A stretch of 64,000 bases of DNA, taken from IMG/VR virus record IMGVR_UViG_3300033571_011534, positions 1 to 64,000 of that record, one strand, 5' to 3'. A model generated the notes under the pieces. It was not told the DNA's origin and did not search any database. It worked only from the letters and a program-made list of their open reading frames with translations. Both the position numbers and the translations under genes were made by a program. Positions 1 through 64,000 of this stretch are shown here, one piece after another; within the stretch, counting starts at the first letter, position 1, and each line of letters starts with the position of its first letter. This stretch comes from a virus.

Positions 1-1085
1 TCCCACTGAATACCGAAACGTACGAATACGGTGTACTCAATGGTGTCCTTCTTTGGCTTGTACTCACGGTTTACAGTGATGTCTCTCTGGAAACCCCAAA
101 CACGGTTAGCTGGGAAAGTCAAGTCGACATATCCAGCTGGGTAGTAAGGAACTTCCTGAACATCAATGCCTAGAACACGGGTAGTGCGAGCACCACCAAA
201 TGTCTGACCCTGTCCATCTAGGTAAGCCTGGGTGTTAGCCTGGGTGTTACCATTCTTTCCGAGAGCCTCGGCAATTGCATCTGACAAAGTACCGTTGTTC
301 TTAACGATTCCCTGGAATGCGTCTGTACCAGCGTAGAACTTAAGGTTGGCCTTAAGTGCACGGTACTTACGTGGCATAGCAAGGATAATGTTCTGCATTA
401 CCTCTGGTGTCCAAGCGTTGTTAGACACAGAGACAACAGCCTCGTGTGCGTCACCATTAGTACGAACTCGGTTTACGAAACCATTCATGATTGATGTGAA
501 TGGGTCGTTACCTGTGCCAGTACCATTGATTGCTAGGTCCTCTAGATCATTGGCAAATGCGTTTGTCATTAGACGTACAAGGTGGTCTTCAAGAGCCGCA
601 CCCTCAACGTTGTCTTCTAGTGCTTCAGCAGAAACCTCCCAGTCAAGACGAATCTTCTTTGTAGTCAATTCGACCTTGCTAAACTGGGCGCCAGCGTTGG
701 TGTAGTCACCAACAGCCTGGGCGGCAGCACGAATTACACGCTCACCAACGTTAACTTTTTCAAGTTCCATTGTGTTTGCTCGCATAGTAACACGGCGACC
801 ATCCTTGGCGAGAACAGTTGCGTCCCAAACATAGTCGATAAAACGACGTGCCTGCTCTGGACGTAGAATTCCACTAGCTGCCTCACCCGAAGGATTGACG
901 GCATTTGGACCACTGGTCACTCCGAATTCAGCGTTTGGGATGTTGCCCAGTGTGCTAGCACCTGGATCAGTTACACCACCAATACCACCTGATGCGAAAG
1001 CACCTTGGCCTTGGAAAGTACCAGGAGTAGTTCCTCCTAGTTCGCCAGCTTCACCTGGCTGATTTTTGATAATCTCTTCCGACAT
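1..1085 (-). CDS. Major capsid protein (partial, runs off window start)
   Basis: Not in ORF track; ATG at 1085 with AGGAGGTG SD; translates MSEEIIKNQPG...SGILRPEQARRFIDYVWDATVLAKDGRRVTMRANTMELEKVNVGERVIRAA, an HK97-type MCP-like sequence; directly downstream of protease and portal. Confidence 0.9.
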   Translation of the reverse strand, partial: MSEEIIKNQPGEAGELGGTTPGTFQGQGAFASGGIGGVTDPGASTLGNIPNAEFGVTSGPNAVNPSGEAASGILRPEQARRFIDYVWDATVLAKDGRRVTMRANTMELEKVNVGERVIRAAAQAVGDYTNAGAQFSKVELTTKKIRLDWEVSAEALEDNVEGAALEDHLVRLMTNAFANDLEDLAINGTGTGNDPFTSIMNGFVNRVRTNGDAHEAVVSVSNNAWTPEVMQNIILAMPRKYRALKANLKFYAGTDAFQGIVKNNGTLSDAIAEALGKNGNTQANTQAYLDGQGQTFGGARTTRVLGIDVQEVPYYPAGYVDLTFPANRVWGFQRDITVNREYKPKKDTIEYTVFVRFGIQW

Positions 1086-1110
1086 ATTGTCACCTCCTAA
1101 GTGATTTTTC

Positions 1111-2460
1111 TTAATTAAATAAGTCGGCAGTTTTGAGGAAACGTCCGCCCCATAGGGATTTCTCAACCTGTTCTGGTTGAGTTTCCTGAACGATCTCGCC
1201 TAGATCGCCAGATTTACGGAAAGCGGTATCTGCCTCAACAGCGTCAACTCTCTTTCCAAACTCATTAAAATCCTGCTTGGCTTCTTTCACTTCTTGTGAA
1301 ACAGCTTTTACCTCATTAGAAACTGTACCAAGGGATTTCTGTAGCTCTGCTACCTGGTCTCCAAGAGACTTGATAGTAGAAGCTAGATCGCTAAAGGCTG
1401 ATGCAAGACCATTTTTAATTTCGGCAACTGCCTCAATCATTTCATCTGACTTTGATACTTCAGACTCATCGGACTTTTTAGCTTCACCGTTGCCCTTCTT
1501 TGGATAAGAGTCATCCTCTTCATCATCCTCGTCTTCATCATCCATTTTCTCGGCCTTTGGAGACTCTTCGTCTTTGGCTGAGTCGGACTTTACGACTGAA
1601 TTGGCTTCGGCATCTGCCTCTGGAGCGACCTGTGTTTCTGCAACAACATCGTCTGACTTTTCTACAGTCTCTTCAACGACATTTTCTGTTGTTTCATTCA
1701 TAGGACTTGCCTCCTTCATAATCTTAGAAGTATTAATGCCTTTAGCACTATCAACTAAGAACTTTATCATATCTGTTTTTTCGTTATCATTCTTTTCAAC
1801 GAAACCGATATTTTCTAGTGGTCTGCCAGAGATGGGGCTTGTCTCAGTCTCATTACTGGAAAGTAGGACTAGGCCTGACTCACTATCAAAAAATACATTC
1901 TCTAACTCTGTTGCGAACTGGTCGCCCTTAATAACATCTACACCATCAACCTTTTCTACAGAAAGGATATTTGCAAACTGGTTTGCTGGGTTGTCAACTA
2001 GAGATAGCTCTACCAAATCATAATCTTTAATTATTCTAATCTGAACATCTGCCTTAGAGTCATATGCATCATCCCACTTGTTCATTCTGCCTCCAATGGA
2101 AAAACCAGAAAGGGTGCCATCAAGAACCTTTTCCCAGGTATCCTGTGCGCCCTTTGAGATGTATGCAGATACGTATACTCCGCTATAAAACTTTTTAGAC
2201 TCTGGATCGAAATACTTATCTTCTTTAAATGACACCATCTTTCCAACAGCTGTTGGCTGGTGCATTTCACGAATGTTACCACGGAACTTTTGAAATGCCT
2301 TTAGACTGGCATCGGTAGTAACAACATCAGACTGCTTATCAACGTTATCGAGTGTGGCAAATCCAGAAACGATGCGACGTTCCTCGTCTACTTTGCTAAA
2401 GGGCATCGAGAGACGTAGACTGTCCCCTTCTCGATCCCAATATGCCTTGATAATAGTCAT
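1111..2460 (-). CDS. Prohead (capsid maturation) protease with C-terminal acidic/coiled-coil scaffold
   Basis: RIVSGFAT..DKQSD, IREMH, GTLSGFSIGG, ELSLVDNPAN motifs of HK97-type protease; between portal and MCP. Confidence 0.9.
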   Translation of the reverse strand: MTIIKAYWDREGDSLRLSMPFSKVDEERRIVSGFATLDNVDKQSDVVTTDASLKAFQKFRGNIREMHQPTAVGKMVSFKEDKYFDPESKKFYSGVYVSAYISKGAQDTWEKVLDGTLSGFSIGGRMNKWDDAYDSKADVQIRIIKDYDLVELSLVDNPANQFANILSVEKVDGVDVIKGDQFATELENVFFDSESGLVLLSSNETETSPISGRPLENIGFVEKNDNEKTDMIKFLVDSAKGINTSKIMKEASPMNETTENVVEETVEKSDDVVAETQVAPEADAEANSVVKSDSAKDEESPKAEKMDDEDEDDEEDDSYPKKGNGEAKKSDESEVSKSDEMIEAVAEIKNGLASAFSDLASTIKSLGDQVAELQKSLGTVSNEVKAVSQEVKEAKQDFNEFGKRVDAVEADTAFRKSGDLGEIVQETQPEQVEKSLWGGRFLKTADLFN

Positions 2461-2525
2461 ATTAGTTAATTATACTGTCTGTTTTTTCAGTTATTACAAT
2501 ATTATAACATATATAAAACAATACG

Positions 2526-4121
2526 TTATTCAGAGGATCTACCCTCGCCAGCGGCATTTCTTCCTGAAATTGTAGCCTCGCCGTCTGACTGGTTGTTTGT
2601 TCTTTCCGCATCTCTTTGCCTGTTTCCAGCTAGATTTGCCCTAGCGTCAGTTGCCTGCCTAGAAGACATTACGAAGAACTTATCTCCTTCCGCATGCTGA
2701 GGCAGACCTAGCTGCTCTCTAGCTTCGTTAGGAGTCATTACCTGGGTCTTGACGTACCTCTCAAGAATCTGAGACTGTGCTATCTCGTCTGTCAGGGTTA
2801 GCTCGTTAAACTTAAACTCAAGAATATCGGTCTTTTCTCTGACAAGCCTGTTGATGACCTTCTCTAGATTTCTTTGAGCTGGTCTTGACACTTGCTCCTT
2901 AAATGTCCTATCTTGAGCTAAGGCAGCTGCGATGGCAGAGGAGTCTCCTCCACCAATCTTAGATAGCGGAACTTGGTGTGCGATCAGAATGTCATCTCTA
3001 TTCTGAATTCTGTACTCTTTAAACGATGCCTCTTGAACACCATTCTCAATTGGCTCCATCTTAAACTCGACCTTGTTCTGATCTGTATCACCTGGTAAAG
3101 GAATGTATAGAGTTCTGTGATTCTGCCCCTTAAGGCCAGTCTGAAGGAATCTAAACATCTTATCTTCAGCATCAGAAGAAAGCTTTGCACCCTTAAGGGT
3201 AATAACATATCTAGGCACAGCCTTGTTTCCAAAATAATCTATGTTGTATTGGGAAGCTAGTTGATCTCCGTGTAGGGATCCAATGGCAGACATGATATCT
3301 GGAACACCGTAGAATGTATTTAATGGAGAGTATTCCTTATAGTGAATAATCTCATTTGGTCTTGGATCATCTGTTACTGGGTTTGGATTCTTTGCACCAA
3401 AGTTTCTAAAATAAACAACCTTGTTTCCAATAATCTGGACGTATCCGTCTTTTAGCCTTCTAACTCTAACAGTAGTGGACGGAATGTGTCCGATGTACCC
3501 AATTTCTCCAGTAACTGTTCTTGCAATTTCTAGATATCCATTTCCAGTTGCCTGAACGTCTGTGTAGAATTTTGTTAGCGTCTGAGTAAAAGATTCGGTG
3601 TCGTTGAGTCTCTCCATCCAGTCTCGCATCTCAATTTTGGCTCGCTCAATTCTTTTTCTAGCTCTTGCCACAGATGCCGCATCTGAATTATCTTCTAATC
3701 TCAAAAGGGTTCTTGCAGATATGTCAAAGTCATAGCCAAGCCCTACAATGTTTTCTACTTTTGCGTCAATAGCTGCGTGATTTGCGAAAGATGTGTCATA
3801 GTAGTTTGCTAGCTCATAAAGATTCCATGGTGGCGTAATAACGTCAAACATTCCATACCCATTACGGAATACTTCTCCTGGGTTGATTTCTTTTGATTTT
3901 GCCCCGTTAATTCCAGAACTGACGGCCTTAGCCGAAGTTTTGTAGGAGTCTGAAACCTGAGAAGACTTAGAAACAGTTCTGTCATTTCGTCTCTTAAAGT
4001 TGCTATTGATTCCAGAAAGCGATCTTAGATCTGACCAGGACTTGTTGAATGGGTCCTGCTTTTTAAATAAATCCTCGTCTGCCTGGCTCTCATCAAGCCT
4101 TGCATTAATAAAGTCTGACAT
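2526..4121 (-). CDS. Portal protein
   Basis: 531 aa; GNGYLEI, EIIH..YSPLNTFYGVP, HQVP, MTPNEARE portal motifs; synteny. Confidence 0.9.
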   Translation of the reverse strand: MSDFINARLDESQADEDLFKKQDPFNKSWSDLRSLSGINSNFKRRNDRTVSKSSQVSDSYKTSAKAVSSGINGAKSKEINPGEVFRNGYGMFDVITPPWNLYELANYYDTSFANHAAIDAKVENIVGLGYDFDISARTLLRLEDNSDAASVARARKRIERAKIEMRDWMERLNDTESFTQTLTKFYTDVQATGNGYLEIARTVTGEIGYIGHIPSTTVRVRRLKDGYVQIIGNKVVYFRNFGAKNPNPVTDDPRPNEIIHYKEYSPLNTFYGVPDIMSAIGSLHGDQLASQYNIDYFGNKAVPRYVITLKGAKLSSDAEDKMFRFLQTGLKGQNHRTLYIPLPGDTDQNKVEFKMEPIENGVQEASFKEYRIQNRDDILIAHQVPLSKIGGGDSSAIAAALAQDRTFKEQVSRPAQRNLEKVINRLVREKTDILEFKFNELTLTDEIAQSQILERYVKTQVMTPNEAREQLGLPQHAEGDKFFVMSSRQATDARANLAGNRQRDAERTNNQSDGEATISGRNAAGEGRSSE

Positions 4122-4492
4122 TACTCTTCGTCTCCATAAAGCTCTAGTGTCTTTTTTGCAGCCATGACGGCACCAATATCGTTTAGCGAAGGAATTAGGC
4201 CTTGTTTCATTCTGTCCATCTGCTCGCTATACTCTTCATCGCTAATTCTTGCTGTTCCTGGGAAAAACACTGGAGATCCGTCTGGCTCTCCATAGTGAGC
4301 GGCTGCTGCCTTTAGTTTGGCGATCTGGTTTTCGTCGCCCTTATTGGATGGAACATTTAGAACGTTTCCATTTCCATCTGTAAACCACTTGCCATTTGAC
4401 TTTTTCCAAACATATACGCCCCAGGCATACCCAGTTTGGTCAACAAGAGTTACCTTGGCCTTGCCAATAGCTTCTGCAAATTTGTCTTCCAT
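4121..4492 (-). CDS. Hypothetical protein (head module)
   Basis: ORF track; ATG at 4492 sits 7 nt after TGGTATACT -10 (leaderless). Confidence 0.7.
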   Translation of the reverse strand: MEDKFAEAIGKAKVTLVDQTGYAWGVYVWKKSNGKWFTDGNGNVLNVPSNKGDENQIAKLKAAAAHYGEPDGSPVFFPGTARISDEEYSEQMDRMKQGLIPSLNDIGAVMAAKKTLELYGDEE

Positions 4493-4510
4493 GACCACAA
4501 GTATACCATA

Positions 4511-7500
4511 CTATAGAGGTTTTATGACAGAAGAATTCCATTCTACGTCTTTATATATCGAATACTGGTATCCTCGGAACACACTGCTGTTTAAATTATC
4601 ATCAATTATGAACTTATTCGTTCCAGTATATCTTTTATAGACGTCAGATGGGTCAAAACCAAACAATTTCGTTTCATTTGCAACTAAAACGCCATTCCAG
4701 GTAAAGGAGCCTTGCCAGAAGTTCCAGCCCAAAATGGTAGAAGACCCCTCTACGCCAACCTGGTTTACTCTAAACCATGGACGATATGACTGCCTTTGAA
4801 CTTCTTGTAGGCTTGTAGACTGATAGTGGGAAACGTTATTTACGATAGCATCAGACACTATTCGAATGGCCCCAGGGTAACTATCAAAATTAAGGATTCT
4901 GGCAAAGTTAATACCTATAACTGACCAATCCTGTGCATCGATAACGGCTTCTCTAACCTTCTTTCCATTTACGTAGAATAGTAGGCCATTTTCAACTGCC
5001 CCAGTTTTAGCATTAATGGCATAAAGGCGGCCACGCTTTCCACTACTGTCGTTTGCTACCGAAAAGAACTTTATAAAGTCCTCTTTACCCTGTATTTCAA
5101 AAACTAGCTTTGGAATTTGAGAGAAAGATTCCTCTGGGAACCTTAAAAACATTTGCATTGCAAAGACCCTATACGACTCTGCCAGGTTTTGATTTATTTG
5201 AAAAATTAGCCCTCTATCTACAAGCCTAGCGTCTGATCCAACTTTCTGGATTCCACTATCTTTTGTTAGGTATAGGTGTGGCGTCGTGCCCTTATAAATC
5301 CTAAATGGGTTTTTGGATACGTAGTCAAAGTAGCTTCCATACTTCTTATATGGAATAATCTTGGTTCCGAATTTTGTTCCTACGAAGTTTGGAGAGGTCT
5401 CATTAATGGCCTGAGACGAATACTCTATCCTTCTGATATTTACTGGATTGGACGACATTCCTTCTACATCAATTTCTAGATGTGTAACAATTGCAATATC
5501 CGAAATCGAGACAGAAGATGGAGGATAGATGATTGTTCCATTCTCTACAACGTACTTTGTATTAATCCACTCCAAGGTATTTCCAGGATCAATCACCCCT
5601 TTTATTGGTGATTTTGTTTGTGTAAATGCATCTAGGTTAGCATTCGCTCCGCTCTTCAGAAACTGGAAAGTAATATATTGTCTAATAGAGTATTGCTTAT
5701 TTACGTTAACCGAATCGCCAACCCCTGGAATTGACGGCACAGAAGAATTGTATTGAATAAAGTCTAGGTCATAGTATTTACCACCGAAGCTGTCGTCAAC
5801 AAATTGAGCAAAGTAGCTTAGTGGCAAATAGTCTTGCCAGCTTGATGCAGAAGATATATCTAAAGAATATTCTCCAAATCTATAGACTGGCTGAATCGTG
5901 TAACTTGCTATATGGTCGTAGATCTCCTGAGTTCCTGAGCCATCGTCTTCAAACGAATCTGATCTACCACCATCGATTATTTTACTCCAAAAGGCTGGAT
6001 CGTTTCCAAAGTAGGAGTCTCCAACGTTCCAGATTTCTGGAACCTCTGGTTCTATTGGCAAGGCAAACAGGCTTGTAAGCTTCTTAAAGTTATTGCTTGT
6101 ACAGAACCCAAGTTTATAGACTTTACCCTGGAATGTTTTAGAAAAGTCCGAATCTCCTGCAATATAGATTCTTAACTGAGCCCTGTTTCCAAAAAATGCA
6201 GACACGTTCTTTCCAAACGCCTTTATAAGTCCGTCTATATTTATACCAGCAAAGATGCTTGTGGCATCAATAATTGAGTCCGAGTACAGGGTTTCAAGCT
6301 GCCCATTATAAAATAAAGAGTAGTTAATTCTATCCCCAATTACGGATGCAGAAAAGTAATTGTTGTTACTTATATTCTCTATTTTAAATAAAATCTGTTC
6401 TGATGCTGAGTATGACTCAATACCGAATATTCCATAAATCGCTTTGGTCTTTTGTCTCATAAAGTTGATCTTGTCGATAAACATAAAGGACTCTTTGTCC
6501 TTAAATGTAAAAAACAACCTGTCCTCATCTTGTAGCTCTGATTGTTCCGAATACCAGCTACTCAGGTTTGTTGGCTCGTCTAAAAACCGTATTTCTGGAA
6601 TCTCATAACCAGGAAGCTGAATGGAGTTTCTAGATACATCCAGGTTCTCAACAATTCCTTGTGCAAATTTTCCAAATTCTGGATAGGTGTAGGTATTGGT
6701 GTAGTCCGCAACCGAATAGTCAATAGCGACTGTTGTTCCTCCAAATGAAGTATTTGCGTTTTCTGGTATCTCTACCGCTTGACCATATGCCCATCTTCTT
6801 TTGGCGATAATGTCTGAAACCCAGTATGGGTATATTGAAACGCAGTCAATTTCTACTAGCCTCACGTCTTCGTAAGCATAAAAGCCAATCCAGTCTTGCA
6901 ACTTGCCATTTTGATCTAGCTCTTGCGGCAGATCGATATCGGATATATCAATTTGAATAGATAAAACCTCTTCACCGTTTATAAGAAGAGATGCTATGTC
7001 TGGCTTTATTCTTAGGTTTAAAAGCATTGGCCTAAACAGTTCTCCAGCATAATAAGATGCTGAACTTTGACCAATTTTTACCTTAATAAATGGGCCATCT
7101 ATATAGATTCCGTCTTCAGAAAAAACTGGACCAATAATTCTTTTTGATGATGTTGTTTGAGAGTCAATACGAACCCATGCCTCTAGGGTTGCTTCACGAT
7201 ACCTTCCCCAATCATTAAGAAACCCAAAACCTGGAAGAATTAATGATGGCTTTCCAGAATTTCTAGGATAAATTCTTGTAACGTTTTCCGACCCGAAAGT
7301 CAGAGGAACACCGTGATTCTTAGCGACAAGATTACTGTCTTCAATAAAGTAGTAGCCAGAAGAGTCCTGCAAGCCATAGGAGTTTGCCTCAACAACTTTT
7401 GTACTAGACGACCCTCCAATGCTGGAAGGAAGACTTGAGGGAACTGACCCTGGAACTATTCCCAAAGAGGTTGCTTGAAACTCTTCTGACCTTTGCCCCA

Positions 7501-8092
7501 TTGTTATACCGTTTACATAAAACTCATAGTCAGAATTTTGTGACCCAGCGTTAATATACTCAATCTCCAGAACTATCTTCATGTCTAATTCTTGGTGCTC
7601 TTGTGGGATATCAAATGTTTCTGATATAAAGACCCATTCTTTAGAAATTGTGCTAGAGAATTTTTTTAAGACTTCCCTTGGGGAAGACTCTCCAGGAACA
7701 GAATATTGATAGCCAATTTTGTATGAGCTAACGTATGGGCTTTTAGCATAAATGTAAGTTCCTAGCGAAAAAGTTTCCATTTGCTCATTTAGCTGGTTAA
7801 ACTTTATGATATTTTGGCTTTCAAGATGCATAGTCATTGGAGACATTGGAAGCATAGAGCTATATGTGCCAGTTATTTTCGATGTAAAGCTATCTGGAAA
7901 TGGAGTTCCAGAAATAGTATCATTGTTAATATCGGAAACTGGGCCTGTATATACCCAGATATTTGGATTATCAATATTTCTTTGGTTTTCTGAAATAAAT
8001 GATACATAGTCTACTCGATCATCCAGCGACCAAAGCGCTATTGGATGTTCTGCAAATACCTTTTCTGCGTACAAGTTAGAAGGAGTAGACAT
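4511..8092 (-). CDS. Large virion structural/minor tail protein (beta-rich, ConA/LamG-like segment)
   Basis: 1193 aa; N-term YAEKVFAEHPIALWSLDD and TLEAWVRI motif typical of LamG-like tail proteins. Confidence 0.6.
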   Translation of the reverse strand: MSTPSNLYAEKVFAEHPIALWSLDDRVDYVSFISENQRNIDNPNIWVYTGPVSDINNDTISGTPFPDSFTSKITGTYSSMLPMSPMTMHLESQNIIKFNQLNEQMETFSLGTYIYAKSPYVSSYKIGYQYSVPGESSPREVLKKFSSTISKEWVFISETFDIPQEHQELDMKIVLEIEYINAGSQNSDYEFYVNGITMGQRSEEFQATSLGIVPGSVPSSLPSSIGGSSSTKVVEANSYGLQDSSGYYFIEDSNLVAKNHGVPLTFGSENVTRIYPRNSGKPSLILPGFGFLNDWGRYREATLEAWVRIDSQTTSSKRIIGPVFSEDGIYIDGPFIKVKIGQSSASYYAGELFRPMLLNLRIKPDIASLLINGEEVLSIQIDISDIDLPQELDQNGKLQDWIGFYAYEDVRLVEIDCVSIYPYWVSDIIAKRRWAYGQAVEIPENANTSFGGTTVAIDYSVADYTNTYTYPEFGKFAQGIVENLDVSRNSIQLPGYEIPEIRFLDEPTNLSSWYSEQSELQDEDRLFFTFKDKESFMFIDKINFMRQKTKAIYGIFGIESYSASEQILFKIENISNNNYFSASVIGDRINYSLFYNGQLETLYSDSIIDATSIFAGINIDGLIKAFGKNVSAFFGNRAQLRIYIAGDSDFSKTFQGKVYKLGFCTSNNFKKLTSLFALPIEPEVPEIWNVGDSYFGNDPAFWSKIIDGGRSDSFEDDGSGTQEIYDHIASYTIQPVYRFGEYSLDISSASSWQDYLPLSYFAQFVDDSFGGKYYDLDFIQYNSSVPSIPGVGDSVNVNKQYSIRQYITFQFLKSGANANLDAFTQTKSPIKGVIDPGNTLEWINTKYVVENGTIIYPPSSVSISDIAIVTHLEIDVEGMSSNPVNIRRIEYSSQAINETSPNFVGTKFGTKIIPYKKYGSYFDYVSKNPFRIYKGTTPHLYLTKDSGIQKVGSDARLVDRGLIFQINQNLAESYRVFAMQMFLRFPEESFSQIPKLVFEIQGKEDFIKFFSVANDSSGKRGRLYAINAKTGAVENGLLFYVNGKKVREAVIDAQDWSVIGINFARILNFDSYPGAIRIVSDAIVNNVSHYQSTSLQEVQRQSYRPWFRVNQVGVEGSSTILGWNFWQGSFTWNGVLVANETKLFGFDPSDVYKRYTGTNKFIIDDNLNSSVFRGYQYSIYKDVEWNSSVIKPL

Positions 8093-8118
8093 TTTTTACC
8101 TTTGTAAAGTTTATCATA

Positions 8119-8991
8119 TTAGGATACCAGCCCTGTCCATCTACCCTGGTCGTCATACCTATATAGATGGGTAACATCTATCCATTGCTGTGTGGAAGAG
8201 TCATATCTTTTAATAAGCGTTACTGGGATAAATGCCCCTGAACTATCCCTTCTTTTTGCTCCAGGTAAGATATTTATAAAAAAGTCTCTCCTAGATGCTG
8301 GTGCAGTTGGGCCGACAGCCTCTACAGTTACGGACAATCCTTGTTTCGTTTCGTTAGGTGTTCCAGAAATTAATCCAGAGGGTGAGAGAGAAAGTCCGTT
8401 TGGAAGCTGGCCACCTACCACTGAATAAGACGTGGCATCGAGAGCTTCAAGCTGTATTGACACTGGAACATTGTTTCTTACACTTCCTAGCTCAGTGCCA
8501 GTTACCCAGCTTGGAGCTGGGATAAATGTTGGGAAAAACGGAAAAAACGGTGGAAAGAATGGTGGAAAGAATGGAGGAAAAAATGGTGGAAAGAATGGTG
8601 GGAAAAATGGCGGAAAGAATGGTGGCGCTGCAGCGGTTGTAAAATTAAATGATACGCTTGCATTTCCAACTACACCAGCACCAGTAAAGCTACCACTAAC
8701 ACTGTAAGTGGTAGATGGGCTGAGTCCTGTAACTGTTCCAGATACCGATCTTGGGAAAAATGGGTTAGATACGTTTCCAGATCCAAAGTCATAACTTCTA
8801 TTTGAGGCGTTTGCTACTTGAGTGCCTGCAACGGTAACTGTCCACCCCGCACCAGATGAGCCGAAACCAGAAAAGTTAGGATTATTATCTGTAACGGAAG
8901 CTGACCAGTTAACTGAAGTAGCTGTTATACCGCTAACGTCTACGGTTAATCTAGCTCTTCGTTCGGCATCGCTAGTATTAGAAAATGGCAC
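8119..8991 (-). CDS. Virion surface protein: FN3/Ig-like domain + (PPFF)n tract + Ig-like (He_PIG-like) domain
   Basis: VTGLSPSTTYSV FN3 signature; PPFF x7 then PFFP; GQLPNGLSLSPSGLISGTP Ig repeat. Confidence 0.65.
   Translation of the reverse strand: MPFSNTSDAERRARLTVDVSGITATSVNWSASVTDNNPNFSGFGSSGAGWTVTVAGTQVANASNRSYDFGSGNVSNPFFPRSVSGTVTGLSPSTTYSVSGSFTGAGVVGNASVSFNFTTAAAPPFFPPFFPPFFPPFFPPFFPPFFPPFFPFFPTFIPAPSWVTGTELGSVRNNVPVSIQLEALDATSYSVVGGQLPNGLSLSPSGLISGTPNETKQGLSVTVEAVGPTAPASRRDFFINILPGAKRRDSSGAFIPVTLIKRYDSSTQQWIDVTHLYRYDDQGRWTGLVS
8530..8625 (-). repeat. (Pro-Pro-Phe-Phe)n coding tandem repeat, 12-nt unit with synonymous variation
   Basis: Directly visible GG(T/A/C)GG(A/G)AA(G/A)AA(T/C)-type units. 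Confidence 0.95.
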
Positions 8992-8999
8992 CTATGCAC

Positions 9000-9998
9000 C
9001 TACCAGATCCAGAGGTCACCGTTTGATGCATTTGACGGAGTCTCAGTTGACGGTTGCACAAAAATTCTCATTCCAGGCTCCCATTTAGCATCACCAGAAT
9101 CGTACATAAGAATTTGTCTATTTTGTGGCGAGGAGATATTTACATCAGAAAGACTTACTAAAGATCTTGGCGTAGTTCCCGCCTGCCAGGTTTGAGTTGA
9201 CGTGTTATAGATAAGGGAGTCTCCGTTTGCAACGGTTGTAATATTAACATCAGACAAATCATTAAGATTGGAAGCTGGTTTTCCTGGAACCCACTTCTGA
9301 GTTACAGAATCATAAACAATACTGTCGCCATTTTGAACAGAAATAAGGTTGACGTCTTGCATTTCTGACAAGTTATCAACACCTGGACCTGGAGGGCCTG
9401 CTGGACCTTGTGGCCCCTCATCACCAATTACGTTAAGATTTACTTTATACCAAAAAGTGGAAGAGTCATCTGGTTCGTGTCCAAGATTTGGGTCTACGGC
9501 AGAAAACCAAGAGAACCCATCATGGTAAACGGCATCATTAGCGGCATAGTCAACTGACTGACTCCAAACACCCCTCCATGTGATGTTAGTTGGTCCAGCT
9601 GCACCAGATTCACCTCTTGGCCCCTGAGCTCCCTGAAGACCAGTATTTCCTTGCTGACCTTTCGGAATTGAAAATGTTAGTGTTCTATTTGGATGTGTTC
9701 CACCTAAAATCACCTGAGCTGGTTGATCATGCTCAACTGTTTGAACAGCAGCAATCGATAAGTTAACGGCAAGAGAATTTAGCCACTGCTGCTCTGTGCC
9801 AACGAAACCATTTTCTACAGCAATGTCATAGGCGGTAGCCTGTGCATATGAAAGGTCTGACCACGTGTCAATTCCATTTCCAAGCTTAAACTTACCACTG
9901 TCTTGCTCTACACCAATTTCTCCTGGTGCTAGGATTGGGTTGCCGTCTTCCCATTCTTCGGAAAATCCTCGGCGTAGCTGAACTCTAACAAATGACAT
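9000..9998 (-). CDS. Tail fibre/collagen-like protein with Mtd_N-type N-terminal domain
   Basis: VQLRRG..EW...NPILAPGEIGVE.D.GKFKLGNG; G-X-Y triplets; LSDVNI repeats. Confidence 0.75.
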   Translation of the reverse strand: MSFVRVQLRRGFSEEWEDGNPILAPGEIGVEQDSGKFKLGNGIDTWSDLSYAQATAYDIAVENGFVGTEQQWLNSLAVNLSIAAVQTVEHDQPAQVILGGTHPNRTLTFSIPKGQQGNTGLQGAQGPRGESGAAGPTNITWRGVWSQSVDYAANDAVYHDGFSWFSAVDPNLGHEPDDSSTFWYKVNLNVIGDEGPQGPAGPPGPGVDNLSEMQDVNLISVQNGDSIVYDSVTQKWVPGKPASNLNDLSDVNITTVANGDSLIYNTSTQTWQAGTTPRSLVSLSDVNISSPQNRQILMYDSGDAKWEPGMRIFVQPSTETPSNASNGDLWIW

Positions 9999-10041
9999 AA
10001 AATACTCTCCTTAGACTATTTTAGCACATAGATGTTAAAAA

Positions 10042-10746
10042 TTAGTCTTTAACTAGGAATGCCGTGGCAATGTACTTTTCTTCTTTAATGACCTTGGTTG
10101 CCTCGTGAGAAAAGGGTTCTCCAGATGGGAAGACTACGACGCTTCCTGCAGATGGCTTAATGGTTACCCCCTGGTTGGGGAAGTGCAACTCTCCGCCATC
10201 ATAATTATCGTTTAAATAAAGAACTGCCGACAAGTAGGATTCCCCCTTGTAGGTGTCTACGTGCTGACCCTGCTCCGAGCCCACGTAATATTTACAAATC
10301 ATTATTGGAGACATCTTTGCTGGCCCCAACTCCAGGGTATTTGTATAGTGGTCAGTAGTAAAGGTTAATGCGTTCTTTATTTGCCCAAAAGCAAACTGGC
10401 CTTCTGAAGAGCTTGTAAGGTACTTTTTAGCATTTGTTGTTTTCACCTCTCCAAGAACATAGGCTGTCTGTGACTCAATTTCTCCTGATGGCAACAAGAC
10501 TTCACTGGTATGCTCCCAGGGATTCCACTGCTGAATAGCATCAGAATCTGTAGTATTAGGATCAGAGTTTTCTAGGGCAAGAATTACCTGGTCTGGGTGG
10601 TAGATAATATTTTCGTAATAGAAAATCTTTTCTGCATAGACCTTTGGCTCAAAATTTGTAGTTTTAATCCATAATGGCGAGAAAAATGGTGGATAAATTG
10701 ACACCTGGTCAACCAGGTACTTGTCAAGAGCTTTTTGATAGTCCAT
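10042..10746 (-). CDS. 2OG-Fe(II) oxygenase (prolyl 4-hydroxylase-like)
   Basis: HVD...YLNDNYDGGELHF...FPS...H...KY. Confidence 0.9.
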   Translation of the reverse strand: MDYQKALDKYLVDQVSIYPPFFSPLWIKTTNFEPKVYAEKIFYYENIIYHPDQVILALENSDPNTTDSDAIQQWNPWEHTSEVLLPSGEIESQTAYVLGEVKTTNAKKYLTSSSEGQFAFGQIKNALTFTTDHYTNTLELGPAKMSPIMICKYYVGSEQGQHVDTYKGESYLSAVLYLNDNYDGGELHFPNQGVTIKPSAGSVVVFPSGEPFSHEATKVIKEEKYIATAFLVKD

Positions 10747-10805
10747 ATATCCTCCAATAGAACAATTATTATTATACCAGATCTGCCATTACTGGTGAAT
10801 TAGGC

Positions 10806-11387
10806 TTACAGGGTATCCCAGTGGAAGAACTCTCTGTAGTCCTCAAGTCCAATCACGGTTGGGTCTACCCACCAGTCTTCGTGAATGGATCTGTGAACCA
10901 GAGAATACCCAAATGAGTCCAGGATTTCTCTTTGAGCGTCTCTTATTGTACTATTGCGCCAATACATATTGGCATCATGCTCAAAAGTAATTAACGTAAA
11001 CCTATATGTATTTAATGGCACGGCAACAAGACCCTGTAGCGTCCAGTGACTATTTCCAACTGGCCTTCCAGCAAAGTCATATCCAGCGTCAATATCTAGC
11101 TGCAGATAATCAATTTGCTTTGGAAAGTTATTTTTTTCAAAGTAATCGATATAGTTAAAAGATAGGGCGTCACCCATGCATGGGTTCTTTCTATTTGAGT
11201 TAAACTCATCCCTCATAGAATCTACAATTTCAAAAGACACACCTTTCCAGTCATATTCCTTTTCCAGCAAATAGGTGTTGTTTCCTTTGTCATAGTGAGC
11301 TGCCCCTAGCTCAACATAGTGGCCATTTCTCTTCTTTTTTAAAATCTCTATAATAAAGTGCTCTTGTTGCGTTATTTGATGTGTCAT
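10806..11387 (-). CDS. FkbM-like SAM methyltransferase-fold protein
   Basis: YVELGA...NNTYLLEKEYDWKG; IDYLQLDID; ITFEHD. Confidence 0.7.
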   Translation of the reverse strand: MTHQITQQEHFIIEILKKKRNGHYVELGAAHYDKGNNTYLLEKEYDWKGVSFEIVDSMRDEFNSNRKNPCMGDALSFNYIDYFEKNNFPKQIDYLQLDIDAGYDFAGRPVGNSHWTLQGLVAVPLNTYRFTLITFEHDANMYWRNSTIRDAQREILDSFGYSLVHRSIHEDWWVDPTVIGLEDYREFFHWDTL

Positions 11388-11962
11388 TTAAACAAATCTC
11401 CTCTTAATTTTGTTGGTTCCTCATATGTTCCTCGTACGAAGACAGTTGAAAAGTATCTTATTTTATCATTTAAAACTGGTTTTGAGCCATGCAAAATGTG
11501 TCCGCCATGTATGTACAAAGAGTTTGCCTTTGGCTTGACGGTTATTCCAAGCTCTGGGTATTCCAACTCCCCTCCCTCATAGTCATCGTTATAATATAGA
11601 CAAAATCCATATCCAATATAATATGGCAAATCTGGGTTCCACTGATCGGTATGTGGTTTTATGAAGTCACCCATCTTATATCTTTGCAAAAGAAGATTTG
11701 ATGGGTAGTAGTGATAAGACTCAAAAAGCGATTCCATTTTTTTATTAATATCTGAAAATACTGTCTTTGTTTTGAATTCTAAATTTTTACCATACCAAAA
11801 ATCTGCAAAATCTTCGCCTTTTGCCGTGTCTTCAGAAAACCAATCTTTTTCGCTAAGGCTATTTATAATATTAAAAACTTCGCCAAACTCCTCTTCAGAA
11901 AGAAAATTATTAATTTCATAGACACCCTCGTGCAACTTTACAATTTCCATATCATCACACAT
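11384..11962 (-). CDS. 2OG-Fe(II) oxygenase
   Basis: HTD...YNDDYEGGEL...HG...RY. Confidence 0.9.
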   Translation of the reverse strand: MCDDMEIVKLHEGVYEINNFLSEEEFGEVFNIINSLSEKDWFSEDTAKGEDFADFWYGKNLEFKTKTVFSDINKKMESLFESYHYYPSNLLLQRYKMGDFIKPHTDQWNPDLPYYIGYGFCLYYNDDYEGGELEYPELGITVKPKANSLYIHGGHILHGSKPVLNDKIRYFSTVFVRGTYEEPTKLRGDLFK

Positions 11963-12623
11963 ACTTACTATTAAAGATATTGCTAATTTCTAGATGGTTT
12001 ACATTAAAGTGTTTTGGCAAAGAGGAAATCCATCTAATGGCCTCTGCCACATCCTCTGCGGTCAAAGCGTTGTCTTTTTTCTCAATTTGGGTATCTATTG
12101 TTCCTGGGCAGATTTCTGTAACCTTAATGCCGTACTGGGGAAATTCCATTCTCATTGTGTCAACAAGAGCCATCATCCCCCTTTTCGCATTAGTGTAATT
12201 TCCGCCACCCCGAAAAGGAACCTTTCCAGAAAGAGATGATACAAAAACAATTGACGGAGACTCTGACCTTTGTAAACACGGCACGAATAGCTGAGAAAGA
12301 TACATTGGTCCAGAAACGTTTATGTCATATGCCATTCTAAAATTATCCATTGTTTCATTAATAATGCTGGTTGGGCTTGCTCCTCCGCCTGCATTATTTA
12401 CCAGCAAATCTAGAGAAATATCCTTGTACTTGTCAAAGAAGCCTTTTATCTGATCTTTTTGTGTAATGTCTAGTCGATAAAGTTCTAGGTTATCAGAACT
12501 TATTTTAGATAATTCGGACAGGTTTCTTGATACAGCTATTACCCTATACCCAGAATTTAGCAAAAGCTTTACAGTGGCATAGCCGACGCCCTTGCTAGAC
12601 CCAGTCACGATTGCCGTTTTCAT
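11955..12623 (-). CDS. Short-chain dehydrogenase/reductase (SDR)
   Basis: TGSSKGVG, NNAG, SS..., YTNAK catalytic motifs. Confidence 0.92.
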   Translation of the reverse strand: MKTAIVTGSSKGVGYATVKLLLNSGYRVIAVSRNLSELSKISSDNLELYRLDITQKDQIKGFFDKYKDISLDLLVNNAGGGASPTSIINETMDNFRMAYDINVSGPMYLSQLFVPCLQRSESPSIVFVSSLSGKVPFRGGGNYTNAKRGMMALVDTMRMEFPQYGIKVTEICPGTIDTQIEKKDNALTAEDVAEAIRWISSLPKHFNVNHLEISNIFNSKYV

Positions 12624-13474
12624 TATCCCAAAGATTCTATTTCTTTTTCATAATAAGACTCAAAGTCTTGCCAAAACGGGACGCCATTAATTATGTCAAT
12701 GTTGTCGCTATTTCTATTATATCTAAGCCTTTCGTCTTCCATCTGCTTCCAGATGTCCTCTCCATACTTTTCTTGCAACCTTTTCCAAAGTGGGTGGCCA
12801 GGGTAGTCGTATCTCCAGTATGTTCTAATAATATACTTTTCTCCCTCAGAGACTATTTTGACTCCATGATAATGTGGGTGGCCAGAATTAAAAATAACTA
12901 AATCTCCAGCCTGGGGCTTATAGTTATATTCTTCTTTAATTACAGAAACATCGTCATTGTCTAAGAATCTAAATAAAACATCTCCACCAGAATAATTATC
13001 GTTTAGATAGAAAACTGCGGTTACGGCAAATTTATGTCCAGGATTATAGGCAAATTCTCTTTGATAGTCTGTGTGGAAGGCCATTGCATAGTCGCCACCA
13101 TTGATTTCATTTTGCCTTGGTTCATATTTTGCAATATTCCATCCACTAAATATCCAGTTATCGATAGATACATTATTTGCCTCGACGTACTCTTTTGTTG
13201 CATTGTAAAATACGTCATTTATTTCACTTTCAAATGGACCGCATGCCCCAAAGTCGTGGTCATAGATATTTTTTGCTTCTTCCCACTGTTCTGGTGTTGG
13301 AAAACTATCAAACCTAGTTGTAAAATGTGTACCCTCTGCATGCTTTCCAAAAATATACCAGTCTTTCCATTCCACCTTTTTGTCAAGATAGTCCAACGTA
13401 GCTTCTGGACTCTTTAATGCGTTTTTAAAGACCCAGACTGTGTTGTGGATTTTCTGAATATCAAAATTAGACAC
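12623..13474 (-). CDS. 2OG-Fe(II) oxygenase
   Basis: HTD...YLNDNYSGG...HG...KY. Confidence 0.9.
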   Translation of the reverse strand: MSNFDIQKIHNTVWVFKNALKSPEATLDYLDKKVEWKDWYIFGKHAEGTHFTTRFDSFPTPEQWEEAKNIYDHDFGACGPFESEINDVFYNATKEYVEANNVSIDNWIFSGWNIAKYEPRQNEINGGDYAMAFHTDYQREFAYNPGHKFAVTAVFYLNDNYSGGDVLFRFLDNDDVSVIKEEYNYKPQAGDLVIFNSGHPHYHGVKIVSEGEKYIIRTYWRYDYPGHPLWKRLQEKYGEDIWKQMEDERLRYNRNSDNIDIINGVPFWQDFESYYEKEIESLG

Positions 13475-14168
13475 TGCAGCCTCCGTGTAGGTTCATATCA
13501 TTATGAATCCAGTGGCTTGGGACCATATACTTTACCCCAGACTTTACTGTGTGGGCAATGTGATAGTACGGAGCGGATGATGGGAATATGATAATACTTC
13601 CAGCACTTGGCTTAACGCCAAAATCGATTTCGTTATTCTCAACAGCAACAGAGTAATCCAAATCTGGGCTAACAACCTTGCTGTGGTCCTCGTAATCAGA
13701 AAGCTTAAAGGATATTTCTCCGCCATCACAGTCATCATTCAAATACATTACCAAAGAGTACCTGAGGGTTTTGTCTCCATCTAGCTGGTCATAGTGTGCC
13801 CCCATTGCAGCGCCAGTATTGTATTTTTTAATATTAAAGACTGGGAATAGCCTTGGCTCATCGCTATCGCCAACTGCTGCGGCATAGTCTTTACAAACGT
13901 TGTACAGCGACTTCATGATGTTGATGTAAATAAATTCAGACTTACTTCTGTATGGCTCTTCCATATGCTTAATCTGATTAAGATCAAACGACTGAGTCTC
14001 TCCATATATAAAAGTCTTGTCGTTTGAAGCTGTCCAGTCTTGCCATAGCGGCTTTCCAGCGGATGCTCCGATTTCGTCTAGTTCCCTAATGGCGTCCATA
14101 ACCTCTTTAAAGTTTTCGACGGCATCCTCGTAGTAGTAAACCTTTTCGTGTAATACCTGCTTTTTCAT
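13467..14168 (-). CDS. 2OG-Fe(II) oxygenase
   Basis: HYD...YLNDDCDGGE...FPS..YH...KY; start placed at MKKQ just after upstream stop. Confidence 0.88.
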   Translation of the reverse strand: MKKQVLHEKVYYYEDAVENFKEVMDAIRELDEIGASAGKPLWQDWTASNDKTFIYGETQSFDLNQIKHMEEPYRSKSEFIYINIMKSLYNVCKDYAAAVGDSDEPRLFPVFNIKKYNTGAAMGAHYDQLDGDKTLRYSLVMYLNDDCDGGEISFKLSDYEDHSKVVSPDLDYSVAVENNEIDFGVKPSAGSIIIFPSSAPYYHIAHTVKSGVKYMVPSHWIHNDMNLHGGCSV

Positions 14169-14169
14169 A

Positions 14170-14829
14170 TTAGTACCTATTCCTTTGATAATGTCCAACT
14201 TCTTTTATAAAGCCCACAAGGACATATCTGATTGGGCCTTCTGAAACAAATTCTACTCCATGCTCATACTTTTCATTGCCTGGAAAAATCAACAAGCACT
14301 TTGGCTTTGGCCTTAGCTTTAAGCCTAAATTTTTAAAAAGTAACTCTCCATCTTTATAGTCATCATTGATATATGTAATAGCTGCATACCTAATAGATGG
14401 GTCTGTGTGCTGATCAGTATGAGACTTTAGCTCAACCCCTGGTTGCATTCTTTGAATTGTTGCAAGCCCACTGAGCTCTAGAGAGCTATCTGCCTCTCTG
14501 ACCATGGAAGCAAGCCTTTCATAAAAAACCCTATATTCTGGATATTTACTTATATTAAGATTTTTGTCTGTCCAGTTTTGAGTGATCTCGAACTTGCCCT
14601 CAGCCACAAGGTTATCTACGTCATCTCTTCCAAACTTTTCTATGCAAAAATTTTTTAAATTTGACATGTACTCAATTTCCCAGTCAGGTTGAGATGCCTC
14701 GTTAATTCTGTCTTGCAGAAAGCTTAAGTCTTCGTCTGTTAGGAAATTGTCAATAGATAGTAGCTCATCAGTTAGCTCTTCAAACGCAATGCCCCTATCT
14801 TTTAAAACTTCCTTTAACGACTCAATCAT
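14170..14829 (-). CDS. 2OG-Fe(II) oxygenase
   Basis: HTD...YINDDYKDGEL...HGV...RY; paralog of 51611-52279. Confidence 0.9.
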   Translation of the reverse strand: MIESLKEVLKDRGIAFEELTDELLSIDNFLTDEDLSFLQDRINEASQPDWEIEYMSNLKNFCIEKFGRDDVDNLVAEGKFEITQNWTDKNLNISKYPEYRVFYERLASMVREADSSLELSGLATIQRMQPGVELKSHTDQHTDPSIRYAAITYINDDYKDGELLFKNLGLKLRPKPKCLLIFPGNEKYEHGVEFVSEGPIRYVLVGFIKEVGHYQRNRY

Positions 14830-14830
14830 C

Positions 14831-15577
14831 TTACAGGTCTTCTACCTTATACTTGTTTCCATTTATGTCTATCTTGTAGCCTTCTTTTAGCAGATCTTGC
14901 CACTCTTTTCTTTCTAGCTCTTGACCGTCTCTAATCTTCTTCATTTCTTCCGCCCAGGCGTCTCTCAGCTCTTGAGGGTATGCGTCTTCTTCACGATCAT
15001 CCCAAAAAGATCCGATTGTGTATCTAACGCCTGACTCAATTAGGGTAACCTCGTGCATATTATTAAATCCGCCATCAAATGCCGCAAGCATTCCAACCTT
15101 TGGCTTAATCTCTATATCTTGTGATGGGAACTTTAGAAGACCTCCCCCAAAGTCATCATTTAAGTAAAGAAACGCAGCATATCGGCTTCTAGTAAATGGT
15201 CCAGAGTTGCCATGCTCATCTGTATTGTCGGAGTGGACTCTTGCATATGCTCCTGGCTCCCACTTTTGTGTATGGTATCCGATCTGAACGACTGTTTTTG
15301 GATCTAGGTCGTGTACGGATGCAACTGCCTCAATAATGCCCTGCTTAATTTTTGAAAAAATGTCAGAGTCAAGACCCTCATCTAGGATCTCTTGATCGCC
15401 ATCCTGCGGTAAAACAGAGGAATAGGACTCGTAAAAAGATATTGGCATCCACGTAATTTTTCCAGTTTCTGCAACCTTATCTAGGACTTTTATGATTTTT
15501 TGAGATTCTTCTGGGGTTAAAAAGTTCTCATAAAGGACTATATCCTTAGTAATCCTGTTTTTGTTATTTAAATTCAT
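14831..15577 (-). CDS. 2OG-Fe(II) oxygenase
   Basis: HSD...YLNDDFGGG...HEV...RY. Confidence 0.9.
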   Translation of the reverse strand: MNLNNKNRITKDIVLYENFLTPEESQKIIKVLDKVAETGKITWMPISFYESYSSVLPQDGDQEILDEGLDSDIFSKIKQGIIEAVASVHDLDPKTVVQIGYHTQKWEPGAYARVHSDNTDEHGNSGPFTRSRYAAFLYLNDDFGGGLLKFPSQDIEIKPKVGMLAAFDGGFNNMHEVTLIESGVRYTIGSFWDDREEDAYPQELRDAWAEEMKKIRDGQELERKEWQDLLKEGYKIDINGNKYKVEDL

Positions 15578-15629
15578 TGCAAGGCACTCCTTTTAAATAT
15601 ATTATAGCAGATAGTAAAAGTGGCCAGCA

Positions 15630-16355
15630 TTAAGCAAAGTTCCAGAGCGACCACTTAGATCTCCAGGAACTGTCCCATTCTTCATACCAGGACTTAGACC
15701 AATCTTCCATTTTTTGACTTCTCCAGGCTTCTCTTTCTTCAGAATACTTGGAATCAGAAAAGTCCCAGAATGAAATTATTGTATATCTGAGTCCAGACGT
15801 GATTTCCCTTACTCCGTGGATGTTTTCCTTTCCTCCAGGAAAAAGAACTAGCGACCCAGCCTTTGGCCTAACGTCCATTTCGTGCTCAGGAAAAAACACC
15901 TCTCCACCAGAATACTGATCATTTAGATAAATAATCGCTGCGTACTTATTTATTTCAAAATGGTTAGAGTCTCCATTTTCATCTGTATTGTCGGAGTGGA
16001 CATGACCAAGACCTCCAGTTTGAAATTTTTGGGCATGAATAGTGTTAAGGGAAACGTCCTTAGAGAAAAAGAAAGATACGTGATTATTTATTTTTTCAAC
16101 AATGTCATATACAGTAGATTTAGAAAGATTAAACAATTCAAGATCTACGTCTGGCTCTGGGAAGTGTCCTAGTCGATATTTATAAGAAGCAACATGCCCC
16201 CAATTTTCTGGTTTGCTTTCTATATACTTAATTATGTTTTTGCAAGCCTCATCGTCTAAAAAATCCAGAACTTCTATTATTTTATTTTGACTGATTCCAG
16301 GAGTTCCATTATTATTCAAAGAGTCTAAATGGACAACAATTTTGGGGTCCATCAT
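15630..16355 (-). CDS. 2OG-Fe(II) oxygenase
   Basis: HSD...YLNDQYSGGE...HGV...RY; close paralog of 14831-15577 (VHSDNTDE). Confidence 0.9.
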   Translation of the reverse strand: MMDPKIVVHLDSLNNNGTPGISQNKIIEVLDFLDDEACKNIIKYIESKPENWGHVASYKYRLGHFPEPDVDLELFNLSKSTVYDIVEKINNHVSFFFSKDVSLNTIHAQKFQTGGLGHVHSDNTDENGDSNHFEINKYAAIIYLNDQYSGGEVFFPEHEMDVRPKAGSLVLFPGGKENIHGVREITSGLRYTIISFWDFSDSKYSEEREAWRSQKMEDWSKSWYEEWDSSWRSKWSLWNFA

Positions 16356-16360
16356 TTTTA

Positions 16361-17035
16361 TTACTCAGAAGTTTTTTCTTTATGAGACAGGATTGTCCAA
16401 AAGAACGGTACTGTATACCTGATACCAGAGATAATTTCTGAAACTCCATGAATGTAGTTCATGTCTCCAGGGAAGAAGTAAGCAGCGCCCCTCTTAGGCT
16501 TAAATTGAATGTTCTGGTTTGGAAAGTACAACTCGCCACCTTCATAATCATCGTTAATGTAGAAAAGGCCAGCAATGTCGTAATATGGGAAATCATTTGG
16601 CTTACCAGCGTCTGGTCCTGTGTGAAGCTCTTTGTCTGCGTGTGGCATCTGTAGCTGCCCTGGAAGCCATCTAACCATTGCTGGGCTAGTTGGGAGGGCG
16701 TCTACGCCAAAGAACTTATCTACCTCTATCTTCAATCTTGCAACCATTCCCTCAATAATTTCTGGAATTTCTTGATTTGTTTTATAGATAGTTGGATAGG
16801 TCGCTACACGATTAGCCCAGTATCCAGCATCATAAATAACGGTTCCGTTTTCGTTGTGATGAGTTTCTGTTTGGTCCCAGTTTTCATTACTTCTAATAAA
16901 GTCATTTAGAGCAGTCAGCTCTTCTTCGGTCATAAAATTTTCTAGGGCAACAATGTTTTCTGGAGATGAACCAAAAAATCCAGATGGCGTAATTGAAACC
17001 CGATCAACAATGTGATTGTTAGTTAAGTCGTCCAT
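16361..17035 (-). CDS. 2OG-Fe(II) oxygenase
   Basis: HAD...YINDDYEGGEL...HGV...RY. Confidence 0.9.
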   Translation of the reverse strand: MDDLTNNHIVDRVSITPSGFFGSSPENIVALENFMTEEELTALNDFIRSNENWDQTETHHNENGTVIYDAGYWANRVATYPTIYKTNQEIPEIIEGMVARLKIEVDKFFGVDALPTSPAMVRWLPGQLQMPHADKELHTGPDAGKPNDFPYYDIAGLFYINDDYEGGELYFPNQNIQFKPKRGAAYFFPGDMNYIHGVSEIISGIRYTVPFFWTILSHKEKTSE

Positions 17036-17049
17036 TATAACTCTCCTTC

Positions 17050-17775
17050 TTAGTCATACTTTCGTCTTTCCCAAACCTCTTTTAAGTATACACCACCGTT
17101 GGGCACCCGATATTTCTTCGAGTTTTCCATGTTCTTTTTCATAATAGAAAGGCCAGAATCAAGCTCGTACTCAGACTCCCAGTCCTCTCGTTTAAATGGT
17201 ATCATTTGAGAATATGGTGTTCCAGCTGGAATAACCCCAGTCCAGCCTTCTTGTATAAAAAATGGAAAAGTTCCTGGAAGGTGTACCTTATCATTGTCGA
17301 TGATACCGCTTGTTGTATGAAATGGCAAGTCATATCTTCCAAAAGGCTGGGCATACAAGACGCTGTACCCCTTTGGAGTAGCTACGGCCCAGTCTGGGTA
17401 CCAGGCAAAATGCTTTTTATAGTATCCTCGTGGATGCTCAAACTGCGGCATAGGATCTCGAAACTGAATAAAATCAGAGTATTTAGGGTCTAATACTTTA
17501 GCTGAAATTTCATTTTTGCTATCAAGAAAAAACTCGATATCGCAAGGAGTTCTATATACGTAACCAGTAATAAAAATATCATATATGGCTGGGCAGGCTT
17601 TCCAGGTTGGAATCTTACCACCATCCATTCCAATGATGCTTTCTCCATTTTGTCCCTTGTAGAATCTGTCAGCAGAGGTATACCATTCTGGCAAACTTTT
17701 TGATACTGGCTCTGGAGCTGATGAGTCTTTTTCGGACAACCACCCTCTATTAGCTAAAAATTTAATTTTTGGCAT
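17050..17775 (-). CDS. Hypothetical protein, DUF6065-related/beta-clip-like, associated with oxygenase cluster
   Basis: TWKACPAIYD...GIIDND...IPAGTPYSQMIPFKRE. Confidence 0.55.
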   Translation of the reverse strand: MPKIKFLANRGWLSEKDSSAPEPVSKSLPEWYTSADRFYKGQNGESIIGMDGGKIPTWKACPAIYDIFITGYVYRTPCDIEFFLDSKNEISAKVLDPKYSDFIQFRDPMPQFEHPRGYYKKHFAWYPDWAVATPKGYSVLYAQPFGRYDLPFHTTSGIIDNDKVHLPGTFPFFIQEGWTGVIPAGTPYSQMIPFKREDWESEYELDSGLSIMKKNMENSKKYRVPNGGVYLKEVWERRKYD

Positions 17776-18481
17776 AATTGGTGACCTTCATGATAATCTT
17801 TTTGGATTCGTGATGGCCGATAGGGACTCCGTTGTGGTCTACAGCATCTCGATAAAAATGAGTCCATTCCCCTTTAGAGTTCTTTTCCTGACTTGCAACT
17901 CCACGATCTCTCATTCTTTCCTGCCATTGAAGGTCCTCGTATTCTGGCCTTCCATTACGAACCTCTAGTTCGTGTTCCTGAATATCAGAAAGGGATATTG
18001 GCAAGACAGAAGCTATTGGAGTGTTTGCTGGTATTGTTATTTCAATATTTGGCTCTGTAATCATCCAAGCAATCGGAAGGTCACCAGCCAAAACAGAAGT
18101 ACTTATTAGGGTTGTCATACACTGAGCTCCTCTAATAAACTGATTCGGCACAGGCATTGTCAAAAGACTTAGATTTTCATTGTTTTCTTTTACAAATGTA
18201 ATGTCTGTGTAAAAGCTAACAGTTCTGTTTCCACGATTTGGATGAGCATAATTTGAACCAGAAAGAATTTTTACGTGCTCTCCTCTTGAATCATTTATTC
18301 CATCCCAAATAAACGTAATATCTTCTGGGTACGAAATGCCCCACCCAAGTCTATTTGACAAAGAAACAGGAAAGCACTGATAGGCATGTCTATCAAAAGT
18401 AATATCCATCCAGTCACGGTGTAGCGGTAGCTGATCTATATTAGCGTGATGACCAGAAGTGTAGGCTGTTACCTTGGGCAT
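17762..18481 (-). CDS. DUF6065-like protein
   Basis: RDWMD...HAYQCFPVSLSNRLGWGI motif. Confidence 0.6.
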   Translation of the reverse strand: MPKVTAYTSGHHANIDQLPLHRDWMDITFDRHAYQCFPVSLSNRLGWGISYPEDITFIWDGINDSRGEHVKILSGSNYAHPNRGNRTVSFYTDITFVKENNENLSLLTMPVPNQFIRGAQCMTTLISTSVLAGDLPIAWMITEPNIEITIPANTPIASVLPISLSDIQEHELEVRNGRPEYEDLQWQERMRDRGVASQEKNSKGEWTHFYRDAVDHNGVPIGHHESKKIIMKVTNYAKN

Positions 18482-19185
18482 CAGGAACCTGTCTCTTGGT
18501 AGAACTTTGGATTGTGATATTTATCTGAGTAATCCAGCATTGTCACAATAGAATGCTTTATTCCAGACTCTACTGGCAACGATTTGTGAGGATACATGTA
18601 GTTAGATGGGAAGATGAAAAGATCTCCTGCCCTTGGCTTTACCTTTAGCCCCTGTAGTCTAAATTCTAGCTCTCCACCAGTATAGTCATCATTTGGATAG
18701 GCAACAAGCGAAACAACACAGTTATAGGAGTAACCGTTGTCAGAATGCTCTTGGAAGTGTTGTCCTGGACCATATTTTACAAAGTTCATTGCTTCCCAGT
18801 AGCGGAGCTCTCCGACGTTGAATCGTCTTGAGTAATCTTTTACTGCTGCGATTTCTCTATCATAAACATCTTGCCACAACTGCTGAAGCTTTTGAGATGC
18901 TGGAGATTGGTCATGCATAATATCTGTTTTCTTGTACTTAAAATCCCAGCAGTCACGGTATTCTGGCATCTTGGTACCGTAGCCCACCATAGCTTCCATG
19001 TAGTTGTAGTAGTTTGTATTATCGTCCAAAACCTCTTCGAGTCTATTTATGATATCCATATCTGTAGGAAGGACATCGTGGTATACGAATATGCCAGGAG
19101 ATAGCTCCTCTACAGAAGACCAAGTCTGCTCTTCGATCTGATAGTATTCCTGAATTCTTCTGCTTAAATCTTCAACTTTTTCCAT
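18481..19185 (-). CDS. 2OG-Fe(II) oxygenase (P4H-like)
   Basis: HSD...YPNDDYTGGEL...FPSNYMYPH...K. Confidence 0.9.
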   Translation of the reverse strand: MEKVEDLSRRIQEYYQIEEQTWSSVEELSPGIFVYHDVLPTDMDIINRLEEVLDDNTNYYNYMEAMVGYGTKMPEYRDCWDFKYKKTDIMHDQSPASQKLQQLWQDVYDREIAAVKDYSRRFNVGELRYWEAMNFVKYGPGQHFQEHSDNGYSYNCVVSLVAYPNDDYTGGELEFRLQGLKVKPRAGDLFIFPSNYMYPHKSLPVESGIKHSIVTMLDYSDKYHNPKFYQETGS

Positions 19186-19195
19186 TTTTCACCAA

Positions 19196-19951
19196 TCAGT
19201 ATGTTATCTTTGTCGAGTCCTCTTGCCTATATGGGAAATATCTTAGATTTCCACGATCATTGTAGTCTGTCATAACAACCACAGAGTACTTTGTACCGCT
19301 TTTCATTGGCAATGAGGCGTGTTCATATATATATGTAGATGGGAAAACAGCAATATCTCCAGGCTTTGGCTTAATAGTTAAATCAAACCTTGGGAAGTAA
19401 AGCTCTCCACCCTCATAATCATCGTTTAGGTATGCAACAACAGAGACTGTAGTCACATATGCGGGACCATGGTCTGCATGAATATTAAAATGCTTCCCCT
19501 CTCCCTCATACTTTACAAAATTAAATGCTTCGTAGTATGATATTCCTACTCCCCAATAGTGTCCATAATCCTGGACATTTGGGTGAATAGCCTGAAATGC
19601 CTTTTCGTGCATATCATATAGTTCTGAGTTTTCTGGATTTCTTGGGCCGTAGGAAGTACTATTAATTTTAAAGTCTACACAATCTCTTGCATCTGATAAA
19701 ACAGCATCAGACTCTGTTACCATGGCTCCGTGCCACTTATAGACATCACTTGTGCTATTCGTAAGCTTTGACTCTAGGGTATTTATAATGCTCTTACAGT
19801 CGTTAAAAGAAATAGCATTATTGTAAATATTAATTCCAAGTGCTGGATTTGATACTAAAATACCGCCACCTGTTGTTCTGTCTGGCATTCTGTTGCTATA
19901 AGTTTCGGATCTATCTTTAGTTAGCCAAGGATTTTCATATTGTTGTTCCAT
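19196..19951 (-). CDS. 2OG-Fe(II) oxygenase (P4H-like)
   Basis: HAD...YLNDDYEGGEL...FPSTYIYEH...KY; leaderless start 6 nt after TGATATAAT. Confidence 0.9.
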   Translation of the reverse strand: MEQQYENPWLTKDRSETYSNRMPDRTTGGGILVSNPALGINIYNNAISFNDCKSIINTLESKLTNSTSDVYKWHGAMVTESDAVLSDARDCVDFKINSTSYGPRNPENSELYDMHEKAFQAIHPNVQDYGHYWGVGISYYEAFNFVKYEGEGKHFNIHADHGPAYVTTVSVVAYLNDDYEGGELYFPRFDLTIKPKPGDIAVFPSTYIYEHASLPMKSGTKYSVVVMTDYNDRGNLRYFPYRQEDSTKITY

Positions 19952-19974
19952 GCAGCAATTATATCACAGTGGCC

Positions 19975-20020
19975 AAAACAGAAAAACTGCAAGTTATTTC
20001 TAACCTGCAGCTTTCTGTTT
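19975..20020 (-). terminator. Intrinsic terminator after PPFF-FN3 gene
   Basis: Minus strand CTGCAGGTTA-GAAA-TAACTTGCAG followed by TTTTTCTGTTTT. Confidence 0.75.
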
Positions 20021-20030
20021 ATACGCTAAC

Positions 20031-20843
20031 CTAGCAGCGGGGTGGACATCCACCAAACCTTGGGAAGAATGGACCGAATCTAGGGAAGAATGGCGGGAAG
20101 AATGGTGGGAAGAATGGGAAGAACGGTGGGAAGAACGGCGGGAAGAACGGTGGGAAGAATGGTGGGAAGAATGGGAACCATGGTGGGAAAAATGGTGGGA
20201 AGAACGGGAACCATGGTGGGAAGAATGGGGGGAAGAACGGTGGAGTAGTAGTAATGTCTCCAGAATATGGAGACCACTCTCCTAGGCCATTTGCATTTTG
20301 AGCACGTACACGATATGCCTGAGTAGTAGAACCCTCTTGAGCAACGGTAACAGAAGTGCTTGTAGTGGACCCACTCTTGCTATCTGTACTTTCCCAAGAA
20401 TAAGAAGTAATAGTACTTCCTCCGTTATTTGGGATATTCCAGCTTACAATATCCTCATTAACTTGTGGGCTAGCTGAAGGAGCATTAGGCGCTGCTGGAA
20501 CTGTGGTTGCTGTAACACTTACAGATGAAGATGGCTGAGAAGTTCCAGCATTATTAGATGCAGTTACTGTAACAGAGTAGCTAACATTAGAGGCAAGACC
20601 CTCTACGGAAATTGGAGAAGAAGATCCTGTGCCAGTTCTAGTGGTCTGGCCAGATGCTGTAGCAGTTACAGTATAAGAGTTGGCAGCTGGAGAATCATCT
20701 GGCAAAGAGAACGACACAGTTGCTGCGCCGTTATTAAAAGCTCTTGATGTCCCTACGTTTTGTGCTGATACATTGATCGGAGCCTTAGGCTCTAAAAAGT
20801 CATTCTGCTGTGACGACCTTCCGCCAACTTCTTTCTTTGCCAT
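20031..20843 (-). CDS. Two fibronectin-III domains + C-terminal ~65-aa (PPFF)n tract ending GGCPPRC
   Basis: GLASNVSYSVTVTASN and YRVRAQNANG FN3 signatures; SD AGAAGGAG. Confidence 0.8.
   Translation of the reverse strand: MAKKEVGGRSSQQNDFLEPKAPINVSAQNVGTSRAFNNGAATVSFSLPDDSPAANSYTVTATASGQTTRTGTGSSSPISVEGLASNVSYSVTVTASNNAGTSQPSSSVSVTATTVPAAPNAPSASPQVNEDIVSWNIPNNGGSTITSYSWESTDSKSGSTTSTSVTVAQEGSTTQAYRVRAQNANGLGEWSPYSGDITTTPPFFPPFFPPWFPFFPPFFPPWFPFFPPFFPPFFPPFFPPFFPFFPPFFPPFFPRFGPFFPRFGGCPPRC
20052..20243 (-). repeat. (PPFF/PPWF/PRFG)n coding repeat
   Basis: Directly visible; third codon positions vary. Confidence 0.95.
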
Positions 20844-20891
20844 GTAGGTTCTCCTTCTTTAAAGACTCTTTAATTATAACGTATTTTTTAA

Positions 20892-20930
20892 AATCCCATA
20901 TTTAGGTGTTTGCCATTAAATATGGGATCT
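20892..20930 (-). terminator. Hairpin terminator after tail-fibre gene
   Basis: ATCCCATATTTA...TAAATATGGGAT inverted repeat followed by T-run on minus strand. Confidence 0.6.
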
Positions 20931-20939
20931 TAATTGTTT

Positions 20940-23336
20940 TTAGGCCTTTAGGTCTCCATAAACAATCCAGCTGTTCTCTGAACGCTTTAGAATTGTTGCA
21001 GATGACCACTGAGTTCTAAGCTTTAGACCTGGTGTTGAGTTTACGGTAACACCAGCAGCACCAGCAATCGTAACCTCACCAGTACCAGTTCCAAGGATGT
21101 CCATGGATGCTCCGACTGGCCATGCCAGGGTAGCGTTTGCTGGAATTGTAAAGGTAGTTGCTGAAGATGAGCTCATCTCTACAATACCGTCTCTTAGGTC
21201 TAGGTCGTCTAGTGTATAGCTTGAAGTTTTTACTACAAACTCAGTAAGTGATGGAACACCAACTTTAGTCTGGGTACCGTCGGTAAATACGACTCCAGCA
21301 GCAGTTAGGTTGTTTACCTGTAGGTCATCAAGAGATCCCTGTCCAAAATCAACAGTTGTTGCAGGCTCAGTGGTTACACCCTTGAATAGCTTCCAGCGGT
21401 CGTCAGATACGTCACGAACGATACCAGCATGCTTTAATGCTCCGTCGTTGTATCCTACTACAAGACCAAGGTCTACGGTGTTTGCAGCATTTTCGTGTGC
21501 AAGCTGAAGCATGTTGTCTTCAATTGTGATGCTTGTTGCACTTGCTAAAAACTCTGTACCATTTACAGTCAAGTCACCGTCAACAACTAGATTTCCTTCT
21601 ACTTCTACGTTTCCAGTAAAGGTTGCACCAGAAAGGTTTGCCTTTGCGTCTAAAGCTGTTTGAGTTGCAGTAGAAACTGGCTTGTCAGCATCAGAGGTGT
21701 TGTCTACATCTCCAAGACCAACGTGTGCCTTTGTTACACCCGCAACAGTTCCAGTAAATGTTGGATTAGCTGTAGGAGCCTTAGAGTCTAACTGATCCTG
21801 AACGTTTGAAGATACAGTAGAGATGTGGCCAAGCTCAGTTGCAGACACGTTTCCAATCGAAGTAGTGCTTGGAAGAGTTACTGTTCCAGAAAGCGTTGGG
21901 TTATTAAGTGGTGCATAAGTTGCAGACGCCACTGAAGAGTCTAGCTTGTCATCAATCTGGTTCTGGATTGAAGATGTTACACCATTAAGGTGACCAATCT
22001 CGGAAGAAGAGACGTCCCCAATTGAAGTGGTAGATGGCAAGACAACAGTTCCAGTAAAGTTTGGTGATTCTGATGGAGCCTTCTCTGCAAGATCAGAAAC
22101 GACAGTATTTAGAGTGGTCTGCTGATCTGCAAAGTCATTGTCAAGTCCCAAAATGTTAGCATTCGCTGCTATCAGTCCGTCAGACAAAGCACTTACTGCG
22201 TCATTGATAGTTAAAATATCTGTAGCAGCCTGGTTTGCAGTTGTGGTTACTGTAGCTAGGTCGTTTGCAACTGAAGTAACAGTATCAGAAATAGCATCAT
22301 CAGCTGCAGTAAGGGTGTCAGAAAGTGTTAAAATTTCAGAATCAACATAGCCCTTGCTAGCAACAACATCTAGGTCTGCAGAAAAAGTATTTCCATTAAG
22401 AGTAATTCCTAGTCCAGCAAGATAGGTTCCTGCACCAGAGAACTGAGTAAATTCAACAGGGTCTGTTCCGATAGTTCCTACGGTAGCTGTTTGAACCCAT
22501 CCAGTGTCTCCATTAACCGTTCCTCCAGATACGAAAACAAAGTCACCAGCATCAATTTCTGCAGGTGAGTTATAGTCTTGTGCTCTATTGGTTGAATAGT
22601 TTGTTCCGCCCATGGACTGAAGAGCATAAATACCATTTTGTGTTGGGTCTGTTTGATCCTTTACAAGAATTCTCATGCCGTCGAAGGTTGTGACACCGTC
22701 AATGCTTGGAAGATTAGATCCAGAAGAAATAAGAATGTTTTCAGTTGTTGCAGCCGCTACAGACTCGTGAATGTGCAGGTTGGAAGCTACGCCATCAACA
22801 TATGACTTAGTTGCAGCTTCTAGTGGCTGTGTTGGGTTTGCACTAAGAACAACAGAGCCAGTAAAGACTGCTCCATCTCCACGTGCGTAGTCTGCTAGCA
22901 TAGTGTCAGTATAGTCTTTGGACTCTGTTACTCCGTCCTCAACACTTTGCTGAATATTTGTAAAGAAGTTAGGGTCATCGCCAATAGCATCTGCTAGCTC
23001 TGAAAGAGTGTCAAGAGCTTCTGGTGCCAGGCCAACTACGTTTTCGATTGCCTGGTCTACATAGCCAAGCTGCGAGGCTGGAATCTGACCACTTGAGTTA
23101 AGAGTTGCAACACCATTAGCTGCGCCTCTCTGGGTAAGAGGAACATAGTCATCAATAGATCCGCCAAGCGTCGTTGCATTTTGGAAGTAGTCTAGCTGGC
23201 TCCAAGTGCTTTCTCCATCACCAATCTTAAAAGAGTTGGTGTCAACCTCGAAACCAATTTCTCCAGGTCCTAGCACTGGGTTTGCTGTGGTCCACTGTTC
23301 TGCGGTACCACGACGCTGCTGCATTCTAATAGCCAT
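20940..23336 (-). CDS. Long tail fibre-like protein (Mtd_N-type N-terminus)
   Basis: MQQRRGTAEQW..NPVLGPGEIGFEVDT..KIGDG; ALDTLSELADAI; ILVKDQT..QNGIY; VGLGDVDNTSDADKPVS. Confidence 0.8.
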   Translation of the reverse strand: MAIRMQQRRGTAEQWTTANPVLGPGEIGFEVDTNSFKIGDGESTWSQLDYFQNATTLGGSIDDYVPLTQRGAANGVATLNSSGQIPASQLGYVDQAIENVVGLAPEALDTLSELADAIGDDPNFFTNIQQSVEDGVTESKDYTDTMLADYARGDGAVFTGSVVLSANPTQPLEAATKSYVDGVASNLHIHESVAAATTENILISSGSNLPSIDGVTTFDGMRILVKDQTDPTQNGIYALQSMGGTNYSTNRAQDYNSPAEIDAGDFVFVSGGTVNGDTGWVQTATVGTIGTDPVEFTQFSGAGTYLAGLGITLNGNTFSADLDVVASKGYVDSEILTLSDTLTAADDAISDTVTSVANDLATVTTTANQAATDILTINDAVSALSDGLIAANANILGLDNDFADQQTTLNTVVSDLAEKAPSESPNFTGTVVLPSTTSIGDVSSSEIGHLNGVTSSIQNQIDDKLDSSVASATYAPLNNPTLSGTVTLPSTTSIGNVSATELGHISTVSSNVQDQLDSKAPTANPTFTGTVAGVTKAHVGLGDVDNTSDADKPVSTATQTALDAKANLSGATFTGNVEVEGNLVVDGDLTVNGTEFLASATSITIEDNMLQLAHENAANTVDLGLVVGYNDGALKHAGIVRDVSDDRWKLFKGVTTEPATTVDFGQGSLDDLQVNNLTAAGVVFTDGTQTKVGVPSLTEFVVKTSSYTLDDLDLRDGIVEMSSSSATTFTIPANATLAWPVGASMDILGTGTGEVTIAGAAGVTVNSTPGLKLRTQWSSATILKRSENSWIVYGDLKA

Positions 23337-23402
23337 GTAAAAACTCCTCGTTAAAGCTTATATTAAATTATATATACAATTTTAAATAAAGATTTGATTT
23401 CT

Positions 23403-23858
23403 TTAGTTAAAATTATCTATTGCAATTCCACCATTGTAGATGTCTGCCCAATCAATTGTTCCTGGGCCACCGCCATCTGCAGCAGTTCCCTGAGGCTGAT
23501 TAAAGCTTCCAGCATCAACAAACCTGGTCACGATAAGTCCATTTCCATCGATAGATGTATCGTGAATGTGGTCTGGAATATTTAGCGTGTCATCGATTGT
23601 TGCGATTGTTCGCCAAAGTCCTTCGTAGTATACGTTAATTCTTTCTACAATGGTGTCGAACCAAAGCATTCCGTTTAGTGGGTCTTCTGGAGGGGTTGAT
23701 CCAGAAGGCATAAGTCCAGAAACAGAGTCAACGTATTCTTTTGTTGCTAAATGTGTAGGAAGAGTAGGGTTAGCCGCAGCAACATTTCCTCCAAATAAAC
23801 CGTCGCCAGCTACCTGTATTCCATGCTTGACTTTAAAGTCTTTATTAACTGCAGTCAT
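23403..23858 (-). CDS. Tail fibre-associated structural protein
   Basis: KDFKVKHG N-terminus shared with 23885-26176; ATKEYVD. Confidence 0.6.
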   Translation of the reverse strand: MTAVNKDFKVKHGIQVAGDGLFGGNVAAANPTLPTHLATKEYVDSVSGLMPSGSTPPEDPLNGMLWFDTIVERINVYYEGLWRTIATIDDTLNIPDHIHDTSIDGNGLIVTRFVDAGSFNQPQGTAADGGGPGTIDWADIYNGGIAIDNFN

Positions 23859-23884
23859 CCCTACTCTCCCTATTTATTAAATTA

Positions 23885-26176
23885 CTATGAAAGTAATGTT
23901 CCCATTACCTTGATTGTTGAATTGTTGTTGGTTGGGGTAACAAGAAGTCTTACGTTACCGCCAGTTACGTCTGCAGTAATACCTGATGCAGAACCGTTTG
24001 TTCCTACAACAGCGTACTCTGTAATCGCAATGTTGTCTGAAGAGTCAAGGGTCAAAAGAACCTCTGATACCTCAGTGTGAGATCCGTGAGCAACCTTAAC
24101 CAAGAACTTTGCAGATCGGTAATCTGCAGTAGCAAAGCTGTATGCTACAACGTTCTGGGAAGCGTCTCCAGAAGATGCTGCTGCAACCTGAGTTGCAACC
24201 TCATTAATGTCGATCTCTGTAAAGTTAGGAACAACAGCCTCTAGAGCAGATACTGCACGAGCATCCGTAAAGTAGAGGTTTGTAGAACCTTCAGCAAGAT
24301 CATCAGTATCAGAGTCTGCAACACCGTTTTCAGCAGTAATGGTTAGACCATTCTCATCTCCAGTAATCTGAATGTTGGTTTTTGTTGCTCCAACAAGAAG
24401 GTCTGCTGCATCTGCCTTTGCACGTGATGTAGTGTAGTAAAGGTTGGTTGTGCCTTCCTCAATGTCATCAGTGTCAAGTGCGTTAATAGCATCGCCAATA
24501 GTTCCGCCTACTGCATCAATTGCTCTCTGGTTTGTGAAGTATAGGTTATTGCTTCCCTCTTCAATGTCGTCAGAGTTTAGAGCAGAGATTTCTGTGTCTG
24601 TGTAAAGCTTTGCATCAGCTTCTGCCAAATCAGCGTAGTTCTGGTAAGCAGTAGTGATTGCAGCTTCACGAGCATCTGTGTGGTCCTTGGCATTGTTTTC
24701 TGCTGTGTTTGCATAACCCTGAGCAGCAGTGTCTAGATCTGAGATTTCGGCGTCTACATAAGACTTAGTAGCAGTGTAGTCCTCGTCAATAGAAAATGAG
24801 TTTCCATTCAGATTTAGACCAGTGCCTGCAACGTACTCTCCAGCACCAGAGAACTGATCAAAATTAATTGAGCTTGTTCCCAAAGTTGTTACAACGTTTG
24901 TCTGAACCCATCCAGTACTTGCGTAGGTGTTACCTCCAGTTACGAAGGTAAAGTCACCACCCTGGATTTCGGCAGCAGAGTTGTAGTCATCTGCACGTAC
25001 CCAAGCACCAGGCTTTGCTAGATAGATACCATTCTCAGTGGTATTTGACTGATTCTTAACAAGGACACGCTCATCTTCGTTAAGACCTACGCCATCAATT
25101 GTTAGCAAGCCACCTGTTGCAAGATCTACGTTTGCAGCTGTTGCTGCAACTACAGATGCGTGAACATGTAGTCCCTCTGCAACTGCGTCTACGTACTGCT
25201 TTGTAGCTGCACCAAGTGCCTGAGTTGGGTCTCCAGGAAGAATAACATCACCAGTAAAGGTTGCTCCAGCTAGTGGTGCATACAGAAGTGCTGCTGCACT
25301 AGCTGCTGCATTGATAGCATCAGCCTCAGCTTCATCTGCATACTCCCTTAGAGAAGTGTCTAGTGTGTCAATCTCGTCATTGGTGTATGCGTTTGCGGAA
25401 CCAAGAGTTGCGGTGTCTGCGTCATCTACATAGTTCTTAGTTGTAGCATCTGTACCAGCAGTAGGTGTTCCAAGATCTTCAATCTTGTTACCGTTCATGT
25501 CTAGGTTTACAGATAGGTTAGTTCCCGCACCAAGAGTCTTGTTGGTAAGAGCCTGGGTATTGTCAGTTCCTACAACGAATCCAGATACTCCGTGTACGCC
25601 TGTGTCTAGGTCTGAGTGGTTGGTTACTGCTGTTGCAATTCTGTCTGATACTGTGTTTCCAGCGGTACCGTCAACAGTATTGTCACCGATTAGGTTATCA
25701 ACTGTTCCCTTGACAACTACTTTGTTATCTGGTGCCTCGCCATTTATAAATACATTTCCATCAGGTACATCAAATTCTACCATTCCACTAGCACTAATGC
25801 CGATAAAATCATTTGCATCTAAACGAATATCATCTGATGCATTTAGTCTAAAGTCATTAGTGTTAATCTCAACATCGGTGTTGTCAATATTGGCAATAAC
25901 AAGATCGCCATCCTCATCCTCATAGATACGAGCGATGTCCGTAACACTAAGCTCATTTACTGTGATATCTCCTGCAGCAAAGTTACCGCTTGCATCACGC
26001 TTTACAACCTTGTTTGGCACATTTGCTGACTCTGCTCCGCCACCAGCTAGGTTGATAATGTACTGCTCATCTGCAGCATTTTCTTTCTTAAGGACATCGT
26101 ATCCGCCTACGGTAGCATTTGCACCCTCAACGACAAGTCCTGATTTAATCTTAAAGTCTTTTACGACTGTTGCCAT
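23885..26176 (-). CDS. Long tail fibre-like protein
   Basis: ATKQYVD, VLVKNQ..ENGIY, three DDIEEG..NLYFT..RA repeats. Confidence 0.78.
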   Translation of the reverse strand: MATVVKDFKIKSGLVVEGANATVGGYDVLKKENAADEQYIINLAGGGAESANVPNKVVKRDASGNFAAGDITVNELSVTDIARIYEDEDGDLVIANIDNTDVEINTNDFRLNASDDIRLDANDFIGISASGMVEFDVPDGNVFINGEAPDNKVVVKGTVDNLIGDNTVDGTAGNTVSDRIATAVTNHSDLDTGVHGVSGFVVGTDNTQALTNKTLGAGTNLSVNLDMNGNKIEDLGTPTAGTDATTKNYVDDADTATLGSANAYTNDEIDTLDTSLREYADEAEADAINAAASAAALLYAPLAGATFTGDVILPGDPTQALGAATKQYVDAVAEGLHVHASVVAATAANVDLATGGLLTIDGVGLNEDERVLVKNQSNTTENGIYLAKPGAWVRADDYNSAAEIQGGDFTFVTGGNTYASTGWVQTNVVTTLGTSSINFDQFSGAGEYVAGTGLNLNGNSFSIDEDYTATKSYVDAEISDLDTAAQGYANTAENNAKDHTDAREAAITTAYQNYADLAEADAKLYTDTEISALNSDDIEEGSNNLYFTNQRAIDAVGGTIGDAINALDTDDIEEGTTNLYYTTSRAKADAADLLVGATKTNIQITGDENGLTITAENGVADSDTDDLAEGSTNLYFTDARAVSALEAVVPNFTEIDINEVATQVAAASSGDASQNVVAYSFATADYRSAKFLVKVAHGSHTEVSEVLLTLDSSDNIAITEYAVVGTNGSASGITADVTGGNVRLLVTPTNNNSTIKVMGTLLS

Positions 26177-26194
26177 TTTTTATCTCCTTTTAAT

Positions 26195-26641
26195 TTATGC
26201 CTTTAGCCCCATGCGAGCGAATCGCACGGTGACTGGCTTAATAGCTGAATCTGGGGTAACAGTTATAGCAACTGTATCTCCAGCCCTAGAGACATTAACG
26301 GTGCCCATATTCCCATCGTTGTCTATTGTTCCGTATTCAGTGACAGAGACATTTTCCTCGTCAACCAATACGGTTAATTCTGTAGCATAGAAGAGGTTAT
26401 CCCCCTGAGTTGTTTTTGATATTGAAACAATGTACTTAACCATTCTCCACTGAGTTGCGTTAAAGCTATCAATGATTGTTGGATTTTCAATTCCAAAGAT
26501 TTCGTTTTCATTGTTTCCAAATGTTCCTAAATCAGTTGCCTGACTGGACATTGTGTCAATCAAGTCTTCATAGTCAGTCTGACTTGGTCTGTCTCCAGTT
26601 TCATATCTGGATTTAACATAGGGTATAGTTACTCTTGCCAT
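26195..26641 (-). CDS. Structural protein (shares C-terminal domain with 23885-26176)
   Basis: KYIVSI...TELTV....VTEYG similar to KFLVKV...SEVLL....ITEYA. Confidence 0.55.
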   Translation of the reverse strand: MARVTIPYVKSRYETGDRPSQTDYEDLIDTMSSQATDLGTFGNNENEIFGIENPTIIDSFNATQWRMVKYIVSISKTTQGDNLFYATELTVLVDEENVSVTEYGTIDNDGNMGTVNVSRAGDTVAITVTPDSAIKPVTVRFARMGLKA

Positions 26642-26671
26642 ATTTATTATTATAAATAGCTTTTTTAAAGA

Positions 26672-26896
26672 TTATAGAATATAGTTGCTATATCCAATAA
26701 TTTGTACGCCAATTCCAGGAACATTATTACTAGAAAAACCAGGAATCTGAATACTTGTAAATCTTACTCTAAATGGTAGCGTGTCTAGAATCTTTACTCT
26801 TCCAGACTTGTAAGTTATTTTTGATCGATGGCTACCGACTTCGTATATCTTTCTAACTTTTTCAGATTCAAGAATCTTTATAGTTGAAGTTGCCAC
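26672..26896 (-). CDS. Hypothetical virion-module protein
   Basis: ORF track, co-oriented, abuts upstream gene. Confidence 0.55.
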   Translation of the reverse strand: MATSTIKILESEKVRKIYEVGSHRSKITYKSGRVKILDTLPFRVRFTSIQIPGFSSNNVPGIGVQIIGYSNYIL

Positions 26897-27306
26897 TAGT
26901 CAGTTACGTCCTCTAGAACAATGACACTACCCTGGGCCACTGTCCAAACCTTTGCATTTTGCGGTAAAGAAAGCTGGATGTCAAAAATATCTCCAGTCTC
27001 TAGAATCAGAGACTCGTCAGCAGTAATCGATACCGTAAACTCTCCTGGTCCGTCCTCTGGCGTTACGCTAGGGGTAACAGATAAAATAAGACTTGCATCA
27101 TCAGAAATAGTCCCTAAAGATAGTGCTACGTTAGGTCTTTTAATTTTCATGCTAATTGACCAGTCTTCTATTACAAGTGGTTGCTTAGCATCGTCAACTG
27201 CAAAAACTCTAAATGCGGCAGTATCTCCTCTTACAAATGTCCAGGATACGAATGGTGGCTTGTTGCCAACGTCTACAAATCTAGAAGAACCTCTTGATAC
27301 AGCCAT
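26896..27306 (-). CDS. Tail/baseplate adaptor-like protein
   Basis: WTFVRGDT..F...FDIQL motif, paralogous to 32223 and 33417 genes. Confidence 0.55.
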   Translation of the reverse strand: MAVSRGSSRFVDVGNKPPFVSWTFVRGDTAAFRVFAVDDAKQPLVIEDWSISMKIKRPNVALSLGTISDDASLILSVTPSVTPEDGPGEFTVSITADESLILETGDIFDIQLSLPQNAKVWTVAQGSVIVLEDVTD

Positions 27307-27334
27307 AAATAAATTATAACATATTTAAATAATC

Positions 27335-27364
27335 TTGACACTTTTACCCAAACGATGGTATAAT
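27335..27364 (+). promoter_or_regulatory. Housekeeping-sigma promoter for NlpC/SLT pair
   Basis: TTGACA-18 nt-TATAAT with TG extension. Confidence 0.75.
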
Positions 27365-27412
27365 TTTATAAGAGACCCTTAAACAAGGTCTTTTTCCTTT
27401 AGGAGGTGCAAT

Positions 27413-28033
27413 TTGAGAAATACAGTTGCAATAATGGGATCAGTATTAGTTTTGCTTGGATGCTCCTCGTCCACACATGCAAATGAACGCAGTAATTCGC
27501 TACCGCTTTCTTATAGCTCTAGCTATTCGACAGGGCCGATTGGCGATCTTCTTGGAGTAAGTGACGATATTACGATGCTAGAAAAATTAGCAGAAGATTA
27601 TCAAATAGCTTCACAAAAAGAATTTGAAAGAAAAAAGGCAGCAATACAAAACAGAATGGCGCTAGAGTCTAGAATGAAAGCCCTTTATTCTTATGTTGGA
27701 AAAACCCCATACGTTTTTGCTGGCTCTACCCCTAGAGGATGGGACTGCTCTGGACTAGTTCTGTGGTTTTACTCTGGACTAGGGGTAGACCTTGAGCATT
27801 CTGCAACGAAGCAGGCAATGTCTGGGAAAAAGGTAGAAATTCCAGCTTTTGGAGATCTTGTGGCATTTAAGCATTTTAGTGCCAAGAAGTATTTTCATAT
27901 TGGGATCTACATTGGTGACGGAAAAATTATCCACTCCAGAGAGCCTGGAACAGTGACCGCCATATCAGAAATTAACGACAAGTGGTTTGAAAGAAGCTAC
28001 GTTGAGTTTGTCAGAATTGTAGACACTCAGTGA
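27413..28033 (+). CDS. NlpC/P60 cell-wall peptidase with signal/lipoprotein-like N-terminus
   Basis: TPYVFAG..GWDCSGL...HIGIYIGDGKIIH; AGGAGGTG SD before TTG. Confidence 0.9.
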   Translation: MRNTVAIMGSVLVLLGCSSSTHANERSNSLPLSYSSSYSTGPIGDLLGVSDDITMLEKLAEDYQIASQKEFERKKAAIQNRMALESRMKALYSYVGKTPYVFAGSTPRGWDCSGLVLWFYSGLGVDLEHSATKQAMSGKKVEIPAFGDLVAFKHFSAKKYFHIGIYIGDGKIIHSREPGTVTAISEINDKWFERSYVEFVRIVDTQ

Positions 28034-28530
28034 AAATCGTTTTATCAATAACTTCTTTTTTAGCCCTGTCTGGATTAGCCATAGGGCTTGTTTCAAGCTT
28101 TTCAAAAAATGATACCCAATCGCTAAAAGTCTCAAATGCCGCCACTGTGTCATTTGAGCGGGGAAGCTACAAAATAGTAAAAGAAAAAGATACCTATAAA
28201 ACACAAATATCTGAAAAAAGACTTAGACAAATATTAAGTAAAGTAGGATTTAAAGAAGATGCATTAGATATGGCCGTAGCTATTGCATATTACGAATCAA
28301 CCTTTAGACCCATGGCATTAAATAGATCTAGCAACTGCTATGGACTATTCCAAATAAATATGACTGGCGACCTTGGAAAATCACGTAGGGAAAAATACGG
28401 ACTATCTAAAAATGAAGATCTATTTAATCCTGTAATCAATGCGTCTATTGCATATAAAATGTCAAATGGTGGAAAGAACTGGTCTGCCTGGACAACTAAG
28501 GATCTTGCAGAAGCAAAGGTTAACGGCTAA
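28030..28530 (+). CDS. Lysozyme-like/SLT lytic transglycosylase with N-terminal hydrophobic segment
   Basis: AIAYYES...YGLFQIN...NPVINA..A...WSAW. Confidence 0.85.
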   Translation: MKIVLSITSFLALSGLAIGLVSSFSKNDTQSLKVSNAATVSFERGSYKIVKEKDTYKTQISEKRLRQILSKVGFKEDALDMAVAIAYYESTFRPMALNRSSNCYGLFQINMTGDLGKSRREKYGLSKNEDLFNPVINASIAYKMSNGGKNWSAWTTKDLAEAKVNG

Positions 28531-28775
28531 ACTTCTTCCTTTGCCCATTTGTGTAATGGACATTCAGCGTGGGCAATAGTTGTCTTTGCCCTCATAAAGC
28601 ATCCACACTTCTTGCAAGTTTTAGTTGCCTGAATTAACTCTGGACACGCTTTACAAATATCATATCGTGCTTGTGCAATTTCTTTAGAGACATATTTAGT
28701 TGCTGGATTAATGAGATCCCATGGCCTGGTCTCTCCCAAATTCTCTTTCCATTGTTCCCAAGGAGTTTTAGTCAT
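28527..28775 (-). CDS. Small Cys-rich protein (DUF6171-like)
   Basis: RYDICKACP...CKKCGCFM.AK.....CP..KW; paralog 35204-35413. Confidence 0.65.
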   Translation of the reverse strand: MTKTPWEQWKENLGETRPWDLINPATKYVSKEIAQARYDICKACPELIQATKTCKKCGCFMRAKTTIAHAECPLHKWAKEEV

Positions 28776-29007
28776 CTAACTCGTACCCTGGCCCTTCTTG
28801 ATTGTGATATGGATCTGATGCTGGTCTATACAGCATTCCGTCAATGACCCTCCAGGCTGGCGAAATATCGTCAAAGCCAGTAACCTCTATAACCTGAGGC
28901 CCTGATCTAAGACCAGCGATGATTCCGTCAAACTGCGGATCATCTGGAAGCTTCATAATATGAAAAACTTCTCCATTTATAACAAATGCAAATACTTTTT
29001 CTGACAT
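28768..29007 (-). CDS. Hypothetical protein
   Basis: Start MSEKV 6 nt after TGTATAAT (leaderless). Confidence 0.65.
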   Translation of the reverse strand: MSEKVFAFVINGEVFHIMKLPDDPQFDGIIAGLRSGPQVIEVTGFDDISPAWRVIDGMLYRPASDPYHNQEGPGYELDD

Positions 29008-29021
29008 ATAGCCATTATACA

Positions 29022-29897
29022 CTAGACAGCGACTAGTCTGCCAGTTGTTGGCGTAGTACATCCTCTGGACTGTAGTCTAGAAGTACTATCGCAAGAAGAT
29101 GAAAATGTGGTAACAACCCTGTCCTGAACTCCACCAGAGCATCGGCTCCAGCTTCCTTCTACTGTCATAGAGCAGCATCTGCTATCAGATTGAGTGTATT
29201 TTGAGCAGTCCGATCTTGTACACGTTCTGGTTCCAGACTGAGTTCCTCCAGAACAACCTCCCCAACTATAAGAGCCACATCCAGAGCTGCAGCAAGATCT
29301 TGTTGTTTCCTCAAACCTAATACTGCAATCAGTTCTAGTACAAACTCTTTCTCCAATTTGAACACCACCAGAACATGGCCCCCATGTATAAGATCCACAG
29401 TTTGCGCTGCAGGTGGGAGCTGGAGGAACGTATCCGCAAGTTGTTGAGTTAGAAATGCTACTTGTTGAGCTTACAGATGAGCAAGACTGAGTTTGAACAG
29501 ACACAGACCCATCGCTATAGGAGTATGTTACCTGATTTTCCCTAAAGGTAGTTGTGGTTGTAAGAAGTGTAGTTCCACTACAAAAAGTGCTACTTGATGA
29601 TCCAACAGAGTAACATGGCCCCGAAATAACATCGACCAAAACGATTGCTGGCGGTACATAAGACGAATAAACAAAAGAAATCGGCAGCTCGTAATCAATT
29701 AACGTACCAGCGTTTACTGATTGTGAATTAATTCTGTCATTAAGAGATTGGTTCGTGGTACTAGACGAGCTTTCCGCATTAAACCTTAGTCCAGCAGACT
29801 GAATAGCCGCCCTGGCCTGCTCTCTAGTTAGTCCAGAAAGGTTCGGCATGGCAACCATTCCCTTGGATGATCCGAATCTAGATAAAGCCCCTAGCAT
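29022..29897 (-). CDS. PASTA-domain protein with Cys-rich thrombospondin-1-like repeats
   Basis: MPNLSGLTREQARAAIQSAGL...INSQSVNAGT (PASTA); three W..CSGG.Q...R..C-like repeats. Confidence 0.65.
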   Translation of the reverse strand: MLGALSRFGSSKGMVAMPNLSGLTREQARAAIQSAGLRFNAESSSSTTNQSLNDRINSQSVNAGTLIDYELPISFVYSSYVPPAIVLVDVISGPCYSVGSSSSTFCSGTTLLTTTTTFRENQVTYSYSDGSVSVQTQSCSSVSSTSSISNSTTCGYVPPAPTCSANCGSYTWGPCSGGVQIGERVCTRTDCSIRFEETTRSCCSSGCGSYSWGGCSGGTQSGTRTCTRSDCSKYTQSDSRCCSMTVEGSWSRCSGGVQDRVVTTFSSSCDSTSRLQSRGCTTPTTGRLVAV

Positions 29898-29905
29898 TTG
29901 TCCAC

Positions 29906-30541
29906 CTAGGCCGTTAGGTCTCCAACTAGATACCAGATATTTTCTGCTTTTTTAAGCAAAACAGCCTGGGCATATCTTGAAGATATCTTCCTATTACCAA
30001 ACTTACTCAAAAGTGTAATGCTTTGTGCGTTTGATGGTGCAAAGGTTGTTTGTCCAACTCCAGACTGAATAAATACGAACTGCGAACCTACTGGGATTGG
30101 GTCTTGCGAATTTGTTGGTATGGTAACTGTGTTATTTGTGGAAATGTTTATGTCGATAGTTCTTCCAGCATCTGCTGATGAAAGCGTAAAGTTTGAAGTT
30201 CTTTCTAATAGGCCTGCGTTGTCTCCATATACTCGCCAAGCTCCGTTTGAGTAATACTGAAGCTGGTTTAGTGATCCACCAGACGAATTGTTTCTTACAA
30301 ACGCAATAGCCCCATTTTGTGGAGTTGGGATTGAAGAGTCTCTTTGAGCTGGGTTTTCGAAATTATTAATACCAAGCCTGGAAATAAAAGTTGATAAAAC
30401 AGATATTGAATTTGAAAAATTATGGGTTCCGCTCCACTCAAAGTTTTGGGTTGTGTCAACTGATCCTGCAATTGGGAACCATGTGTCGGAGGCTTCATTA
30501 TAAATATAACCAAGCTTTCCTGTAGAACTAATGTTAGACAT
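29906..30541 (-). CDS. Tail fibre-associated protein
   Basis: C-terminal TIPTN...PVGSQF...Q.GVGQ...LLKKAENIWYLVGDL shared with 20940 fibre. Confidence 0.6.
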   Translation of the reverse strand: MSNISSTGKLGYIYNEASDTWFPIAGSVDTTQNFEWSGTHNFSNSISVLSTFISRLGINNFENPAQRDSSIPTPQNGAIAFVRNNSSGGSLNQLQYYSNGAWRVYGDNAGLLERTSNFTLSSADAGRTIDINISTNNTVTIPTNSQDPIPVGSQFVFIQSGVGQTTFAPSNAQSITLLSKFGNRKISSRYAQAVLLKKAENIWYLVGDLTA

Positions 30542-31419
30542 TACCCAATCTCCTTCACTACCGCCTGAATGGTGTAACTAGCAGACTGCCCATCAAAGGT
30601 TATTGTCTCTGATGACAAGTTTTCAAGAACATAGGTCAACAGAGATCCCTCTGGTGCGGTTACGCTATCGACATAGTGTATCTGTGGCACAGAAATTCCA
30701 TCAAAATAAAATGAGCCTAGTAGAGTGGGGGATTGCTCTGAGTTAATAAATCTTCTCAAGCCAATGTTACCTTGAGCTGACTGAAGAGCCTTTCCAAAAA
30801 CAAAAGAAACCTCTACTTTTGAATTATCTTTTGTTGTAGTAATTGCTGGCGCTAGAGGGACAAGTGCTCCTGAATTTTGATATCCAAAAACTGGAGCAAT
30901 ACCTAGACCAGCAGCCGTTACGGAATCAAGTCCGACAATACTAATTGATTGGCCAGTAAGGTTCACTACGCTAATTGCTCCTGCAGATGAAGAAGATCCA
31001 GAGGCGACTGTTTTCCACGTCTCGTCTGCTGCATCATAAACTTTGATTTCTTTTGTTGAGCTATTTACCCACAAAAGACCGTTTTCTTCAGCCGATGGCT
31101 GAGATTCTTGATAATATGCTACAAAAAAGTTTTCGTATATTGGGGCATTTGAGTTTGCGTCTACCCAAATAGCACCGTCCACTTTGCTTGATGGCTCATT
31201 TGGTGAGTAGGCAGATCCAATTCCGAGCTGCTCCAAAGTCTGCAGCCTTAGGTTTGCTGATTGGAGGTGGCCAGCAACGGAATTAGGGATTACCTGGCTA
31301 ACATTAGATGGAACTGTTTTAGTTCCATAATGGAAAATCTTCAAGGCATCCTGAATGTTTGCGTTTTCAGAAAGGCTTGGTACTTGTGTCGAGAATATTG
31401 GTCCGATTGATTCTGGCAT
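30541..31419 (-). CDS. Virion structural protein
   Basis: GAIWVD/GLLWVN repeats typical of fibre proteins. Confidence 0.55.
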   Translation of the reverse strand: MPESIGPIFSTQVPSLSENANIQDALKIFHYGTKTVPSNVSQVIPNSVAGHLQSANLRLQTLEQLGIGSAYSPNEPSSKVDGAIWVDANSNAPIYENFFVAYYQESQPSAEENGLLWVNSSTKEIKVYDAADETWKTVASGSSSSAGAISVVNLTGQSISIVGLDSVTAAGLGIAPVFGYQNSGALVPLAPAITTTKDNSKVEVSFVFGKALQSAQGNIGLRRFINSEQSPTLLGSFYFDGISVPQIHYVDSVTAPEGSLLTYVLENLSSETITFDGQSASYTIQAVVKEIG

Positions 31420-31461
31420 AGTTTTTTATCACCAGGATTATTGTATCATAATACTATTAAA

Positions 31462-32220
31462 TTATGACTCTTCATCTGGCTGCTCAGAGGTATTTCCAAT
31501 ATTTGCAGTCACAACAATGTTTAGGCTTCTAATGCCAGTAAGTGGTGCCCATGACACAACTGGAAGCTGGGTCTGTGGGTTAATGGTCGTAGTTGCCTCT
31601 ACCGCACTAATAAGAACTGGCAAGAAAATTGTTCCCTGAACCTCATTGGCCAAAATTGGGCCTAGAGATATTGAACTTGAAATTGGGTTATTTACAATTC
31701 CAGTTCCCTGTGGATTATTTATTGGGTCAAAAAGCTCTGGATCGTTTTTTGACAAAATGCTGTACTGGACGTTAAAGTTTTCAGAGTTTACGAGTCCGAG
31801 TTCATCGAGGGAAAAGAAGTCATTTAGAGGAAAAATAAGTCCTGGAAGCTTTTGATTACCAACTGTACGAACCGCCTGACCATTAAGAAATTCTACGTCA
31901 ATATTTGCAATTGCGGTATTTGGAATAAGCCTTAAAATTCTTTCCCATACAGCAACTCCATTAACATTCTGATACTGATATAGGAACAAGTACTCATTGT
32001 CTGATGGCTTCAAATTAATGTAAAAATCAAAAATTTGTGGAGTAGAGTTTGTTGGCTGAGATGGAGAAGCAATAATCACATTCGGATCTGTTGGCTTTCC
32101 GTCTCCCCTAAAGATATACGTTCCTCTTGATCCTGGTGGGCCATAGTCAAGAGAGATGTCTAATAATGATGGGCCACCTAGAACTGACAGCTGATTATTA
32201 GAAAATACAACTTCTGTCAT
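31462..32220 (-). CDS. Virion structural protein
   Basis: ORF track; DYGPPGSRG motif; structural operon. Confidence 0.55.
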   Translation of the reverse strand: MTEVVFSNNQLSVLGGPSLLDISLDYGPPGSRGTYIFRGDGKPTDPNVIIASPSQPTNSTPQIFDFYINLKPSDNEYLFLYQYQNVNGVAVWERILRLIPNTAIANIDVEFLNGQAVRTVGNQKLPGLIFPLNDFFSLDELGLVNSENFNVQYSILSKNDPELFDPINNPQGTGIVNNPISSSISLGPILANEVQGTIFLPVLISAVEATTTINPQTQLPVVSWAPLTGIRSLNIVVTANIGNTSEQPDEES

Positions 32221-32222
32221 AG

Positions 32223-32594
32223 TTATGCCCCAGTTACTTGCTCTTCAACGGAAATAGTCCCAGTTAGCAACGTGTAAACCTTGTTGTATGGAGTATCTGT
32301 CTTATTTATCTCAACGTCATAGAAGTAATCTTTTGATGCGTCTAGAGCGTTACCGTCATTTGGTCTAATAGCGCAGGTAATGTGAGTTCTGTCCAAAGAA
32401 ATCTCTGCATAGGCCTCAACCTTGCTTGTACGTCCTGGAAGCCCTCTTTCTGCCGAAATAGTAAACTTCACACCGTTGAGTCTGTCGTATCCATCCAAGC
32501 TAAACGATTGACCGTTATTCTGCTTTGGGTAGATTTTAAACTCATACGTGTCGCCACGGTAATAGTTAATATTAAGATTAGCTGGAAATGCCAT
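32223..32594 (-). CDS. Tail/baseplate adaptor-like protein
   Basis: YRGDT.EF...YFYDVEI...LLTGTI; leaderless. Confidence 0.55.
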   Translation of the reverse strand: MAFPANLNINYYRGDTYEFKIYPKQNNGQSFSLDGYDRLNGVKFTISAERGLPGRTSKVEAYAEISLDRTHITCAIRPNDGNALDASKDYFYDVEINKTDTPYNKVYTLLTGTISVEEQVTGA

Positions 32595-32611
32595 AGCCTT
32601 ATTATAGCATG

Positions 32612-33319
32612 CTACATGACAAAAACTGTAAAACTTTTAACTTTTAGTAGACAATCGTAGTCTGAACGAATCTGGACAAATATTCCGTTTTGCCTTTGAA
32701 TTGCCTTTTCGACTATCATCGTATGCTCAATAGAGATTCCATAAGTATGTGGGTACTTTAAGCTTGCAGCAAAGGTAGATTGTTCGATTTCAGTCATAGT
32801 GCTTTTGCACCAAATCTCTGTATTTGGCATTAAGCTTTCTACCTCAAAATCGTAAACGACCTTTACCAAAGCGCCAATATTTAGCCCTTTTAGGTTTATT
32901 AGCTTAGAGTTAGAGTTATACAGTGTTCCAGCGTTTTCTGGTAAGTATTCCTCAATTTTGCTACTAACATCAACTGATACCTTTACCCAGCCATCTTTTC
33001 CCTGATCAGCTCCTAGTCTATAGGTTTTACTGCCAGAGTCATAGTATTTGGCAAATCCTGGATTTTGATTGTTTTTTAGAATAAACGGGCTTCCGTCTTT
33101 TCCATTTGCTCCTGGCTTTCCAGGTTGTCCTGCATCACCCTTTGGACCAGTGTCTCCTTTTGGTCCAGGATCTCCCTTAGGACCTTGGTCGCCTTTTGGA
33201 CCAGCTGGGCCAGGAACAGAAATAAATCCTTCCTGTCTTTGTATTGGGGTATTCTGGACTAATTCAGCATATCTATTCTTAGACTCTACTGGAAAGGACA
33301 TATTCTTAGATAAGGCCAA
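32612..33319 (-). CDS. Collagen-like structural protein
   Basis: GPKGD repeats. Confidence 0.7.
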   Translation of the reverse strand: MALSKNMSFPVESKNRYAELVQNTPIQRQEGFISVPGPAGPKGDQGPKGDPGPKGDTGPKGDAGQPGKPGANGKDGSPFILKNNQNPGFAKYYDSGSKTYRLGADQGKDGWVKVSVDVSSKIEEYLPENAGTLYNSNSKLINLKGLNIGALVKVVYDFEVESLMPNTEIWCKSTMTEIEQSTFAASLKYPHTYGISIEHTMIVEKAIQRQNGIFVQIRSDYDCLLKVKSFTVFVM

Positions 33320-33330
33320 CTATGCTCTCC

Positions 33331-33417
33331 CTATTTTTTTACTGGAAACGACTTTCCGTTAATCTTTACTACTGATGGTAAATTCTTAGGTGTATTGCTA
33401 ACTCTGATAACTGGCAT
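33331..33417 (-). CDS. Very small protein (28 aa)
   Basis: MPVIRVSNTPKNLPSVVKINGKSFPVKK, overlaps upstream stop; below ORF-track cutoff. Confidence 0.5.
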   Translation of the reverse strand: MPVIRVSNTPKNLPSVVKINGKSFPVKK

Positions 33418-33800
33418 TATAGTGATCCTGTAGTTACATCACTTAAAACCTTGATGGTTCCAATAACTGGTGTCCAAATAGATCCATCTTCTAGTGTTAC
33501 CTGTAGGTCAAATGGCAATTCTGCTACCGTTTTTGCAAATCCTATTCCCCAGGACTCTGTTATTTCAGGAGAGGCAATAATGTCGACATATCCAGAAAAG
33601 ACCTGAACCTCTAGTTCATCCAAGAAGTCTCCTCTTAGGTCATAGGAGGTAGCGGCAAAGGTCCAGGAAGAGGTGTTAAACTTAGTAACTTCGTCATCTT
33701 CAAGGAATTCAATCCTGATAGAAGAACTATCTCCTCTTACAACTTGCCAGGTAACATTGGCTGGATCGGCACCAAAAACTTCGGGGACACATAGACTCAT
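33417..33800 (-). CDS. Tail/baseplate adaptor-like protein
   Basis: WQVVRGDS...FDLQV...GTIKV. Confidence 0.55.
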   Translation of the reverse strand: MSLCVPEVFGADPANVTWQVVRGDSSSIRIEFLEDDEVTKFNTSSWTFAATSYDLRGDFLDELEVQVFSGYVDIIASPEITESWGIGFAKTVAELPFDLQVTLEDGSIWTPVIGTIKVLSDVTTGSL

Positions 33801-33825
33801 AATACTATTATTATACCTCCATATA

Positions 33826-33877
33826 AAAGAACTAGCATCCAGGATGGTGGGTATGAGAACAGCCTGAATGCTAGTTG
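33826..33877 (-). ncRNA. Candidate ~50-nt stand-alone hairpin RNA
   Basis: TGTTATAAT -10 immediately upstream; 14-bp stem, 19-nt C/U-rich loop, then CUUUU. Confidence 0.5.
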
Positions 33878-33997
33878 TTTAAATTATAACATATAGATAA
33901 CATTGGCATAAAAAACACTATATATAGTAGTTACCAAATTGTTATGAAATCTTTATAAAAACGTAATAAAAAATATCGTTTGTTTCTGCTATAATCC

Positions 33998-34070
33998 TAT
34001 ATATATAATATATATAAATATATATAATATATTAATATTAAGTATATATTAATAATTAATATATAATAAT
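33998..34070. other. AT-only tract (one G in ~73 nt); candidate unwinding element
   Basis: TATATATATAATATATATAAAT...; intergenic. Confidence 0.6.
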
Positions 34071-34077
34071 CGGTTTT

Positions 34078-34413
34078 TTACTTTTTGTCAAAATGATTTA
34101 GAAGTGCCTCGAAAAGTTTATCAATTTTTTCTTCTAATCTAAAACTATCTTTTTTAAGATCTTTTACATCTTGGTCAATTTTATTGATTTTATTATAGAT
34201 TTCTTTGTGGTCTGATTCCATTTTATTTACCTGGTCCTTTAAGCTTGAACCTCCATTAGGCTTTAATTCCTTGGCCACATTAGTAATCTCGTCTTTAATG
34301 AAAACGGTAAATTTTTTGTGGATTTTGTAGACAATTGTTGACGCCAGCGTAATCAGGGTAAGAATTCCAACAGTTAGGGGCACGTAAGTTTGTAGCCATT
34401 CAACAAGAGTCAT
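34078..34413 (-). CDS. Membrane-anchored coiled-coil protein (possible holin-like/lysis accessory)
   Basis: N-terminal TM; ELKPNGGSSLKDQV motif. Confidence 0.55.
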   Translation of the reverse strand: MTLVEWLQTYVPLTVGILTLITLASTIVYKIHKKFTVFIKDEITNVAKELKPNGGSSLKDQVNKMESDHKEIYNKINKIDQDVKDLKKDSFRLEEKIDKLFEALLNHFDKK

Positions 34414-34480
34414 ATCTATAATTATATTGTTTTTTTAAACATTTTTGCGCATGGTATAATTTATTTCTAGGAGAAAAACT

Positions 34481-35119
34481 ATGTCGGTTCAGGTTATTGA
34501 TAGCTACATTTCGGATTACGATGCAAGGATGATCATCGATGGATTTTCTCCGCACCTGGTAGCCAGCGGCCGAATTGGTATGGCTGAGGCTCAGTACGCA
34601 GATCCAGTTAAGGCGATTAACAACATTTACGAAGGTAAGCCGATTATTGACAATGAGGAGTCACTTGAGGCTGCAGCACTTTTTACAGAAACTGTTAACA
34701 AGATCGCAAAAGAGATCAGCGAATTTTACAACGTAGAGGCAGTGCCTGCAAGCTCGATTTTTGCAGAGGTTTCTCAAGGCGGTAAAAATGGACTTCACTG
34801 CGATAGTGTCATGATAGACGGCACTCCGTGGCCAGATAATGACGATACACTGGATGGTCTTGAGTTTTCGGCATTATTGTATTTAAATACTTCGGGGGTA
34901 GATTACGAAGGCGGTCAAATCGTATTTCCAAATCAAAAGATCACGATAACGCCAGAAGTCGGTAAATTGATTTTCTTTCGGGGCGATATTGATCACCCAC
35001 ATGAAGTTTCCGAAGTAACCGCAGGCACAAGATATGCATTAGTTTTGTTTTATGGCTCCGCTGATAAAGTAAAGCAATATCAGAGATTTAAGTCAAAGCT
35101 CAATTTCGGCGGTATATAG
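34481..35119 (+). CDS. 2OG-Fe(II) oxygenase
   Basis: HCD...YLN..DYEGG...HEV...RY. Confidence 0.88.
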   Translation: MSVQVIDSYISDYDARMIIDGFSPHLVASGRIGMAEAQYADPVKAINNIYEGKPIIDNEESLEAAALFTETVNKIAKEISEFYNVEAVPASSIFAEVSQGGKNGLHCDSVMIDGTPWPDNDDTLDGLEFSALLYLNTSGVDYEGGQIVFPNQKITITPEVGKLIFFRGDIDHPHEVSEVTAGTRYALVLFYGSADKVKQYQRFKSKLNFGGI

Positions 35120-35203
35120 AGATACCATAACCACCATACAGTAAAACCCTGTAATATGGTTATTTGCACTAAAAAGCCTGACATGCTATAATATTAAGAC
35201 AAG

Positions 35204-35413
35204 GTGGGTTATATGTCTAAAGATGTACGATTTATAGACCTTTTCGATCCTAATCAGCCTAGGAGCGATAGAGAGCTAATCGAGTACAGGCTTAGTATCT
35301 GTAATCAATGTCCCTGGTTTAATAAAAACCTAGCCAAATGTAAAAAGTGCGGGTGTTTTATGAAGCTAAAAAGTACACTACAACAAGCTAAATGTCCAAT
35401 AGATAGGTGGTAA
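35204..35413 (+). CDS. Small Cys-rich protein (DUF6171-like)
   Basis: RLSICNQCP...CKKCGCFMKLK...CP..RW; start may be ATG 35213. Confidence 0.65.
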   Translation: MGYMSKDVRFIDLFDPNQPRSDRELIEYRLSICNQCPWFNKNLAKCKKCGCFMKLKSTLQQAKCPIDRW

Positions 35414-35601
35414 AAGTGACTAGAGAAGAAATTGTACAGAAGATGGTTGAAATTGCAGAAGCATTTAACCTACAGGCTATGGAAGCAGCTAATCTTCCAA
35501 CAGACCAAGCAGAACAGATGGCTGCACAGGTTAGGCCACAGTTGTATACAATCCAAGGCGAGATTTATGATACCCTCGTCGAAGATGGAGTTATTCAGTA
35601 A
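35407..35601 (+). CDS. Hypothetical protein
   Basis: ORF track. Confidence 0.55.
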   Translation: MVKVTREEIVQKMVEIAEAFNLQAMEAANLPTDQAEQMAAQVRPQLYTIQGEIYDTLVEDGVIQ

Positions 35602-35697
35602 TTCTTATTAAGATGGATTCTGTGGAGTCTTGCAAGGACACTTGTCATTACAGCCACATGCCATCTTGTGCTTAATAATCAACATAGGAGTATTATA

Positions 35698-35895
35698 ATG
35701 CAAAAATTTTATTTTAGACCAAACCTTGATATAGTCAAGGAAAGATACCTTCACAATGCTGGATTTGAGTATAAGGTTCCAGCTGATGTCTTTAATGCTT
35801 TGTTAGTTGTAGAAGCAGAAGATCTGGATACCGCCAAAGAAATCAGGATAGGTATTACCGATATCGATATGTGGGAGCAAGTAGATAGCGAATAG
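35698..35895 (+). CDS. Hypothetical protein
   Basis: AGGAG SD before MQKFYF. Confidence 0.6.
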   Translation: MQKFYFRPNLDIVKERYLHNAGFEYKVPADVFNALLVVEAEDLDTAKEIRIGITDIDMWEQVDSE

Positions 35896-36078
35896 TCCGT
35901 TATCATTTTGTTATAATTAATACCCGCTGAAATCTGAAAAAATTTTCAAATTGACAAAAATCTGAATATTTTTTAACTATGTACGATACACGATCTTGCA
36001 AAAAAAATAAAAAAGCATAGTGAGCACACACGTACCCGTACGCCTTCTTACATTTTTTATGAGACTGGTGCCTGCTTT

Positions 36079-36294
36079 CTATTTTAGAATAGAAAGACTA
36101 GCTAATGCATCTTCTACATTGTCAAACATTGCAGTAAAAGCATCTAGTGATTTTTGCTTTCGCAATTCACCACACACTTTCAAATCGTGATTAGCTTTCC
36201 ATTTTTTAGCATCTAGGTAGTAGCTCAAAAAAGTTTCTTGTTCGTATTCACAATTTGAGCAACGAGTCTTGCGATACATTGTTGTTTTAGTCAT
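36079..36294 (-). CDS. Small early protein (CxxC)
   Basis: ORF track; AAAGGA RBS. Confidence 0.6.
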   Translation of the reverse strand: MTKTTMYRKTRCSNCEYEQETFLSYYLDAKKWKANHDLKVCGELRKQKSLDAFTAMFDNVEDALASLSILK

Positions 36295-36393
36295 TTAGTT
36301 ATTTTCCTTTTCATTTAGAGAGATTGTTAGTTGAGTGATTGAAGAGATTGCGTTATCGAACTCTTCCCAAGTTTCGAATGTTAGGGTAATCAT
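36295..36393 (-). CDS. Very small early protein (32 aa)
   Basis: MITLTFETWEEFDNAISS...; fills gap exactly between neighbours. Confidence 0.5.
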   Translation of the reverse strand: MITLTFETWEEFDNAISSITQLTISLNEKENN

Positions 36394-36591
36394 TTATTCA
36401 CCGTCCCAACAAGTGTTCCAGTCAGTTTCGCAAGGCTCCCAATACTGAAAGCTTGAGCAGAAAGCGCAACCTGCGAACTTATCGTGCTTGATACAGTAAG
36501 CCCTATCCTGGTATTCATCACAACAGCGGAATAGGTCATCACCGCTTAGGGTGTAGTAGTAATCACTTACCTTGAACATTGTTTGAGTCAT
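36394..36591 (-). CDS. Small Cys-rich early protein
   Basis: AGAAAGGAT RBS; ORF track. Confidence 0.6.
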   Translation of the reverse strand: MTQTMFKVSDYYYTLSGDDLFRCCDEYQDRAYCIKHDKFAGCAFCSSFQYWEPCETDWNTCWDGE

Positions 36592-36617
36592 AATTATCCT
36601 TTCTAAACTCTAGGTTT

Positions 36618-36665
36618 TTATTTGCTAGGCTCATACCGCTAAGGGTCTTATTTGCTAGGCTCATA
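36618..36665. repeat. 18-bp direct repeat TTATTTGCTAGGCTCATA x2
   Basis: 36618-36635 and 36648-36665. Confidence 0.9.
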
Positions 36666-36788
36666 ACCTTTTTTTTCTTATTTATTTATCTTGCTTTTAG
36701 CCTAACACGAACCTACGACATTTATACCCCTTTTTCTAGCCTTTTTGATACAAACTTTAGACTAATTTTTTGTAGGGTATCTACAAAG

Positions 36789-36818
36789 TTATCCACAGGC
36801 ATAGAATAGTTATCCACA
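36789..36818 (+). promoter_or_regulatory. Two perfect DnaA boxes (TTATCCACA)
   Basis: 36789-36797 and 36810-36818, 21 bp apart. Confidence 0.7.
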
Positions 36819-36972
36819 GGTGCGCCGAGGCCCTATATCTAGTAGTACTAATTAAGTTACGATACTAGATCTAGATCTCCCAGAATTATAACAAAATGAT
36901 AACAACAACGGCGTGTCGCTTGATAAATGTCGTAGGGTTGTGGTAGGTTGTTAGTAGTTAGAAAGGATAGAA

Positions 36973-37197
36973 ATGAATAACGAACTATTTGAGAAATTGG
37001 TATCACTAAAGACTGATACTCATACCGCTAGGTTTAGCGATGATGGCTCTGCCGTCAAACACGATGAAGAAAAATACCAAAAGGCTTTGGCTAGTCAAAA
37101 CGACTTTACTGATGAAGAGATAACAGCGGAGAGTGTTCGCCGTTGGAACCTGATGATACAGAAAATGAACGAGGCATACCAAGCCAAAATGTCCTAG
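36973..37197 (+). CDS. Small early protein
   Basis: AGAAAGGAT RBS; motif promoter upstream. Confidence 0.7.
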   Translation: MNNELFEKLVSLKTDTHTARFSDDGSAVKHDEEKYQKALASQNDFTDEEITAESVRRWNLMIQKMNEAYQAKMS

Positions 37198-37232
37198 GGT
37201 TATGCTAGGCTAATTTTAGAAAGAAGGAAAAA

Positions 37233-37412
37233 ATGGAAGAAAAAATCTGTGTATTTTGTATGAACCTAGTCAATGACTATGTATGCTTTGAGTGTGATGA
37301 CTACAAGGGTCTAATGCCACTAAAGGAAGCTGAGAGCTATCTAGGTGAGGACTTCCCTGAAGAGTACCGCCAACCAATGGCTATCTATGGGCAGAGGCTC
37401 TACTGGCAATAA
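37233..37412 (+). CDS. Small Cys-rich early protein (CxxC..CxxC)
   Basis: MEEKICVFC...CFEC; RBS and motif promoter. Confidence 0.65.
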   Translation: MEEKICVFCMNLVNDYVCFECDDYKGLMPLKEAESYLGEDFPEEYRQPMAIYGQRLYWQ

Positions 37413-37458
37413 ATGTCAGAGGGTCATGCTAGGTTATAAGTAATTAGAAAGGATAAAG

Positions 37459-37632
37459 ATGTACTACAACAGAGAAGCCCACCAACTACTAGAGGACACC
37501 CTAAAGGTTCTTCAGGCTAAAAGAAAACACGCCTACCCATACATGGTTGGACTACTAATGCCAAATGTTCCTTTGACAGAGGCTAAGAGAATTGCTAAGA
37601 TTGTAGAAGAAATGGAGAGTGAAAATGACTGA
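37459..37632 (+). CDS. Small early protein
   Basis: AGAAAGGATAAA RBS; MYYNREAHQLL. Confidence 0.65.
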   Translation: MYYNREAHQLLEDTLKVLQAKRKHAYPYMVGLLMPNVPLTEAKRIAKIVEEMESEND

Positions 37633-37801
37633 GGAAGATTTCGATGATTGGCTAGATGATGTTTATCCAACTTATCAAATTGCGGGGGTAGAGTTGCGTC
37701 CCTCACAAATGCTAAAGAACTGCGACCCTATCGCATACAGAATTGCGATGTCAGAATGTGAAGATAGAGAAGAGGAATGGAATGGCTACTTTGACAACTG
37801 A
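37625..37801 (+). CDS. Small acidic early protein
   Basis: FDDWLDDVYP...PSQMLKNCDPIAYR. Confidence 0.65.
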   Translation: MTEEDFDDWLDDVYPTYQIAGVELRPSQMLKNCDPIAYRIAMSECEDREEEWNGYFDN

Positions 37802-38021
37802 AGAACTAGAAACCCTAATTTTTCAAATTGACCTAATGCTATCTGATGACAAAATGTCTGAGGGTGTTGGTAGTCTTTTTACAACAAGAGAGGATAACTA
37901 AATGATTTTTTATAACGGATTCAATCTAATGATTGATTTGATTTTGGTTGCTGTTGTGTATGTTGTTGCTCACGGAATTGGATACCGCAAAGGCTTAGAC
38001 AAAAACAAAACACCATTTTAG
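37782..38021 (+). CDS. Two tiny ORFs (37782-37901; 37902-38021, hydrophobic)
   Basis: Abutting 39-aa ORFs with GAGGA RBSs. Confidence 0.5.
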
Positions 38022-38165
38022 CAACACGCCAAAGCCAGGGCTTGACAATTCTGGTTTTTTGGGCCGAGGCGATCTGATCGGGCCCCAAATTTTGTTTACG
38101 AAGATGTTTACGAAATTCCCAAAAAATCTCCCAAAAATGTCAGAGGGTCAATGTATAATAAGGCT

Positions 38166-38615
38166 ATGAAACTAGGAAAAGCTAATGAATCAAGACGCAA
38201 GGCGGAAAGTCAAGAACTATTCCGCAACTTACTAAAAGCTCCTCACCTAGTTTCTACCCCTCAAAAATACAAGGGTAGCCGTCAGTCTAACAAGACTAAC
38301 GCTATCAAGGAAAGTAGAGCAAGTGAGTAATTATAACTGTTGGGACTGTAATAAACTAACTAGACACTTATTCGAATACAGAACAATAAATGTCTGTGCC
38401 TCATGCTATGCTATTAGAGTTGGACACCCCTCAGCAAGAAAGTTGGTAAAGTAATGGGAAAGTATTCTGTTGGCTATGACGGTTTCGTTATCGTCAATGC
38501 TAAGAATGAGGAAGAGGCCTATAACAAGGCTAACAAGTATCTAAGCAAGACTAACCTTATCAATGATGGTGATGAGGGTGAATGGTATCTTACTGAAGCG
38601 GAAGAGATAAAGTAA
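38166..38615 (+). CDS. Three small overlapping ORFs (38166-38330, 38323-38454, 38454-38615)
   Basis: Leaderless first start; translational coupling. Confidence 0.55.
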
Positions 38616-38917
38616 TGGGAAGAATGACGGCCATGTCAATTGCAGAGACAGATGTATCACTAGAGCAACAACTAGCCTGGCACCTTCAAGGGAATCACTA
38701 TCCACCAATTCCAAAAGCAATGGTTCAACCCTGCATAGACGCTATTGACGCTTATTGGGAAGAGGACTATGACAGACTAATCCAATTGCCAATTGATGGC
38801 TTAGACCGTAATGGAGAGCCATTCCAAATTAGATGGCGTGATGGCTCAGACAAGGCCCCTGCATGGGCATTAGTTGAACACGCTCACCTTGACAGTTGGC
38901 TGCCTGAAATAGAATAA
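38615..38917 (+). CDS. Hypothetical protein
   Basis: WHLQGNHYPP motif; TAATG coupling. Confidence 0.7.
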   Translation: MGRMTAMSIAETDVSLEQQLAWHLQGNHYPPIPKAMVQPCIDAIDAYWEEDYDRLIQLPIDGLDRNGEPFQIRWRDGSDKAPAWALVEHAHLDSWLPEIE

Positions 38918-38961
38918 ATGTCAGACGTCGTCTGTATAATTGTCTAAGAAAGGATACCCCA

Positions 38962-39681
38962 ATGCCCCTAATACGTTCAAAAGATAGAAAGGTAACAAAT
39001 GCTGTATCTCCGAATGGTAAGTCGCCCACTATTGCTAACACCTTTGGGCTTCCGTCTGGTAAAGCGTTTTCCTGCCCTGGAGCGACTAGTGTATGCGAGA
39101 AAGTCTGCTACGCTGGCAAGCTTGAGAAAATCTACAAGGGAGTAAAAGACGTTCTTCTAAACAATTGGGACCTGCTACGTAATGCAGACCAATTGGAGAT
39201 GGAAGCGCTACTTTACCAAATGATAGATGAGTTTGATAAAGACTGTAACAAGCGCAATGCAGAAAAGCTGTTTCGAATTCACTGGGATGGAGACTTCTTC
39301 AATGAGACTTACACTCACGCTTGGAAGAATGTAATCAAGGCTTGGCCTAGCATTCAATTCTGGGTATACACTCGTTCAGACTTTTCGGTACCTATTCTTA
39401 GCGATGTTGACAACCTTAGCCTGTACTTCTCAACTGATGATGACAACTGGCAGCTGGCTAGTAAGTTGAAGCAAGAGACTGGCGTCAAGCTTGCATACCT
39501 TGCCAATAACTTTGCAATGGGTAAAGAGCGGATGTTGTCTATAACACCTAAGTCTGCAATTCCTTGTCCTGAGAATGCTAAGAAACTTCCGCTAATCAGT
39601 GACAAGGGCTCCGCCTGCGTAACTTGCGGACAGTGTGTGTTCGCTCGCAATGACATTTTATTTAGCGCTAGCAAAAAGTAA
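38962..39681 (+). CDS. Gp88-like (radical-SAM-like Cys motif) protein
   Basis: FGLPSG..SCPGAT.VCEKVCYA; FRIHWDGDF; FWVYTR; C-terminal Cys cluster. Confidence 0.75.
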   Translation: MPLIRSKDRKVTNAVSPNGKSPTIANTFGLPSGKAFSCPGATSVCEKVCYAGKLEKIYKGVKDVLLNNWDLLRNADQLEMEALLYQMIDEFDKDCNKRNAEKLFRIHWDGDFFNETYTHAWKNVIKAWPSIQFWVYTRSDFSVPILSDVDNLSLYFSTDDDNWQLASKLKQETGVKLAYLANNFAMGKERMLSITPKSAIPCPENAKKLPLISDKGSACVTCGQCVFARNDILFSASKK

Positions 39682-39800
39682 GGAGATGAGGTAAAATATA
39701 CCATGGACGCATTTTATATCATAACTATTTTACTTCTTATGTCTCTATTGCTAGTCTCTACTAATCGAAAATAGACTCATGCTATAGGGGCATGTAAACT

Positions 39801-39836
39801 GTAGGGATCTTCTTACATCCTTTCTTAGGTCCTTAC
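39801..39836 (+). ncRNA. Hairpin with anti-RBS loop (UCUUACAUCCUUUCUU)
   Basis: 10-bp stem with 2 G-U pairs. Confidence 0.55.
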
Positions 39837-39864
39837 CGTCCTGGCTACGACGTAAAACTGGCCA
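39837..39864 (+). ncRNA. H-type pseudoknot motif, copy 1
   Basis: CGTC-CTGGCTAC-GACG-TAAAAC-TGGCCA. Confidence 0.55.
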
Positions 39865-39979
39865 CAATCTGGGCCGAGGGCTTTATAACAAAATAATAAA
39901 GATTTAAGATCCTTTACGACACGCTCCCAAAATGTCGTAGGGTTGGTGTATAGTAATACTACCTAACAGAAAGTAGAGT

Positions 39980-40543
39980 ATGGGAACTAGAGGAATAACA
40001 GAAGTAATTTACAATGGCGAGACTGTAGTTAGCCAGTATGGTCAATGGGACCACTACCCAAGCGGTCAGGGTATCACAGCGTTCAAGTTTCTACGCAGCC
40101 AAGAAAACATCGACAACCTAAAGAAAAACCTTAGCCTAGTCTATGTTCCAAGTGATGAGGAATACAAGTCTATTGTTAGCAAGTATTCTGATGAGCGTGG
40201 AATGATGACTATGGAGCAAGGTGAAGAGTATAGCAAGATGTATCCAAGTCTTACTAGAGATACTGGTGCTGGTATCCTTGAGGTAATTGCTAACGCTACC
40301 AATCCAGTTCCGTTGTTCCTGGACCTAGAGTTCAAAAACGACAGACTGTTTTGTGAGGGTGTCTACACAATCAACCTAGATGACAACACTTTCACAACTA
40401 GATACAATCGCTATGAAAATGAAAATGATGAAGATACTTTGACTTTATCTTTTGAGCAGATTCTTTACACAGGTGAAGATGACTATCTGGAAAAAGCAAA
40501 GTGTGGAGTCTATCAGTATCTCAAGGCTGAGGCTTTAGCCTAA
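39980..40543 (+). CDS. Hypothetical phage protein
   Basis: MGTRG...QYGQWDHYPSGQG; GAAAGTAG RBS. Confidence 0.75.
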   Translation: MGTRGITEVIYNGETVVSQYGQWDHYPSGQGITAFKFLRSQENIDNLKKNLSLVYVPSDEEYKSIVSKYSDERGMMTMEQGEEYSKMYPSLTRDTGAGILEVIANATNPVPLFLDLEFKNDRLFCEGVYTINLDDNTFTTRYNRYENENDEDTLTLSFEQILYTGEDDYLEKAKCGVYQYLKAEALA

Positions 40544-40766
40544 CAAAGATACCCTGCCAGCTTGACAAACTGGTGGGGATCTGGTCGGGCCCAAAACTAG
40601 TAATTTGTCAAGTTTACGATTATAACAATTTTTCCCCTGAATTGTTATAAAAAAAATAGGGCGTGGCTCTTGATAATGTCGGAGGTATGCCCTATAATTT
40701 AGGAGTAGCAAAAACGACTACTAAATAGAAAAATCCTAGTGGAAAGACTAGGTGAAAGGAAGCAAA

Positions 40767-40922
40767 ATGGCAAATGTAATTGCCCCCGTTGTTGGCTCAC
40801 AATACACTACTCAGAAATCAGGTGTTTCTGGGATTGTTCAGGAAGTAGTGGCAAATAAGACTGGCACTTATCGTGTTCGTCTTGATGTAAATGGTCAGCC
40901 ACGCTGGACAACTATCAAGTAA
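40767..40922 (+). CDS. Small beta-rich early protein (51 aa)
   Basis: GAAAGGA RBS; MANVIAPVVGSQYTTQKSG. Confidence 0.65.
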   Translation: MANVIAPVVGSQYTTQKSGVSGIVQEVVANKTGTYRVRLDVNGQPRWTTIK

Positions 40923-40933
40923 TAAATTAGTTT

Positions 40934-40970
40934 GAGGGGGTAGAGTTATTTATCCTTTCGCTACCCCCTC
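40934..40970 (+). ncRNA. Hairpin with anti-RBS loop (AGUUAUUUAUCCUUUCG)
   Basis: Perfect 10-bp stem GAGGGGGTAG/CTACCCCCTC. Confidence 0.55.
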
Positions 40971-41030
40971 TCCTAAAATGTCTTACCCTGCCCCTATAAT
41001 GTAATTACCCCAAATAGAAAGTAGAAACAA

Positions 41031-41477
41031 ATGGCTAGAACCCTGTCCGTAAAAGTTCCAACAAGCAAACTAATCGCAGACATTGAGGCAAGTATTGCTA
41101 AGATTGACGCAGACATTGAGGCGTATGCTGGAAAGCGTAAGCAGTATGAAGCAGACATAAAGCAGTATGAGAAAGACCTTGTTGCTTTTGCGATTGACGC
41201 ACTAAAGAACCCAGACAACATTGGAACAGAACACAACGCACTAATTCGCATCACAACCAACAACTACCGCAACGCTGTATCTGTTGATTTTGATACTGAG
41301 GCACTTGGCTTTCCAAAGCGACCAGAAGAGCCAGCCAGACCAAATGAAAAAAGTTATTTTGGTAGGGACTACACCACACGCAAGGAAATCCTAGAGAAGA
41401 ACCTTCGTATTCTCAAGATGACCTCGCAAGAGGAAGTATCAGCGAGTTCATACTCATCTGTTATTGACCTAATCTAA
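41031..41477 (+). CDS. Hypothetical coiled-coil protein
   Basis: GAAAGTAG RBS; motif promoter. Confidence 0.75.
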   Translation: MARTLSVKVPTSKLIADIEASIAKIDADIEAYAGKRKQYEADIKQYEKDLVAFAIDALKNPDNIGTEHNALIRITTNNYRNAVSVDFDTEALGFPKRPEEPARPNEKSYFGRDYTTRKEILEKNLRILKMTSQEEVSASSYSSVIDLI

Positions 41478-41479
41478 TC

Positions 41480-41747
41480 TTATTCGCACAAATACTGTGT
41501 AGGCAACTACTCTAAAGCTGAAGCGAATAATCACCTGAGCAAGTGGCTAAACTGCTCACTAGATTTGGTAAGGCAGATGCTATTTGCTGTTGCTGAATAG
41601 AAGTGAGTGCTAGCACAAAAACTTCGTTCCTTACCTCCAAAGATTGATCCTGCTAATTGTAATGGTACACTGGGCTTGGATCAATACCCCCTGTTGCAAT
41701 CAATTTGATAGATGCCCAGTTCGAACGAAGCATCTCGCAGGGGGATC
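41480..41747 (+). ncRNA. Structured non-coding RNA cluster, includes pseudoknot copy 2 (41532-41558)
   Basis: Multiple nested stems and a putative kissing loop; no ORF. Confidence 0.55.
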
Positions 41748-41895
41748 TTCCCATTTTTGGGTCGGGCCGCCGTTACCAAATTGTTATTTACGAAGACTAA
41801 TTATTTTTTCCTAGATTCTTGACAAATGTCAGAGGGTGGCTGTAAAATAGTCTCAACAAACAAATAACTAATAACCCTAATAGAAAGTAGATAAA

Positions 41896-42897
41896 ATGGC
41901 ACACTTGCTAGAACAGTCCGCAACAGGCGAAACCGCTTTTGCTTCTTTTCGTGAGCCTGCTTGGCACCAGCTAGGCACAGTTTTCAATGAAGAAGTCTCA
42001 ACTAACAAGATGTTGAAACTCGCACACCTTGACAACTGGAATGTTCGCTTGGAAGATGTAGCGATTCCAAATGGTTTTGAGAGTGACAAGAATTATTTCT
42101 TCGTGACTAGAACTAACCCATTCAACAAAGAGCAAAATGATGTCCTTGGCGTAGTTGGTGAAAGATACAATGTTCTTCAGAATGAAGACTTATTTGATTT
42201 CGGTGATGCCCTGCTAGATGGTGGTCGCTGGGAAACTGCTGGTTCAATCAAGAACGGAAGACAGGTTTTCGGTTCTCTTGCTCTTGAGCGTGAAACAGTT
42301 CTTGACCCTAACGGCGTGTCAGATGTTGTAAAGTCTTATTTGCTAATCAACACTAGCCACGACGGCTCAGTTGCTATTCAGGCAAGTATCACACCTGTTC
42401 GTGTTGTATGTGCTAACACTCTAAATCTTGCTCTTGGTAAAGGCAACAGAGGTGTCAAGCAAACTTTCAAGATTCGCCACACCGCAACAGCATCTGGCAA
42501 GGTTGCTCAAGCTAGAGAGGCTCTTGGTCTTGCTAATAAGTATCTTGATGAGTTTGATAAGCTTGCTCAGTCTATGATTGCTAAAGAAATTACTAAGGCT
42601 CAGTTTGACAAGATTGTTGAGCTTGCTTATCCAAAGCCTGACAAGGACACAAAGGGTGCTGTCAAGAAGTGGGAAAACAAAACAGACATTCTTCAGGGAA
42701 TCTATGTTGGCTCAACTAACGGAATGATTGCTGGAACTGCTTGGGGTGCTTTCAACGCTCTAACAGAGAGACTAGACTGGTATCGCACTGCTAGAGGTGG
42801 TTCTAACGAATCTATTCTAGCTGCTGCTTCTGGTTTTGACCCTGTGACTACCGCAGAAAAGAACAGACTGCTTCAGCTGGTCTTGGCTAACGCCTAG
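41896..42897 (+). CDS. DUF932-family phage/plasmid protein
   Basis: PAWHQLG, YNVLQNEDLF, WETAGSIKNGRQVF, SHDGS, TPVRVVCANTL, GTAWGAFNA. Confidence 0.85.
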   Translation: MAHLLEQSATGETAFASFREPAWHQLGTVFNEEVSTNKMLKLAHLDNWNVRLEDVAIPNGFESDKNYFFVTRTNPFNKEQNDVLGVVGERYNVLQNEDLFDFGDALLDGGRWETAGSIKNGRQVFGSLALERETVLDPNGVSDVVKSYLLINTSHDGSVAIQASITPVRVVCANTLNLALGKGNRGVKQTFKIRHTATASGKVAQAREALGLANKYLDEFDKLAQSMIAKEITKAQFDKIVELAYPKPDKDTKGAVKKWENKTDILQGIYVGSTNGMIAGTAWGAFNALTERLDWYRTARGGSNESILAAASGFDPVTTAEKNRLLQLVLANA

Positions 42898-42902
42898 CCA
42901 AA

Positions 42903-42929
42903 AGTCCTGAGCATGACTAAAAACTGCTC
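42903..42929 (+). ncRNA. H-type pseudoknot motif, copy 3
   Basis: AGTC-CTGAGCAT-GACT-AAAAAC-TGCTC. Confidence 0.55.
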
Positions 42930-43088
42930 TCCATTCATTTGCCAGGATCTAAAATTTTGGGCCGAGGGCCTAAAATAAACTTAATTAATAAAAAATCTTA
43001 ATTACGAACTATCAAAAAAATTCGCAGAAATCTTGATAAATGTCGGAGGGTCATGTCATAATAGACCTACCCTAAAGAAAGTAGACAA

Positions 43089-43283
43089 ATGCCCAAATAC
43101 TATGTGAAGATGCGTATTGACTTTGCTGGTGAGCTAGAAGCAGAATCAGCTGAGGCAGCCGAACAACTAGCTTGGACTAGTTGGGGAGACTCTATGGACA
43201 ACGACATAACCTATGATGGTGTTTATGACATTGACGTAGAAGAGATTGAAGATGATGAGGAAGATGAGGAAGAAGATGAATAA
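43089..43283 (+). CDS. Small very acidic protein
   Basis: GAAAGTAG RBS; EAESAEAAE motif. Confidence 0.7.
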   Translation: MPKYYVKMRIDFAGELEAESAEAAEQLAWTSWGDSMDNDITYDGVYDIDVEEIEDDEEDEEEDE

Positions 43284-43418
43284 GCACTTCCGCTGCCAGA
43301 CTACAATTTCTTTTGACCAGGTATCAGATGGATACTATGCACAATGCCCTAGTTGCGATGAAGACCTATTTAGTTTTGAGGTCGTATAATGTCAGAGGGT
43401 AGTGTTATAGTATCTACT

Positions 43419-43655
43419 ATGAAAGTATGCCCCAATCATTCAGGTAGTTTTGACTGTACCCCCTTTTGTCGTATCTGTGAGGGAAACCAGGAGTACGAGT
43501 CAAACGGCTACCTACCATGTAACAGATTCGGCCACTGTGGAGAATACATTGAGGAGGACATCTGGCATGAGGAGCTAGGCTTCTGTGTTGAATGTTCTCA
43601 CTTATACTGGGACCAAGAGCTAGACCCATTTACACTAGAGAGGATAGAGCAGTGA
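43419..43655 (+). CDS. Small Cys-rich protein
   Basis: Leaderless start 7 nt after TATAGT. Confidence 0.6.
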   Translation: MKVCPNHSGSFDCTPFCRICEGNQEYESNGYLPCNRFGHCGEYIEEDIWHEELGFCVECSHLYWDQELDPFTLERIEQ

Positions 43656-44097
43656 AAGAGTGGACCACCTTTATAAATAAATCTAATAAGAATGAGTTTG
43701 AGACTCTGCTAGCAGACATAATGTCAGAGGCTCTTGCTAAACTAGATACTGTCCCTGATGAAGAACTAGAAAGGCTAATTGACTGTGAGTAAAACTTGGC
43801 AAGTAGAATACAACGCTACCTATTGGGTAGAAGCAGAAACAGAAGACGAGGCTATTGAGTTGGCTATTGAATCACACGCTGACCTACCTAACGGAGACTG
43901 GGAAGCACACATTGAGCAGAAGTGGGAGACGAAAGCATAATGGCTACCAGCGAAATGGAAAAGATTGGATACGAGAATGGTATTAGATTTGCTATTCATT
44001 CCATAGAAAAATCTCTAGACAATCCAGCACTAAACATCTTGACACCAAAGCAGAGTCTTGGTATCCTATTAGCATCACTAAGAATGGAGATTCAGTA

Positions 44098-44295
44098 ATG
44101 TCCTATGTATTAGAACAAACAAGCTATGTTTCAGAAGACGGAAACTTTGGAACAGGCTACCTACTAACATTCCCCTACAATGCGCTGACTGAAGAGCAGT
44201 GGGAAGTATTGGACATGCTAAACGATAGCTCTAAGATGGAGTATGCCCACGCTATCCTAAATGGACAGGCTGACCTATCGGAGTGGGAAGGCTAA
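44098..44295 (+). CDS. Small acidic protein
   Basis: ORF track. Confidence 0.6.
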   Translation: MSYVLEQTSYVSEDGNFGTGYLLTFPYNALTEEQWEVLDMLNDSSKMEYAHAILNGQADLSEWEG

Positions 44296-44567
44296 TGGCC
44301 AAAGAGGTCTGGAGTGTGTCTGTCTACAAAGAAGGCATAATCGAAATAGACACTGATGAAATGACTATCGAACAGGCGGTAGAGGATTGGGTCTATGACC
44401 TGGAAGTTGACTACGACCTAATTGAAAGAGTGGAAGGCTAGTCCTTCCATTTTTTCGGTCGGGGCTGATCTTTAAATAAAATACTTATAAATAAAAAACC
44501 TTTAAGATCTCATTATTTTTTTTCCCAGATCCTTGATAATGTCAGTGGGTAGCAGTATACTATAGTC

Positions 44568-44954
44568 ATGAAAGTAAAGTTGATTGATCCAGAAAAAGCT
44601 AAAAACGTATTGGGACTAGACAAGGAAGAGCACTGGGTTGCCCCTTCTGTTGTTGTCAACACCCCCAAAGGCCTAGCCGTAGTTTGCTATGAAGGTGTAG
44701 GCTGGTTCGAAAACGAGGGCAAGTACAAGATCCTTGTTGGAGATGAATGGAATGATTGGGTAAAAGAAATCACTAAGGATGAACTTATTAGTATTATTTC
44801 TAATAAGGAAACTACCCTTCATCAGTTAATTGATCCGCACAATGATAGGACTAGATCTAATCTATCGATCTGGGAGAATCAGATTAAGAATACCCCGCAA
44901 AATGTCGTAGGGTTAGGTTATAATGAGGAAAAGAAAGAGGTGGCAAATGCCTGA
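44568..44954 (+). CDS. Hypothetical protein
   Basis: Leaderless, 6 nt after TATACT of motif promoter. Confidence 0.7.
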   Translation: MKVKLIDPEKAKNVLGLDKEEHWVAPSVVVNTPKGLAVVCYEGVGWFENEGKYKILVGDEWNDWVKEITKDELISIISNKETTLHQLIDPHNDRTRSNLSIWENQIKNTPQNVVGLGYNEEKKEVANA

Positions 44955-45126
44955 ATACAAAGTTCAAAGAGAGTACACCAACTGGGAAGAAATTACAGTT
45001 GAGGCAGATTCGGAAGAGCAAGCTTTAGAGATTGCAGAGGACGACGAAGACTTATGGAACTATGCAATTGATGCTAGTTCATATAATTACACAGGTGAGA
45101 CCTGGGTAGGAGAAGCAGATGCCTAA
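44947..45126 (+). CDS. Small acidic protein
   Basis: VEADSEEQALEIA motif; GAGGTG RBS. Confidence 0.65.
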   Translation: MPEYKVQREYTNWEEITVEADSEEQALEIAEDDEDLWNYAIDASSYNYTGETWVGEADA

Positions 45127-45289
45127 GCACATGCATTACTTTAGCTATGGAGCCTGCATTCATTGCGGTAAGGCAGTCAACAAAGGCCTTGGCGTAGACC
45201 TGTACAAGGGAAAAAGGGTTTAAGAACCCTCTTGACAAAATCCCAGAATCCTGAGATAATAGTTTTACCCTAGAGAAAGTATAACCCCA

Positions 45290-45694
45290 ATGGAGAACAC
45301 AAAAGTAGAAGCGCCCTACACAGAGTACCAAGGTTGGAACGAATGGGCAGATAAATACAAGCCTATCAAGAATCACTTACGCAATGACCCAGACGAAACC
45401 ATGTTCGAGACCTATGGCGAAGAGGTTGAGTTTGTATCTAACTATGACAACAAGTATGTCTGGACCTATTTGCAAGGAGACATGTCTGACCTTATTTGTG
45501 CAGGCTATCACTATGTAAATAGATTAGGATACTACATCTCTGAGGTACCGTGGACGAACGAGGATGACTATGTCCTGCTATCAGTAGAAGTAGAATGCAA
45601 ATGCTACGACGAAGATGCATACGACGATGGTGGTTTTGGAAATCCAGAATGCCAAGAATGTGAAGGGTATGGCTATGTCACAAATTATGTATAG
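45290..45694 (+). CDS. Hypothetical protein with C-terminal Cys motifs
   Basis: FETYGEE...VWT...GYHYVNRLGYY. Confidence 0.7.
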   Translation: MENTKVEAPYTEYQGWNEWADKYKPIKNHLRNDPDETMFETYGEEVEFVSNYDNKYVWTYLQGDMSDLICAGYHYVNRLGYYISEVPWTNEDDYVLLSVEVECKCYDEDAYDDGGFGNPECQECEGYGYVTNYV

Positions 45695-46046
45695 GAATAA
45701 GAACAGAGACAAGACCAAGGTCGTCTATGACCTAAACATCTTTAAACGTGAGCTATTAAACGACGAAGGTGAATACGAGCACATGGGCCCCTGGTACATT
45801 CATATCTATGAATACGACGGTGGCAATATCGAAGAGGTAGGCGATCCGATTGAGTTGACGTCTGCTGAAGCTGATAGTCTTATTAATAATGACCCATACT
45901 TTCAAAACCATGAGCCAGACCTATGGTACGGCCTGGAGGGATTCATGTTTGAAAAGTGGGATGCATTGCCAGACAGGCTTAAGGCTGTATTTGAATGGTT
46001 ACCCAAGTACAAGGAAGACATGGGGTATGGCCTTGTCAATGATTAA
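45687..46046 (+). CDS. Hypothetical acidic protein
   Basis: ORF track (start trimmed to MYRNK). Confidence 0.6.
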   Translation: MYRNKNRDKTKVVYDLNIFKRELLNDEGEYEHMGPWYIHIYEYDGGNIEEVGDPIELTSAEADSLINNDPYFQNHEPDLWYGLEGFMFEKWDALPDRLKAVFEWLPKYKEDMGYGLVND

Positions 46047-46118
46047 ACTAAGATTGATGCGTTGAGCCAAGCTCCGCATCATATGGATACGACAGTTAGG
46101 GGTAGCTAGCGTATCCAG

Positions 46119-46158
46119 GGGGTGTCAGGACTTTTCCTACTTTCAGTCTTGACACCCC
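46119..46158 (+). ncRNA. Hairpin with anti-GAAAGTAG loop (UUUCCUACUUUC)
   Basis: 14-bp stem with one G-U. Confidence 0.55.
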
Positions 46159-46197
46159 AACCAATTTGTGGGATAATGGGCACAGGAGAATAACCAA

Positions 46198-46398
46198 TTG
46201 ACAATGAGTGATGAAGAAAAGGTCGCAGTAAAAATTACTGGACTTCTTTCTGACCATAGGCTAAACTTAGACAGGGTTGGCTTGTATGTGGCAAGAGAAG
46301 AACCAAGTAGCAATTACAGACGACTAATGATTGTGGCAGAAGCCGCTGATGAGGAATGGGAGAGCAGGTATGGCAGACACGACAGCAACAAGCTATGA
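46198..46398 (+). CDS. Hypothetical protein
   Basis: TTGACA-18-GATAAT promoter, AGGAG RBS. Confidence 0.65.
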   Translation: MTMSDEEKVAVKITGLLSDHRLNLDRVGLYVAREEPSSNYRRLMIVAEAADEEWESRYGRHDSNKL

Positions 46399-46660
46399 GG
46401 CAAAGTGTGAAATCCTTGCTGATGTTTGGATAGAGTATAGAGATGAAGAAGCCTTTCAGGAACTGATGGAGTTTGCTGACTTAGGCTTTCCACTTGCGTA
46501 TGCTGTTCAGGGCGGTATCATAGAGAGCAACGAACGAGTAGAAGAATTAGTAGAGGGAACTTTCACCTTGCTACTTCAGTTGCTCAAAGTTGATGACACT
46601 GGCTTTGACAGTATCACCCAGCTCTTTGACAAATCCGAAGAAGCAAATAAATCAAAATAA
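46370..46660 (+). CDS. Hypothetical acidic protein (paralog of 50983-51258)
   Basis: KCEILADVW...DLGFPLAY...DDTGF. Confidence 0.7.
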   Translation: MADTTATSYEAKCEILADVWIEYRDEEAFQELMEFADLGFPLAYAVQGGIIESNERVEELVEGTFTLLLQLLKVDDTGFDSITQLFDKSEEANKSK

Positions 46661-46908
46661 TTTTTGACCCAGCTTGACATTCGATCAAGACTGTGGTCGG
46701 GGTATGTTATCAAAATGTTATCAAACCACTATTGACAAAACCTTTACGATGGACTATAATATTTCCCTGAAATTTGATCGAGGTCTATCCAAACCTCAAA
46801 CCTTATATTGTTTAACATATTACGATCATCTGTAAAAAATCGCTGAAATATTTTACATATAGGTTTGGGTATTTTTGGCAATCTTATCAAACATGATATA
46901 CTTATGCC

Positions 46909-47106
46909 ATGAGTCCAAGACATTTCTATAGAGCATACTATCCAGAAGAAGCCAAGAAGATGGATCAAGCATATGCTGAAGCTGGTGTTATTATTGTAGA
47001 TACTGTTACTAGAGCATTTAAGAGGTTTGTTATTCCTTTCTTTGTACCTGGCCTCAGGGAGACTAATAATACTGACAAAGATAATGCCAAGGGCATCAAA
47101 GAATAA
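46909..47106 (+). CDS. Hypothetical protein
   Basis: TGATATACT -10 just upstream. Confidence 0.5.
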   Translation: MSPRHFYRAYYPEEAKKMDQAYAEAGVIIVDTVTRAFKRFVIPFFVPGLRETNNTDKDNAKGIKE

Positions 47107-47568
47107 CCCCATTCCCCCCTATATAAATAACATTACGAAGAACATAAAAAAATCGCTGAAATCTTTTTCTTTTGGCCAGATTTCATTTAAAATGGTTTAG
47201 TTTTTGATATTTTTATGGCCATATTTTATATAAAAAATGCTTGACATTTGACGGATATTATGGTATAAAGGTTTGGCGTTTAAGGGGTGTAAGGGTTTGG
47301 GGTTTGGTAAATGATTACGAGTTTAAGTTAATATGTGCTCCATTATCCACTATCCTCCATATCACTCCACTTTAACTCTATTAAACTTAATAAACAGTAA
47401 GATCTTTTATCCAAAACATGGTCTCTAAACATGCTCTAAATAGCCACAGAATCGATTTTGAGGGGGGTATACAAACCTTCGTATCTTGGATGTGGGGCTA
47501 TGGGGATATCTGGATATCAGGCTTATTTCTCTATAGTGTTATTGGTTATATAGGGGATGGTGGTTTGA

Positions 47569-48150
47569 TTATTTGATACCGTCGGAGTTTAGGCTATCCC
47601 TAATCTTATGAGCTTCATCAAAGATAGGATCGTCCTGGAGATATCTCATGTGCGAATAGTCTAGGTCTTCATCTATAAACCTAAAGAAAGCCATGGTTAT
47701 AAACTCTCCCTCTTTGAAGGTCTTATGTGGTCTCCAATGAGGATACTCATTTGGGTTAAATATGATAGCTTCGTTGTCTTCCATCTCAAAGACTTCCTTG
47801 TCTACCGCCAGACCCCATGTCGTATTGGACTTGTATTGGTAGTCAATAATTAATCCATTATTGTCCCCATCAAAGTGTGGTGGGAGATTTGGCTGTCCAT
47901 ATTTTGCATCATAGTCGACAAACATAACTCCTATTTGTGGAAGCTTCCTGCCAACAAGTTTTTCGACTCTCTCTTGAATACCCTCTAAAGTGGGCATCGG
48001 CAGTCTTGCCACATACATGAGTCTTCCAAGGACTGGGTCGTGTTTCTTTTCTGATCTATACATCCACTCATCCTCATCAGTAAGGATGTGCTCGATTACT
48101 TCTAGCTCTTCTGGGAGGAGAAAGTTTTTGACCCTGTACACATTGTCCAT
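47569..48150 (-). CDS. 2OG-Fe(II) oxygenase-like protein
   Basis: LPPHFD...HWR; leaderless. Confidence 0.7.
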   Translation of the reverse strand: MDNVYRVKNFLLPEELEVIEHILTDEDEWMYRSEKKHDPVLGRLMYVARLPMPTLEGIQERVEKLVGRKLPQIGVMFVDYDAKYGQPNLPPHFDGDNNGLIIDYQYKSNTTWGLAVDKEVFEMEDNEAIIFNPNEYPHWRPHKTFKEGEFITMAFFRFIDEDLDYSHMRYLQDDPIFDEAHKIRDSLNSDGIK

Positions 48151-48182
48151 ATGTTAAATTATACCATTTCTGGACAAGCTCA

Positions 48183-48512
48183 TTAAATATCGTCGTCGAC
48201 TGTATTGTTTAGCTCTATAGGCTTAAGTAGATCCATAGCATGCTTGTACTGGATTGCCTTGTTACCCTGCCCCATGTTAATGGCAGACTCAAACATCATG
48301 TTCAGGACATATTGGATACGAACCTGCTCTGCTTCGATACCAGACTGATACCCATTGCTATACCCTAGCTCATAGTTATAGTCAGCCTCAGAGCTATTCT
48401 CAGATTCAGATTCTTCATATCCAATATCGTAGCCAAGCTCATATCCGTGCTCTTGTCCAGCGTCAAAGATTTCTTTTTCTTCGTCTGTTAGCTCATCGTA
48501 GTTCACTGCCAA
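48183..48512 (-). CDS. Acidic protein with GY(E/D) repeats
   Basis: ORF track. Confidence 0.6.
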   Translation of the reverse strand: MAVNYDELTDEEKEIFDAGQEHGYELGYDIGYEESESENSSEADYNYELGYSNGYQSGIEAEQVRIQYVLNMMFESAINMGQGNKAIQYKHAMDLLKPIELNNTVDDDI

Positions 48513-48723
48513 CCTCCAAGGTTTCCTTTAGGTGTGAAAAGATTGTCTCCTGGTAAATGGGTGTCCTTGTCCTACGAGACTGTTCCTCTAGTTTGTTTAT
48601 TTCATTAAGAACCCTAAGCCTCTCATCCAACCTTGCCTTTTCAACAAAGTCATTGATAGCCTTAACATCTGACTTAGAGGTGCTTGGGTCTAGCACCAAC
48701 ATTCCATGCTCGTACTTAATCAT
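48493..48723 (-). CDS. Hypothetical protein
   Basis: ORF track, overlapping operon. Confidence 0.55.
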   Translation of the reverse strand: MIKYEHGMLVLDPSTSKSDVKAINDFVEKARLDERLRVLNEINKLEEQSRRTRTPIYQETIFSHLKETLEVGSELR

Positions 48724-48973
48724 TACGCCAAATCTCCACTCCTACGAAAAGGTTAAGAATCTCAAAACTAATGGACCTGTCATAGAAGTTGATTGCAGCT
48801 GCGATACCCCAGTGATCTGTCCTGCCAGCATAGAAGCCTATCGTATCGAAAAGGACTATGCTACGACTAAATCCAAAGGTATTGCTATCAATCCTAATCC
48901 ACTTACGCCTACCTGCCTTTTGCAGGTCTTTGTCTGTATAACCCTCTGCGTGAAGGCTTGCCATCTTAGCCAT
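48716..48973 (-). CDS. Hypothetical protein
   Basis: ORF track. Confidence 0.55.
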   Translation of the reverse strand: MAKMASLHAEGYTDKDLQKAGRRKWIRIDSNTFGFSRSIVLFDTIGFYAGRTDHWGIAAAINFYDRSISFEILNLFVGVEIWRND

Positions 48974-49175
48974 TAGATTGCTCCCAGTCTCCCTTGTATG
49001 TGTAGTTCACTCCTAGCTTAGGTAGGTAAACACAAATCTCGTCAGGCTCCAAATACCTTGTGTGCTTGTCAGATGTAATATGAAACATCCAGGTGCCTTC
49101 TGCTACCTCTGTCTCTACATCCATGTCGCTCATTAGATTAATAAACGTGTCACGCTTAGCTGTTACGAACATCAT
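48966..49175 (-). CDS. Hypothetical protein
   Basis: ORF track; TTGACA..TAAAAT promoter upstream. Confidence 0.55.
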   Translation of the reverse strand: MMFVTAKRDTFINLMSDMDVETEVAEGTWMFHITSDKHTRYLEPDEICVYLPKLGVNYTYKGDWEQSNG

Positions 49176-49326
49176 ACCCTTTGCTCTCAGTAGTACTATT
49201 TTATAGTATTACGAAGACATTGTCAATACCCCAGGATGCTAGAGGCTATTGCTATGTAATAGCATACTAATCTCTATAATCCGCCGAACTTTTTGCCGCC
49301 GAACTTAATGCTATAATGTATAAGAT

Positions 49327-49515
49327 ATGACAAGACCACAACATGAATTCGAAGAGCTCGAATCCGCAGTAACCCTTACAGTTTATACAAAGTCTCCAAA
49401 CAAGTGGCTACTGATCGACAGGGAGACTGGTGTTGCCTACCAAGGCTCTGAACATGGACGATGGGATAAGCTTATTCCCAAGATTAAAGAGTCCTCTGAA
49501 AAACCAGGCATATAA
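49327..49515 (+). CDS. Hypothetical protein
   Basis: TKSPNKWLLIDRETG; TGCTATAAT upstream. Confidence 0.6.
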   Translation: MTRPQHEFEELESAVTLTVYTKSPNKWLLIDRETGVAYQGSEHGRWDKLIPKIKESSEKPGI

Positions 49516-49801
49516 TAGTTTTATGATTTCTGGTACCTGTAACTCTTGTGGAAAGATAGCCACTGAGCCTGTACGACTTCCTCCAAAAGGAATCGTCCCT
49601 AGGACTCCACAGAAATGTTACGATTGCTCAAAAAAGAACTAATCTTTATTTAGCACTTCATTATCAAGCTCTATTTGCAGAAACCTTATATCCATCTCAA
49701 GAGTCTCAATAGCTTCTGCGTTCATCATAAGACCCATCTCGATAGCGTCTAAGGCCTTTTTAATGCTGGACAACTCTTTGGCGAAGTCTTCCATTCTGAT
49801 A

Positions 49802-50164
49802 CTAAATATCTTCTTTTTCTAGCCAGGCTACTAGCTCTGGATTGTCACGCAAGAACATTAGCATTGCATTTTCGTAAACACCAATAAAGAAATGCTCCCA
49901 CTCCTCAAAGTCTGCCTCTGGCTTTGGGAGGCCGTTCTCAAAGACCATCCTCATTGCATGTAGGATTTCGTGCAGTAGCGTTACCTGCTGCTTGCTACGA
50001 CTAAGGGCACTGGAAACGACAATAAGGTTTCCAAGATCAAGAGTGTACCCATTTGTACCATCATTAAGCATGCCGTCATCTTTTGGGTCACGGAACACAA
50101 TATTAAAAACTTGGCTTCCAACCTTTACCTTTTCTGGATAAGCCTCTACCTTAGTCGACTTCAT
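49802..50164 (-). CDS. HExxH metallopeptidase-like phage protein
   Basis: TLLHEILHA. Confidence 0.6.
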   Translation of the reverse strand: MKSTKVEAYPEKVKVGSQVFNIVFRDPKDDGMLNDGTNGYTLDLGNLIVVSSALSRSKQQVTLLHEILHAMRMVFENGLPKPEADFEEWEHFFIGVYENAMLMFLRDNPELVAWLEKEDI

Positions 50165-50348
50165 TCTTAGATCTCCTCAACCTCAGATATTTCTCTAATG
50201 CTGATGGCACGTTGAACTCCTGCAATATACCCATCTTGCCAGGCAGTTAGGGCTGACTCTGTTGTGTCTCTCCCAACGCTTGCCATCCATTTTTGCATGT
50301 CTAGCGGAGCAAACTTAACTATTTCAGATTCGATGTCCAACTGGTCTC

Positions 50349-50843
50349 CTATGATATTAGTGGTTCTTTGTTTACGTGTGTTACCCAGAAGTAACTACAA
50401 GTGCTGCAGCATGGTTTGTTGTCCTTGCTGACAGTGGCAATCTTAAAGGAATAGTAATACTCTGGATCCTTCTTGTAAAGATTAGCTTTATGCGTAGTTA
50501 TGATTCTATCACTAAACTCTGGGTTTTGCAACCACTCTGGAAACTGGCTTCCCCACAGGAACTTCTTTGAAGACCTAAGATTTGCTAGATTTTCCTCATT
50601 CTTATCTGTCTTGATACCACGCTTTTTTGCCTCCTGGACCATGGCTTTTGCATAGGTAAACAGGACGTGCTCTGAGCCTCGCCACATCTTGACAGCTGGA
50701 TGATTGCGCCAGCCAGCTTTTGGATCATCGCTTGAAAGGACCTTTAGTATTTGATAAGTTTCTAGTATTTGCTTGTTTAGTCTTTTTGAGTCTAGCGTCT
50801 GCGCTATATCTTTAAAGTTTTTTGATGTAAGGAAAGTCTGCAA
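50349..50843 (-). CDS. Pyrimidine-dimer DNA glycosylase/endonuclease V-like (MSMEG_6728-like)
   Basis: MQTFL...LDSKRLNKQILE.YQIL...WRNHPAVKMWRG...THKANL..KDPEYY. Confidence 0.85.
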   Translation of the reverse strand: MQTFLTSKNFKDIAQTLDSKRLNKQILETYQILKVLSSDDPKAGWRNHPAVKMWRGSEHVLFTYAKAMVQEAKKRGIKTDKNEENLANLRSSKKFLWGSQFPEWLQNPEFSDRIITTHKANLYKKDPEYYYSFKIATVSKDNKPCCSTCSYFWVTHVNKEPLIS

Positions 50844-50982
50844 TGTTGCCTTCTTCTGTAGAGAGTTTTCTTATGTACCCATTATAGCTTATAACCAAAT
50901 GCCTGTCAAGAATATCTTATTAAATAAACTAATTACTCATTATTGACAAAAAGGATTATCTTTGATATAATTATGTAGAGGA

Positions 50983-51258
50983 GTGCTATTGTCAGAAACA
51001 CCTTTTAACACTAAAACAGAGATACTGGCAGATTTATGGATGAACCATAGAGATGCCGATATTTTTATAGACTTTGTCGAATACAACGATCTTGGCTTGC
51101 CTATAGCTTATCTGGCAGCCAACGAAGTAATAGAAGTAAACAAGGTGATCGCTGGCTTTATTGAAGAAACGTTTACCCTTTTGCTAGCTCTACTAGAGGT
51201 TGAAGATACAGGGTTTAGTTCTTTGTCTGATTTAATTTCTCCAGACATCTATGATTAA
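50983..51258 (+). CDS. Hypothetical acidic protein (paralog of 46370-46660)
   Basis: KTEILADLW...NDLGLPIAY; TTGACA-TATAAT promoter. Confidence 0.7.
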   Translation: MLLSETPFNTKTEILADLWMNHRDADIFIDFVEYNDLGLPIAYLAANEVIEVNKVIAGFIEETFTLLLALLEVEDTGFSSLSDLISPDIYD

Positions 51259-51362
51259 TCGCTATTGTTTGGTATAATTGTTATACCCCAGCTGGCTTGG
51301 GAACGGGAAATGAATGGGCCAGCTGGGGCTATATTTATAACAACAACTAGGAGAATCCCCCA

Positions 51363-51584
51363 ATGACAACCGTATACGTAAAGCCATCTTGTGTCCAGTG
51401 CGATGCAACAAAAAGACTTATGGATCGATTAGGCGTTCAATATGACACCGTAGACATCACAAAAGACCCAGATGCACTAGAAAAGATTTTAAGCATGGGA
51501 TTCAAATCTGCACCAGTTGTTATCACAGACAACGATGCCTGGTCTGGCTTTAATCCAGACAAGGTGGGGCAGCTAGCGGCATAG
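51363..51584 (+). CDS. nrdH: NrdH-like glutaredoxin
   Basis: TVYVKPSCVQC..TK...APVV...WSGFNPD. Confidence 0.9.
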   Translation: MTTVYVKPSCVQCDATKRLMDRLGVQYDTVDITKDPDALEKILSMGFKSAPVVITDNDAWSGFNPDKVGQLAA

Positions 51585-51610
51585 TTGCCCCAGTCGTGTA
51601 TAATATAACC

Positions 51611-52279
51611 ATGAGGCACGAACTACAAAACCTGACTAAACAGAATTTTATTGATTTTGGATACTCGGTAGAAGAAATAGATACCGAAATATTTTTAATT
51701 AAAGACTTTTTGACAGATGAAGAAGCTAAAGCGTTTTTAGATATAGCAAACTCTGCTAGTGAGGATGAATGGTCTGTTTCTTATATAGAGGGGCTAAAGT
51801 CTTTCGCTAGAGCAAAGTTTGGATACGACGACTTAGATGAACTGGTTGCCAGCGGCAAGCTTGAGATTACCGATAGATGGAGAGACAAGAACCTTACTTT
51901 ACACGACAAGAGTCTTCTTGACCCAATAAACGAAAGACTTTCAAGGGTTATAAAGCATATTCCTGAGCTTTTGTATAATGGTATCGATGCTATACAGAGG
52001 CAGTATGAAGGCGCAGATCTTGTGGTCCATGTTGATAATCAAACAGACCCCTCCCTTGTTTATGCCGCAATTATCTATCTAAATGACGACTATACAGATG
52101 GTGAGCTTATATTTCCAGAGCGTGGCATTGAAGTAAAGCCACCAGCAAAGACTTTGGCGATATTCCCCACTCACGAAGAATATCTTCATGGAACTAACGC
52201 TCCTGGGCCTGGTCCCGTAAGGTATGTCTTGCCCTCGTTTATTGGCGTAAAAGGCTTTTACGAGAACAATAAATACTAA
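51611..52279 (+). CDS. 2OG-Fe(II) oxygenase
   Basis: HVD...YLNDDYTDGEL...HG...RY; leaderless start. Confidence 0.9.
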   Translation: MRHELQNLTKQNFIDFGYSVEEIDTEIFLIKDFLTDEEAKAFLDIANSASEDEWSVSYIEGLKSFARAKFGYDDLDELVASGKLEITDRWRDKNLTLHDKSLLDPINERLSRVIKHIPELLYNGIDAIQRQYEGADLVVHVDNQTDPSLVYAAIIYLNDDYTDGELIFPERGIEVKPPAKTLAIFPTHEEYLHGTNAPGPGPVRYVLPSFIGVKGFYENNKY

Positions 52280-52300
52280 AGCATGTTAAAATAGATTATT

Positions 52301-52900
52301 ATGAGCATAAACGCATGGGGAAGAATAAGTCCTAGAAGAAGGCAAAAGATGCAAGAAATTGCAGACAGAAGCGACCCTACAAAAATCACCAAAGAAAAGA
52401 TTGAGGATCAAAAGCGTAAGCGCTATGAGTTGCAAGAATCAAAACGTGCACCTAAGATCCAGGTAGACCAAAAGATAATTCTTTGGACATGGCTTATTGG
52501 TATTGCTGTTGCCTTTATATCATCTGCTGTAGTTTCTTTTAATGGTATTACTTCTGTAGCCACTTTCGTAGGTCTTTCTCAAGCCTGGATGGCTGGACTA
52601 TTTTTCTTTTTCATTGAGCTAATGTACCTTTTGTTTTTGGTAGCGTACCTTGTCCTTGCCTCAAGACTGGATGAGGATGGCAACCCAGAAAAAACTGGCG
52701 GAGCTTTAATTGGAATGATTTCCTTTGGTGGAATCGCTGTTTTGGCTAATGCGTTCCACACATTTGACTTCTGGGACTGGGCCTGGGTAGAGCCACGCAT
52801 GTGGGCTGGAGTAATTCTTAGCATTGCTGCACCAATAGCAATTATTAGTGCTTCCAAGATGGCGTCCAGAGTTGTTTTTGCAAAAGCAATTAAGCTCTAG
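52301..52900 (+). CDS. Membrane protein (4 TM)
   Basis: Four hydrophobic segments. Confidence 0.7.
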   Translation: MSINAWGRISPRRRQKMQEIADRSDPTKITKEKIEDQKRKRYELQESKRAPKIQVDQKIILWTWLIGIAVAFISSAVVSFNGITSVATFVGLSQAWMAGLFFFFIELMYLLFLVAYLVLASRLDEDGNPEKTGGALIGMISFGGIAVLANAFHTFDFWDWAWVEPRMWAGVILSIAAPIAIISASKMASRVVFAKAIKL

Positions 52901-53586
52901 GCTTCTAGATAACTCTTTTCGCTAAATAATTTTTTTAAAATATTTTCCTTAACAGTCCGAAAAGACGAATCTGATGTTGATAAAAACTCAGAATCTTCTA
53001 CTAGATAGTTATAACTTTTAAACTGCATATTGCTTTCTGAGTAAACCTTGACATCTGACATTTGGCTGCCACCAACAGAGAACATGTTTCCATATACAGA
53101 TCTCCATAACAGATTACTATGTTTCATTGCCCTTGAAAGCTTTTGCTTTTCTACTGTAAATGGAATATGAAGCTCATACGAAAGTGGTTCTGAAAACCCC
53201 ATACGGAATAGCTGCTCATGTGTATCCTTAATTTTTTTAGTATAAACATAGCCAGAAGAAGCCTTTTGATAGCTTATATATTTCTTAAATAGGCTACCTT
53301 CATGAGCATACTCAAAGCTGTCTACTTTTTTCATAACGTAAAAGTCATCGTTCATAACTACAAACTTGTCATCTATAATTGGTGATTCTATAGCAGTTAT
53401 TAGGTTTTTGTGAACATTGTCATATTTCCTTTGATCCTGGCTTACCAGAATAGATTCCCCCAGATACCATGCTGGCTTGGCCCCTACAAGAATAATCTTT
53501 GGACTATCTACATTTTTTATTAATGACCTTATGGAGTACTTAAGCTCTTCGTCAGAATCTGGCCCACACAAATAAACAAACTGCAT
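52897..53586 (-). CDS. Stealth-like/glycosyl-phosphotransferase-like protein
   Basis: EELKYSIRSL...PAW...FVVMNDDFY. Confidence 0.6.
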   Translation of the reverse strand: MQFVYLCGPDSDEELKYSIRSLIKNVDSPKIILVGAKPAWYLGESILVSQDQRKYDNVHKNLITAIESPIIDDKFVVMNDDFYVMKKVDSFEYAHEGSLFKKYISYQKASSGYVYTKKIKDTHEQLFRMGFSEPLSYELHIPFTVEKQKLSRAMKHSNLLWRSVYGNMFSVGGSQMSDVKVYSESNMQFKSYNYLVEDSEFLSTSDSSFRTVKENILKKLFSEKSYLEA

Positions 53587-54261
53587 TTAAACTCTTTTAT
53601 CTTTAAAATCTACAAGGTCTTTATAGTGTTGGTTTTCTGGTCTATCTCCACGATATGTTGGGTCATTAAATGTAGAGTGTGCTGATCCCGCCACATATCC
53701 AAACAGCTTTCCATATTTTTCAAAATACATTCGATGAAACATAGTGTCTTCTGGCCCCCACCCCTTTATCTTTTCCTCAAATCCACCTATCTCTTTAAAG
53801 ATATGAACAGGCACAACAATTGCACCGCTGCATGGCCACAGCCTTCTTGGAAGAGAGTCGGAGTATGAAAGTGTGGGAGGGGAAAACTCTTTTCCAAGTT
53901 TCATGTTGTAGTTAAGTCTTTTTAAAAAGATAATTGTTTCTTTCATATCCTTATGCTGAAAGTATCTATTATAAGGAGCAGCAATTTCGTTATTCTTAAC
54001 TGAATAATTAATTGCTTTTCTTAATGCCAGCGGGTCTACAAAGAAATCTGCATCGTTAAATATTACTAAATCACATCCAGAATCAATAGCCTTTTGTGCC
54101 CCCAGGTTTCTAGCCTGTGATAGGTTAAACTCTTCTTCAGTGCTGTCAGACACAATTATTTCAAAATCTGGAAAGTTTTTATTATAGCATTCTATAACCT
54201 TTTCAAAAGCTGGCACTCTGCTTGGGTGAGATCTCCAGGGAATGACTATAGAGATTTTCAT
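53587..54261 (-). CDS. GT-A glycosyltransferase (GT2/GT7-like)
   Basis: SIVIPWR, FNLSQARN, DAD, GGFEE..GWGPED. Confidence 0.85.
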   Translation of the reverse strand: MKISIVIPWRSHPSRVPAFEKVIECYNKNFPDFEIIVSDSTEEEFNLSQARNLGAQKAIDSGCDLVIFNDADFFVDPLALRKAINYSVKNNEIAAPYNRYFQHKDMKETIIFLKRLNYNMKLGKEFSPPTLSYSDSLPRRLWPCSGAIVVPVHIFKEIGGFEEKIKGWGPEDTMFHRMYFEKYGKLFGYVAGSAHSTFNDPTYRGDRPENQHYKDLVDFKDKRV

Positions 54262-54989
54262 ATATTGCCGAACTTTCTTAAGAAGTGCTCTATTGCAGAA
54301 CCACTTGGAGGCTTTTGATTAGTATCAAAGTTTTTCATTCTCAATGCCCCAGTAAAAAATGTTGCGCAATATGCGCCATCACACATTCTAATTATTTCTT
54401 CTTTCTTGTCTGGATTCCAGAAGTCTTCTGATTTACTCCAGTGATCTAAGACATTGACCAGGCTGGCTGGCTGTGCATACTTCATTAGATCAAATCTTTT
54501 AACAAGCTTTGTAATTAAAACTGGCCCAAGCTCTGCCCACTTAGCCTTTTTTTGAGCAAGCCTTATTTGTGGCAGTATGGTCTTTGCCATTTGATTAATC
54601 TGTTTTGTAAAGGCATGCGACTGTGGCATTTTAAGAATTCCTCCAGCTACAAGACTGTCTGATTCTTTTATAAAAACAAATGGGACATCTTCAAAGAAGT
54701 TGTTGTTCAGGCATAGTGTGTCTGCATCTACCCACATTAGTCCAGTTTTTTCAATCATATTATATCTAAAGTAATCAGAAAATGCTGCTAGCTGACCATG
54801 ATATGTAAAGATTTTATCAGATGGAACTATCTCTTCTGCATTTCTTTTAATGACGCCATCTGGGACCTCCATATCCATATCATAAACATAGAGAAATACT
54901 TCGTGTCCATGGTAAACAAAAGACTTTAAACAAAGCTTTTGAACTAATCCTAGTCCATCGCCAATCCACAAAGATCCTACGGTAGCCAT
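54258..54989 (-). CDS. Glycosyltransferase (GT32/alpha-1,4-GT-like)
   Basis: SLWIG, FSDYFRY, WVDAD, WAELGP. Confidence 0.8.
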   Translation of the reverse strand: MATVGSLWIGDGLGLVQKLCLKSFVYHGHEVFLYVYDMDMEVPDGVIKRNAEEIVPSDKIFTYHGQLAAFSDYFRYNMIEKTGLMWVDADTLCLNNNFFEDVPFVFIKESDSLVAGGILKMPQSHAFTKQINQMAKTILPQIRLAQKKAKWAELGPVLITKLVKRFDLMKYAQPASLVNVLDHWSKSEDFWNPDKKEEIIRMCDGAYCATFFTGALRMKNFDTNQKPPSGSAIEHFLRKFGNI

Positions 54990-55034
54990 GGCGTCCTGAC
55001 TGGCAATAAGAATATCATGATACAATTATACAGT

Positions 55035-55316
55035 ATGACAAGCTCTGCTAAGCAAAGAAAGCAACTACATGCCACACTGGAGGAGTTGCACCTCCACAAA
55101 GAAAAGCACGGCTGCGCTGACTGCAGAAATCATTACCCCCATTACGTATTAGAATTTGACCATAGGCCAGGAGAGACGAAGATAGACGTTGTCTATAGGG
55201 TTCTGCGCTCTTATGGACCAGCGGCTGCATGGGCAGAAGTAAGGAAGTGTGACGTAGTTTGCGCTAACTGTCACAAAATAAGGACATATGAAAGAGAGCA
55301 AGAAAGTGAGTCTTGA
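55035..55316 (+). CDS. HNH endonuclease-like protein
   Basis: CADC...LEFDH...KCDVVCANCHKIRT. Confidence 0.75.
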   Translation: MTSSAKQRKQLHATLEELHLHKEKHGCADCRNHYPHYVLEFDHRPGETKIDVVYRVLRSYGPAAAWAEVRKCDVVCANCHKIRTYEREQESES

Positions 55317-55460
55317 GGACGAGATAAAAGAAATACTATTTAATATTGGTAAAGACATCAAGGTTCACAAACTAATAAATGGCAACATGATATTAGAAAT
55401 TGATTACGAAAAGCATACCCAAGAAATAATTAATGCAATAAAAAACAATAAATCTAAAAA

Positions 55461-56456
55461 CTAAAAGATTTCTCTTATTGGTCTTGACTTTGTGTAATCC
55501 TTACCAAAGTCTGCAAACAGGGCCTTATCCTTCATTCTGTTTACTATGGCACGTGACCAGGCAAAGCCTGCGTTGCCACCCCATGCATCCCACATAATAC
55601 GACCATTAGATGGGTTGCTTGTGTTGTTAAAGTCTTTTCCACCCTTGCTTGCCTGCTCATGACGAGAGAAGAATGAGAACATGCGCCTAACAGTGCTTAG
55701 AGACATTGCTCTACCAGCCACGATATCTCTAGCACGGCCCCAGCCTACAGGGGTGCCTGCACCAGTTGCCTTGCCATCTTCTTTCCATTTCAATGCACGG
55801 CGAGCAGCTGCTTTCATTCCTGCATTTGGGGTAAAGGTTTCTGCCTTAGCCATCATTTCCATATCGTCATCTTCATACTCTTCCATGCTGATGTTTGGCA
55901 TATTAATTCTTTCGACATCTGACATTAGTGCACCAATTGTGTATGGTGTGTAGTAGTATACCCCGTCGTCTTCTTCTAGAATTCTAACAGCTACCGCTGG
56001 ATTTTCTGGAGTAGAGTTAACGGAGTAAGGATTTTCTGGCTCACCATATCTACCACCTTCACGCATAACGTGTTCTACTTGACCAACAATCATTCCTTCT
56101 GTGGTTCTTGCACTTACGAAGTCGCCTTCTGTGATTGCGGCATCTGCTTTAGATACTGGTACACAATTAGGAACCATTTTACCGCCCTTGCCTGGCTTCA
56201 TTCCTCTTTGAGTATAGCCTTCCCAGCAGGGATTTGATTTAGACACGGGCCATTCTTGTGGATTCTTAATTCCAATCCCGCCGTCATTGGTGATCATTTC
56301 TTTTTCATCAATATTTCCCTCAGATTGATTTATAGCGTAAATCTGAGCAGCTGCAGCGTCAGCAGTGTCGTGACACCCCATTACGGTGCCGTCGTCTTTT
56401 ACTGCAGGATATCCTGAACAGCCGTATGAGCCCTTGGCTCCAACATGATATGGCAT
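55461..56456 (-). CDS. Multi-domain hypothetical (head-associated-like) protein
   Basis: CWEGY..PNCVP; GWGRARDI...RMFSFFSRH...WDAWGG. Confidence 0.55.
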   Translation of the reverse strand: MPYHVGAKGSYGCSGYPAVKDDGTVMGCHDTADAAAAQIYAINQSEGNIDEKEMITNDGGIGIKNPQEWPVSKSNPCWEGYTQRGMKPGKGGKMVPNCVPVSKADAAITEGDFVSARTTEGMIVGQVEHVMREGGRYGEPENPYSVNSTPENPAVAVRILEEDDGVYYYTPYTIGALMSDVERINMPNISMEEYEDDDMEMMAKAETFTPNAGMKAAARRALKWKEDGKATGAGTPVGWGRARDIVAGRAMSLSTVRRMFSFFSRHEQASKGGKDFNNTSNPSNGRIMWDAWGGNAGFAWSRAIVNRMKDKALFADFGKDYTKSRPIREIF

Positions 56457-56471
56457 AGATTTATTATACCA

Positions 56472-57266
56472 CTATATGAACTTCTTGTTTTCTTTTAAGA
56501 ACCTAAATAGATTCGGCCTAATATCGTCCCAGGATGCTGTAAGCATGCCATAAAGGCCCTCTTGCTTAAAAGAATTGATTTCTTCAAGAAACTGCTCTGG
56601 GGTAAAGATTTGAGAGTCGCTAGTTCTGTTAACCATAGAATCAGGCGATACCCCATCCTCAGGAAAAACTATGACTGGATTTATCGAAACAAGGATGTTG
56701 TTATTGTTTATTGAAACCCGTTGCCGAACTTTCTCATAGGTGCCATCTTCTTTCCACTTTTTGTGAGTTATGTGCGGAATGATCATTTTGTAGCCATACT
56801 TTGAAGCAGCTTCTAAAACATACTCATTTGTTGTAGAGACATATACGTTCGGAATTTCAGTTTCTGGACTACTACAATTATTCTTTAGCCAGTCTATTGC
56901 GCCTAAGTATTCTATTAGATATTCAGATTTTTCTATTCTGGTTGACCAATCGTTAACTGGACCTACAAAACTGTTATACGGCTTTTCTAGTTCCTTTGGG
57001 TCTCCTGCTATTAAATTAATCTCTAACCTATTTCCAATCATTCCACAAATTGTTTTATGTATCATTGATAAGTATTGAGGAGAAATAGCGTAAGGCCTAA
57101 CGGCAACCATGTATCTAAAGTCGTCCTTTAGGCTATCGATATTACCAATCAAAGTTGTAAAATAGTCTGGAGAACGTGCGTTGTATAAGAACAAGCTTCC
57201 ATCAAAACCGCTTTCATAAATATCATCTATAAATCGATATTCTGATCCAAAATAATATATTTTCAT
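56472..57266 (-). CDS. Luciferase-like (LLM/SsuD-like) TIM-barrel protein
   Basis: YMVAVRPYAISP...RLEINLIAG resembles SsuD FLVALRP..SP...GR..FNLVTG. Confidence 0.55.
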   Translation of the reverse strand: MKIYYFGSEYRFIDDIYESGFDGSLFLYNARSPDYFTTLIGNIDSLKDDFRYMVAVRPYAISPQYLSMIHKTICGMIGNRLEINLIAGDPKELEKPYNSFVGPVNDWSTRIEKSEYLIEYLGAIDWLKNNCSSPETEIPNVYVSTTNEYVLEAASKYGYKMIIPHITHKKWKEDGTYEKVRQRVSINNNNILVSINPVIVFPEDGVSPDSMVNRTSDSQIFTPEQFLEEINSFKQEGLYGMLTASWDDIRPNLFRFLKENKKFI

Positions 57267-57326
57267 TTTTCCTTCTAGCTGGCAATTGCCTAAGCTTCAT
57301 AGCTGGAGCATTATTGTATTATAGCA

Positions 57327-58418
57327 CTATTCAGCTATATATGTACCAGAGATATGAAAGTTATCTGCTGTAGTCAGGTTAACTGGGGAGTTGTGGTCAA
57401 ATATCTCATCCTGACCATTTGAGCCAGTGTAATTTAGAAATAGCCTGTTTGTTCCCGCCTGGACATGACCACCTACTGAATACTGATTGTTTGCAGATAT
57501 ATCGTGCAGGCACCCATCATTAAGCTGGTAAGCGTACTTAGCATTAAATGGCAAGTCAACGTAGTATTGGCCAGTTCCAAAGTTAGTAATATTATCCATA
57601 TCTACCTGAATCTCAAAGTGAACTAGTGGGCCAGTCTTAACATAATTTCCAGTGAAACGTGGGGCTCCGTTAAAGGTTGGCTGTGTTCCAGCAGTACCGC
57701 CATTAACTGTAAATGACACCTCTACTGGTGCTGAATTAGAGATATCTCCAATAGTTGCAATCCTTGTTTCTCCACCGATAGTAGGTGTACCAAGATATGC
57801 ATATGAACTTCCTGGGTAAAGAATAATATCATTGTCTGCTTCAAGAGTTAAATTAGATCCATCTGATGCAATTTTTTCAGTTTTCTGGTCACCAAAAGCA
57901 ATTCCACCCTTTGTTGAATCTTGATTTCCAACAACTACTAAGTGGTTTGCAATATTGCCGTCTCCAATAAGTACATCATCACCAATTGTTATATTATCTA
58001 TTGCACCATTGCTTGTAAGAGTAATTTTGCTAAATGTTGGGCTATCTATTGTTCCTAAATCTTGTGGAAGAACTGCATCTTCTCCGTCTGCACCGTCTGC
58101 ACCGTCTGCTCCATCTGCACCAACTGCACCCTTTGCTGCAAGTAGATTCCAGATAAAGCCTTCTGATGGAGTGTCTCCAACATTTCCGCCATTTGAATTA
58201 GCACGGTACCAAAGTTGTCCATCATATGTTGCAATATCTCCTACTGCATATGATGCCCCACCATTGTATTCACCAGTAAAATTCCAAAGTGCATCTGCAC
58301 CATTTGCTCCGTCAGCACCTGGGGCACCATCTGCACCAGCTGGACCTTCTGGTCCTGTAGGCCCTGCTGGGCCAACTGTGCCCTCTCCGCCACTAGAGCT
58401 GCCACTAAATCTAGCCAT
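57327..58418 (-). CDS. Collagen-like tail/fibre protein
   Basis: GADG repeats; YAVGDIATYDG..W; C-terminal ISGTY. Confidence 0.7.
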   Translation of the reverse strand: MARFSGSSSGGEGTVGPAGPTGPEGPAGADGAPGADGANGADALWNFTGEYNGGASYAVGDIATYDGQLWYRANSNGGNVGDTPSEGFIWNLLAAKGAVGADGADGADGADGEDAVLPQDLGTIDSPTFSKITLTSNGAIDNITIGDDVLIGDGNIANHLVVVGNQDSTKGGIAFGDQKTEKIASDGSNLTLEADNDIILYPGSSYAYLGTPTIGGETRIATIGDISNSAPVEVSFTVNGGTAGTQPTFNGAPRFTGNYVKTGPLVHFEIQVDMDNITNFGTGQYYVDLPFNAKYAYQLNDGCLHDISANNQYSVGGHVQAGTNRLFLNYTGSNGQDEIFDHNSPVNLTTADNFHISGTYIAE

Positions 58419-58699
58419 TAGTTTCCTGACTCTAGGTTAGTCTTTATAATTGCAACCTGAGAGTTGTTTGTATCAGTAGTTGCATATAGAGCATCTTTTC
58501 CTGGAAGCTCAAAAGAAATTGCTGTTCCAGGATTTAGGCGGTATCCATAAGAAGAACTTGTCACACCTTCTCCACCAATATAAACATAGGCAGAAGCGTG
58601 AATATTCTGAATGGTAATGTCCATTCCAGAGTGGGTTCCGCTAGGGGTAAGTCTTGTGGCTGTCTCATTTGACAGGCTAATGGTAGAGTGGATTGTCAT
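58418..58699 (-). CDS. Small beta-rich structural-like protein
   Basis: ITIQN...VYIGGEGV...YGYRL; leaderless. Confidence 0.6.
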   Translation of the reverse strand: MTIHSTISLSNETATRLTPSGTHSGMDITIQNIHASAYVYIGGEGVTSSSYGYRLNPGTAISFELPGKDALYATTDTNNSQVAIIKTNLESGN

Positions 58700-58748
58700 A
58701 TGACTATTATACCTGTTATATTTAAAAGGTAATTCCCAGGTTATAAGG

Positions 58749-59492
58749 CTATATTAGCTCTTTATATTTGGACACAAAGTCAAAAAGCCTTGCCTGATCT
58801 TTGTCAAAGCCAACCAAAAGAACTCCGTAAACACCAGCATCCTTTATGTCTTTTAAAACTTTTACTATTTCTTCTTCTGTGCCATGGACCAGGTCGTTTC
58901 CCCTATCTTCGTCCATGATTGCCAGGCCGCTGTTGTCTATAATTGGAGTAATAGATAAAACTATATTATTTGTGTTTATTTTTTCGGCATATTTTTTATA
59001 TGTATAATAAGGCACAACCATTTTGCCATTAAACTTATTTGATGCATCCAGAGTAAACTCATTAGTCACAGAAACATATATGTTGGCTAGATCATTTTTC
59101 ATAGACTTTTTATAATTACCCAGCACTTCTAGGTATTTAATTAGGTAGTTTGACTTTTCAACAGAGCTAGAGTTATCATTAATCTCTCCGACAAAAAAGT
59201 TGTGAGGCTCCTCTTCTTGCTTTGCCCATCCAGATACTAGATTTATTTCTAGTATGTCTCCAAAATAATTATAAATATTCCTAGATATCATAAAGAGATA
59301 TTGTGGAGAAATTACATATGGCCTAATTGCCACCATGTATTTAAAATCTTTCCTAATTTTTGACGCATTGTGTACTATTTCTGTAAAATGCTCAAACCTT
59401 GAAGAGTCATACAAAAATAAATTACCGTCAAACTTTGCATCATAGACCTTATCTATAGAATCAAAGTCTCCACCAAAATAATAAAACTTCAT
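58749..59492 (-). CDS. Luciferase-like (LLM/SsuD-like) protein, paralog of 56472-57266
   Basis: MKFYYFGG...KYMVAIRPYVISPQYL...LEINLVSG. Confidence 0.55.
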   Translation of the reverse strand: MKFYYFGGDFDSIDKVYDAKFDGNLFLYDSSRFEHFTEIVHNASKIRKDFKYMVAIRPYVISPQYLFMISRNIYNYFGDILEINLVSGWAKQEEEPHNFFVGEINDNSSSVEKSNYLIKYLEVLGNYKKSMKNDLANIYVSVTNEFTLDASNKFNGKMVVPYYTYKKYAEKINTNNIVLSITPIIDNSGLAIMDEDRGNDLVHGTEEEIVKVLKDIKDAGVYGVLLVGFDKDQARLFDFVSKYKELI

Positions 59493-59512
59493 ATAGTCTA
59501 TGATACACTAAA

Positions 59513-59597
59513 GTCCCCACACAGAACCTCTGGCGATGCCCAGTAAAATGGTAACTAATCATCCTAAGAATAGCAACACCTTGCCCTGTGTGAGGAC
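59513..59597 (-). ncRNA. Candidate ~85-nt structured RNA with its own promoter
   Basis: GGTATAAT 6 nt upstream; closing stem GUCCUCACACAG/CUGUGUGGGGAC with internal hairpins. Confidence 0.6.
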
Positions 59598-59620
59598 AAT
59601 TTTATTATACCGCTTTTAGA

Positions 59621-60298
59621 TTACTTGGTAGGTTTCTTTGCAGCAGCCTTTTTAGGGGCAGATCCAAAACCTGGAACTGGGTTCACAAGCTTCTTTCCCT
59701 TTCCTGGCTTCTTCTTTGCGCCTAGGCTAGAAACATCTAAGCTAGGAGGAGCACTGTTTACGATACCATCATCTGGGGTCTCGTCTTTTGCAGAGTCTCT
59801 TAACTTTTCCCAAGCCATTACGGCTTCAACAAATGCAATAGGACTAACAAAGCCCTTGCCGTTTAGATCCCAGCGGTGAGTTCTGCCTTCGACAATTTCA
59901 AAGTGCAAATGTCTTCCAGCTGAAGCTCCAGTGTTTCCCATAATTCCTAGGATGGTTCCAGCTTCAACCTTTTGGCCAGTCTTAACCTTTAGGCTTCCTT
60001 CTTTCATGTGACCTGATCTAGTCACGTACCACTTTCCATTAATCTTTGAACGAATGTCAACGTAGTATCCAATGCCGCCCAGCGAACCGTCGGCTTTCTT
60101 TAGCTTTGATGGACCTGCATACACTACTGTTCCATCGTGCCATGCTTCGATATAAATCTTTGGGTTTGGCCCCCAGATGTCATCGCCGTTATGATGCTTT
60201 TTAATTTTTTCGATGGGATGCACCCTCCATCCGAAGGGGCTTGTAATTTTCCAAGCCTTGCCCTTTTTCCCGTCAATGGGGTATTGCGATTTTGCCAT
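59621..60298 (-). CDS. M23 peptidase (endolysin candidate)
   Basis: ITSPFGWR.HP...HNGDD...GH...GNTGASAGRHLHFEI. Confidence 0.9.
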   Translation of the reverse strand: MAKSQYPIDGKKGKAWKITSPFGWRVHPIEKIKKHHNGDDIWGPNPKIYIEAWHDGTVVYAGPSKLKKADGSLGGIGYYVDIRSKINGKWYVTRSGHMKEGSLKVKTGQKVEAGTILGIMGNTGASAGRHLHFEIVEGRTHRWDLNGKGFVSPIAFVEAVMAWEKLRDSAKDETPDDGIVNSAPPSLDVSSLGAKKKPGKGKKLVNPVPGFGSAPKKAAAKKPTK

Positions 60299-60398
60299 TT
60301 TTCTCCTTACACAAGTAAAATCATGTCTCTATTATGAAACACAGTCTTATTATATCAGAAAAAATGGGCCTTTTTACAACATGCCCAGGTTGGTTTAG

Positions 60399-60788
60399 CT
60401 ACTTAATTTCGATTTTCTTTGGCTTCTTTTCTTCTGGAACACGCTTGTACAAATCAATGTACAGAATTCCGTCAATCATCGATGCCCTGTCTACCTCAAA
60501 ATATTCTGGCAGACTGAATGATCGTGTGAACTTGCGACCAGCAATGCCCTTGTAGACATAGTTGGCCCCTTCGTCCTCCTGGCGCTCACCCTTAACCGTT
60601 AGCACATCCTTCTCTACTGAGATATCGATGCCATACTGATTAAATCCAGCAACAGCAAACTCTAGGACGTAGTGTTCGTCTGAGATTTTGTTGATGTTGT
60701 ATGGTGGGTAAGATGCCTTTACTGGCTGTGTGAATACCTTCTCAAATTCCTGAGCAAGGCTTCCGAATGGGTCATTAAAAATAACCAT
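60399..60788 (-). CDS. Small heat-shock protein Hsp20 (IbpA-like)
   Basis: YPPYNI...AVAGF...KGIAGRKFTRSF...DGIL. Confidence 0.92.
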   Translation of the reverse strand: MVIFNDPFGSLAQEFEKVFTQPVKASYPPYNINKISDEHYVLEFAVAGFNQYGIDISVEKDVLTVKGERQEDEGANYVYKGIAGRKFTRSFSLPEYFEVDRASMIDGILYIDLYKRVPEEKKPKKIEIK

Positions 60789-60797
60789 TTATATCAT

Positions 60798-60815
60798 CTC
60801 CTTATATTAAGCGAG
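60798..60815 (-). promoter_or_regulatory. ROSE-like RNA thermometer hairpin occluding hsp20 SD
   Basis: CUC-G-CUUA/AUA/UAAG-GAG with bulged G opposite SD. Confidence 0.65.
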
Positions 60816-60880
60816 TTAATTGCCCCCAAATGGCAGGCAGGTTAATTATATCACAACTCAGGCAAAAGTAATAGCCCGAA

Positions 60881-61048
60881 TTACCAAAGGCTTAGGCCTA
60901 TCTCTAAGACGTCAAGGTGAAAGCTACAGACAGGCAGGTTCCTATCTGTAGAAGAAAAGATCTCGGTTGCAGAAGAGTCACAACCTGATATTGCACAAAG
61001 TCCCTTTAGGGATTGTAAGTCTTGGGCGTTGTCTTTAAGTCCTAGCAT
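60881..61048 (-). CDS. Small Cys/His protein (55 aa)
   Basis: Leaderless start; CAISGC...VCSFH. Confidence 0.5.
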   Translation of the reverse strand: MLGLKDNAQDLQSLKGLCAISGCDSSATEIFSSTDRNLPVCSFHLDVLEIGLSLW

Positions 61049-61066
61049 TAAACCATTATATCATAA

Positions 61067-61444
61067 CTAATCTTTTGGCTTATTTGGCAATAAGCTTTTT
61101 AGTTTTTGATAAGCATTCGTAAGCTCATGGTCTGTAGACTTTTCAAAAACGACATCTGCTTTATCAACAAACTCAGAGATTCCAGCTTGCGCTGATTCGA
61201 TATACTCAAATGCAGCATCTCTTGATTCAGACAAAAATCTTACAAATCCCTCAGATTTATTAATTTCATTTTCCTTGATTGCCTGGTCAAGGGTTGAAAG
61301 CACAGCCATTTTATCAATCTCTAACTGAACTATTTTTGTTAAACCCTTTTTGTATTTAGATCTAAATCTAATATTATCTACAAGAAGTACTAGAATAACA
61401 AACGCAATAACAACAACTGCAATAACATCCAGTAAATTAGGCAT
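61067..61444 (-). CDS. Membrane-anchored hypothetical protein
   Basis: N-terminal TM; FLSESRDAAFEYIE. Confidence 0.65.
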   Translation of the reverse strand: MPNLLDVIAVVVIAFVILVLLVDNIRFRSKYKKGLTKIVQLEIDKMAVLSTLDQAIKENEINKSEGFVRFLSESRDAAFEYIESAQAGISEFVDKADVVFEKSTDHELTNAYQKLKSLLPNKPKD

Positions 61445-61676
61445 CTGGTTTACCGCCCTCTCTAACAAGTAATACGATAGCACCATTGTCCTCTAGTGCC
61501 TTTTTAACTCGTATCATATACTCTACTGCCTTTATCTTATCCTCACCAGTTAAAGACATGAACTTCTTCTCACTAGCCCTTACTGTTATGAAATGATCGT
61601 TGTCGATGATGTCAAGACTAAAGTTTGATGGAGGATTAATAGACCTAAAAGCTCTTCTCATTTGATCTGTATACAT
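61437..61676 (-). CDS. Hypothetical protein
   Basis: MYTDQMRRAF...VKKALEDNGAIVLLVR. Confidence 0.7.
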   Translation of the reverse strand: MYTDQMRRAFRSINPPSNFSLDIIDNDHFITVRASEKKFMSLTGEDKIKAVEYMIRVKKALEDNGAIVLLVREGGKPDA

Positions 61677-61677
61677 A

Positions 61678-61968
61678 TTATTTGCCCTTATCCATTGTTA
61701 AAACTTCCCAGGTTTTGGCCCAGTCTTTTTTATTTCTATGACGATTAAACTCTTTTGAAATTTTTCCAGATTCTAGATACACTCCACCCCAGACACCCCA
61801 TTCTTTTTGAGAGATGCCAACAGCAAAGCACTGCCTCACAACTGGACAGCCAGAGCAAAGCTGATCTATTGCTGGACGTAAGAGTTCATCTTCTTCGTAT
61901 GTATCAAAAAATAAATTAGTATCATAATCACGACAAGAGGAATCATCTTTCCACTTGCCACTATCCAT
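61678..61968 (-). CDS. whiB: WhiB-family transcription factor
   Basis: W...C...FF...C..CPV..QC...WGVWGG. Confidence 0.9.
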   Translation of the reverse strand: MDSGKWKDDSSCRDYDTNLFFDTYEEDELLRPAIDQLCSGCPVVRQCFAVGISQKEWGVWGGVYLESGKISKEFNRHRNKKDWAKTWEVLTMDKGK

Positions 61969-62179
61969 TTTTGTTTAGAAGTCCTTCTGGTATTGACCAA
62001 CCATTTTCAGATGGAGAGTATCTTTTCTGAACATACCATTTTCCAGAAACCCTTACACCATCACGCCTCTTCCAGGCAAAGTGGTCAGGAATTCTTAGTA
62101 GGACATCCCAGCCATCCCAAGATAGTCTTTTGTTATTCTTAACAATTTCTTCCATTTTTTCAAGAGACTTTACTAACAT
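61961..62179 (-). CDS. Hypothetical protein
   Basis: LEKMEEIV..N..LSWDGWDV. Confidence 0.65.
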   Translation of the reverse strand: MLVKSLEKMEEIVKNNKRLSWDGWDVLLRIPDHFAWKRRDGVRVSGKWYVQKRYSPSENGWSIPEGLLNKNG

Positions 62180-62239
62180 GATTTTCCCTATATTTTTATT
62201 TTTATTATTTAGCTTTTGCACATTCCGCTAGCTAAAATA

Positions 62240-62587
62240 TTAATATCTAAAAACGTCGTTCTTGATATCTTTTGCAGATAAGAAGTTTACTATTTCTGGA
62301 ATAGCTTCTTTGTGGTTACAAAAGTATGCGAACTGACTAATTACTGGGTGGTTTGATTTAAACCACTTTAGAGGAACACGAATAAGCTTTGTCTTGATCC
62401 CTCTTGATTTAAAATTAGACACATTCAGATACTCTTCTGCCATCTGCGTTACACGATATGGCCCTGCAGAAAAAATGATGAACTCTTTATCATCCGAATC
62501 CTTCATTGAATACAGCGTTTTTGCCATTCCAGACAGGAATATGTTATAGTCATTGAAGCTTTTACTTCCATGAATTCCCAAGATCAT
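62240..62587 (-). CDS. Hypothetical protein (SLOG-like N-terminus, weak)
   Basis: IHGSKSFNDY. Confidence 0.5.
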   Translation of the reverse strand: MILGIHGSKSFNDYNIFLSGMAKTLYSMKDSDDKEFIIFSAGPYRVTQMAEEYLNVSNFKSRGIKTKLIRVPLKWFKSNHPVISQFAYFCNHKEAIPEIVNFLSAKDIKNDVFRY

Positions 62588-63002
62588 TTCTGTCCTGCCC
62601 TTCGTTTAGTTTGTCTACAATAAACATCATGTCTTTTAATTCTACCTTATCCATGGCCATTATGTCAAGTGTTTTTGTAGAACTTTCATCTACAACTCCA
62701 CCCACAAGGTTTGCGGAATACAGAGAGTTGTTCCTTATCCAGTAGGCCTTGCCCTTAAAGAACAGGATCTTCTGGTGCCTGCTATCAAAGAATCGTGTAG
62801 ACTGGGTGACCATTTCTTTTCTGTTTTCCTTTGCAGACATTGCAAAAATATATGGCCCAACCACGCTAAATATATGGCTTTGTCTATAACGAACCTTCAT
62901 GACTGAGTCTTTAGTTACTTTTGAAACTGCCTTGCTTAATATAAAAGTTCCAACGATTGCGACAATTGCGCCTACTAGATATTCCATATTGCTCCAGGTC
63001 AC
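62562..63002 (-). CDS. Membrane-anchored hypothetical protein
   Basis: ORF track. Confidence 0.6.
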   Translation of the reverse strand: MTWSNMEYLVGAIVAIVGTFILSKAVSKVTKDSVMKVRYRQSHIFSVVGPYIFAMSAKENRKEMVTQSTRFFDSRHQKILFFKGKAYWIRNNSLYSANLVGGVVDESSTKTLDIMAMDKVELKDMMFIVDKLNEGQDRNDLGNSWK

Positions 63003-63337
63003 CTATTGTTTTCTAAAAATGCACGGAGTATATCCTTTAAAGCATTTCTGTGGTTTATGTCTAGCTTCTCTATTTCCTGGACATCAAATGCCTTTTTTAG
63101 CAAATGAACTGTAGGGTTTGCCTCAAGAACATTAAGTTCTAAAAACCCTAGTTCCCAGAGCTTCATGATCTCTTGATAAAAAAGATCATTAAACCTGTCA
63201 TACATTTCAGGATTCTGTTCTTTAAGTTTACCTGTAGCAGAGTAAAGCATTTCTCCAGTGTCAGAGTCTATTCCAGCAAACTCAATTGCTCCAGAGAGAA
63301 TTAGTTTTGCTATGTATTCGTCATCGCTTGTACTCAT
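62999..63337 (-). CDS. Hypothetical protein
   Basis: LILSGAIEFAGIDSDTGEMLY. Confidence 0.65.
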   Translation of the reverse strand: MSTSDDEYIAKLILSGAIEFAGIDSDTGEMLYSATGKLKEQNPEMYDRFNDLFYQEIMKLWELGFLELNVLEANPTVHLLKKAFDVQEIEKLDINHRNALKDILRAFLENNR

Positions 63338-63355
63338 TAAGACTCCTAAAGTAGA

Positions 63356-63598
63356 CTAGTCTTCAGATTGCTGATTTTTAGCATGGAGCTTTTCACGCTC
63401 ATCAACTATTTGATAGGCAAACTTCATCATTTTGTCATACCCAACTGCATTGTTAACAATTCCTTCGTAGTGGTGAGCACAGAACAAAAGCTCTCCAGAA
63501 ACGCCGATTGCCTTTACATAGGCCTGCGCACCGCAAGACGCCGTGTCACACCTATCATTGGCATTTAGACTGGTTTCTTCCACAACCTTGGTTTTCAT
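63356..63598 (-). CDS. Small Zn-binding hypothetical protein
   Basis: DRCD..CGAQAYV...LLFCAHH. Confidence 0.7.
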   Translation of the reverse strand: MKTKVVEETSLNANDRCDTASCGAQAYVKAIGVSGELLFCAHHYEGIVNNAVGYDKMMKFAYQIVDEREKLHAKNQQSED

Positions 63599-63600
63599 TT

Positions 63601-63783
63601 TTACTTTCCTTTATCTGTTGAGTAAAATCCACTACCGTTAAATGTTACACCAACAGATGAATAAATTCTAACTAGTTTTTTATTACAGTTGTCACAAAAA
63701 TAATCTGGCTCTGGTTCTGAAATACCCCGCACTTTTACATGCGGGGCATCACAGTCTCCACAGCGATATTCGTATACCGCCAT
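63601..63783 (-). CDS. FmdB-family zinc-ribbon protein
   Basis: YEYRC..C...C..C...FNGSGFYSTD. Confidence 0.85.
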   Translation of the reverse strand: MAVYEYRCGDCDAPHVKVRGISEPEPDYFCDNCNKKLVRIYSSVGVTFNGSGFYSTDKGK

Positions 63784-63788
63784 GTCAG

Positions 63789-64000
63789 TTACTTCTTTGG
63801 GGAAGCCTTTTTAGTTGAAGCTGTGGTCTTCTTTGCAACTGGCTTCTTAACATCTGAAGATGCAACCTTTCCAGTTCCCGCAGACTTCTGAACGGCCTCT
63901 ACAACGTCTACAATTGCCTTTCCAAGGTCCTTCTTATTAGACGGAGTGACGTTCGCATAAGCTAGAGAAGATCCTCCTACTGCCAATGCAGCAGCTGCGA
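63789..64000 (-). CDS. C-terminal part of a protein extending beyond the window (Lys/Ala-rich tail)
   Basis: Open frame to window edge. Confidence 0.5.
   Translation of the reverse strand, partial: AAAALAVGGSSLAYANVTPSNKKDLGKAIVDVVEAVQKSAGTGKVASSDVKKPVAKKTTASTKKASPKK

Follow-up and report, generated by a model that had tools for sequence, protein, structure and literature searches.

A Pro/Phe-tract and oxygenase-array module as a candidate system for tailoring phage fiber-region proteins

Pro/Phe-tract proteins and their fiber neighbors

The window, a stretch of 64,000 nucleotides (positions 1 to 64,000 of the 75.7-kb record IMGVR_UViG_3300033571_011534), derives from an uncultured, actinophage-like virus that harbors PPFF repeats on two fiber-region proteins flanking a block of ten oxygenases (Table 1). 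P0001 consists of 270 residues and ends in a tail of about 65 residues that is composed of PPFF, PPWF, PFF, and PRFG units and GGCPPRC. Residues 201–256 hold nine PPFF, three PFF, two PPWF, and one PRF, followed by GPFFPRFGGCPPRC. In P0002, PPFF ×7, PFF, and PTF (residues 123–156) stand ahead of the He_PIG Ig domain (5.6e-10 in the domain search). The presence of PPFF-tract proteins on both sides of the ten oxygenases, which the initial annotation had described, is thereby confirmed. A pattern search finds only these two Pro/Phe tracts in the 75.7-kb record, and a reversed control pattern has no match in it. The FN3-FN3 architecture ascribed to P0001 holds in part, with one fn3 match in the domain search and a second FN3 that is visible by eye only.

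Tandem Repeats Finder detects both tracts with a period of 12 (77% matches in P0001, 83% in P0002). Phe is encoded by 26 TTC and one TTT in the P0001 tract and by 11 TTT and six TTC in that of P0002. The third-position variation noted earlier is real though modest, and the differing codon use indicates that the tracts are not recent copies of one another.

The fiber protein P0004 matches the PHROG tail fiber/minor tail families phrog_8780 and phrog_21978 in residues 681–797, and its C-terminal module recurs in other lineages, there too ahead of tract genes. A collagen-like fiber was said to follow the block and is indeed found there. The window encodes three collagen-like proteins (9000–9998, 32612–33319, and 57327–58418), in which the collagen-like runs are short and Pro is nearly absent at the Y position. 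The terminator placed between the PPFF gene and the cluster is recovered as a terminator-like hairpin (20015–19982). The claim of separate promoters for the cluster is not upheld, as 39 promoter-like sites against 36.5 expected correspond to chance level.

Table 1. Features of the tract and oxygenase region, all on the minus strand, in order of transcription
Feature	Coordinates	Strand	Basis and remarks
P0004, fiber protein, 798 aa	20940..23336	-	Mtd_N N-terminus (Pfam 1.7e-11), conserved C-terminal module; directly upstream of P0001 gene
P0001, candidate substrate 1	20031..20843	-	FN3(-FN3) scaffold, C-terminal Pro/Phe tract aa 201-263, GGCPPRC end
Terminator-like hairpin + T run	19982..20015	-	15 pairs; between P0001 gene and ox1
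Oxygenase ox1, P4H-like	19196..19951	-	PF13640 3.4e-12; model pLDDT ~86 (85.8)
Oxygenase ox2	18481..19185	-	PF13640 3e-13
DUF6065a	17762..18481	-	PF19541 1e-23, 84.5 bits; invariant H32, C36
DUF6065b	17050..17775	-	hhalign homology to DUF6065a; dUTPase-like barrel, invariant Cys
PF13640 oxygenase	16361-17035	-	HMM match
PF13640 oxygenase	15630-16355	-	HMM match
PF13640 oxygenase	14831-15577	-	HMM match
PF13640 oxygenase	14170-14829	-	HMM match
PF13640 oxygenase	13467-14198	-	HMM match
PF13640 oxygenase	12623-13474	-	HMM match
Short-chain dehydrogenase/reductase (SDR)	11955..12623	-	adh_short 2.3e-40, 138.6 bits
PF13640 oxygenase	11384-11962	-	HMM match
orf193, possible FkbM-like methyltransferase (lead)	10806..11387	-	Atlas neighbor cluster, motifs
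PF13640 oxygenase	10042-10746	-	HMM match
Mtd_N fiber with two short collagen-like G-X-Y runs	9000..9998	-	Pfam, PHROG, repeat inspection
P0002, candidate substrate 2	8119..8991	-	FN3-like domain, PPFF x7 linker, He_PIG Ig domain

Oxygenases and accessory proteins of the array

The ten PF13640 oxygenases between P0001 and P0002 reach HMM scores of 28.8–53 bits, all above the curated cut-off of 27 bits. Eight of them lie within 10042..17035, interleaved with the SDR and orf193. The HxD…H iron triad (H158, D160, and H211) is invariant in 37 aligned sequences including all ten paralogues, in agreement with the intact 2OG-Fe(II) sites reported initially. The array consensus HAS....SGxKY places a presumed 2OG-binding Lys at H+10; this residue corresponds to the Lys of Bacillus P4H in the alignment and is not invariant across the sequences.

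For comparison of the double-stranded β-helix fold, ox1 alone of the ten was folded. Every one of the 48 PDB matches listed by Foldseek (to rank 49) is a protein prolyl hydroxylase, including PHD2, vCPH, algal P4H, Bacillus P4H, and PPHD (E 2e-10 to 2e-8, TM 0.5–0.69). A profile search of PDB sequences gives Bacillus P4H (1.9e-15) and human P3H1 (6.4e-15) as the best matches. vCPH from PBCV-1 takes Foldseek rank 11 with ox1 (E 1e-9) and has a profile match of 2.4e-6. The prolyl-hydroxylase-like nature assigned to the enzymes is thus borne out by fold and profile matches.

The paralogues are mutually 23–45% identical. Most have far closer orthologues in other phages, in which the gene order is kept (best identity 58–95%, only 33% for ox10), and orthologues of ox1 adjoin the tract gene in FN3-type and PASTA-type modules alike. 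Sequence and predicted fold together identify the array enzymes as an ordered set of anciently diverged, catalytically intact-looking P4H/P3H-type Fe(II)/2-oxoglutarate dioxygenases.

Both DUF6065-like genes of the initial annotation stand. DUF6065a matches PF19541; DUF6065b has no Pfam match and is tied to the family by hhalign homology to DUF6065a (96.9%) and by its Atlas neighbors. DUF6065b is the most conserved gene in the array. In a search with its model (pLDDT 91), dUTPase/dCTP-deaminase chains fill ranks 1–22 save two viral proteins (Z 8.6–5.0), and no sequence match between DUF6065 and any solved dUTPase was found. The dUTPase-like fold would suit a nucleotide substrate too, which is counted against protein tailoring. 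The SDR is verified by its adh_short match. The FkbM-like protein is retained as a lead: orf193 has no Pfam or NCBIfam match as FkbM (PF05050) even at E 0.1, PF05050 is present in 24% of the members of its Atlas neighbor cluster, and its ELGAAH and LQLDIDAG motifs resemble those of FkbM-type proteins. Arrays of sister phages additionally carry a GT8 glycosyltransferase (one array) and TauD-type dioxygenases, whose family also comprises amino-acid β-hydroxylases. Neither NRPS nor ATP-grasp enzymes occur in the array, which leaves a ribosomal scaffold as the only candidate.

Co-occurrence of tracts and arrays across phages

Whether PPFF tracts and oxygenase arrays occur together had been proposed as a check, and the outcome is strongly positive in both directions and in a sister comparison. 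A DNA pattern for (PPFF)3 alone retrieves at least 120 viral loci, 85 of which hold oxygenases (309 oxygenase ORFs over 1.0 Mb). Of 81 cases, 79 have their closest enzyme downstream, beyond the 3′ end of the tract gene, with a median gap of 281 bp. In 17/81 cases, the first enzyme is convergent and not co-oriented with the tract gene; this arrangement and the hairpin between tract gene and array are counted against tailoring. Among the 33 searchable records whose fetched locus holds no enzyme, 21 have oxygenases elsewhere, and the remaining 12 are fragments of at most 31% completeness. Conversely, when arrays are fetched via DUF6065b alone, a Pro/Phe-tract protein is located upstream in 46 of 47.

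Sister phages with 75–80% identical portals (n = 24) have both tract and array (4) or neither (20), with no mixed case (Fisher p = 9e-5), and two of the four arrays are accompanied by the PPHF variant. In the two complete sisters without an array, the FN3 scaffold persists (50–53% identity); it ends in a Pro-poor PFGxFGF tail and is followed by a different downstream gene. The module is present in at least three portal groups, on differing scaffolds and always after a tail-fiber gene, and a second tract protein is repeatedly found where the array ends on the far side. The sampled phages belong mostly to related freshwater actinophage-like lineages, and the association is therefore partly inherited synteny.

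It is unlikely that synteny is the whole explanation, with the tract genes merely the last of a fiber operon and the array acting on a small molecule or secondary metabolite, host proteins (EF-Tu, ribosomal), nucleotides/DNA, or cellular 2OG levels. Close sisters gain or lose tract and array jointly while the scaffold stays with another tail, and the link persists across portal groups, scaffolds, and gene orientation. The second tract proteins at the far end, the lack of a scaffold-making enzyme in the array, and the fold of ox1, which is P4H-like and not AlkB/TET-like, also speak against it. This explanation is favored by the dUTPase-like fold of DUF6065, the hairpin that parts tract gene and array, and the presence of oxygenases without a tract in Syn9 and three other cyanomyoviruses. 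It further agrees with published proposals of secondary metabolism for the homologous array of Syn9 (Iyer et al. 2010, PMC2938197) and of DNA repair or 2OG/nitrogen signaling for cyanophage oxygenases (Sullivan et al. 2010, PMC3037559).

At position 3 of the repeat unit, only F/Y/W/H and small residues occur. In array-less sisters, the PFGxFGF tails are still followed by one or two genes of the oxygenase type, and Phe, not Pro, is common to all tails. The array may accordingly be thought to modify aromatics instead of, or besides, Pro through β-hydroxylation of Phe/Tyr/Trp/His or oxidative cross-linking (ether, C–C). The result would be a cross-linked or catechol-like adhesive polymer, nearer to cyclophane RiPPs or mussel foot proteins than to collagen. 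The TauD-type dioxygenases of sister arrays, the tryptophan halogenases of the Syn9 array (PMC2938197), and the excess of diverged paralogues point the same way, as does a weak full-length alignment of ox5 with NF041706 (cyclophane-peptide oxygenase YhhC, E 5.7e-5), which lies far below the cut-off. Aromatic targets are nonetheless improbable, as ox1 matches prolyl or lysyl hydroxylases throughout, by fold and by profile, and large arrays are seen only alongside Pro-rich tails.

Tracts occur too as internal linkers in fiber-like proteins of 500–1500 aa away from arrays. They could thus remain unmodified, as hydrophobic polyproline-type spacers or cohesive FG-repeat-like tails sticking to the host envelope, while the oxygenases serve collagen-like fibers of the phage, a view favored by the three collagen-like proteins of the window. 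This is very unlikely given the short runs almost without Pro in Y and the fibers still carried by array-less sisters, and it leaves the 46/47 and 4/0/0/20 associations unexplained.

Proposed tailoring and comparison with known systems

The PPFF repeat is the likeliest candidate substrate of the phage oxygenase arrays because it accompanies these enzymes in hundreds of phage fragments. With a probability of about 0.6, the module would serve the phage-borne post-translational tailoring of fiber-region proteins. The tract as a multi-site substrate, as suggested in the initial annotation, is favored by co-occurrence, P4H fold, fiber context, and recurring hydroxyl-using enzymes (SDR, possible FkbM-like protein, and GT8). 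The accompanying analogy to antamanide and cyclolinopeptide adds nothing testable.

The presumed substrates are tandem P(P)xF tracts (PPFF, PFF, PPYF, PPWF, PPHF, and others) of about 50 aa that either form the C-terminal tail of an FN3, PASTA-like, or Ig scaffold or link its domains; the scaffold genes are neighbors of tail-fiber genes. The reaction would start with the hydroxylation of tract prolines by the oxygenases, whose separate paralogues may serve differing sequence contexts or ring positions. Ten enzymes exceed the need of simple proline hydroxylation for a four-residue repeat, which is counted against tailoring. Subsequently, the new hydroxyls could be processed by the SDR (to a ketone) and the possible FkbM-like methyltransferase, or by GT8 in sister arrays. 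The dUTPase-fold, Cys-bearing DUF6065 pair may assist, for instance by keeping hold of the strongly hydrophobic tract or through a further chemical step. The hairpin after the tract gene would allow more substrate than enzyme to be made. In the end, the virion surface would carry a hydroxylated polyproline-type rod of increased solubility and rigidity.

A bolder version is doubtful. Here, the virion would display a new biomaterial, a Pro/Phe polymer in which both Pro and aromatics are decorated by up to ten regio-/context-specific oxygenases and then oxidized, methylated, or glycosylated. A Hint domain would, in some phages, activate the Lys C-terminus of the polymer so that it can be attached covalently, and DUF6065 would represent a new family with a peptide-handling or catalytic role. 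The abundant orphan arrays of phages, including that of Syn9, would tailor virion-surface proteins and not be metabolic genes.

Few unexplained auxiliary genes are as common in aquatic viromes as those for the 2OG-Fe(II) oxygenases of phages, which have been proposed to be seasonal metabolic genes (PMC11561400). The module supplies a concrete gene-encoded candidate substrate beside the enzymes. If true, tailoring would be the first case in which structural proteins of a bacteriophage are hydroxylated by a system of several enzymes, and it would provide a function for DUF6065 and enzymes acting on an unusual hydrophobic polyproline-type repeat.

In collagen, extensin, and mussel-foot proteins, prolines are hydroxylated by PF13640-type enzymes, and plants then glycosylate them. 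The phage module likewise combines a repetitive structural protein with PF13640-type enzymes and, in a sister array, GT8. It differs in a repeat of period 4 with two aromatics and no Gly-X-Y or Ser-Pro4, and in being phage-encoded and rich in paralogues, with hydroxyproline as a predicted product.

In RiPP clusters, the genes for tailoring enzymes follow a precursor gene, and an attenuating hairpin often separates the two. The window resembles them in its putative substrate gene directly upstream of putative tailoring enzymes, the hairpin, and the repeated core motifs. Leader/core logic is missing, however, and the tract remains part of a folded scaffold of virion type. The module does not qualify as a RiPP biosynthetic cluster, and release of the RiPP-like core suggested in the initial annotation is not supported, as no protease or exporter is found in or beside the array and tracts can be internal linkers.

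Eriksson et al. are said to have described in 1999 Pro-rich repeats of PBCV-1, with peptides such as (PAPK)n. The viral P4H-type enzyme vCPH (PDB 5c5t) and these virus-encoded tandem repeats as substrates parallel the phage enzymes and their candidate substrates. PBCV-1 has one enzyme, against 5–11 paralogues in phage arrays, and a eukaryotic host; its repeats are charged, whereas those of the phages are Pro/Phe. No DUF6065, SDR, or methyltransferase is known to accompany its enzyme, and its enzyme and substrate genes are not known to be adjacent.

The array type has been known since 2010 from the Synechococcus phage Syn9, in which Iyer, Abhiman, de Souza, and Aravind described the tandem dioxygenases of gp41–gp54 in silico and proposed secondary-metabolite synthesis without naming a substrate (PMC2938197). 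Both arrays follow tail-fiber genes and contain several distant tandem 2OG dioxygenases and a dUTPase-fold Cys protein, with gp43 homologous to DUF6065b (hhalign 95.9%, E 5e-9). No PPxFPPxF tract occurs anywhere in the Syn9 genome; such arrays can therefore exist without one, which is counted against tailoring. Two tryptophan halogenases and a JmjC/MINA-like enzyme occur in addition in the array of Syn9 and are not found among the array genes of the window. The window array, in contrast, is paired with a ribosomal Pro/Phe-tract protein on an actinophage-like backbone.

Tract proteins and oxygenase array of the window

Both Pro/Phe-tract (PPFF) proteins described in the initial annotation, P0001 and P0002, are present, and the oxygenase array lies between them. 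The array is encoded entirely on the minus strand and comprises ten PF13640 oxygenases, a DUF6065 gene, a second DUF6065-like gene, an SDR, and orf193. The tracts use different Phe codons (TTC 26/TTT 1 in P0001 vs TTT 11/TTC 6 in P0002), which shows that neither is a recent copy of the other; the same difference bears out the earlier claim that the repeat is maintained at the protein level. No further tract was found in the whole 75.7 kb IMG/VR record (CheckV completeness estimate 67%), whose first 64 kb make up the window. The terminator proposed 3′ of the P0001 stop codon corresponds to a 15-pair hairpin followed by a T run, and the promoters ascribed to the cluster found no support, as promoter-like sites occur at chance level (39 found vs 36.5 expected). 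The analogy to antamanide and cyclolinopeptide and a resemblance to the proline-rich peptides PR-39 and Bac5 were considered and set aside.

Features of the window
Feature	Position	Strand	Description
Capsid, protease, portal genes	3-4121	-	
1193 aa protein	4511-8092	-	between P0002 and portal region; no Pfam, PHROG or phage-database match
P0002	8119-8991	-	FN3-like domain, PPFF x7, He_PIG Ig domain
Array	10042-19951	-	
orf193	10806-11387	-	possible FkbM-like methyltransferase
DUF6065b	17050-17775	-	
DUF6065a	17762-18481	-	
ox1	19196-19951	-	array oxygenase next to P0001
P0001	20031-20843	-	fn3 domain; residues 201-256 with 9 PPFF, 3 PFF, 2 PPWF, 1 PRF, then GPFFPRFGGCPPRC
P0004	20940-23336		Mtd_N fibre protein
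PASTA-domain protein	29022-29897	-	structural region; 2e-07
Collagen-like protein	32612-33319	-	G-P-K / G-D-x triplets (GPKGDQGPKGDPGPKGDTGPKGD); 1.2 kb from the oxygenase at 34481
PF13640 oxygenase	34481-35119	+	outside array
PF13640 oxygenase	51596-52279	+	outside array
Collagen-like protein	57327-58418	-	GPAGPTGPEGPAGADGAPGADG and (GAD)n runs

At the portal, the window shares 47% identity with Streptomyces phage Yaboi and related Stanwilliamsviridae (about 131 kb). Together with a GC content of ~40% in the window, this suggests an actinophage-like siphovirus with a probably low-GC, aquatic host. No terminase was recognised within the window. Neither a megablast search with the region nor tblastn with P0001 matched any of 50,697 phage records, under a low-complexity filter and with the window's own record possibly excluded; the protein P0003 likewise had no match among phage records. 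A look-up of sequencing runs returned the probable source DNA run and no RNA run.

Co-occurrence of tract and array

PPFF tracts and oxygenase arrays co-occur across phages, as seen in searches in both directions and among close relatives. At least 120 viral loci matched a degenerate DNA pattern for (PPFF)3 and were searched with a profile built solely from the window's ten oxygenases. This profile found 309 oxygenase ORFs in 85 of 120 fetched loci (1.0 Mb in total), and DUF6065a/b, the SDR, and orf193 recur in tract loci as well. For 79 of the 81 tract genes with an enzyme in the locus, the closest enzyme gene is found past the tract gene's 3′ end (62 co-oriented, 17 convergent; median gap 281 bp). 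Among 33 searchable records whose fetched piece is enzyme-free, 21 encode PF13640 proteins in other parts of the record (up to 13), and the remaining 12 are fragments with a completeness of 31% or less. The reverse search used DUF6065b alone and returned at least 595 viral stretches; 80 of these were retained, and the 47 with at least 4 kb of upstream DNA were counted. By a simple regular expression, 40/47 arrays are preceded within 6 kb by a tract protein in the same orientation. The other seven divide into one with a tract protein at 6.3 kb, five with variant tracts immediately ahead of the first oxygenase gene (PFFPxFC, PPGFG, PPGFF[AS]), and one without a tract. Many of the arrays are truncated, and the phages that carry them are related to one another.

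The sister set consists of 24 records with a portal 75–80% identical to that of the window. Four carry arrays of 7–10 oxygenases, each with a tract protein directly upstream, and a second tract protein follows the array in three of these (G034, G039, G040); G034 and G040 use PPHF. Neither array nor tract is found in the other 20, two complete genomes among them (table 4/0/0/20; Fisher's p = 9e-5). In both complete array-less genomes, a similar Mtd_N fibre is again followed by an FN3-FN3 scaffold homologue (50–53% identity). This homologue ends in a Pro-poor (S/G)PFG(A/V)FGF repeat, and the gene behind it encodes an unrelated 217–224 aa protein. The scaffold thus stays constant, while the tail type and the set of enzymes encoded downstream change in step. 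Plain synteny, with the array acting on a different substrate, remains a rival explanation, to be weighed against this joint change.

The 217–224 aa protein (L310, 2259-2933 (+); L311, 63-716 (-)) is conserved, lacks a Pfam hit, and contains many conserved His and Trp residues (WHxHG, HPHAMGDWDW). It may be a tailoring enzyme of the PFGxFGF tail type.

The complete array-less sisters, like the window, have just two scattered PF13640 genes, so that the scattered pair looks like lineage core genes that are distinct from the accessory array. The two further collagen-like proteins of the window are possible substrates of this pair. The collagen-like fibre at 9000-9998 was rejected as the main substrate because of its few Pro residues and short runs.

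Tract-bearing records fall into groups with portal identities of 70–94%, about 50%, and about 22% or no match. In other lineages, the gene upstream of the tract is again of the tail-fibre type, with a C-terminal module as in P0004. The scaffolds vary between two FN3 domains, a weak PASTA-like domain with a Lys-ending tract, and Ig domains. Since PASTA-like domains carry the tract in this other module type and the window also encodes a PASTA-domain protein, cell-wall binding is hinted at. The repeat units of 168 distinct tract proteins are mainly PPFF (51%), PFF (23%), and PPYF (10.5%), and the median tract length is 51.5 aa. The tract also serves as a linker inside long fibre-like proteins. 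That tracts are unmodified structural elements remains another rival, which leaves their recurrent association with oxygenases unexplained.

C-terminal to the tract, 16 tract proteins of other phages (loci L035, L069, L238, L240, L241, L257, L259, L290, and L311) carry a Hint/intein-like block (C-[ILV]-x-x-[DEG]-[TS]...), with Pfam Hint/intein matches that are weak and below cut-offs. The residue preceding its Cys is Lys in several examples, and another 28 tract proteins end in ...PPxFK; self-cleavage would therefore yield the same Lys C-terminus in both classes.

A scan of 596 Gb of cellular genomes gave 22 matches, of which 16 are spurious short repeats. The six genuine matches are tract proteins of the PASTA type, encoded on small MAG contigs of inconsistent taxonomy, and five of them adjoin oxygenases. 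These contigs are probably phage DNA caught up in binning, and the scan revealed no tract/array system of cellular origin. The PPxFPPxF tract is absent from four cyanomyoviruses and Yaboi.

Array enzymes and their likely substrate

The intact HxD..H motif noted earlier in the ten oxygenases was confirmed, with H158, D160, and H211 invariant in an alignment that includes all ten paralogues. A model of ox1 (pLDDT 85.8) retrieves protein prolyl hydroxylases only among the 48 matches listed (to rank 49) in a Foldseek search of the PDB, including PHD2, PBCV-1 vCPH, Chlamydomonas P4H, Bacillus anthracis P4H, and Pseudomonas PPHD. Against PDB sequences, the family profile ranks Bacillus P4H (1.9e-15) and human P3H1 (6.4e-15) at the top, followed by PKHD/PiuC, PHD2, and the lysyl hydroxylase LH3. 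The paralogues share 23–45% pairwise identity. For nine of the ten, the closest orthologues in other phages are 58–95% identical and keep the same gene order (ox10, 33% at best). The ten paralogues are old, and each is conserved on its own, a pattern in favour of distinct roles.

The best-supported explanation, with a probability of roughly 0.6, is that the array acts on the tracts as its substrates, starting with proline hydroxylation. Genomic coupling, fold, catalytic residues, and gene content are directly established. The paralogues would divide the labour of modification, the DUF6065 proteins would have a role of their own, and the tracts would function on the virion. Array chemistry on the aromatic residues of the tract remains a further rival; in its favour, Phe is common to all tail types, and against it, the structural matches of ox1 are to prolyl hydroxylases. 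A predicted complex of ox1 (A1) with the P0001 tail (aa 196-270) scored 0.00 without controls and is uninformative either way.

DUF6065a and DUF6065b are homologous, and an invariant Cys is kept in each DUF6065 protein. The DUF6065b model (pLDDT 91) resembles dUTPase/dCTP-deaminase barrels, which occupy ranks 1–22 of a VIA-align search save two viral proteins (Z 8.6 to 5.0); Foldseek against the PDB gave weak rows only (E 4e-3 or worse). Searches of PDB sequences with the alignment profiles A2 and A3 returned no hit, including none to any solved protein for DUF6065b. Other arrays also encode TauD-type dioxygenases, glutathione-peroxidase-like genes, and a GT8 glycosyltransferase.

Comparison with cyanophage arrays

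The literature on DUF6065, on phage PPFF repeats, and on oxygenases of actinophages was searched and yielded no relevant paper. For cyanophage oxygenases, DNA repair or 2OG signalling has been proposed (Sullivan et al. 2010, PMC3037559). RefSeq cyanophage genes labelled "ferrochelatase" match ox1 (NC_048049.1, S-T4; NC_070962.1, S-SCSM1; NC_023587.1) with 24.7–30% identity over 74–86% of its length (E 9e-13 to 4e-11). The label may hide 2OG-oxygenase-like proteins, which matters for the co-occurrence of oxygenases and ferrochelatases reported from marine viromes.

Cyanophage Syn9 encodes ten tandem dioxygenases alongside a pair of tryptophan halogenases and a protein of dUTPase fold that bears a conserved cysteine, an array for which secondary-metabolite synthesis was proposed (Iyer et al. 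2010, PMC2938197). Profile comparison shows homology between Syn9 gp43 and DUF6065b, though the PF19541 HMM gave no match in four cyanomyoviruses. The Syn9 array, too, comes after fibre genes.

Follow-up and report, generated by a model that had tools for sequence, protein, structure and literature searches.

An uncultured actinophage of lakes carries an array of 17 promoter-like elements, AATGTC-N12-TAnnnT, whose core and spacing, judged from the sequence, are those of PafBC/RecA-NDp promoters. The phage probably borrows the PafBC switch, because its promoters share both sequence and exact spacing with host promoters that PafBC activates. We lean towards the reading that host PafBC reads the array promoters by sigma adaptation, and we hold as evenly balanced the broader proposal that an abundant lake-actinophage lineage starts or boosts its terminal-repeat gene block in this way, through the single-stranded-DNA-sensing PafBC of its host. 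The published PafBC motif is tGTCgg(N10)tA(N3)T, in which GTC is read by residues R46 and R50 of PafB and the element lies at -23 to -28 (PMC8635444), and PafBC-dependent promoters work by 'sigma adaptation' (PMC8635444, PMC11804915). The likeness in geometry proposed in an earlier note on this DNA is therefore exact, since the phage elements equal the published motif (PMC8635444).

The record (75.7 kb, 40% GC) encodes WhiB and a portal resembling that of Streptomyces BE phages. In the window, that is, the whole stretch of 64,000 nucleotides analysed, TGTC-N12-TAnnnT occurs 29 times, compared with 10.3 ± 3.4 in shuffled sequences (0 of 100 shuffles reached 29). The longer form, AATGTC-N12-TAnnnT, was found 17 times in the 75.7-kb record and 0–6 times at other spacings (N8–N16 scanned). 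This reproduces the count given in the earlier note, including one copy with CATAAT and one on the minus strand. Sixteen copies of the array, which spans 36.7–44.9 kb, are on the plus strand, with the A of ATGTC at 36927, 37189, 37413, 37854, 38137, 38390, 38918, 39932, 40676, 40978, 41826, 43040 (CATAAT), 43389, 43721, 44539 and 44902; the A of the single minus-strand copy is at 36721. Every AATGTC on the plus strand of positions 36690–44930 is part of such an element. The earlier note had noticed no copy outside the array, but an 18th is found at 49198–49221 on the minus strand, possibly as a chance overlap with a canonical promoter. This doubtful copy (49198–49226, minus strand) reads TTGACA-17-TAAAAT, with ATGTC in the spacer and no G/C tract, and may be an ordinary promoter. 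The tGTC core, with an invariant GTC, is present in 18/18 copies of the record and the TAnnnT hexamer in 17 of them, the exception being the CATAAT of the 43040 copy.

All 18 copies are followed by a close, co-oriented start codon, in agreement with the placement upstream of ORF starts described earlier. Fifteen precede a AGAAAGGA/GAAAGTAG-type Shine-Dalgarno sequence and a start codon 21–107 nt downstream, and the remaining three (38137, 43389 and 44539) are leaderless, because the ATG lies only 6–7 nt after the -10. Five copies are hybrids with a TTGA(C/T)A -35 located 17–18 nt from the -10; this hexamer, previously noticed ahead of several copies, proved real, and the -35/TGTC hybrids are conserved in relatives. 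They are situated on the plus strand at 36920–36949 (TTGATA at 36920–36925, AATGTC box, -10 TAGGTT, ATG 23 nt downstream), 40670–40698 (TTGATA, ATGTC inside the 17-nt spacer, -10 TATAAT), 41819–41848 (TTGACA, 18-nt spacer, AATGTCAGAGGGT box, -10 TAAAAT, preceding a DUF932 gene at 41896–42897), 43033–43062 (TTGATA, AATGTCGGAGGGT box, and CATAAT as the sole non-TA -10) and 44533–44561 (TTGATA, AATGTCAGTGGGT box, -10 TATACT, leaderless with the ATG 6 nt past the -10). The AATGTCAGTGGGT box of the last is a perfect TGTCRGTG RecA-NDp core.

The -35 is absent from the other 12 of the 17 array copies and present again in the doubtful 49.2-kb copy. The leftward copy, AATGTCGTAGGTTCGTGTTAGGCT (36699–36722, minus strand), putatively drives the leftward genes, whose first ATG with a Shine-Dalgarno sequence is 107 nt downstream, at 36591. 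On the plus strand, the AATGTC box at 37188–37211 (-10 TAGGCT) overlaps the stop codon of the upstream ORF, and at 37412–37435 (AATGTCAGAGGGT box, -10 TAGGTT) the TAA of the upstream ORF is immediately 5' of ATGTC. These are followed by copies at 37853–37876 (AATGTC box, -10 TAGTCT), 38136–38159 (AATGTCAGAGGGT box, -10 TATAAT, leaderless with the ATG 6 nt past the -10), 38389–38412 (AATGTC box, -10 TATGCT), 38917–38940 (AATGTC box, -10 TATAAT, preceding a GP88-family gene at 38962–39681), 39931–39954 (AATGTCGTAGGGT box, -10 TATAGT, preceding a 187-aa gene), 40977–41000 (AATGTCTTACCC box, a CCC variant, -10 TATAAT, preceding a 148-aa gene), 43388–43411 (AATGTCAGAGGGT box, -10 TATAGT, leaderless with the ATG 7 nt past the -10), 43720–43743 (AATGTCAGAGGC box, -10 TAAACT) and 44901–44924 (AATGTCGTAGGGT box, -10 TATAAT). 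No CRP-like site (TGTGA-N6-TCACA) was found in register ahead of the promoters.

Arrays of this kind recur among related contigs, with 7–24 copies per relative and 0–2 in controls. The forward/reverse counts are 16/0 in G304, 19/0 in G305, 14/0 in G306, 1/24 in G307, 7/0 in G308, 13/1 in G309, 1/9 in G310 and 17/2 in G312. An array is also found on a 55-kb WhiB contig, and in the arrays of five related contigs the full AATGTC box accompanies nearly every TGTC-N12-TAnnnT site. More than 600 contigs encode portals that are 75–80% identical. A 14-base scan of IMG/VR with AAATGTCAGAGGGT returned mostly chance singletons, with true relatives at only about 10 of 120 loci, and a Megablast comparison of the region with 50,697 phage records found nothing. 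The motif is not enriched in three cultured structural relatives (Streptomyces phages BoomerJR and Circinus, and Rhodococcus phage NiceHouse); the trait is therefore a lineage innovation, which could have come with a lineage-specific protein.

The putative host is a low-GC freshwater actinobacterium, and a mycobacterial host is not borne out for a lake phage of 40% GC. Candidate host lineages, checked for pafBC along the lines of the earlier note, encode PafB/PafC and have this element ahead of recA and of repair genes. Of 19 small actinobacterial genomes, 18 have a single such element upstream of recA, with an SOS box after it. WYL proteins are encoded in 299/301 genomes of the class. In the complete genome G235 (1.44 Mb, 45.9% GC), TGTCRG-N10-TAnnnT occurs 16 times versus 6–7 at shifted spacings, and the sites lie upstream of the genes for RecA, nucleases, a DnaQ-like exonuclease and DUF6504; at five host sites the ATG likewise lies 6–7 nt past the -10. 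G235 encodes an adjacent WYL pair, identified by its match to solved PafBC structures, as NCBIfam gives the pair no name; one member matches the PafB of PDB 7p5x with an E value of 1.4e-35 and keeps R46/R50. Pup ligase was not found in G235, so the 'proteasome accessory' synteny is unusable there. When all phage ORFs were compared with G235 by tblastn, the best match was a KatG-like protein (51% identity); with no near-identical host gene in that genome, no host call is made. The relatives of WhiB were considered as host evidence and rejected, for the contigs that carry them look like phage and were binned with unrelated MAGs (Methylococcus, Polynucleobacter, Chitinophagaceae, Flavobacterium and Aquiluna).

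The resemblance between phage and host sites extends into the spacer. A matrix derived from the spacer columns of host sites scored 96 phage array sites at -0.7 bits versus -7.9 bits for 44 other TGTC-N12-TAnnnT sites from the same contigs (p 5e-10), and 5 of 2000 column-permuted matrices reached the observed score. Host sites of the form WWTGTCAGNGG-N7-TAnnnT numbered 17 in 17 genomes, compared with 0 in the control, and were flanked by AA (10) or TT (7); two of them carry AATGTCAGAGGG, the phage consensus. The phage box is stricter than the host sites and departs from them in part: A is almost invariant at -30/-29, where host recA sites have TT, and at position -22 an A occurs in 75% of phage sites, whereas most host sites have T.

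These observations fit a model in which the array consists of sigma-A promoters of the PafBC (RecA-NDp) type, where the TGTC core at -28 to -25 (the '-26 element'), 12 nt upstream of the TAnnnT -10, would replace the -35. We infer three points: PafBC reads the elements, single-stranded DNA arises from infection or from phage replication, and the genes are expressed early. The single-stranded DNA, which PafBC needs, would activate the PafB/PafC heterodimer of the infected actinobacterium, which would insert between sigma-A region 4 and the -26 element and fire a block of small genes at the genome end, partly within the terminal repeat. The five TTGA(C/T)A copies could then have a basal activity that needs only sigma-A, and the copies with a weak -10 (TAGGnT) and no -35 would depend fully on the activator.

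As for timing, in the complete relative G309 the array extends from the unique right end into a direct terminal repeat of 8,517 bp, whose counterpart in the present record lies at about 41500–49200 by protein-level synteny, the limits being approximate. Because the array of this complete relative runs into the terminal repeat, an early role fits the array genes, and the approximately 18 small genes behind the array promoters are probably early. In terminally redundant phages such as T5 and SPO1, such end regions house genes transcribed by the unmodified host polymerase. The earlier proposal that the earliest transcription of the phage runs through the host damage sensor agrees with the motif and with the PafB/PafC of candidate hosts, but the word 'earliest' is not supported, given canonical TTGACA-17-TATAAT promoters without TGTC between 45.2 and 51 kb (45232, 46149, 46732, 50909 on the minus strand, and 50943).

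These canonical promoters could express a phage-encoded factor first, and they lend some weight to a rather unlikely alternative, in which AATGTC would be recognised and linked to sigma-A by an adaptor of unknown family, made by the phage or delivered with the virion, in the manner of MotA/AsiA, so that the array would be a middle class, turned on after the canonical promoters had expressed the adaptor. Two promoter classes side by side, the AA flank and the A at -22 that set the phage box apart, the cultured structural relatives devoid of the motif, and the dozens of small phage ORFs with no known family are all compatible with such an adaptor, and the PafBC authors themselves liken sigma adaptation to the MotA/AsiA mechanism (PMC8635444). 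However, an unrelated factor would have to converge on the TGTC core of the host, its exact 12-nt spacing and its spacer preferences, and copies inside the terminal repeat fit reading by the host only. Furthermore, searches that included two 100%-complete relatives yielded no candidate: no WYL gene and no sigma r4/r2 was found in this phage or those two relatives, MotA and AsiA (PF09114, PF09010) gave no match at E ≤ 1 in G000, G309 or G310, and phmmer detected no PafB/PafC-like phage ORF. Pfam profiles run on 20 ORFs within or flanking the array revealed no DNA-binding domain. For the phage-encoded mimic of PafBC that the earlier note had offered as its alternative, no WYL or PafB-like gene was found in the lineage.

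Actinobacterial promoters commonly consist of a -10 alone, and therefore the box could modulate expression rather than enable it. A -10 (extended by TG) and sigma-A might suffice, the AATGTC box being the operator of a phage or host repressor that shuts the block off, with early-gene shut-off or silencing as its role. The frequent TG at -15/-14 of phage sites and the frequent lack of a -35 in actinobacterial promoters would suit this arrangement, and cluster A mycobacteriophages do have repeated asymmetric repressor sites. We nevertheless judge it improbable, as the box shares core, spacing and spacer preferences with host promoters known to be activated, and the poor -10s of several copies (TAGGTT, TAGGCT, TAGTCT) are unlikely to work alone. 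The stoperator consensus GGTGGMTGTCAAG is not enriched either, with 29 matches (≤3 mismatches) against 23.8 ± 5.2 in shuffles and none in the array register. Finally, that the repeats are not promoters and serve in replication, packaging, RNA processing or another DNA- or RNA-level role is very hard to credit, for although they cluster beside two perfect DnaA boxes and among other repeated intergenic modules, they have a fixed TAnnnT at 12 nt, a strand bias with the genes, a site just 5' of start codons, ATGs 6–7 nt past the hexamer and the same architecture as is seen ahead of host recA.

To our knowledge, the only genes known to be activated in the PafBC manner are cellular DNA-damage genes, and where phages are known to take over sigma at -10-only promoters, they do so with factors of their own (T4 MotA/AsiA); we found no published report of phage promoters of the present kind. 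If confirmed, a set of phage genes controlled through the PafBC element of the host would represent a third route of take-over, in which the virus needs no transcription factor of its own and expression is tied to single-stranded DNA, a signal arising from infection, replication and UV damage in sunlit lake water. The DNA-damage and foreign-DNA alarm of the host would then be the phage's own ignition, and some 20 high-quality sites per genome may also titrate PafBC off the host regulon. Such promoters would provide a sequence-based way of linking uncultured phages with actinobacterial hosts, as well as a natural graded set (weak or strong -10, with or without -35, GGG or CCC spacers) for dissecting sigma adaptation. 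The putative hosts, acI-type actinobacteria, belong to the most abundant bacteria of fresh water.

Among known systems, the stoperator of cluster A mycobacteriophages, a 13-bp sequence repeated through the genome, is likewise an asymmetric TGTC-containing repeat with many co-oriented copies in short intergenic gaps, but it is not tied to a -10 at fixed spacing. Phage genes wired to LexA (coliphage 186 tum, CTXphi, GIL01) would share with the array, if PafBC reads it, the coupling of expression to the DNA-damage signal of the host; they rely on the release of a repressor from one promoter or a few, and the phages concerned are temperate, whereas here an activator-type element stands at about 18 promoters and no integrase was found in the parts of the phage scanned. 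In T4 middle promoters, a normal -10 is combined with a special upstream box replacing the -35, in many copies before individual early-region genes and with canonical early promoters adjoining. The MotA box has a TGCTT core centred at -30, whereas the phage box is AATGTC at -30 to -25 and its proposed reader is a host protein, MotA and AsiA being absent from the phage and two complete relatives. The host-takeover and pre-early gene blocks of SPO1 and T5 sit in terminal repeats and, as here, comprise many small genes with their own promoters at a genome end with a direct terminal repeat; they use canonical host sigma promoters, in contrast to the activator-type box of the array. The closest likeness is to the PafBC (RecA-NDp, recA P1-type) promoters of Mycobacterium and other Actinobacteria, from which the phage differs in its 17–18 copies within 8 kb versus approximately 10–16 per 1.4-Mb host genome, its nearly invariant AA at -30/-29, its A rather than T at -22, its GGG or CCC at -21 to -19 and the fusion of five copies to a -35. 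Shared with those promoters are the TGTC core with GTC at -27 to -25 (PMC8635444, PMC11804915), the distance of exactly 12 nt to TAnnnT, the lack of a -35 in 12 of the 17 array copies, a G/C-rich spacer and the common occurrence of leaderless genes, and small freshwater actinobacteria have the same element ahead of recA and of repair genes.

The window contains 29 copies of TGTC-N12-TAnnnT, compared with 10.3 ± 3.4 in shuffled sequences, and the full element extends beyond this core to the consensus aAATGTC-(A/G/T)(G/T)-A-(GGG or CCC)-N-TG-N-TAnnnT. Within the 75,731-bp IMG/VR record, whose initial 64 kb make up the window, AATGTC-N12-TAnnnT occurs 17 times, against 0–6 occurrences at the other spacings between N8 and N16, confirming the 17 elements of invariant spacing described in the earlier note. 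Sixteen copies are located on the plus strand (36.9–44.9 kb), one of them with CATAAT as its -10, and a single minus-strand copy (36699–36722) faces the leftward genes. The earlier note had noticed no copies beyond 36.7–44.9 kb, but a doubtful eighteenth one (49198–49221, minus strand) lies outside this range; given its perfect TTGACA, it could simply be a promoter of the usual kind.

A start codon is found downstream of every AATGTC copy, and most copies are followed by a ribosome-binding site, AGAAAGGA or GAAAGTAG. In three copies (38137, 43389 and 44539) the ATG is situated just 6–7 nt past the hexamer, which from its spacing would be the geometry of leaderless actinobacterial mRNAs, in agreement with the previous suggestion that several copies are leaderless. 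The TTGA(C/T)A sequence formerly seen in front of some copies was likewise verified in five of them, 17–18 nt from the -10. The -10 sequences are weak at the left end, where five copies, the leftward one and four rightward ones (36926–37876), exhibit TAGGTT, TAGGCT or TAGTCT, and are mostly TATAAT or TATAGT at 38136–44924; this left-to-right shift recurs in related phages.

Two co-oriented perfect DnaA boxes (TTATCCACA; 36789–36797 and 36810–36818, plus strand), the only perfect ones in the window, lie 21 bp apart in the gap where the leftward and the first rightward AATGTC promoters diverge; they may serve as an origin or in control by DnaA. The leader linking the leftward promoter to its first gene (36394–36591, minus strand) harbors two copies of an 18-nt direct repeat, TTATTTGCTAGGCTCATA (36618–36635 and 36648–36665), 30 nt apart. 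Longer gaps precede the "module-first" promoters (38040–38135, 39830–39930, 40560–40675, 41730–41825, 42930–43040 and 44440–44538), and an alignment of seven module-first gaps revealed common blocks: a hairpin-like GGGCCGAGG/GGTCGGGCC, TTTACGAA/TTAAGAT boxes and TTCCCAGA. No CRP sites were seen before the promoters of this phage. Immediately to the right of the array lies a second promoter class, consisting of near-perfect TTGACA-17-TATAAT/GATAAT sequences without a TGTC box (45232–45260, 46149–46177 and 46732–46760, plus strand; 50881–50909, minus strand, and 50943–50971, plus strand, the last two being divergent).

The record is approximately 67% complete and has a GC content of about 40%. 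Its portal shares 47.7% identity with Streptomyces cluster BE phages, its GP88-family protein shares 54.8% identity with cluster A mycobacteriophage proteins, and its WhiB protein (61678–61968, minus strand) has its nearest cultured relatives in Streptomyces and Rhodococcus phages. Since, in addition, the metagenomes containing DNA of this stretch are from freshwater and lakes, these sequence relationships identify the phage as a low-GC actinophage of lakes, and its host is not a mycobacterium.

Several accessory genes were also recognized. Outside the window, a minus-strand gene (record 68872–71067; L122:5872–8067 in our locus numbering of the record) encodes a 731-aa KatG-like catalase-peroxidase with two PF00141 stretches (E 9e-69) and 51% identity to its homologue in G235, a complete small freshwater actinobacterial genome from the candidate host clade; as an auxiliary gene, it is unusual in viruses that infect actinobacteria of lakes. 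Four minus-strand tRNA genes (Glu-ttc, Thr-tgt, Asp-gtc and Asn-gtt; record 71189–71785) also lie outside the window. Within it, a DenV-like pyrimidine-dimer DNA glycosylase (50349–50843, minus strand; E 9e-21) adjoins a 120-aa ORF (49802–50164, minus strand) that weakly matches IrrE/M78 peptidases (E 0.008). A Cys-rich DUF7455 protein (63356–63598, minus strand) shares 47% identity with a host protein, whose gene (L231:1819–2028, minus strand, in a small actinobacterial genome) is preceded in two such genomes by AATGTCAGAGGGAAT-N-AATACCCT, a predicted PafBC-type promoter identical to the phage consensus; in G235, no promoter of this type precedes the gene.

Element arrays are conserved in the related contigs, with forward/reverse counts of 16/0 (G304), 19/0 (G305), 14/0 (G306), 1/24 (G307), 7/0 (G308), 13/1 (G309), 1/9 (G310) and 17/2 (G312), compared with 0–2 for the control pattern. 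A further array is present on a 55-kb WhiB-bearing contig. Portal relatives at 75–80% identity number more than 600 contigs, and no motif enrichment was found in three cultured structural relatives. G309, a complete genome of 124,540 bp whose direct terminal repeat measures 8,517 bp, is syntenic with the window. From 112.4 kb, within the unique right end, its array extends into the repeat, which contains five sites, two of them TTGACT-TTGTCGGTGGG hybrids. Because the repeat corresponds to approximately 41.5–49 kb of the window, the right half of the array is terminal repeat in this complete relative. T5 and SPO1 provide the model for terminal-repeat genes that are read first, by host enzymes, and by analogy the position of the array would be compatible with such a role.

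On the candidate host side, WYL-domain ORFs were detected in 299 of 301 genomes sampled from the actinobacterial class, a tally that includes eight unpublished genomes (G009, G017, G026, G032, G034, G038, G045 and G265) used for this purpose only. A single TGTC-N12-TAnnnT precedes recA in 18 of 19 small genomes (1.3–1.9 Mb), as in TTGTCAGTGGCGCCTGCTACCTT, which is followed by an SOS box. G235 (1,436,726 bp, 45.9% GC) encodes heliorhodopsin and a photolyase-related gene, which mark it as a freshwater acI-like organism. It contains 16 TGTCRG-N10-TAnnnT sites (five of them leaderless), against 6–7 at shifted spacings, and the genes behind the 16 sites include recA, an RNase_H_2-like 572-aa gene, and genes for a DnaQ-like exonuclease, a PD-(D/E)XK nuclease, DUF6504 and a C5 methylase. 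Two WYL ORFs lie side by side in G235, one of which matches PafB of the RNAP-PafBC structure 7p5x (E 1.4e-35) and keeps the RMFER sequence (R46, R50); no Pup ligase was found in this genome, although the pafBC-like pair is kept. Four PafBC-type promoters, three of them leaderless, are concentrated within 3.3 kb (G235:C1:400813–404115; L174). This cluster surrounds a YefM/YoeB pair and unknown genes, and adjoins the photolyase-related gene and heliorhodopsin.

The similarity between host and phage sites extends into the spacer. WWTGTCAGNGG-N7-TAnnnT occurs 17 times in 17 small genomes, against 0 for the control, with flanks AA (10) or TT (7), and two host sites are AATGTCAGAGGG, identical to the phage consensus. 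Scored with the spacer columns only of a host-site matrix, the 96 phage array sites reached -0.7 bits, whereas 44 other TGTC-N12-TAnnnT sequences in the same contigs reached -7.9 (p 5e-10); 5 of 2000 column-permuted matrices attained the observed score.

From these sequence comparisons we lean slightly towards host PafBC as the reader of the phage promoters, since it is unlikely that an unrelated factor would combine the TGTC core with both a spacing of exactly 12 nt and the spacer preferences of the host. Pointing the other way, AA at -30/-29 is near-invariant in the phage sites, which also have A at -22 where host sites favour T, and actinobacterial promoters often function on the -10 alone. 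AATGTC could possibly be read instead by a phage-encoded adaptor of unknown family, which the canonical TTGACA-17-TATAAT promoters without the box at 45.2–51 kb could serve to make first. Six-frame searches of the record, five fragments and two complete relatives yielded no WYL domain, sigma region 4 or 2, MotA or AsiA, and phmmer found no PafB- or PafC-like ORF in the same set; nor did Pfam detect a DNA-binding domain in 20 ORFs within or beside the array.

In the literature searched, we found no report of PafBC-type phage promoters. Recognition of GTC is a conserved property throughout the phylum. PafBC, which is activated by single-stranded DNA (PMC11804915), recognizes tGTCgg(N10)tA(N3)T, the 5' part of which lies at -23 to -28, with PafB R46 and R50 reading GTC (PMC8635444). 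The activator is positioned between the DNA and sigma-A region 4 at promoters without a -35, and the DNA runs straight, with no bend at -18 to -23 (PMC8635444). The phage element has the same core and spacing as the PafBC motif, and it bears a GGG/CCC tract, in either orientation, at -21 to -19, which, we conjecture, may favour such a straight DNA path.

Follow-up and report, generated by a model that had tools for sequence, protein, structure and literature searches.

To our knowledge, the way in which phages of actinobacteria shut off their early genes is largely unknown. One uncultured phage of actinobacteria, with a genome of 75.7 kb of which a stretch of 64,000 nt (the window) was analyzed, carries three hairpins with large pyrimidine loops, H1, H2 and H3, and the question is what these loops do. 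Our leading explanation, to which we give an even chance, is that they are 3′UTR elements antisense to early start regions that would limit or shut off translation. A G-C-rich stem of any sequence would present a 12-23-nt pyrimidine loop complementary to the start region (the Shine-Dalgarno (SD) box and its flanks) of some early phage genes, and once paired there the loop would be in competition with the 16S tail, which binds those bases too. The pairing could act in cis, between the 5′UTR and 3′UTR of one message, as H1 with a neighboring hairpin, hp0, at a GP88-family gene and H2 at a gene for a 51-aa protein suggest; it could also act in trans, through a stable 3′UTR fragment reaching further early messages with the same site. 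The sequence supports the antisense reading of the loops; that they pair inside the cell, that the effect is repression and when it takes place are what we infer from it.

Literature searches for regulatory RNAs that phages encode to act on ribosome-binding sites yielded nothing from actinophages. A small, sequence-defined motif, with a free choice of stem around one loop sequence, that corresponds to a recognizable class of ribosome-binding site makes a testable hypothesis and a pattern by which to search other phages. In actinobacteria it might also serve as a compact tool to control translation class by class.

A conserved hairpin family in the 3′UTRs of early units

The three hairpins fold as the initial annotation had described, with stems of 10, 10 and 14 bp. 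H1 (39801-39836, + strand) has two G-U pairs in its 10-bp stem and a 16-nt loop, UCUUACAUCCUUUCUU (39811-39826), which is a class I anti-SD sequence. By position, between stop codon and next promoter, it lies in the 3′UTR of the GP88-family gene (38962-39681, +; family by Pfam GP88); it folds on the + strand only and is weak against shuffled sequences (z=-1.5). H2 (40934-40970, +; z=-3.9) has a 10-bp G-C-rich stem and a 17-nt class I loop, AGUUAUUUAUCCUUUCG (40944-40960). It begins 12 nt past the stop codon of the 51-aa gene (40767-40922, +), which encodes a conserved small beta protein, and adjoins the next promoter. H3 (46119-46158, +; z=-3.4) combines a 14-bp stem holding one G-U pair with a 12-nt class II loop, UUUCCUACUUUC (46133-46144), and its 3′ arm contains the -35 box TTGACA (46149) of the next promoter. 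The G-U pairs of H1 and H3 agree with the earlier assignment to + strand RNA.

Relatives were sampled as 77 IMG/VR loci, counting hairpins of 7 or more pairs. Gene-strand TCCTTTC falls in hairpin loops at 42 of 76 sites (55%); as background, such loops make up 1.75% of the strand, and other permutations of the motif fall in them at 3.6%. This is an enrichment of about 15-30 fold, and the count is independent of how the hairpins were picked. The loop consensus is UUAUCCUUUCU; across 29 distinct hairpins TCCTTTC is invariant and the stem sequences are unrelated. The four whole or large genomes hold 2-3 copies each, and every copy is in a 3′UTR of an early unit, within the early region and on its strand. 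Positional homologues of H1 (in L009, L011, L014, L017-L023 and L086) share its loop core on different stems, H2 has homologues in 8 distinct relatives, and those of H3 (in G001, G003, G004 and G005) keep the loop while the inner stem is changed and G-U pairs occur on the gene strand only. By loop and location, H1, H2 and H3 are members of a conserved + strand RNA hairpin family of early-unit 3′UTRs. The expectation that loops would be kept while stems vary was borne out in related phages, where loop and site sometimes change together. Since the loops are kept while the stems change, they probably pair with ribosome-binding sites and so control early protein synthesis.

The same data make it extremely improbable that we are looking at a DNA-level or minus-strand feature (an inverted remnant of a ribosome-binding site, an operator, a cruciform) or at a chance coincidence. 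H2 is a perfect palindrome that can also fold on the minus strand, and H3 shares part of its 3′ arm with a -35 box. However, G-U pairs are confined to the gene strand in H1 and H3 and likewise in 17 of 44 family members, which are detected on that strand only, the minus-strand SD has no start codon after it, the stems vary freely around a fixed loop, and the enrichment is too large for coincidence.

Location at gene ends also invites a structural explanation, in which the hairpins form, stabilize or terminate the 3′ end of the message and the loop is read by a protein rather than paired with start regions; the reader could be an RNA-binding protein of the phage or a host factor whose usual target is the 3′ tail of 16S rRNA. 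We consider this, candidate readers included, unlikely. In its favor, an H-type pseudoknot (39837-39864, +; CGUC-CUGGCUAC-GACG-UAAAAC-UGGCCA) directly follows H1, a second copy is present in the window at 41532-41558, and in relatives the pseudoknot stands directly 3′ of most anti-SD hairpins, its loop and downstream partner strand covarying (UGAGCCA/UGGCUCA, UAGGCA/UGCCUA). At the orthologous place L017 retains the H2 stem with an unrelated 7-nt loop and L089 has a different loop; the same stem with another loop suggests that the hairpin may serve some other purpose, for example in forming a 3′ end. The loops, of mixed U and C with at most CC, carry UCCUUUCU, the last eight bases of actinobacterial 16S rRNA, and the gene directly preceding H2 encodes a conserved small beta-barrel protein of 51 aa, but the predicted fold of this protein gave no clear relative. 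Canonical intrinsic (Rho-independent) terminators, defined by a G-C-rich stem, a 3-8-nt loop and a U tract, can be rejected for H1-H3, which are absent from a terminator scan and have loops of 12-17 nt with no T run after them. Should this structural explanation alone hold, the family would still be an uncatalogued conserved RNA element in a large group of environmental phages: literature and Rfam searches gave no match to it, and a cmscan of 36000-47500 against Rfam at E<=1 returned a single chance hit, HOTAIR_2, with no C4, 6C or cuckoo match.

Fit of the loops to ribosome-binding sites

Every complementarity quoted in the initial annotation between the three loops and their sites holds. Class I loops (UAUCCUUUCU) fit AGAAAGGAUAA sites and class II loops (CCUACUUUC) fit AGAAAGUAG sites. 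The class I sites include GAAAGGAUAA (36594-36603, -) of a 65-aa gene (36394-36591), with 10 nt complementary to the H2 loop; AGAAAGGAUA (36960-36969, +) of a 74-aa gene (36973-37197); and AGAAAGGAUAAA (37446-37457, +) of a 57-aa gene (37459-37632), with 11 nt, from 37447, complementary to the H2 loop. The H3 loop is complementary over 8 nt (GAAAGTAG) to the class II site GAAAGUAG of a 187-aa gene (39969-39976, +) and to further copies at 38310, 41017, 41883 and 43077, and its best duplex partners in the window are late genes. Genome-wide, same-strand exact complements of at least 10 nt fall almost only on start regions. Of the 8 copies of GAAAGGAT in the 75.7-kb genome, four serve as ribosome-binding sites and two are loops in reverse reading. 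Matches to start regions were also looked for among the other large-loop hairpins of the genome, and none was found.

Against the structural explanation, the loops depart from the 16S tail where the phage sites depart from a perfect SD (UA for CC; in class II, A for C). Their complement reads GAAAGG-A-U-A where the 16S tail would need G-G, and U is found there in only 22% of 395 GAAAGG sites. Complementarity also extends beyond the point where the tail ends (GAAAGAAAGGAUAA). In relatives the longest exact matches reach 12-16 nt (12/11/11/11 and 12 in G004; 16 in L020 and L021). The H2-type loop of the close relative G001 matches three start regions over 15, 14 and 14 nt, and in G004 the start region homologous to that of the 187-aa gene matches the H3-type loop over 12 nt.

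Variants of loop and site change together, which further argues against a loop that is only read by a protein. The H3-type loop and its site co-vary in two genomes, a loop ending in UUUCUACUUUCA facing the site UGAAAGUAGAAA in G003 and one ending in UUUCCUACUUUCA facing GAAAGUAGGAAA in G004, each over 12 nt; L090 has the variant pair UACCUUUC with GAAAGGUA. G005 keeps the H3 loop, yet the site of its own unit is AAGAGAGGA, and a single 8-nt class II site is present there. In statistics across relatives, which are not phylogenetically independent of one another, a loop has a better fit to its own locus than to those of others (Wilcoxon p=0.007, with a median percentile of 0.16), and 10 of 29 loops beat their flank-shuffled versions at p<0.05. 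In the window alone, matches beyond the core CCUUUC are no longer than those of flank-shuffled loops (p=0.27, 0.11 and 0.40 for H1, H2 and H3). Taken together, the comparisons support the earlier claim of a match between loops and two classes of early ribosome-binding site, and this match exceeds what 16S mimicry would explain.

Own genes as candidate partners and the order of early units

Which start regions the loops might reach bears on how the proposed repression would work. The GP88-family start region (38946-38970, +) consists of the SD AAGAAAGGAU (38946-38955), a CCCC spacer and AUGCCCCUA, and we propose it as the partner of H1 and hp0. The H1 loop is complementary over 10 nt to the SD at 38946, and among 125 start regions its top partner is that of its own GP88-family gene (-15.8 kcal/mol). 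Just before H1, the small hairpin hp0 (39778-39794, +; CAUGC-UAUAGGG-GCAUG) holds UAGGGGCAU (39785-39793), complementary over 9 nt to AUGCCCCUA (38962-38970), that is, to the start codon and next two codons of the same gene. In 7 of 12 relatives hp0 again matches the start codon region by exact complementarity, over 8-10 nt; shuffled hp0 reached 8 nt in 0.6% of trials; hp0 stems covary, and cognate exceeds non-cognate complementarity (permutation p 0.02-0.04). The H2 loop likewise has as its top partner among the 125 its own 51-aa gene (SD GAAAGGA, 40754-40760). An hp0-like hairpin also precedes H3 (46085-46116, +; stem GGAUAC/GUAUCC, loop with UUAGGGGUA) and is conserved in G001 and G005; it is only weakly complementary, over 5 nt, to the CCCC in the start region at 45274-45292. 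With own genes as the best partners of H1 and H2, and hp0 fitting its own start codon, pairing between the 5′UTR and 3′UTR of one message is suggested. Among relatives the own-gene start region ranks first for 5 of 31 hairpins, so pairing solely within one message cannot be general.

The initial annotation had instead proposed a two-step temporal cascade, in which the loops of later transcripts silence the preceding class of sites, and perhaps AGAAAGGA-led host messages, while later genes escape by an altered site or as leaderless. The order of class I genes, H1/H2, class II genes and H3 is preserved in G000, G001, G003 and G004, genes past 43.4 kb are leaderless or have other sites, and the loops would fit any strong AGAAAGGA host site too. 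Yet the hairpins lie in early-gene 3′UTRs, and because their units carry the same promoter type as the proposed targets, nothing marks them as later transcripts; own genes, moreover, are the best partners of H1 and H2. The claimed switch of site class right after H1 is largely right, except that the gene of H2 itself, downstream of H1, uses the class I-like GAAAGGAAG (40754-40762). Neither the cascade nor the silencing of host messages is supported, and the cascade appears distinctly unlikely to us; self-regulation of a message through pairing of its two ends is no less probable.

Pairing within one message might also have a positive effect, the joined ends shielding a very short 5′UTR from 5′ exonuclease and so stabilizing the message. 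The 5′UTRs are about 17-25 nt, which places the SD at the very 5′ end, and a 5′/3′-UTR interaction is reported for B. subtilis hbs (PMC5737220). Pairing over both SD and start codon should nevertheless block initiation, and the best partners in relatives are mostly other genes. We judge such stabilization highly unlikely. A more elaborate form of the repression that we favor seems doubtful: immediate-early genes would carry "private" SD extensions of two classes, with matching antisense loops in stable, pseudoknot-capped 3′UTR fragments, so that RNA alone would shut the genes off once enough message had been completed.

Comparison with known systems

By analogy, pairing of this kind would have precedents in the icaR 3′UTR, 6C sRNA loops and cuckoo RNAs. 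In Staphylococcus aureus, the icaR mRNA carries in its 3′UTR an anti-SD motif complementary to its own SD, which keeps ribosomes from loading and generates an RNase III site; the effect may be exerted in cis or in trans (PMC3868564). Similarly, H1 and H2 lie between stop codon and next promoter. As for a fit to the SD of the same message, the window has H1 with 10 nt and hp0 with 9 nt complementary to their own start region, and H2 with its own gene as best of 125, whereas in relatives the own gene comes first for only 5 of 31 hairpins. The phage motif differs in sitting in a hairpin loop on a variable stem, with a second hairpin that would cover the start codon, and in having 2-3 copies per genome that also fit several other early genes.

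The cuckoo or CcsR (alpha-r14) RNAs of Alphaproteobacteria combine highly variable stems with a fixed anti-SD-like pyrimidine loop motif (PMC4615179); they form 2-4 adjacent hairpins, all with CCUCCUCCC, and CcsR1-4 are sRNAs of cells. Variable stem and fixed loop recur in the phage family, but its hairpins are single, carry UAUCCUUUCU or CCUACUUUC and lie in 3′UTRs, with AUAGGGG in the neighboring hp0. Membership was rejected: the hairpins are single, without CCUCCUCCC, and have no Rfam match at E<=1.

Among phage RNAs, c4 is a processed RNA of ~77 nt upstream of its target that serves immunity. Citron and Schuster are said to have described in 1990 how the loops of c4 base-pair with the ribosome-binding region of icd on the same transcript. 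In P1/P7, c4 shares an operon with its targets icd and ant1/2 and is needed for full ant repression at the C4 binding site in that region (Citron and Schuster 1990, as cited in PMC8198154). The phage hairpins differ in standing 3′ of genes, with many possible targets, and in lacking sequence or model similarity; C4 antisense RNA (Rfam) was rejected, no covariance-model match being present in 36000-47500.

UCCC loops are known from S. aureus RNAIII and RsaE. The terminator-hairpin loops of RNAIII pair with SD regions (PMC3868564), and in high-G+C Gram-positives the pyrimidine-rich hairpin loops of the actinobacterial 6C sRNA need no chaperone to bind their target messages (PMC6486639). These are stand-alone host sRNAs with C runs, whereas the phage loops carry UCCUUUCU and belong to 3′UTRs. 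The 6C sRNA (Rfam) was rejected, with no covariance-model hit and loops of at most CC instead of C runs.

In function only, the proposed shut-off resembles that of the T4 RegB endoribonuclease, which selectively inactivates early messages through a sequence in the Shine-Dalgarno region (PMC3014915). RegB is a protein nuclease cutting GGAG, whereas the agent proposed here is an RNA loop. If the private-SD form were true, the loops would be an RNA counterpart of RegB, modular and retargetable through a change of loop.

Conserved loops on unrelated stems

Three plus-strand hairpins, H1 (39801-39836), H2 (40934-40970) and H3 (46119-46158), lie in the 3′UTRs of early genes and carry pyrimidine, anti-Shine-Dalgarno (anti-SD) loops. 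The loops of H1 and H2 fit one kind of early ribosome-binding site (class I) and that of H3 a second kind (class II). The folds claimed in the initial annotation were reproduced, and all the complementarities it quoted for the loops are correct. Against shuffled sequences H2 and H3 are strong (z=-3.9 and z=-3.4) and H1 is weakly better (z=-1.5); H1 contains two G-U pairs and has no minus-strand fold. No canonical intrinsic terminator is among them. Two minus-strand readings of the loops, a displayed SD and a CsrA-type GGA loop, were rejected: H1 does not fold on that strand, and there is no start codon after the loops there.

To compare relatives, we searched with the GP88-family (Pfam) protein, whose gene (38962-39681) precedes H1, and collected 80 IMG/VR loci at 60-95% identity. 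All the closer relatives have a hairpin 3′ of the orthologous gene with a loop retaining (A)UCCUUUCU, on stems that differ (gtagggatct, ctagggatct, gggacct, gtaggtcccc, ggtccgca, tggtccaca). A blind scan of all loci returned 44 gene-strand hairpins with a CCTTTC loop, control words giving 0-3; 27 of the 44 were seen on the other strand too, so that 17 rely on G-U pairs. In a test independent of hairpin selection, covering 77 unique loci (624 kb), 42 of 76 gene-strand TCCTTTC sites lay in loops of hairpins with at least 7 pairs, against 3.6% of sites for other permutations of TCCTTTC and a background of 1.75% of the gene strand in such loops. The comparison across related phages suggested by the initial annotation yielded a fixed loop core: TCCTTTC is invariant in 29 distinct hairpins with unrelated stems.

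Copies are few, two or three in each of four large genomes, G000, G001, G004 (complete, 116 kb) and G005, and every copy lies within the early region, on the strand of the early genes. Homologues of H3 in G001, G003, G004 and G005 retain the loop UUUCCUACUUUC and have an altered inner stem, with G-U pairs on the gene strand only. The relatives bear out the original observation and make it much stronger: the hairpins are a real, conserved, strand-specific RNA motif. No Rfam family matches them. A covariance model built from five H1-type seeds (R1) recovers H1-type hairpins and a few distant members and misses H2 and H3, for which reason pair counts were taken from a custom hairpin scan. In the 8.4-kb GP88 region of a cultured relative, Streptomyces phage Circinus, GAAAGG sites are present and the CCUUUC-loop hairpin is absent. 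Separately, a complete distant relative (G006, locus L117) has a hairpin at 14637-14685 with loop UACCUUUCCUUGGU..., and a 66-aa gene 10 kb off has a 12-nt complement to it, ACCAAGGAAAGG, in the start region; this may be another loop/site class.

Proposed partners of the loops

The loops could mimic the 16S tail or act as antisense to phage start regions. Their complement is GAAAGG-A(97%)-U(72%)-A, where the 16S tail would need G-G at the U-A. That U is present in just 22% of the 395 GAAAGG sites of these phages; class I is therefore the subset of sites that the loops fit. Matches between loop and site extend past both ends of the reach of 16S-tail pairing: the very loop of H2 in G001 matches 15, 14 and 14 nt from SD to start codon, while L020 and L021 have matches of 16 nt, and L024-L027 of 13-15 nt (GAAAGAAAGGAUAA). 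In class II loops, the G-to-U change of AGAAAGUAG sites is met by a compensating base. Loop variants were seen to track site variants in a few cases: a 12-nt duplex is kept with both sides changed in G003 (loop ..UUUCUACUUUCA, site UGAAAGUAGAAA) and G004 (loop ..UUUCCUACUUUCA, site GAAAGUAGGAAA), and in L090 UACCUUUC pairs with GAAAGGUA.

With the reservation that the relatives are not phylogenetically independent, a loop suits its own locus more closely than it does the others (median percentile 0.16, p=0.007), and 10 of 29 loops outperform their flank-shuffled counterparts at p<0.05. For the three loops of the window there is no significant gain over flank shuffles (p=0.27, 0.11 and 0.40), and the best duplex partners of H3 in the window are late genes. 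Same-strand complements of at least 10 nt lie genome-wide nearly all at start regions, and the genome's other large-loop hairpins (20888, 33830, 51285) have no start-region complement. Four results favour antisense to phage start regions over the 16S-tail mimic, and the antisense reading is the best explanation of the loops, with about an even chance of being right.

Of 125 start regions in the window, the H1 loop scores best with the one of its own gene (-15.8 kcal/mol), and the same holds for the H2 loop (-16.9). Just 5′ of H1, a small hairpin termed hp0 (39778-39794) contains UAGGGGCAU, which is exactly complementary to AUGCCCCUA at the start codon of the H1 gene, and anti-start (hp0) followed by anti-SD (H1) is the colinear arrangement for an antiparallel duplex with an SD followed by a start. 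A complementarity of 8-10 nt between hp0 and the start is retained in 7 of 12 relatives with both sides changed, for example CAUAGGGGUA with UACCCCUAUG in L022. Cognate hp0 pairs exceed non-cognate ones at p 0.02-0.04, among relatives that are not phylogenetically independent, and shuffled hp0 reached 8 nt in 0.6% of trials.

Same-message pairing as the only general rule was rejected, since in relatives the own gene comes top for only 5 of 31 hairpins, with small early genes that lie 2-5 kb upstream giving the longest matches, and H3 of G005 does not match the site of its own unit. Set beside the own-gene best partners in the window, these results mean that loops may pair within one message or with other messages; the authors of the icaR study likewise allow for either mode in theirs (PMC3868564).

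Gene ends, early promoters and order

Each hairpin stands between a stop codon and the next promoter. Directly 3′ of most hairpins is a conserved pseudoknot of ~27 nt and type H: a short stem, the loop CUGRSYA, UAAAA, then the complement of the loop, with loop and downstream partner strand covarying among relatives. Copies lie at 39837-39864 and 41532-41558 in the window and, among relatives, for example in L015 (7958-7990), L024 (5690-5725), L027, L028, L034 and L051. Beyond it come, in order, a small G-C hairpin, a spacer rich in A-T and the promoter.

H2 ends a unit of ~280 nt encoding a 51-aa protein (40767-40922; 59-82% identity over 16 distinct relatives). The position 3′ of this gene is occupied by H2 in eight distinct relatives and by the pseudoknot alone in others. 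In L017 (5152-5190), 3′ of a 48-aa orthologue, the H2 stem (GGGGTAG/CTACCCC, extended) carries a 7-nt loop, UCACUCG, devoid of the anti-SD motif, a natural variant in which stem and loop are separated. Given this varying position, the anti-SD loop behaves as optional cargo of the gene-end hairpin. The 51-aa protein is modelled as a small four-strand beta fold (pLDDT 80); a role as RNA chaperone was considered, on which bear just weak Foldseek rows (Tudor, SH3, KOW-like) and no Pfam or PHROG match. Other gene-end hairpins, with a TTGACA loop, lie at 38029-38055 (CCAG-GGCTTGACAATT-CTGG) and 40552-40578 (CCCTGCCAG-CTTGACAAA-CTGGTGGGG), and a longer-range inverted repeat, CTTGACAAA / TTTGTCAAG (40561-40569 with 40604-40612), flanks a GGTCGGGCCC word.

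A dozen or more early promoters (36915-44925) share the box ATGTCRGAGGGT ~5-6 nt 5′ of a TATAAT- or TAGGTT-type -10, for example at 36920, 37190, 37413, 38135, 38918, 39930, 40672, 40975, 41822, 43037, 43390, 44537 and 44900; only some have a TTGAYA -35. A conserved order runs from class I genes through H1/H2 to class II genes and H3, but the early units that bear the hairpins share their promoter cassette with the proposed targets. The initial annotation's timer cascade, in which loops on later transcripts would silence the preceding class of sites, is conjecture, as is silencing of host messages. One run (X1) checked for RNA evidence consists of contigs, probably of DNA, from related phages, and gave neither ends nor usable coverage. 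Two perfect DnaA-box-like words TTATCCACA, at 36789-36797 and 36810-36818 (21 nt start to start), precede the first early genes in the divergent region; pairs of TGTGGATAA are likewise present in intergenic modules of the relatives L034 and L039, ~90-130 nt 3′ of the hairpin. Two copies of a ~19-nt direct repeat, CTTATTTGCTAGGCTCATA, occupy 36610-36665 immediately upstream of a minus-strand 65-aa gene.

Host and comparable systems

The window covers the initial 64 kb of a source record that measures 75.7 kb, is ~67% complete and has ~40% G+C. Searched by megablast, GenBank phages gave no match to the region. Streptomyces phages of 130 kb have portals 47% identical to the one encoded here, and the GP88 family is common to cluster A mycobacteriophages and Streptomyces phages. 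SD boxes of the phage match a 16S tail ending in UCCUUUCU. Leaderless-looking genes, lacking an SD box and with a TATAAT-like hexamer 6-8 nt 5′ of ATG, are numerous (window 26641, 27306, 32594, 33800, 43419, 44568, 48150, 49327, 56456 and 58699; genome 65097). On the portal and GP88 kinship, the leaderless genes and the SD fit, the host is very probably an actinobacterium.

Searchable papers do not describe elements of this kind in actinophages, and the motif type is apparently unpublished. H1-H3 belong to none of the icaR, cuckoo, P1 c4, 6C or RegB groups. Their probable mode of action, as a 3′UTR anti-SD, resembles that of icaR (PMC3868564), and the proposed pairing of hp0 and H1 with the start region of their own gene resembles its 5′-3′ UTR interaction. 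With cuckoo RNAs they share the same build of variable stem and fixed anti-SD-like loop (PMC4615179). They also recall P1 c4, as cited in PMC8198154, and the actinobacterial 6C loops (PMC6486639), and would be parallel in effect to T4 RegB (PMC3014915).
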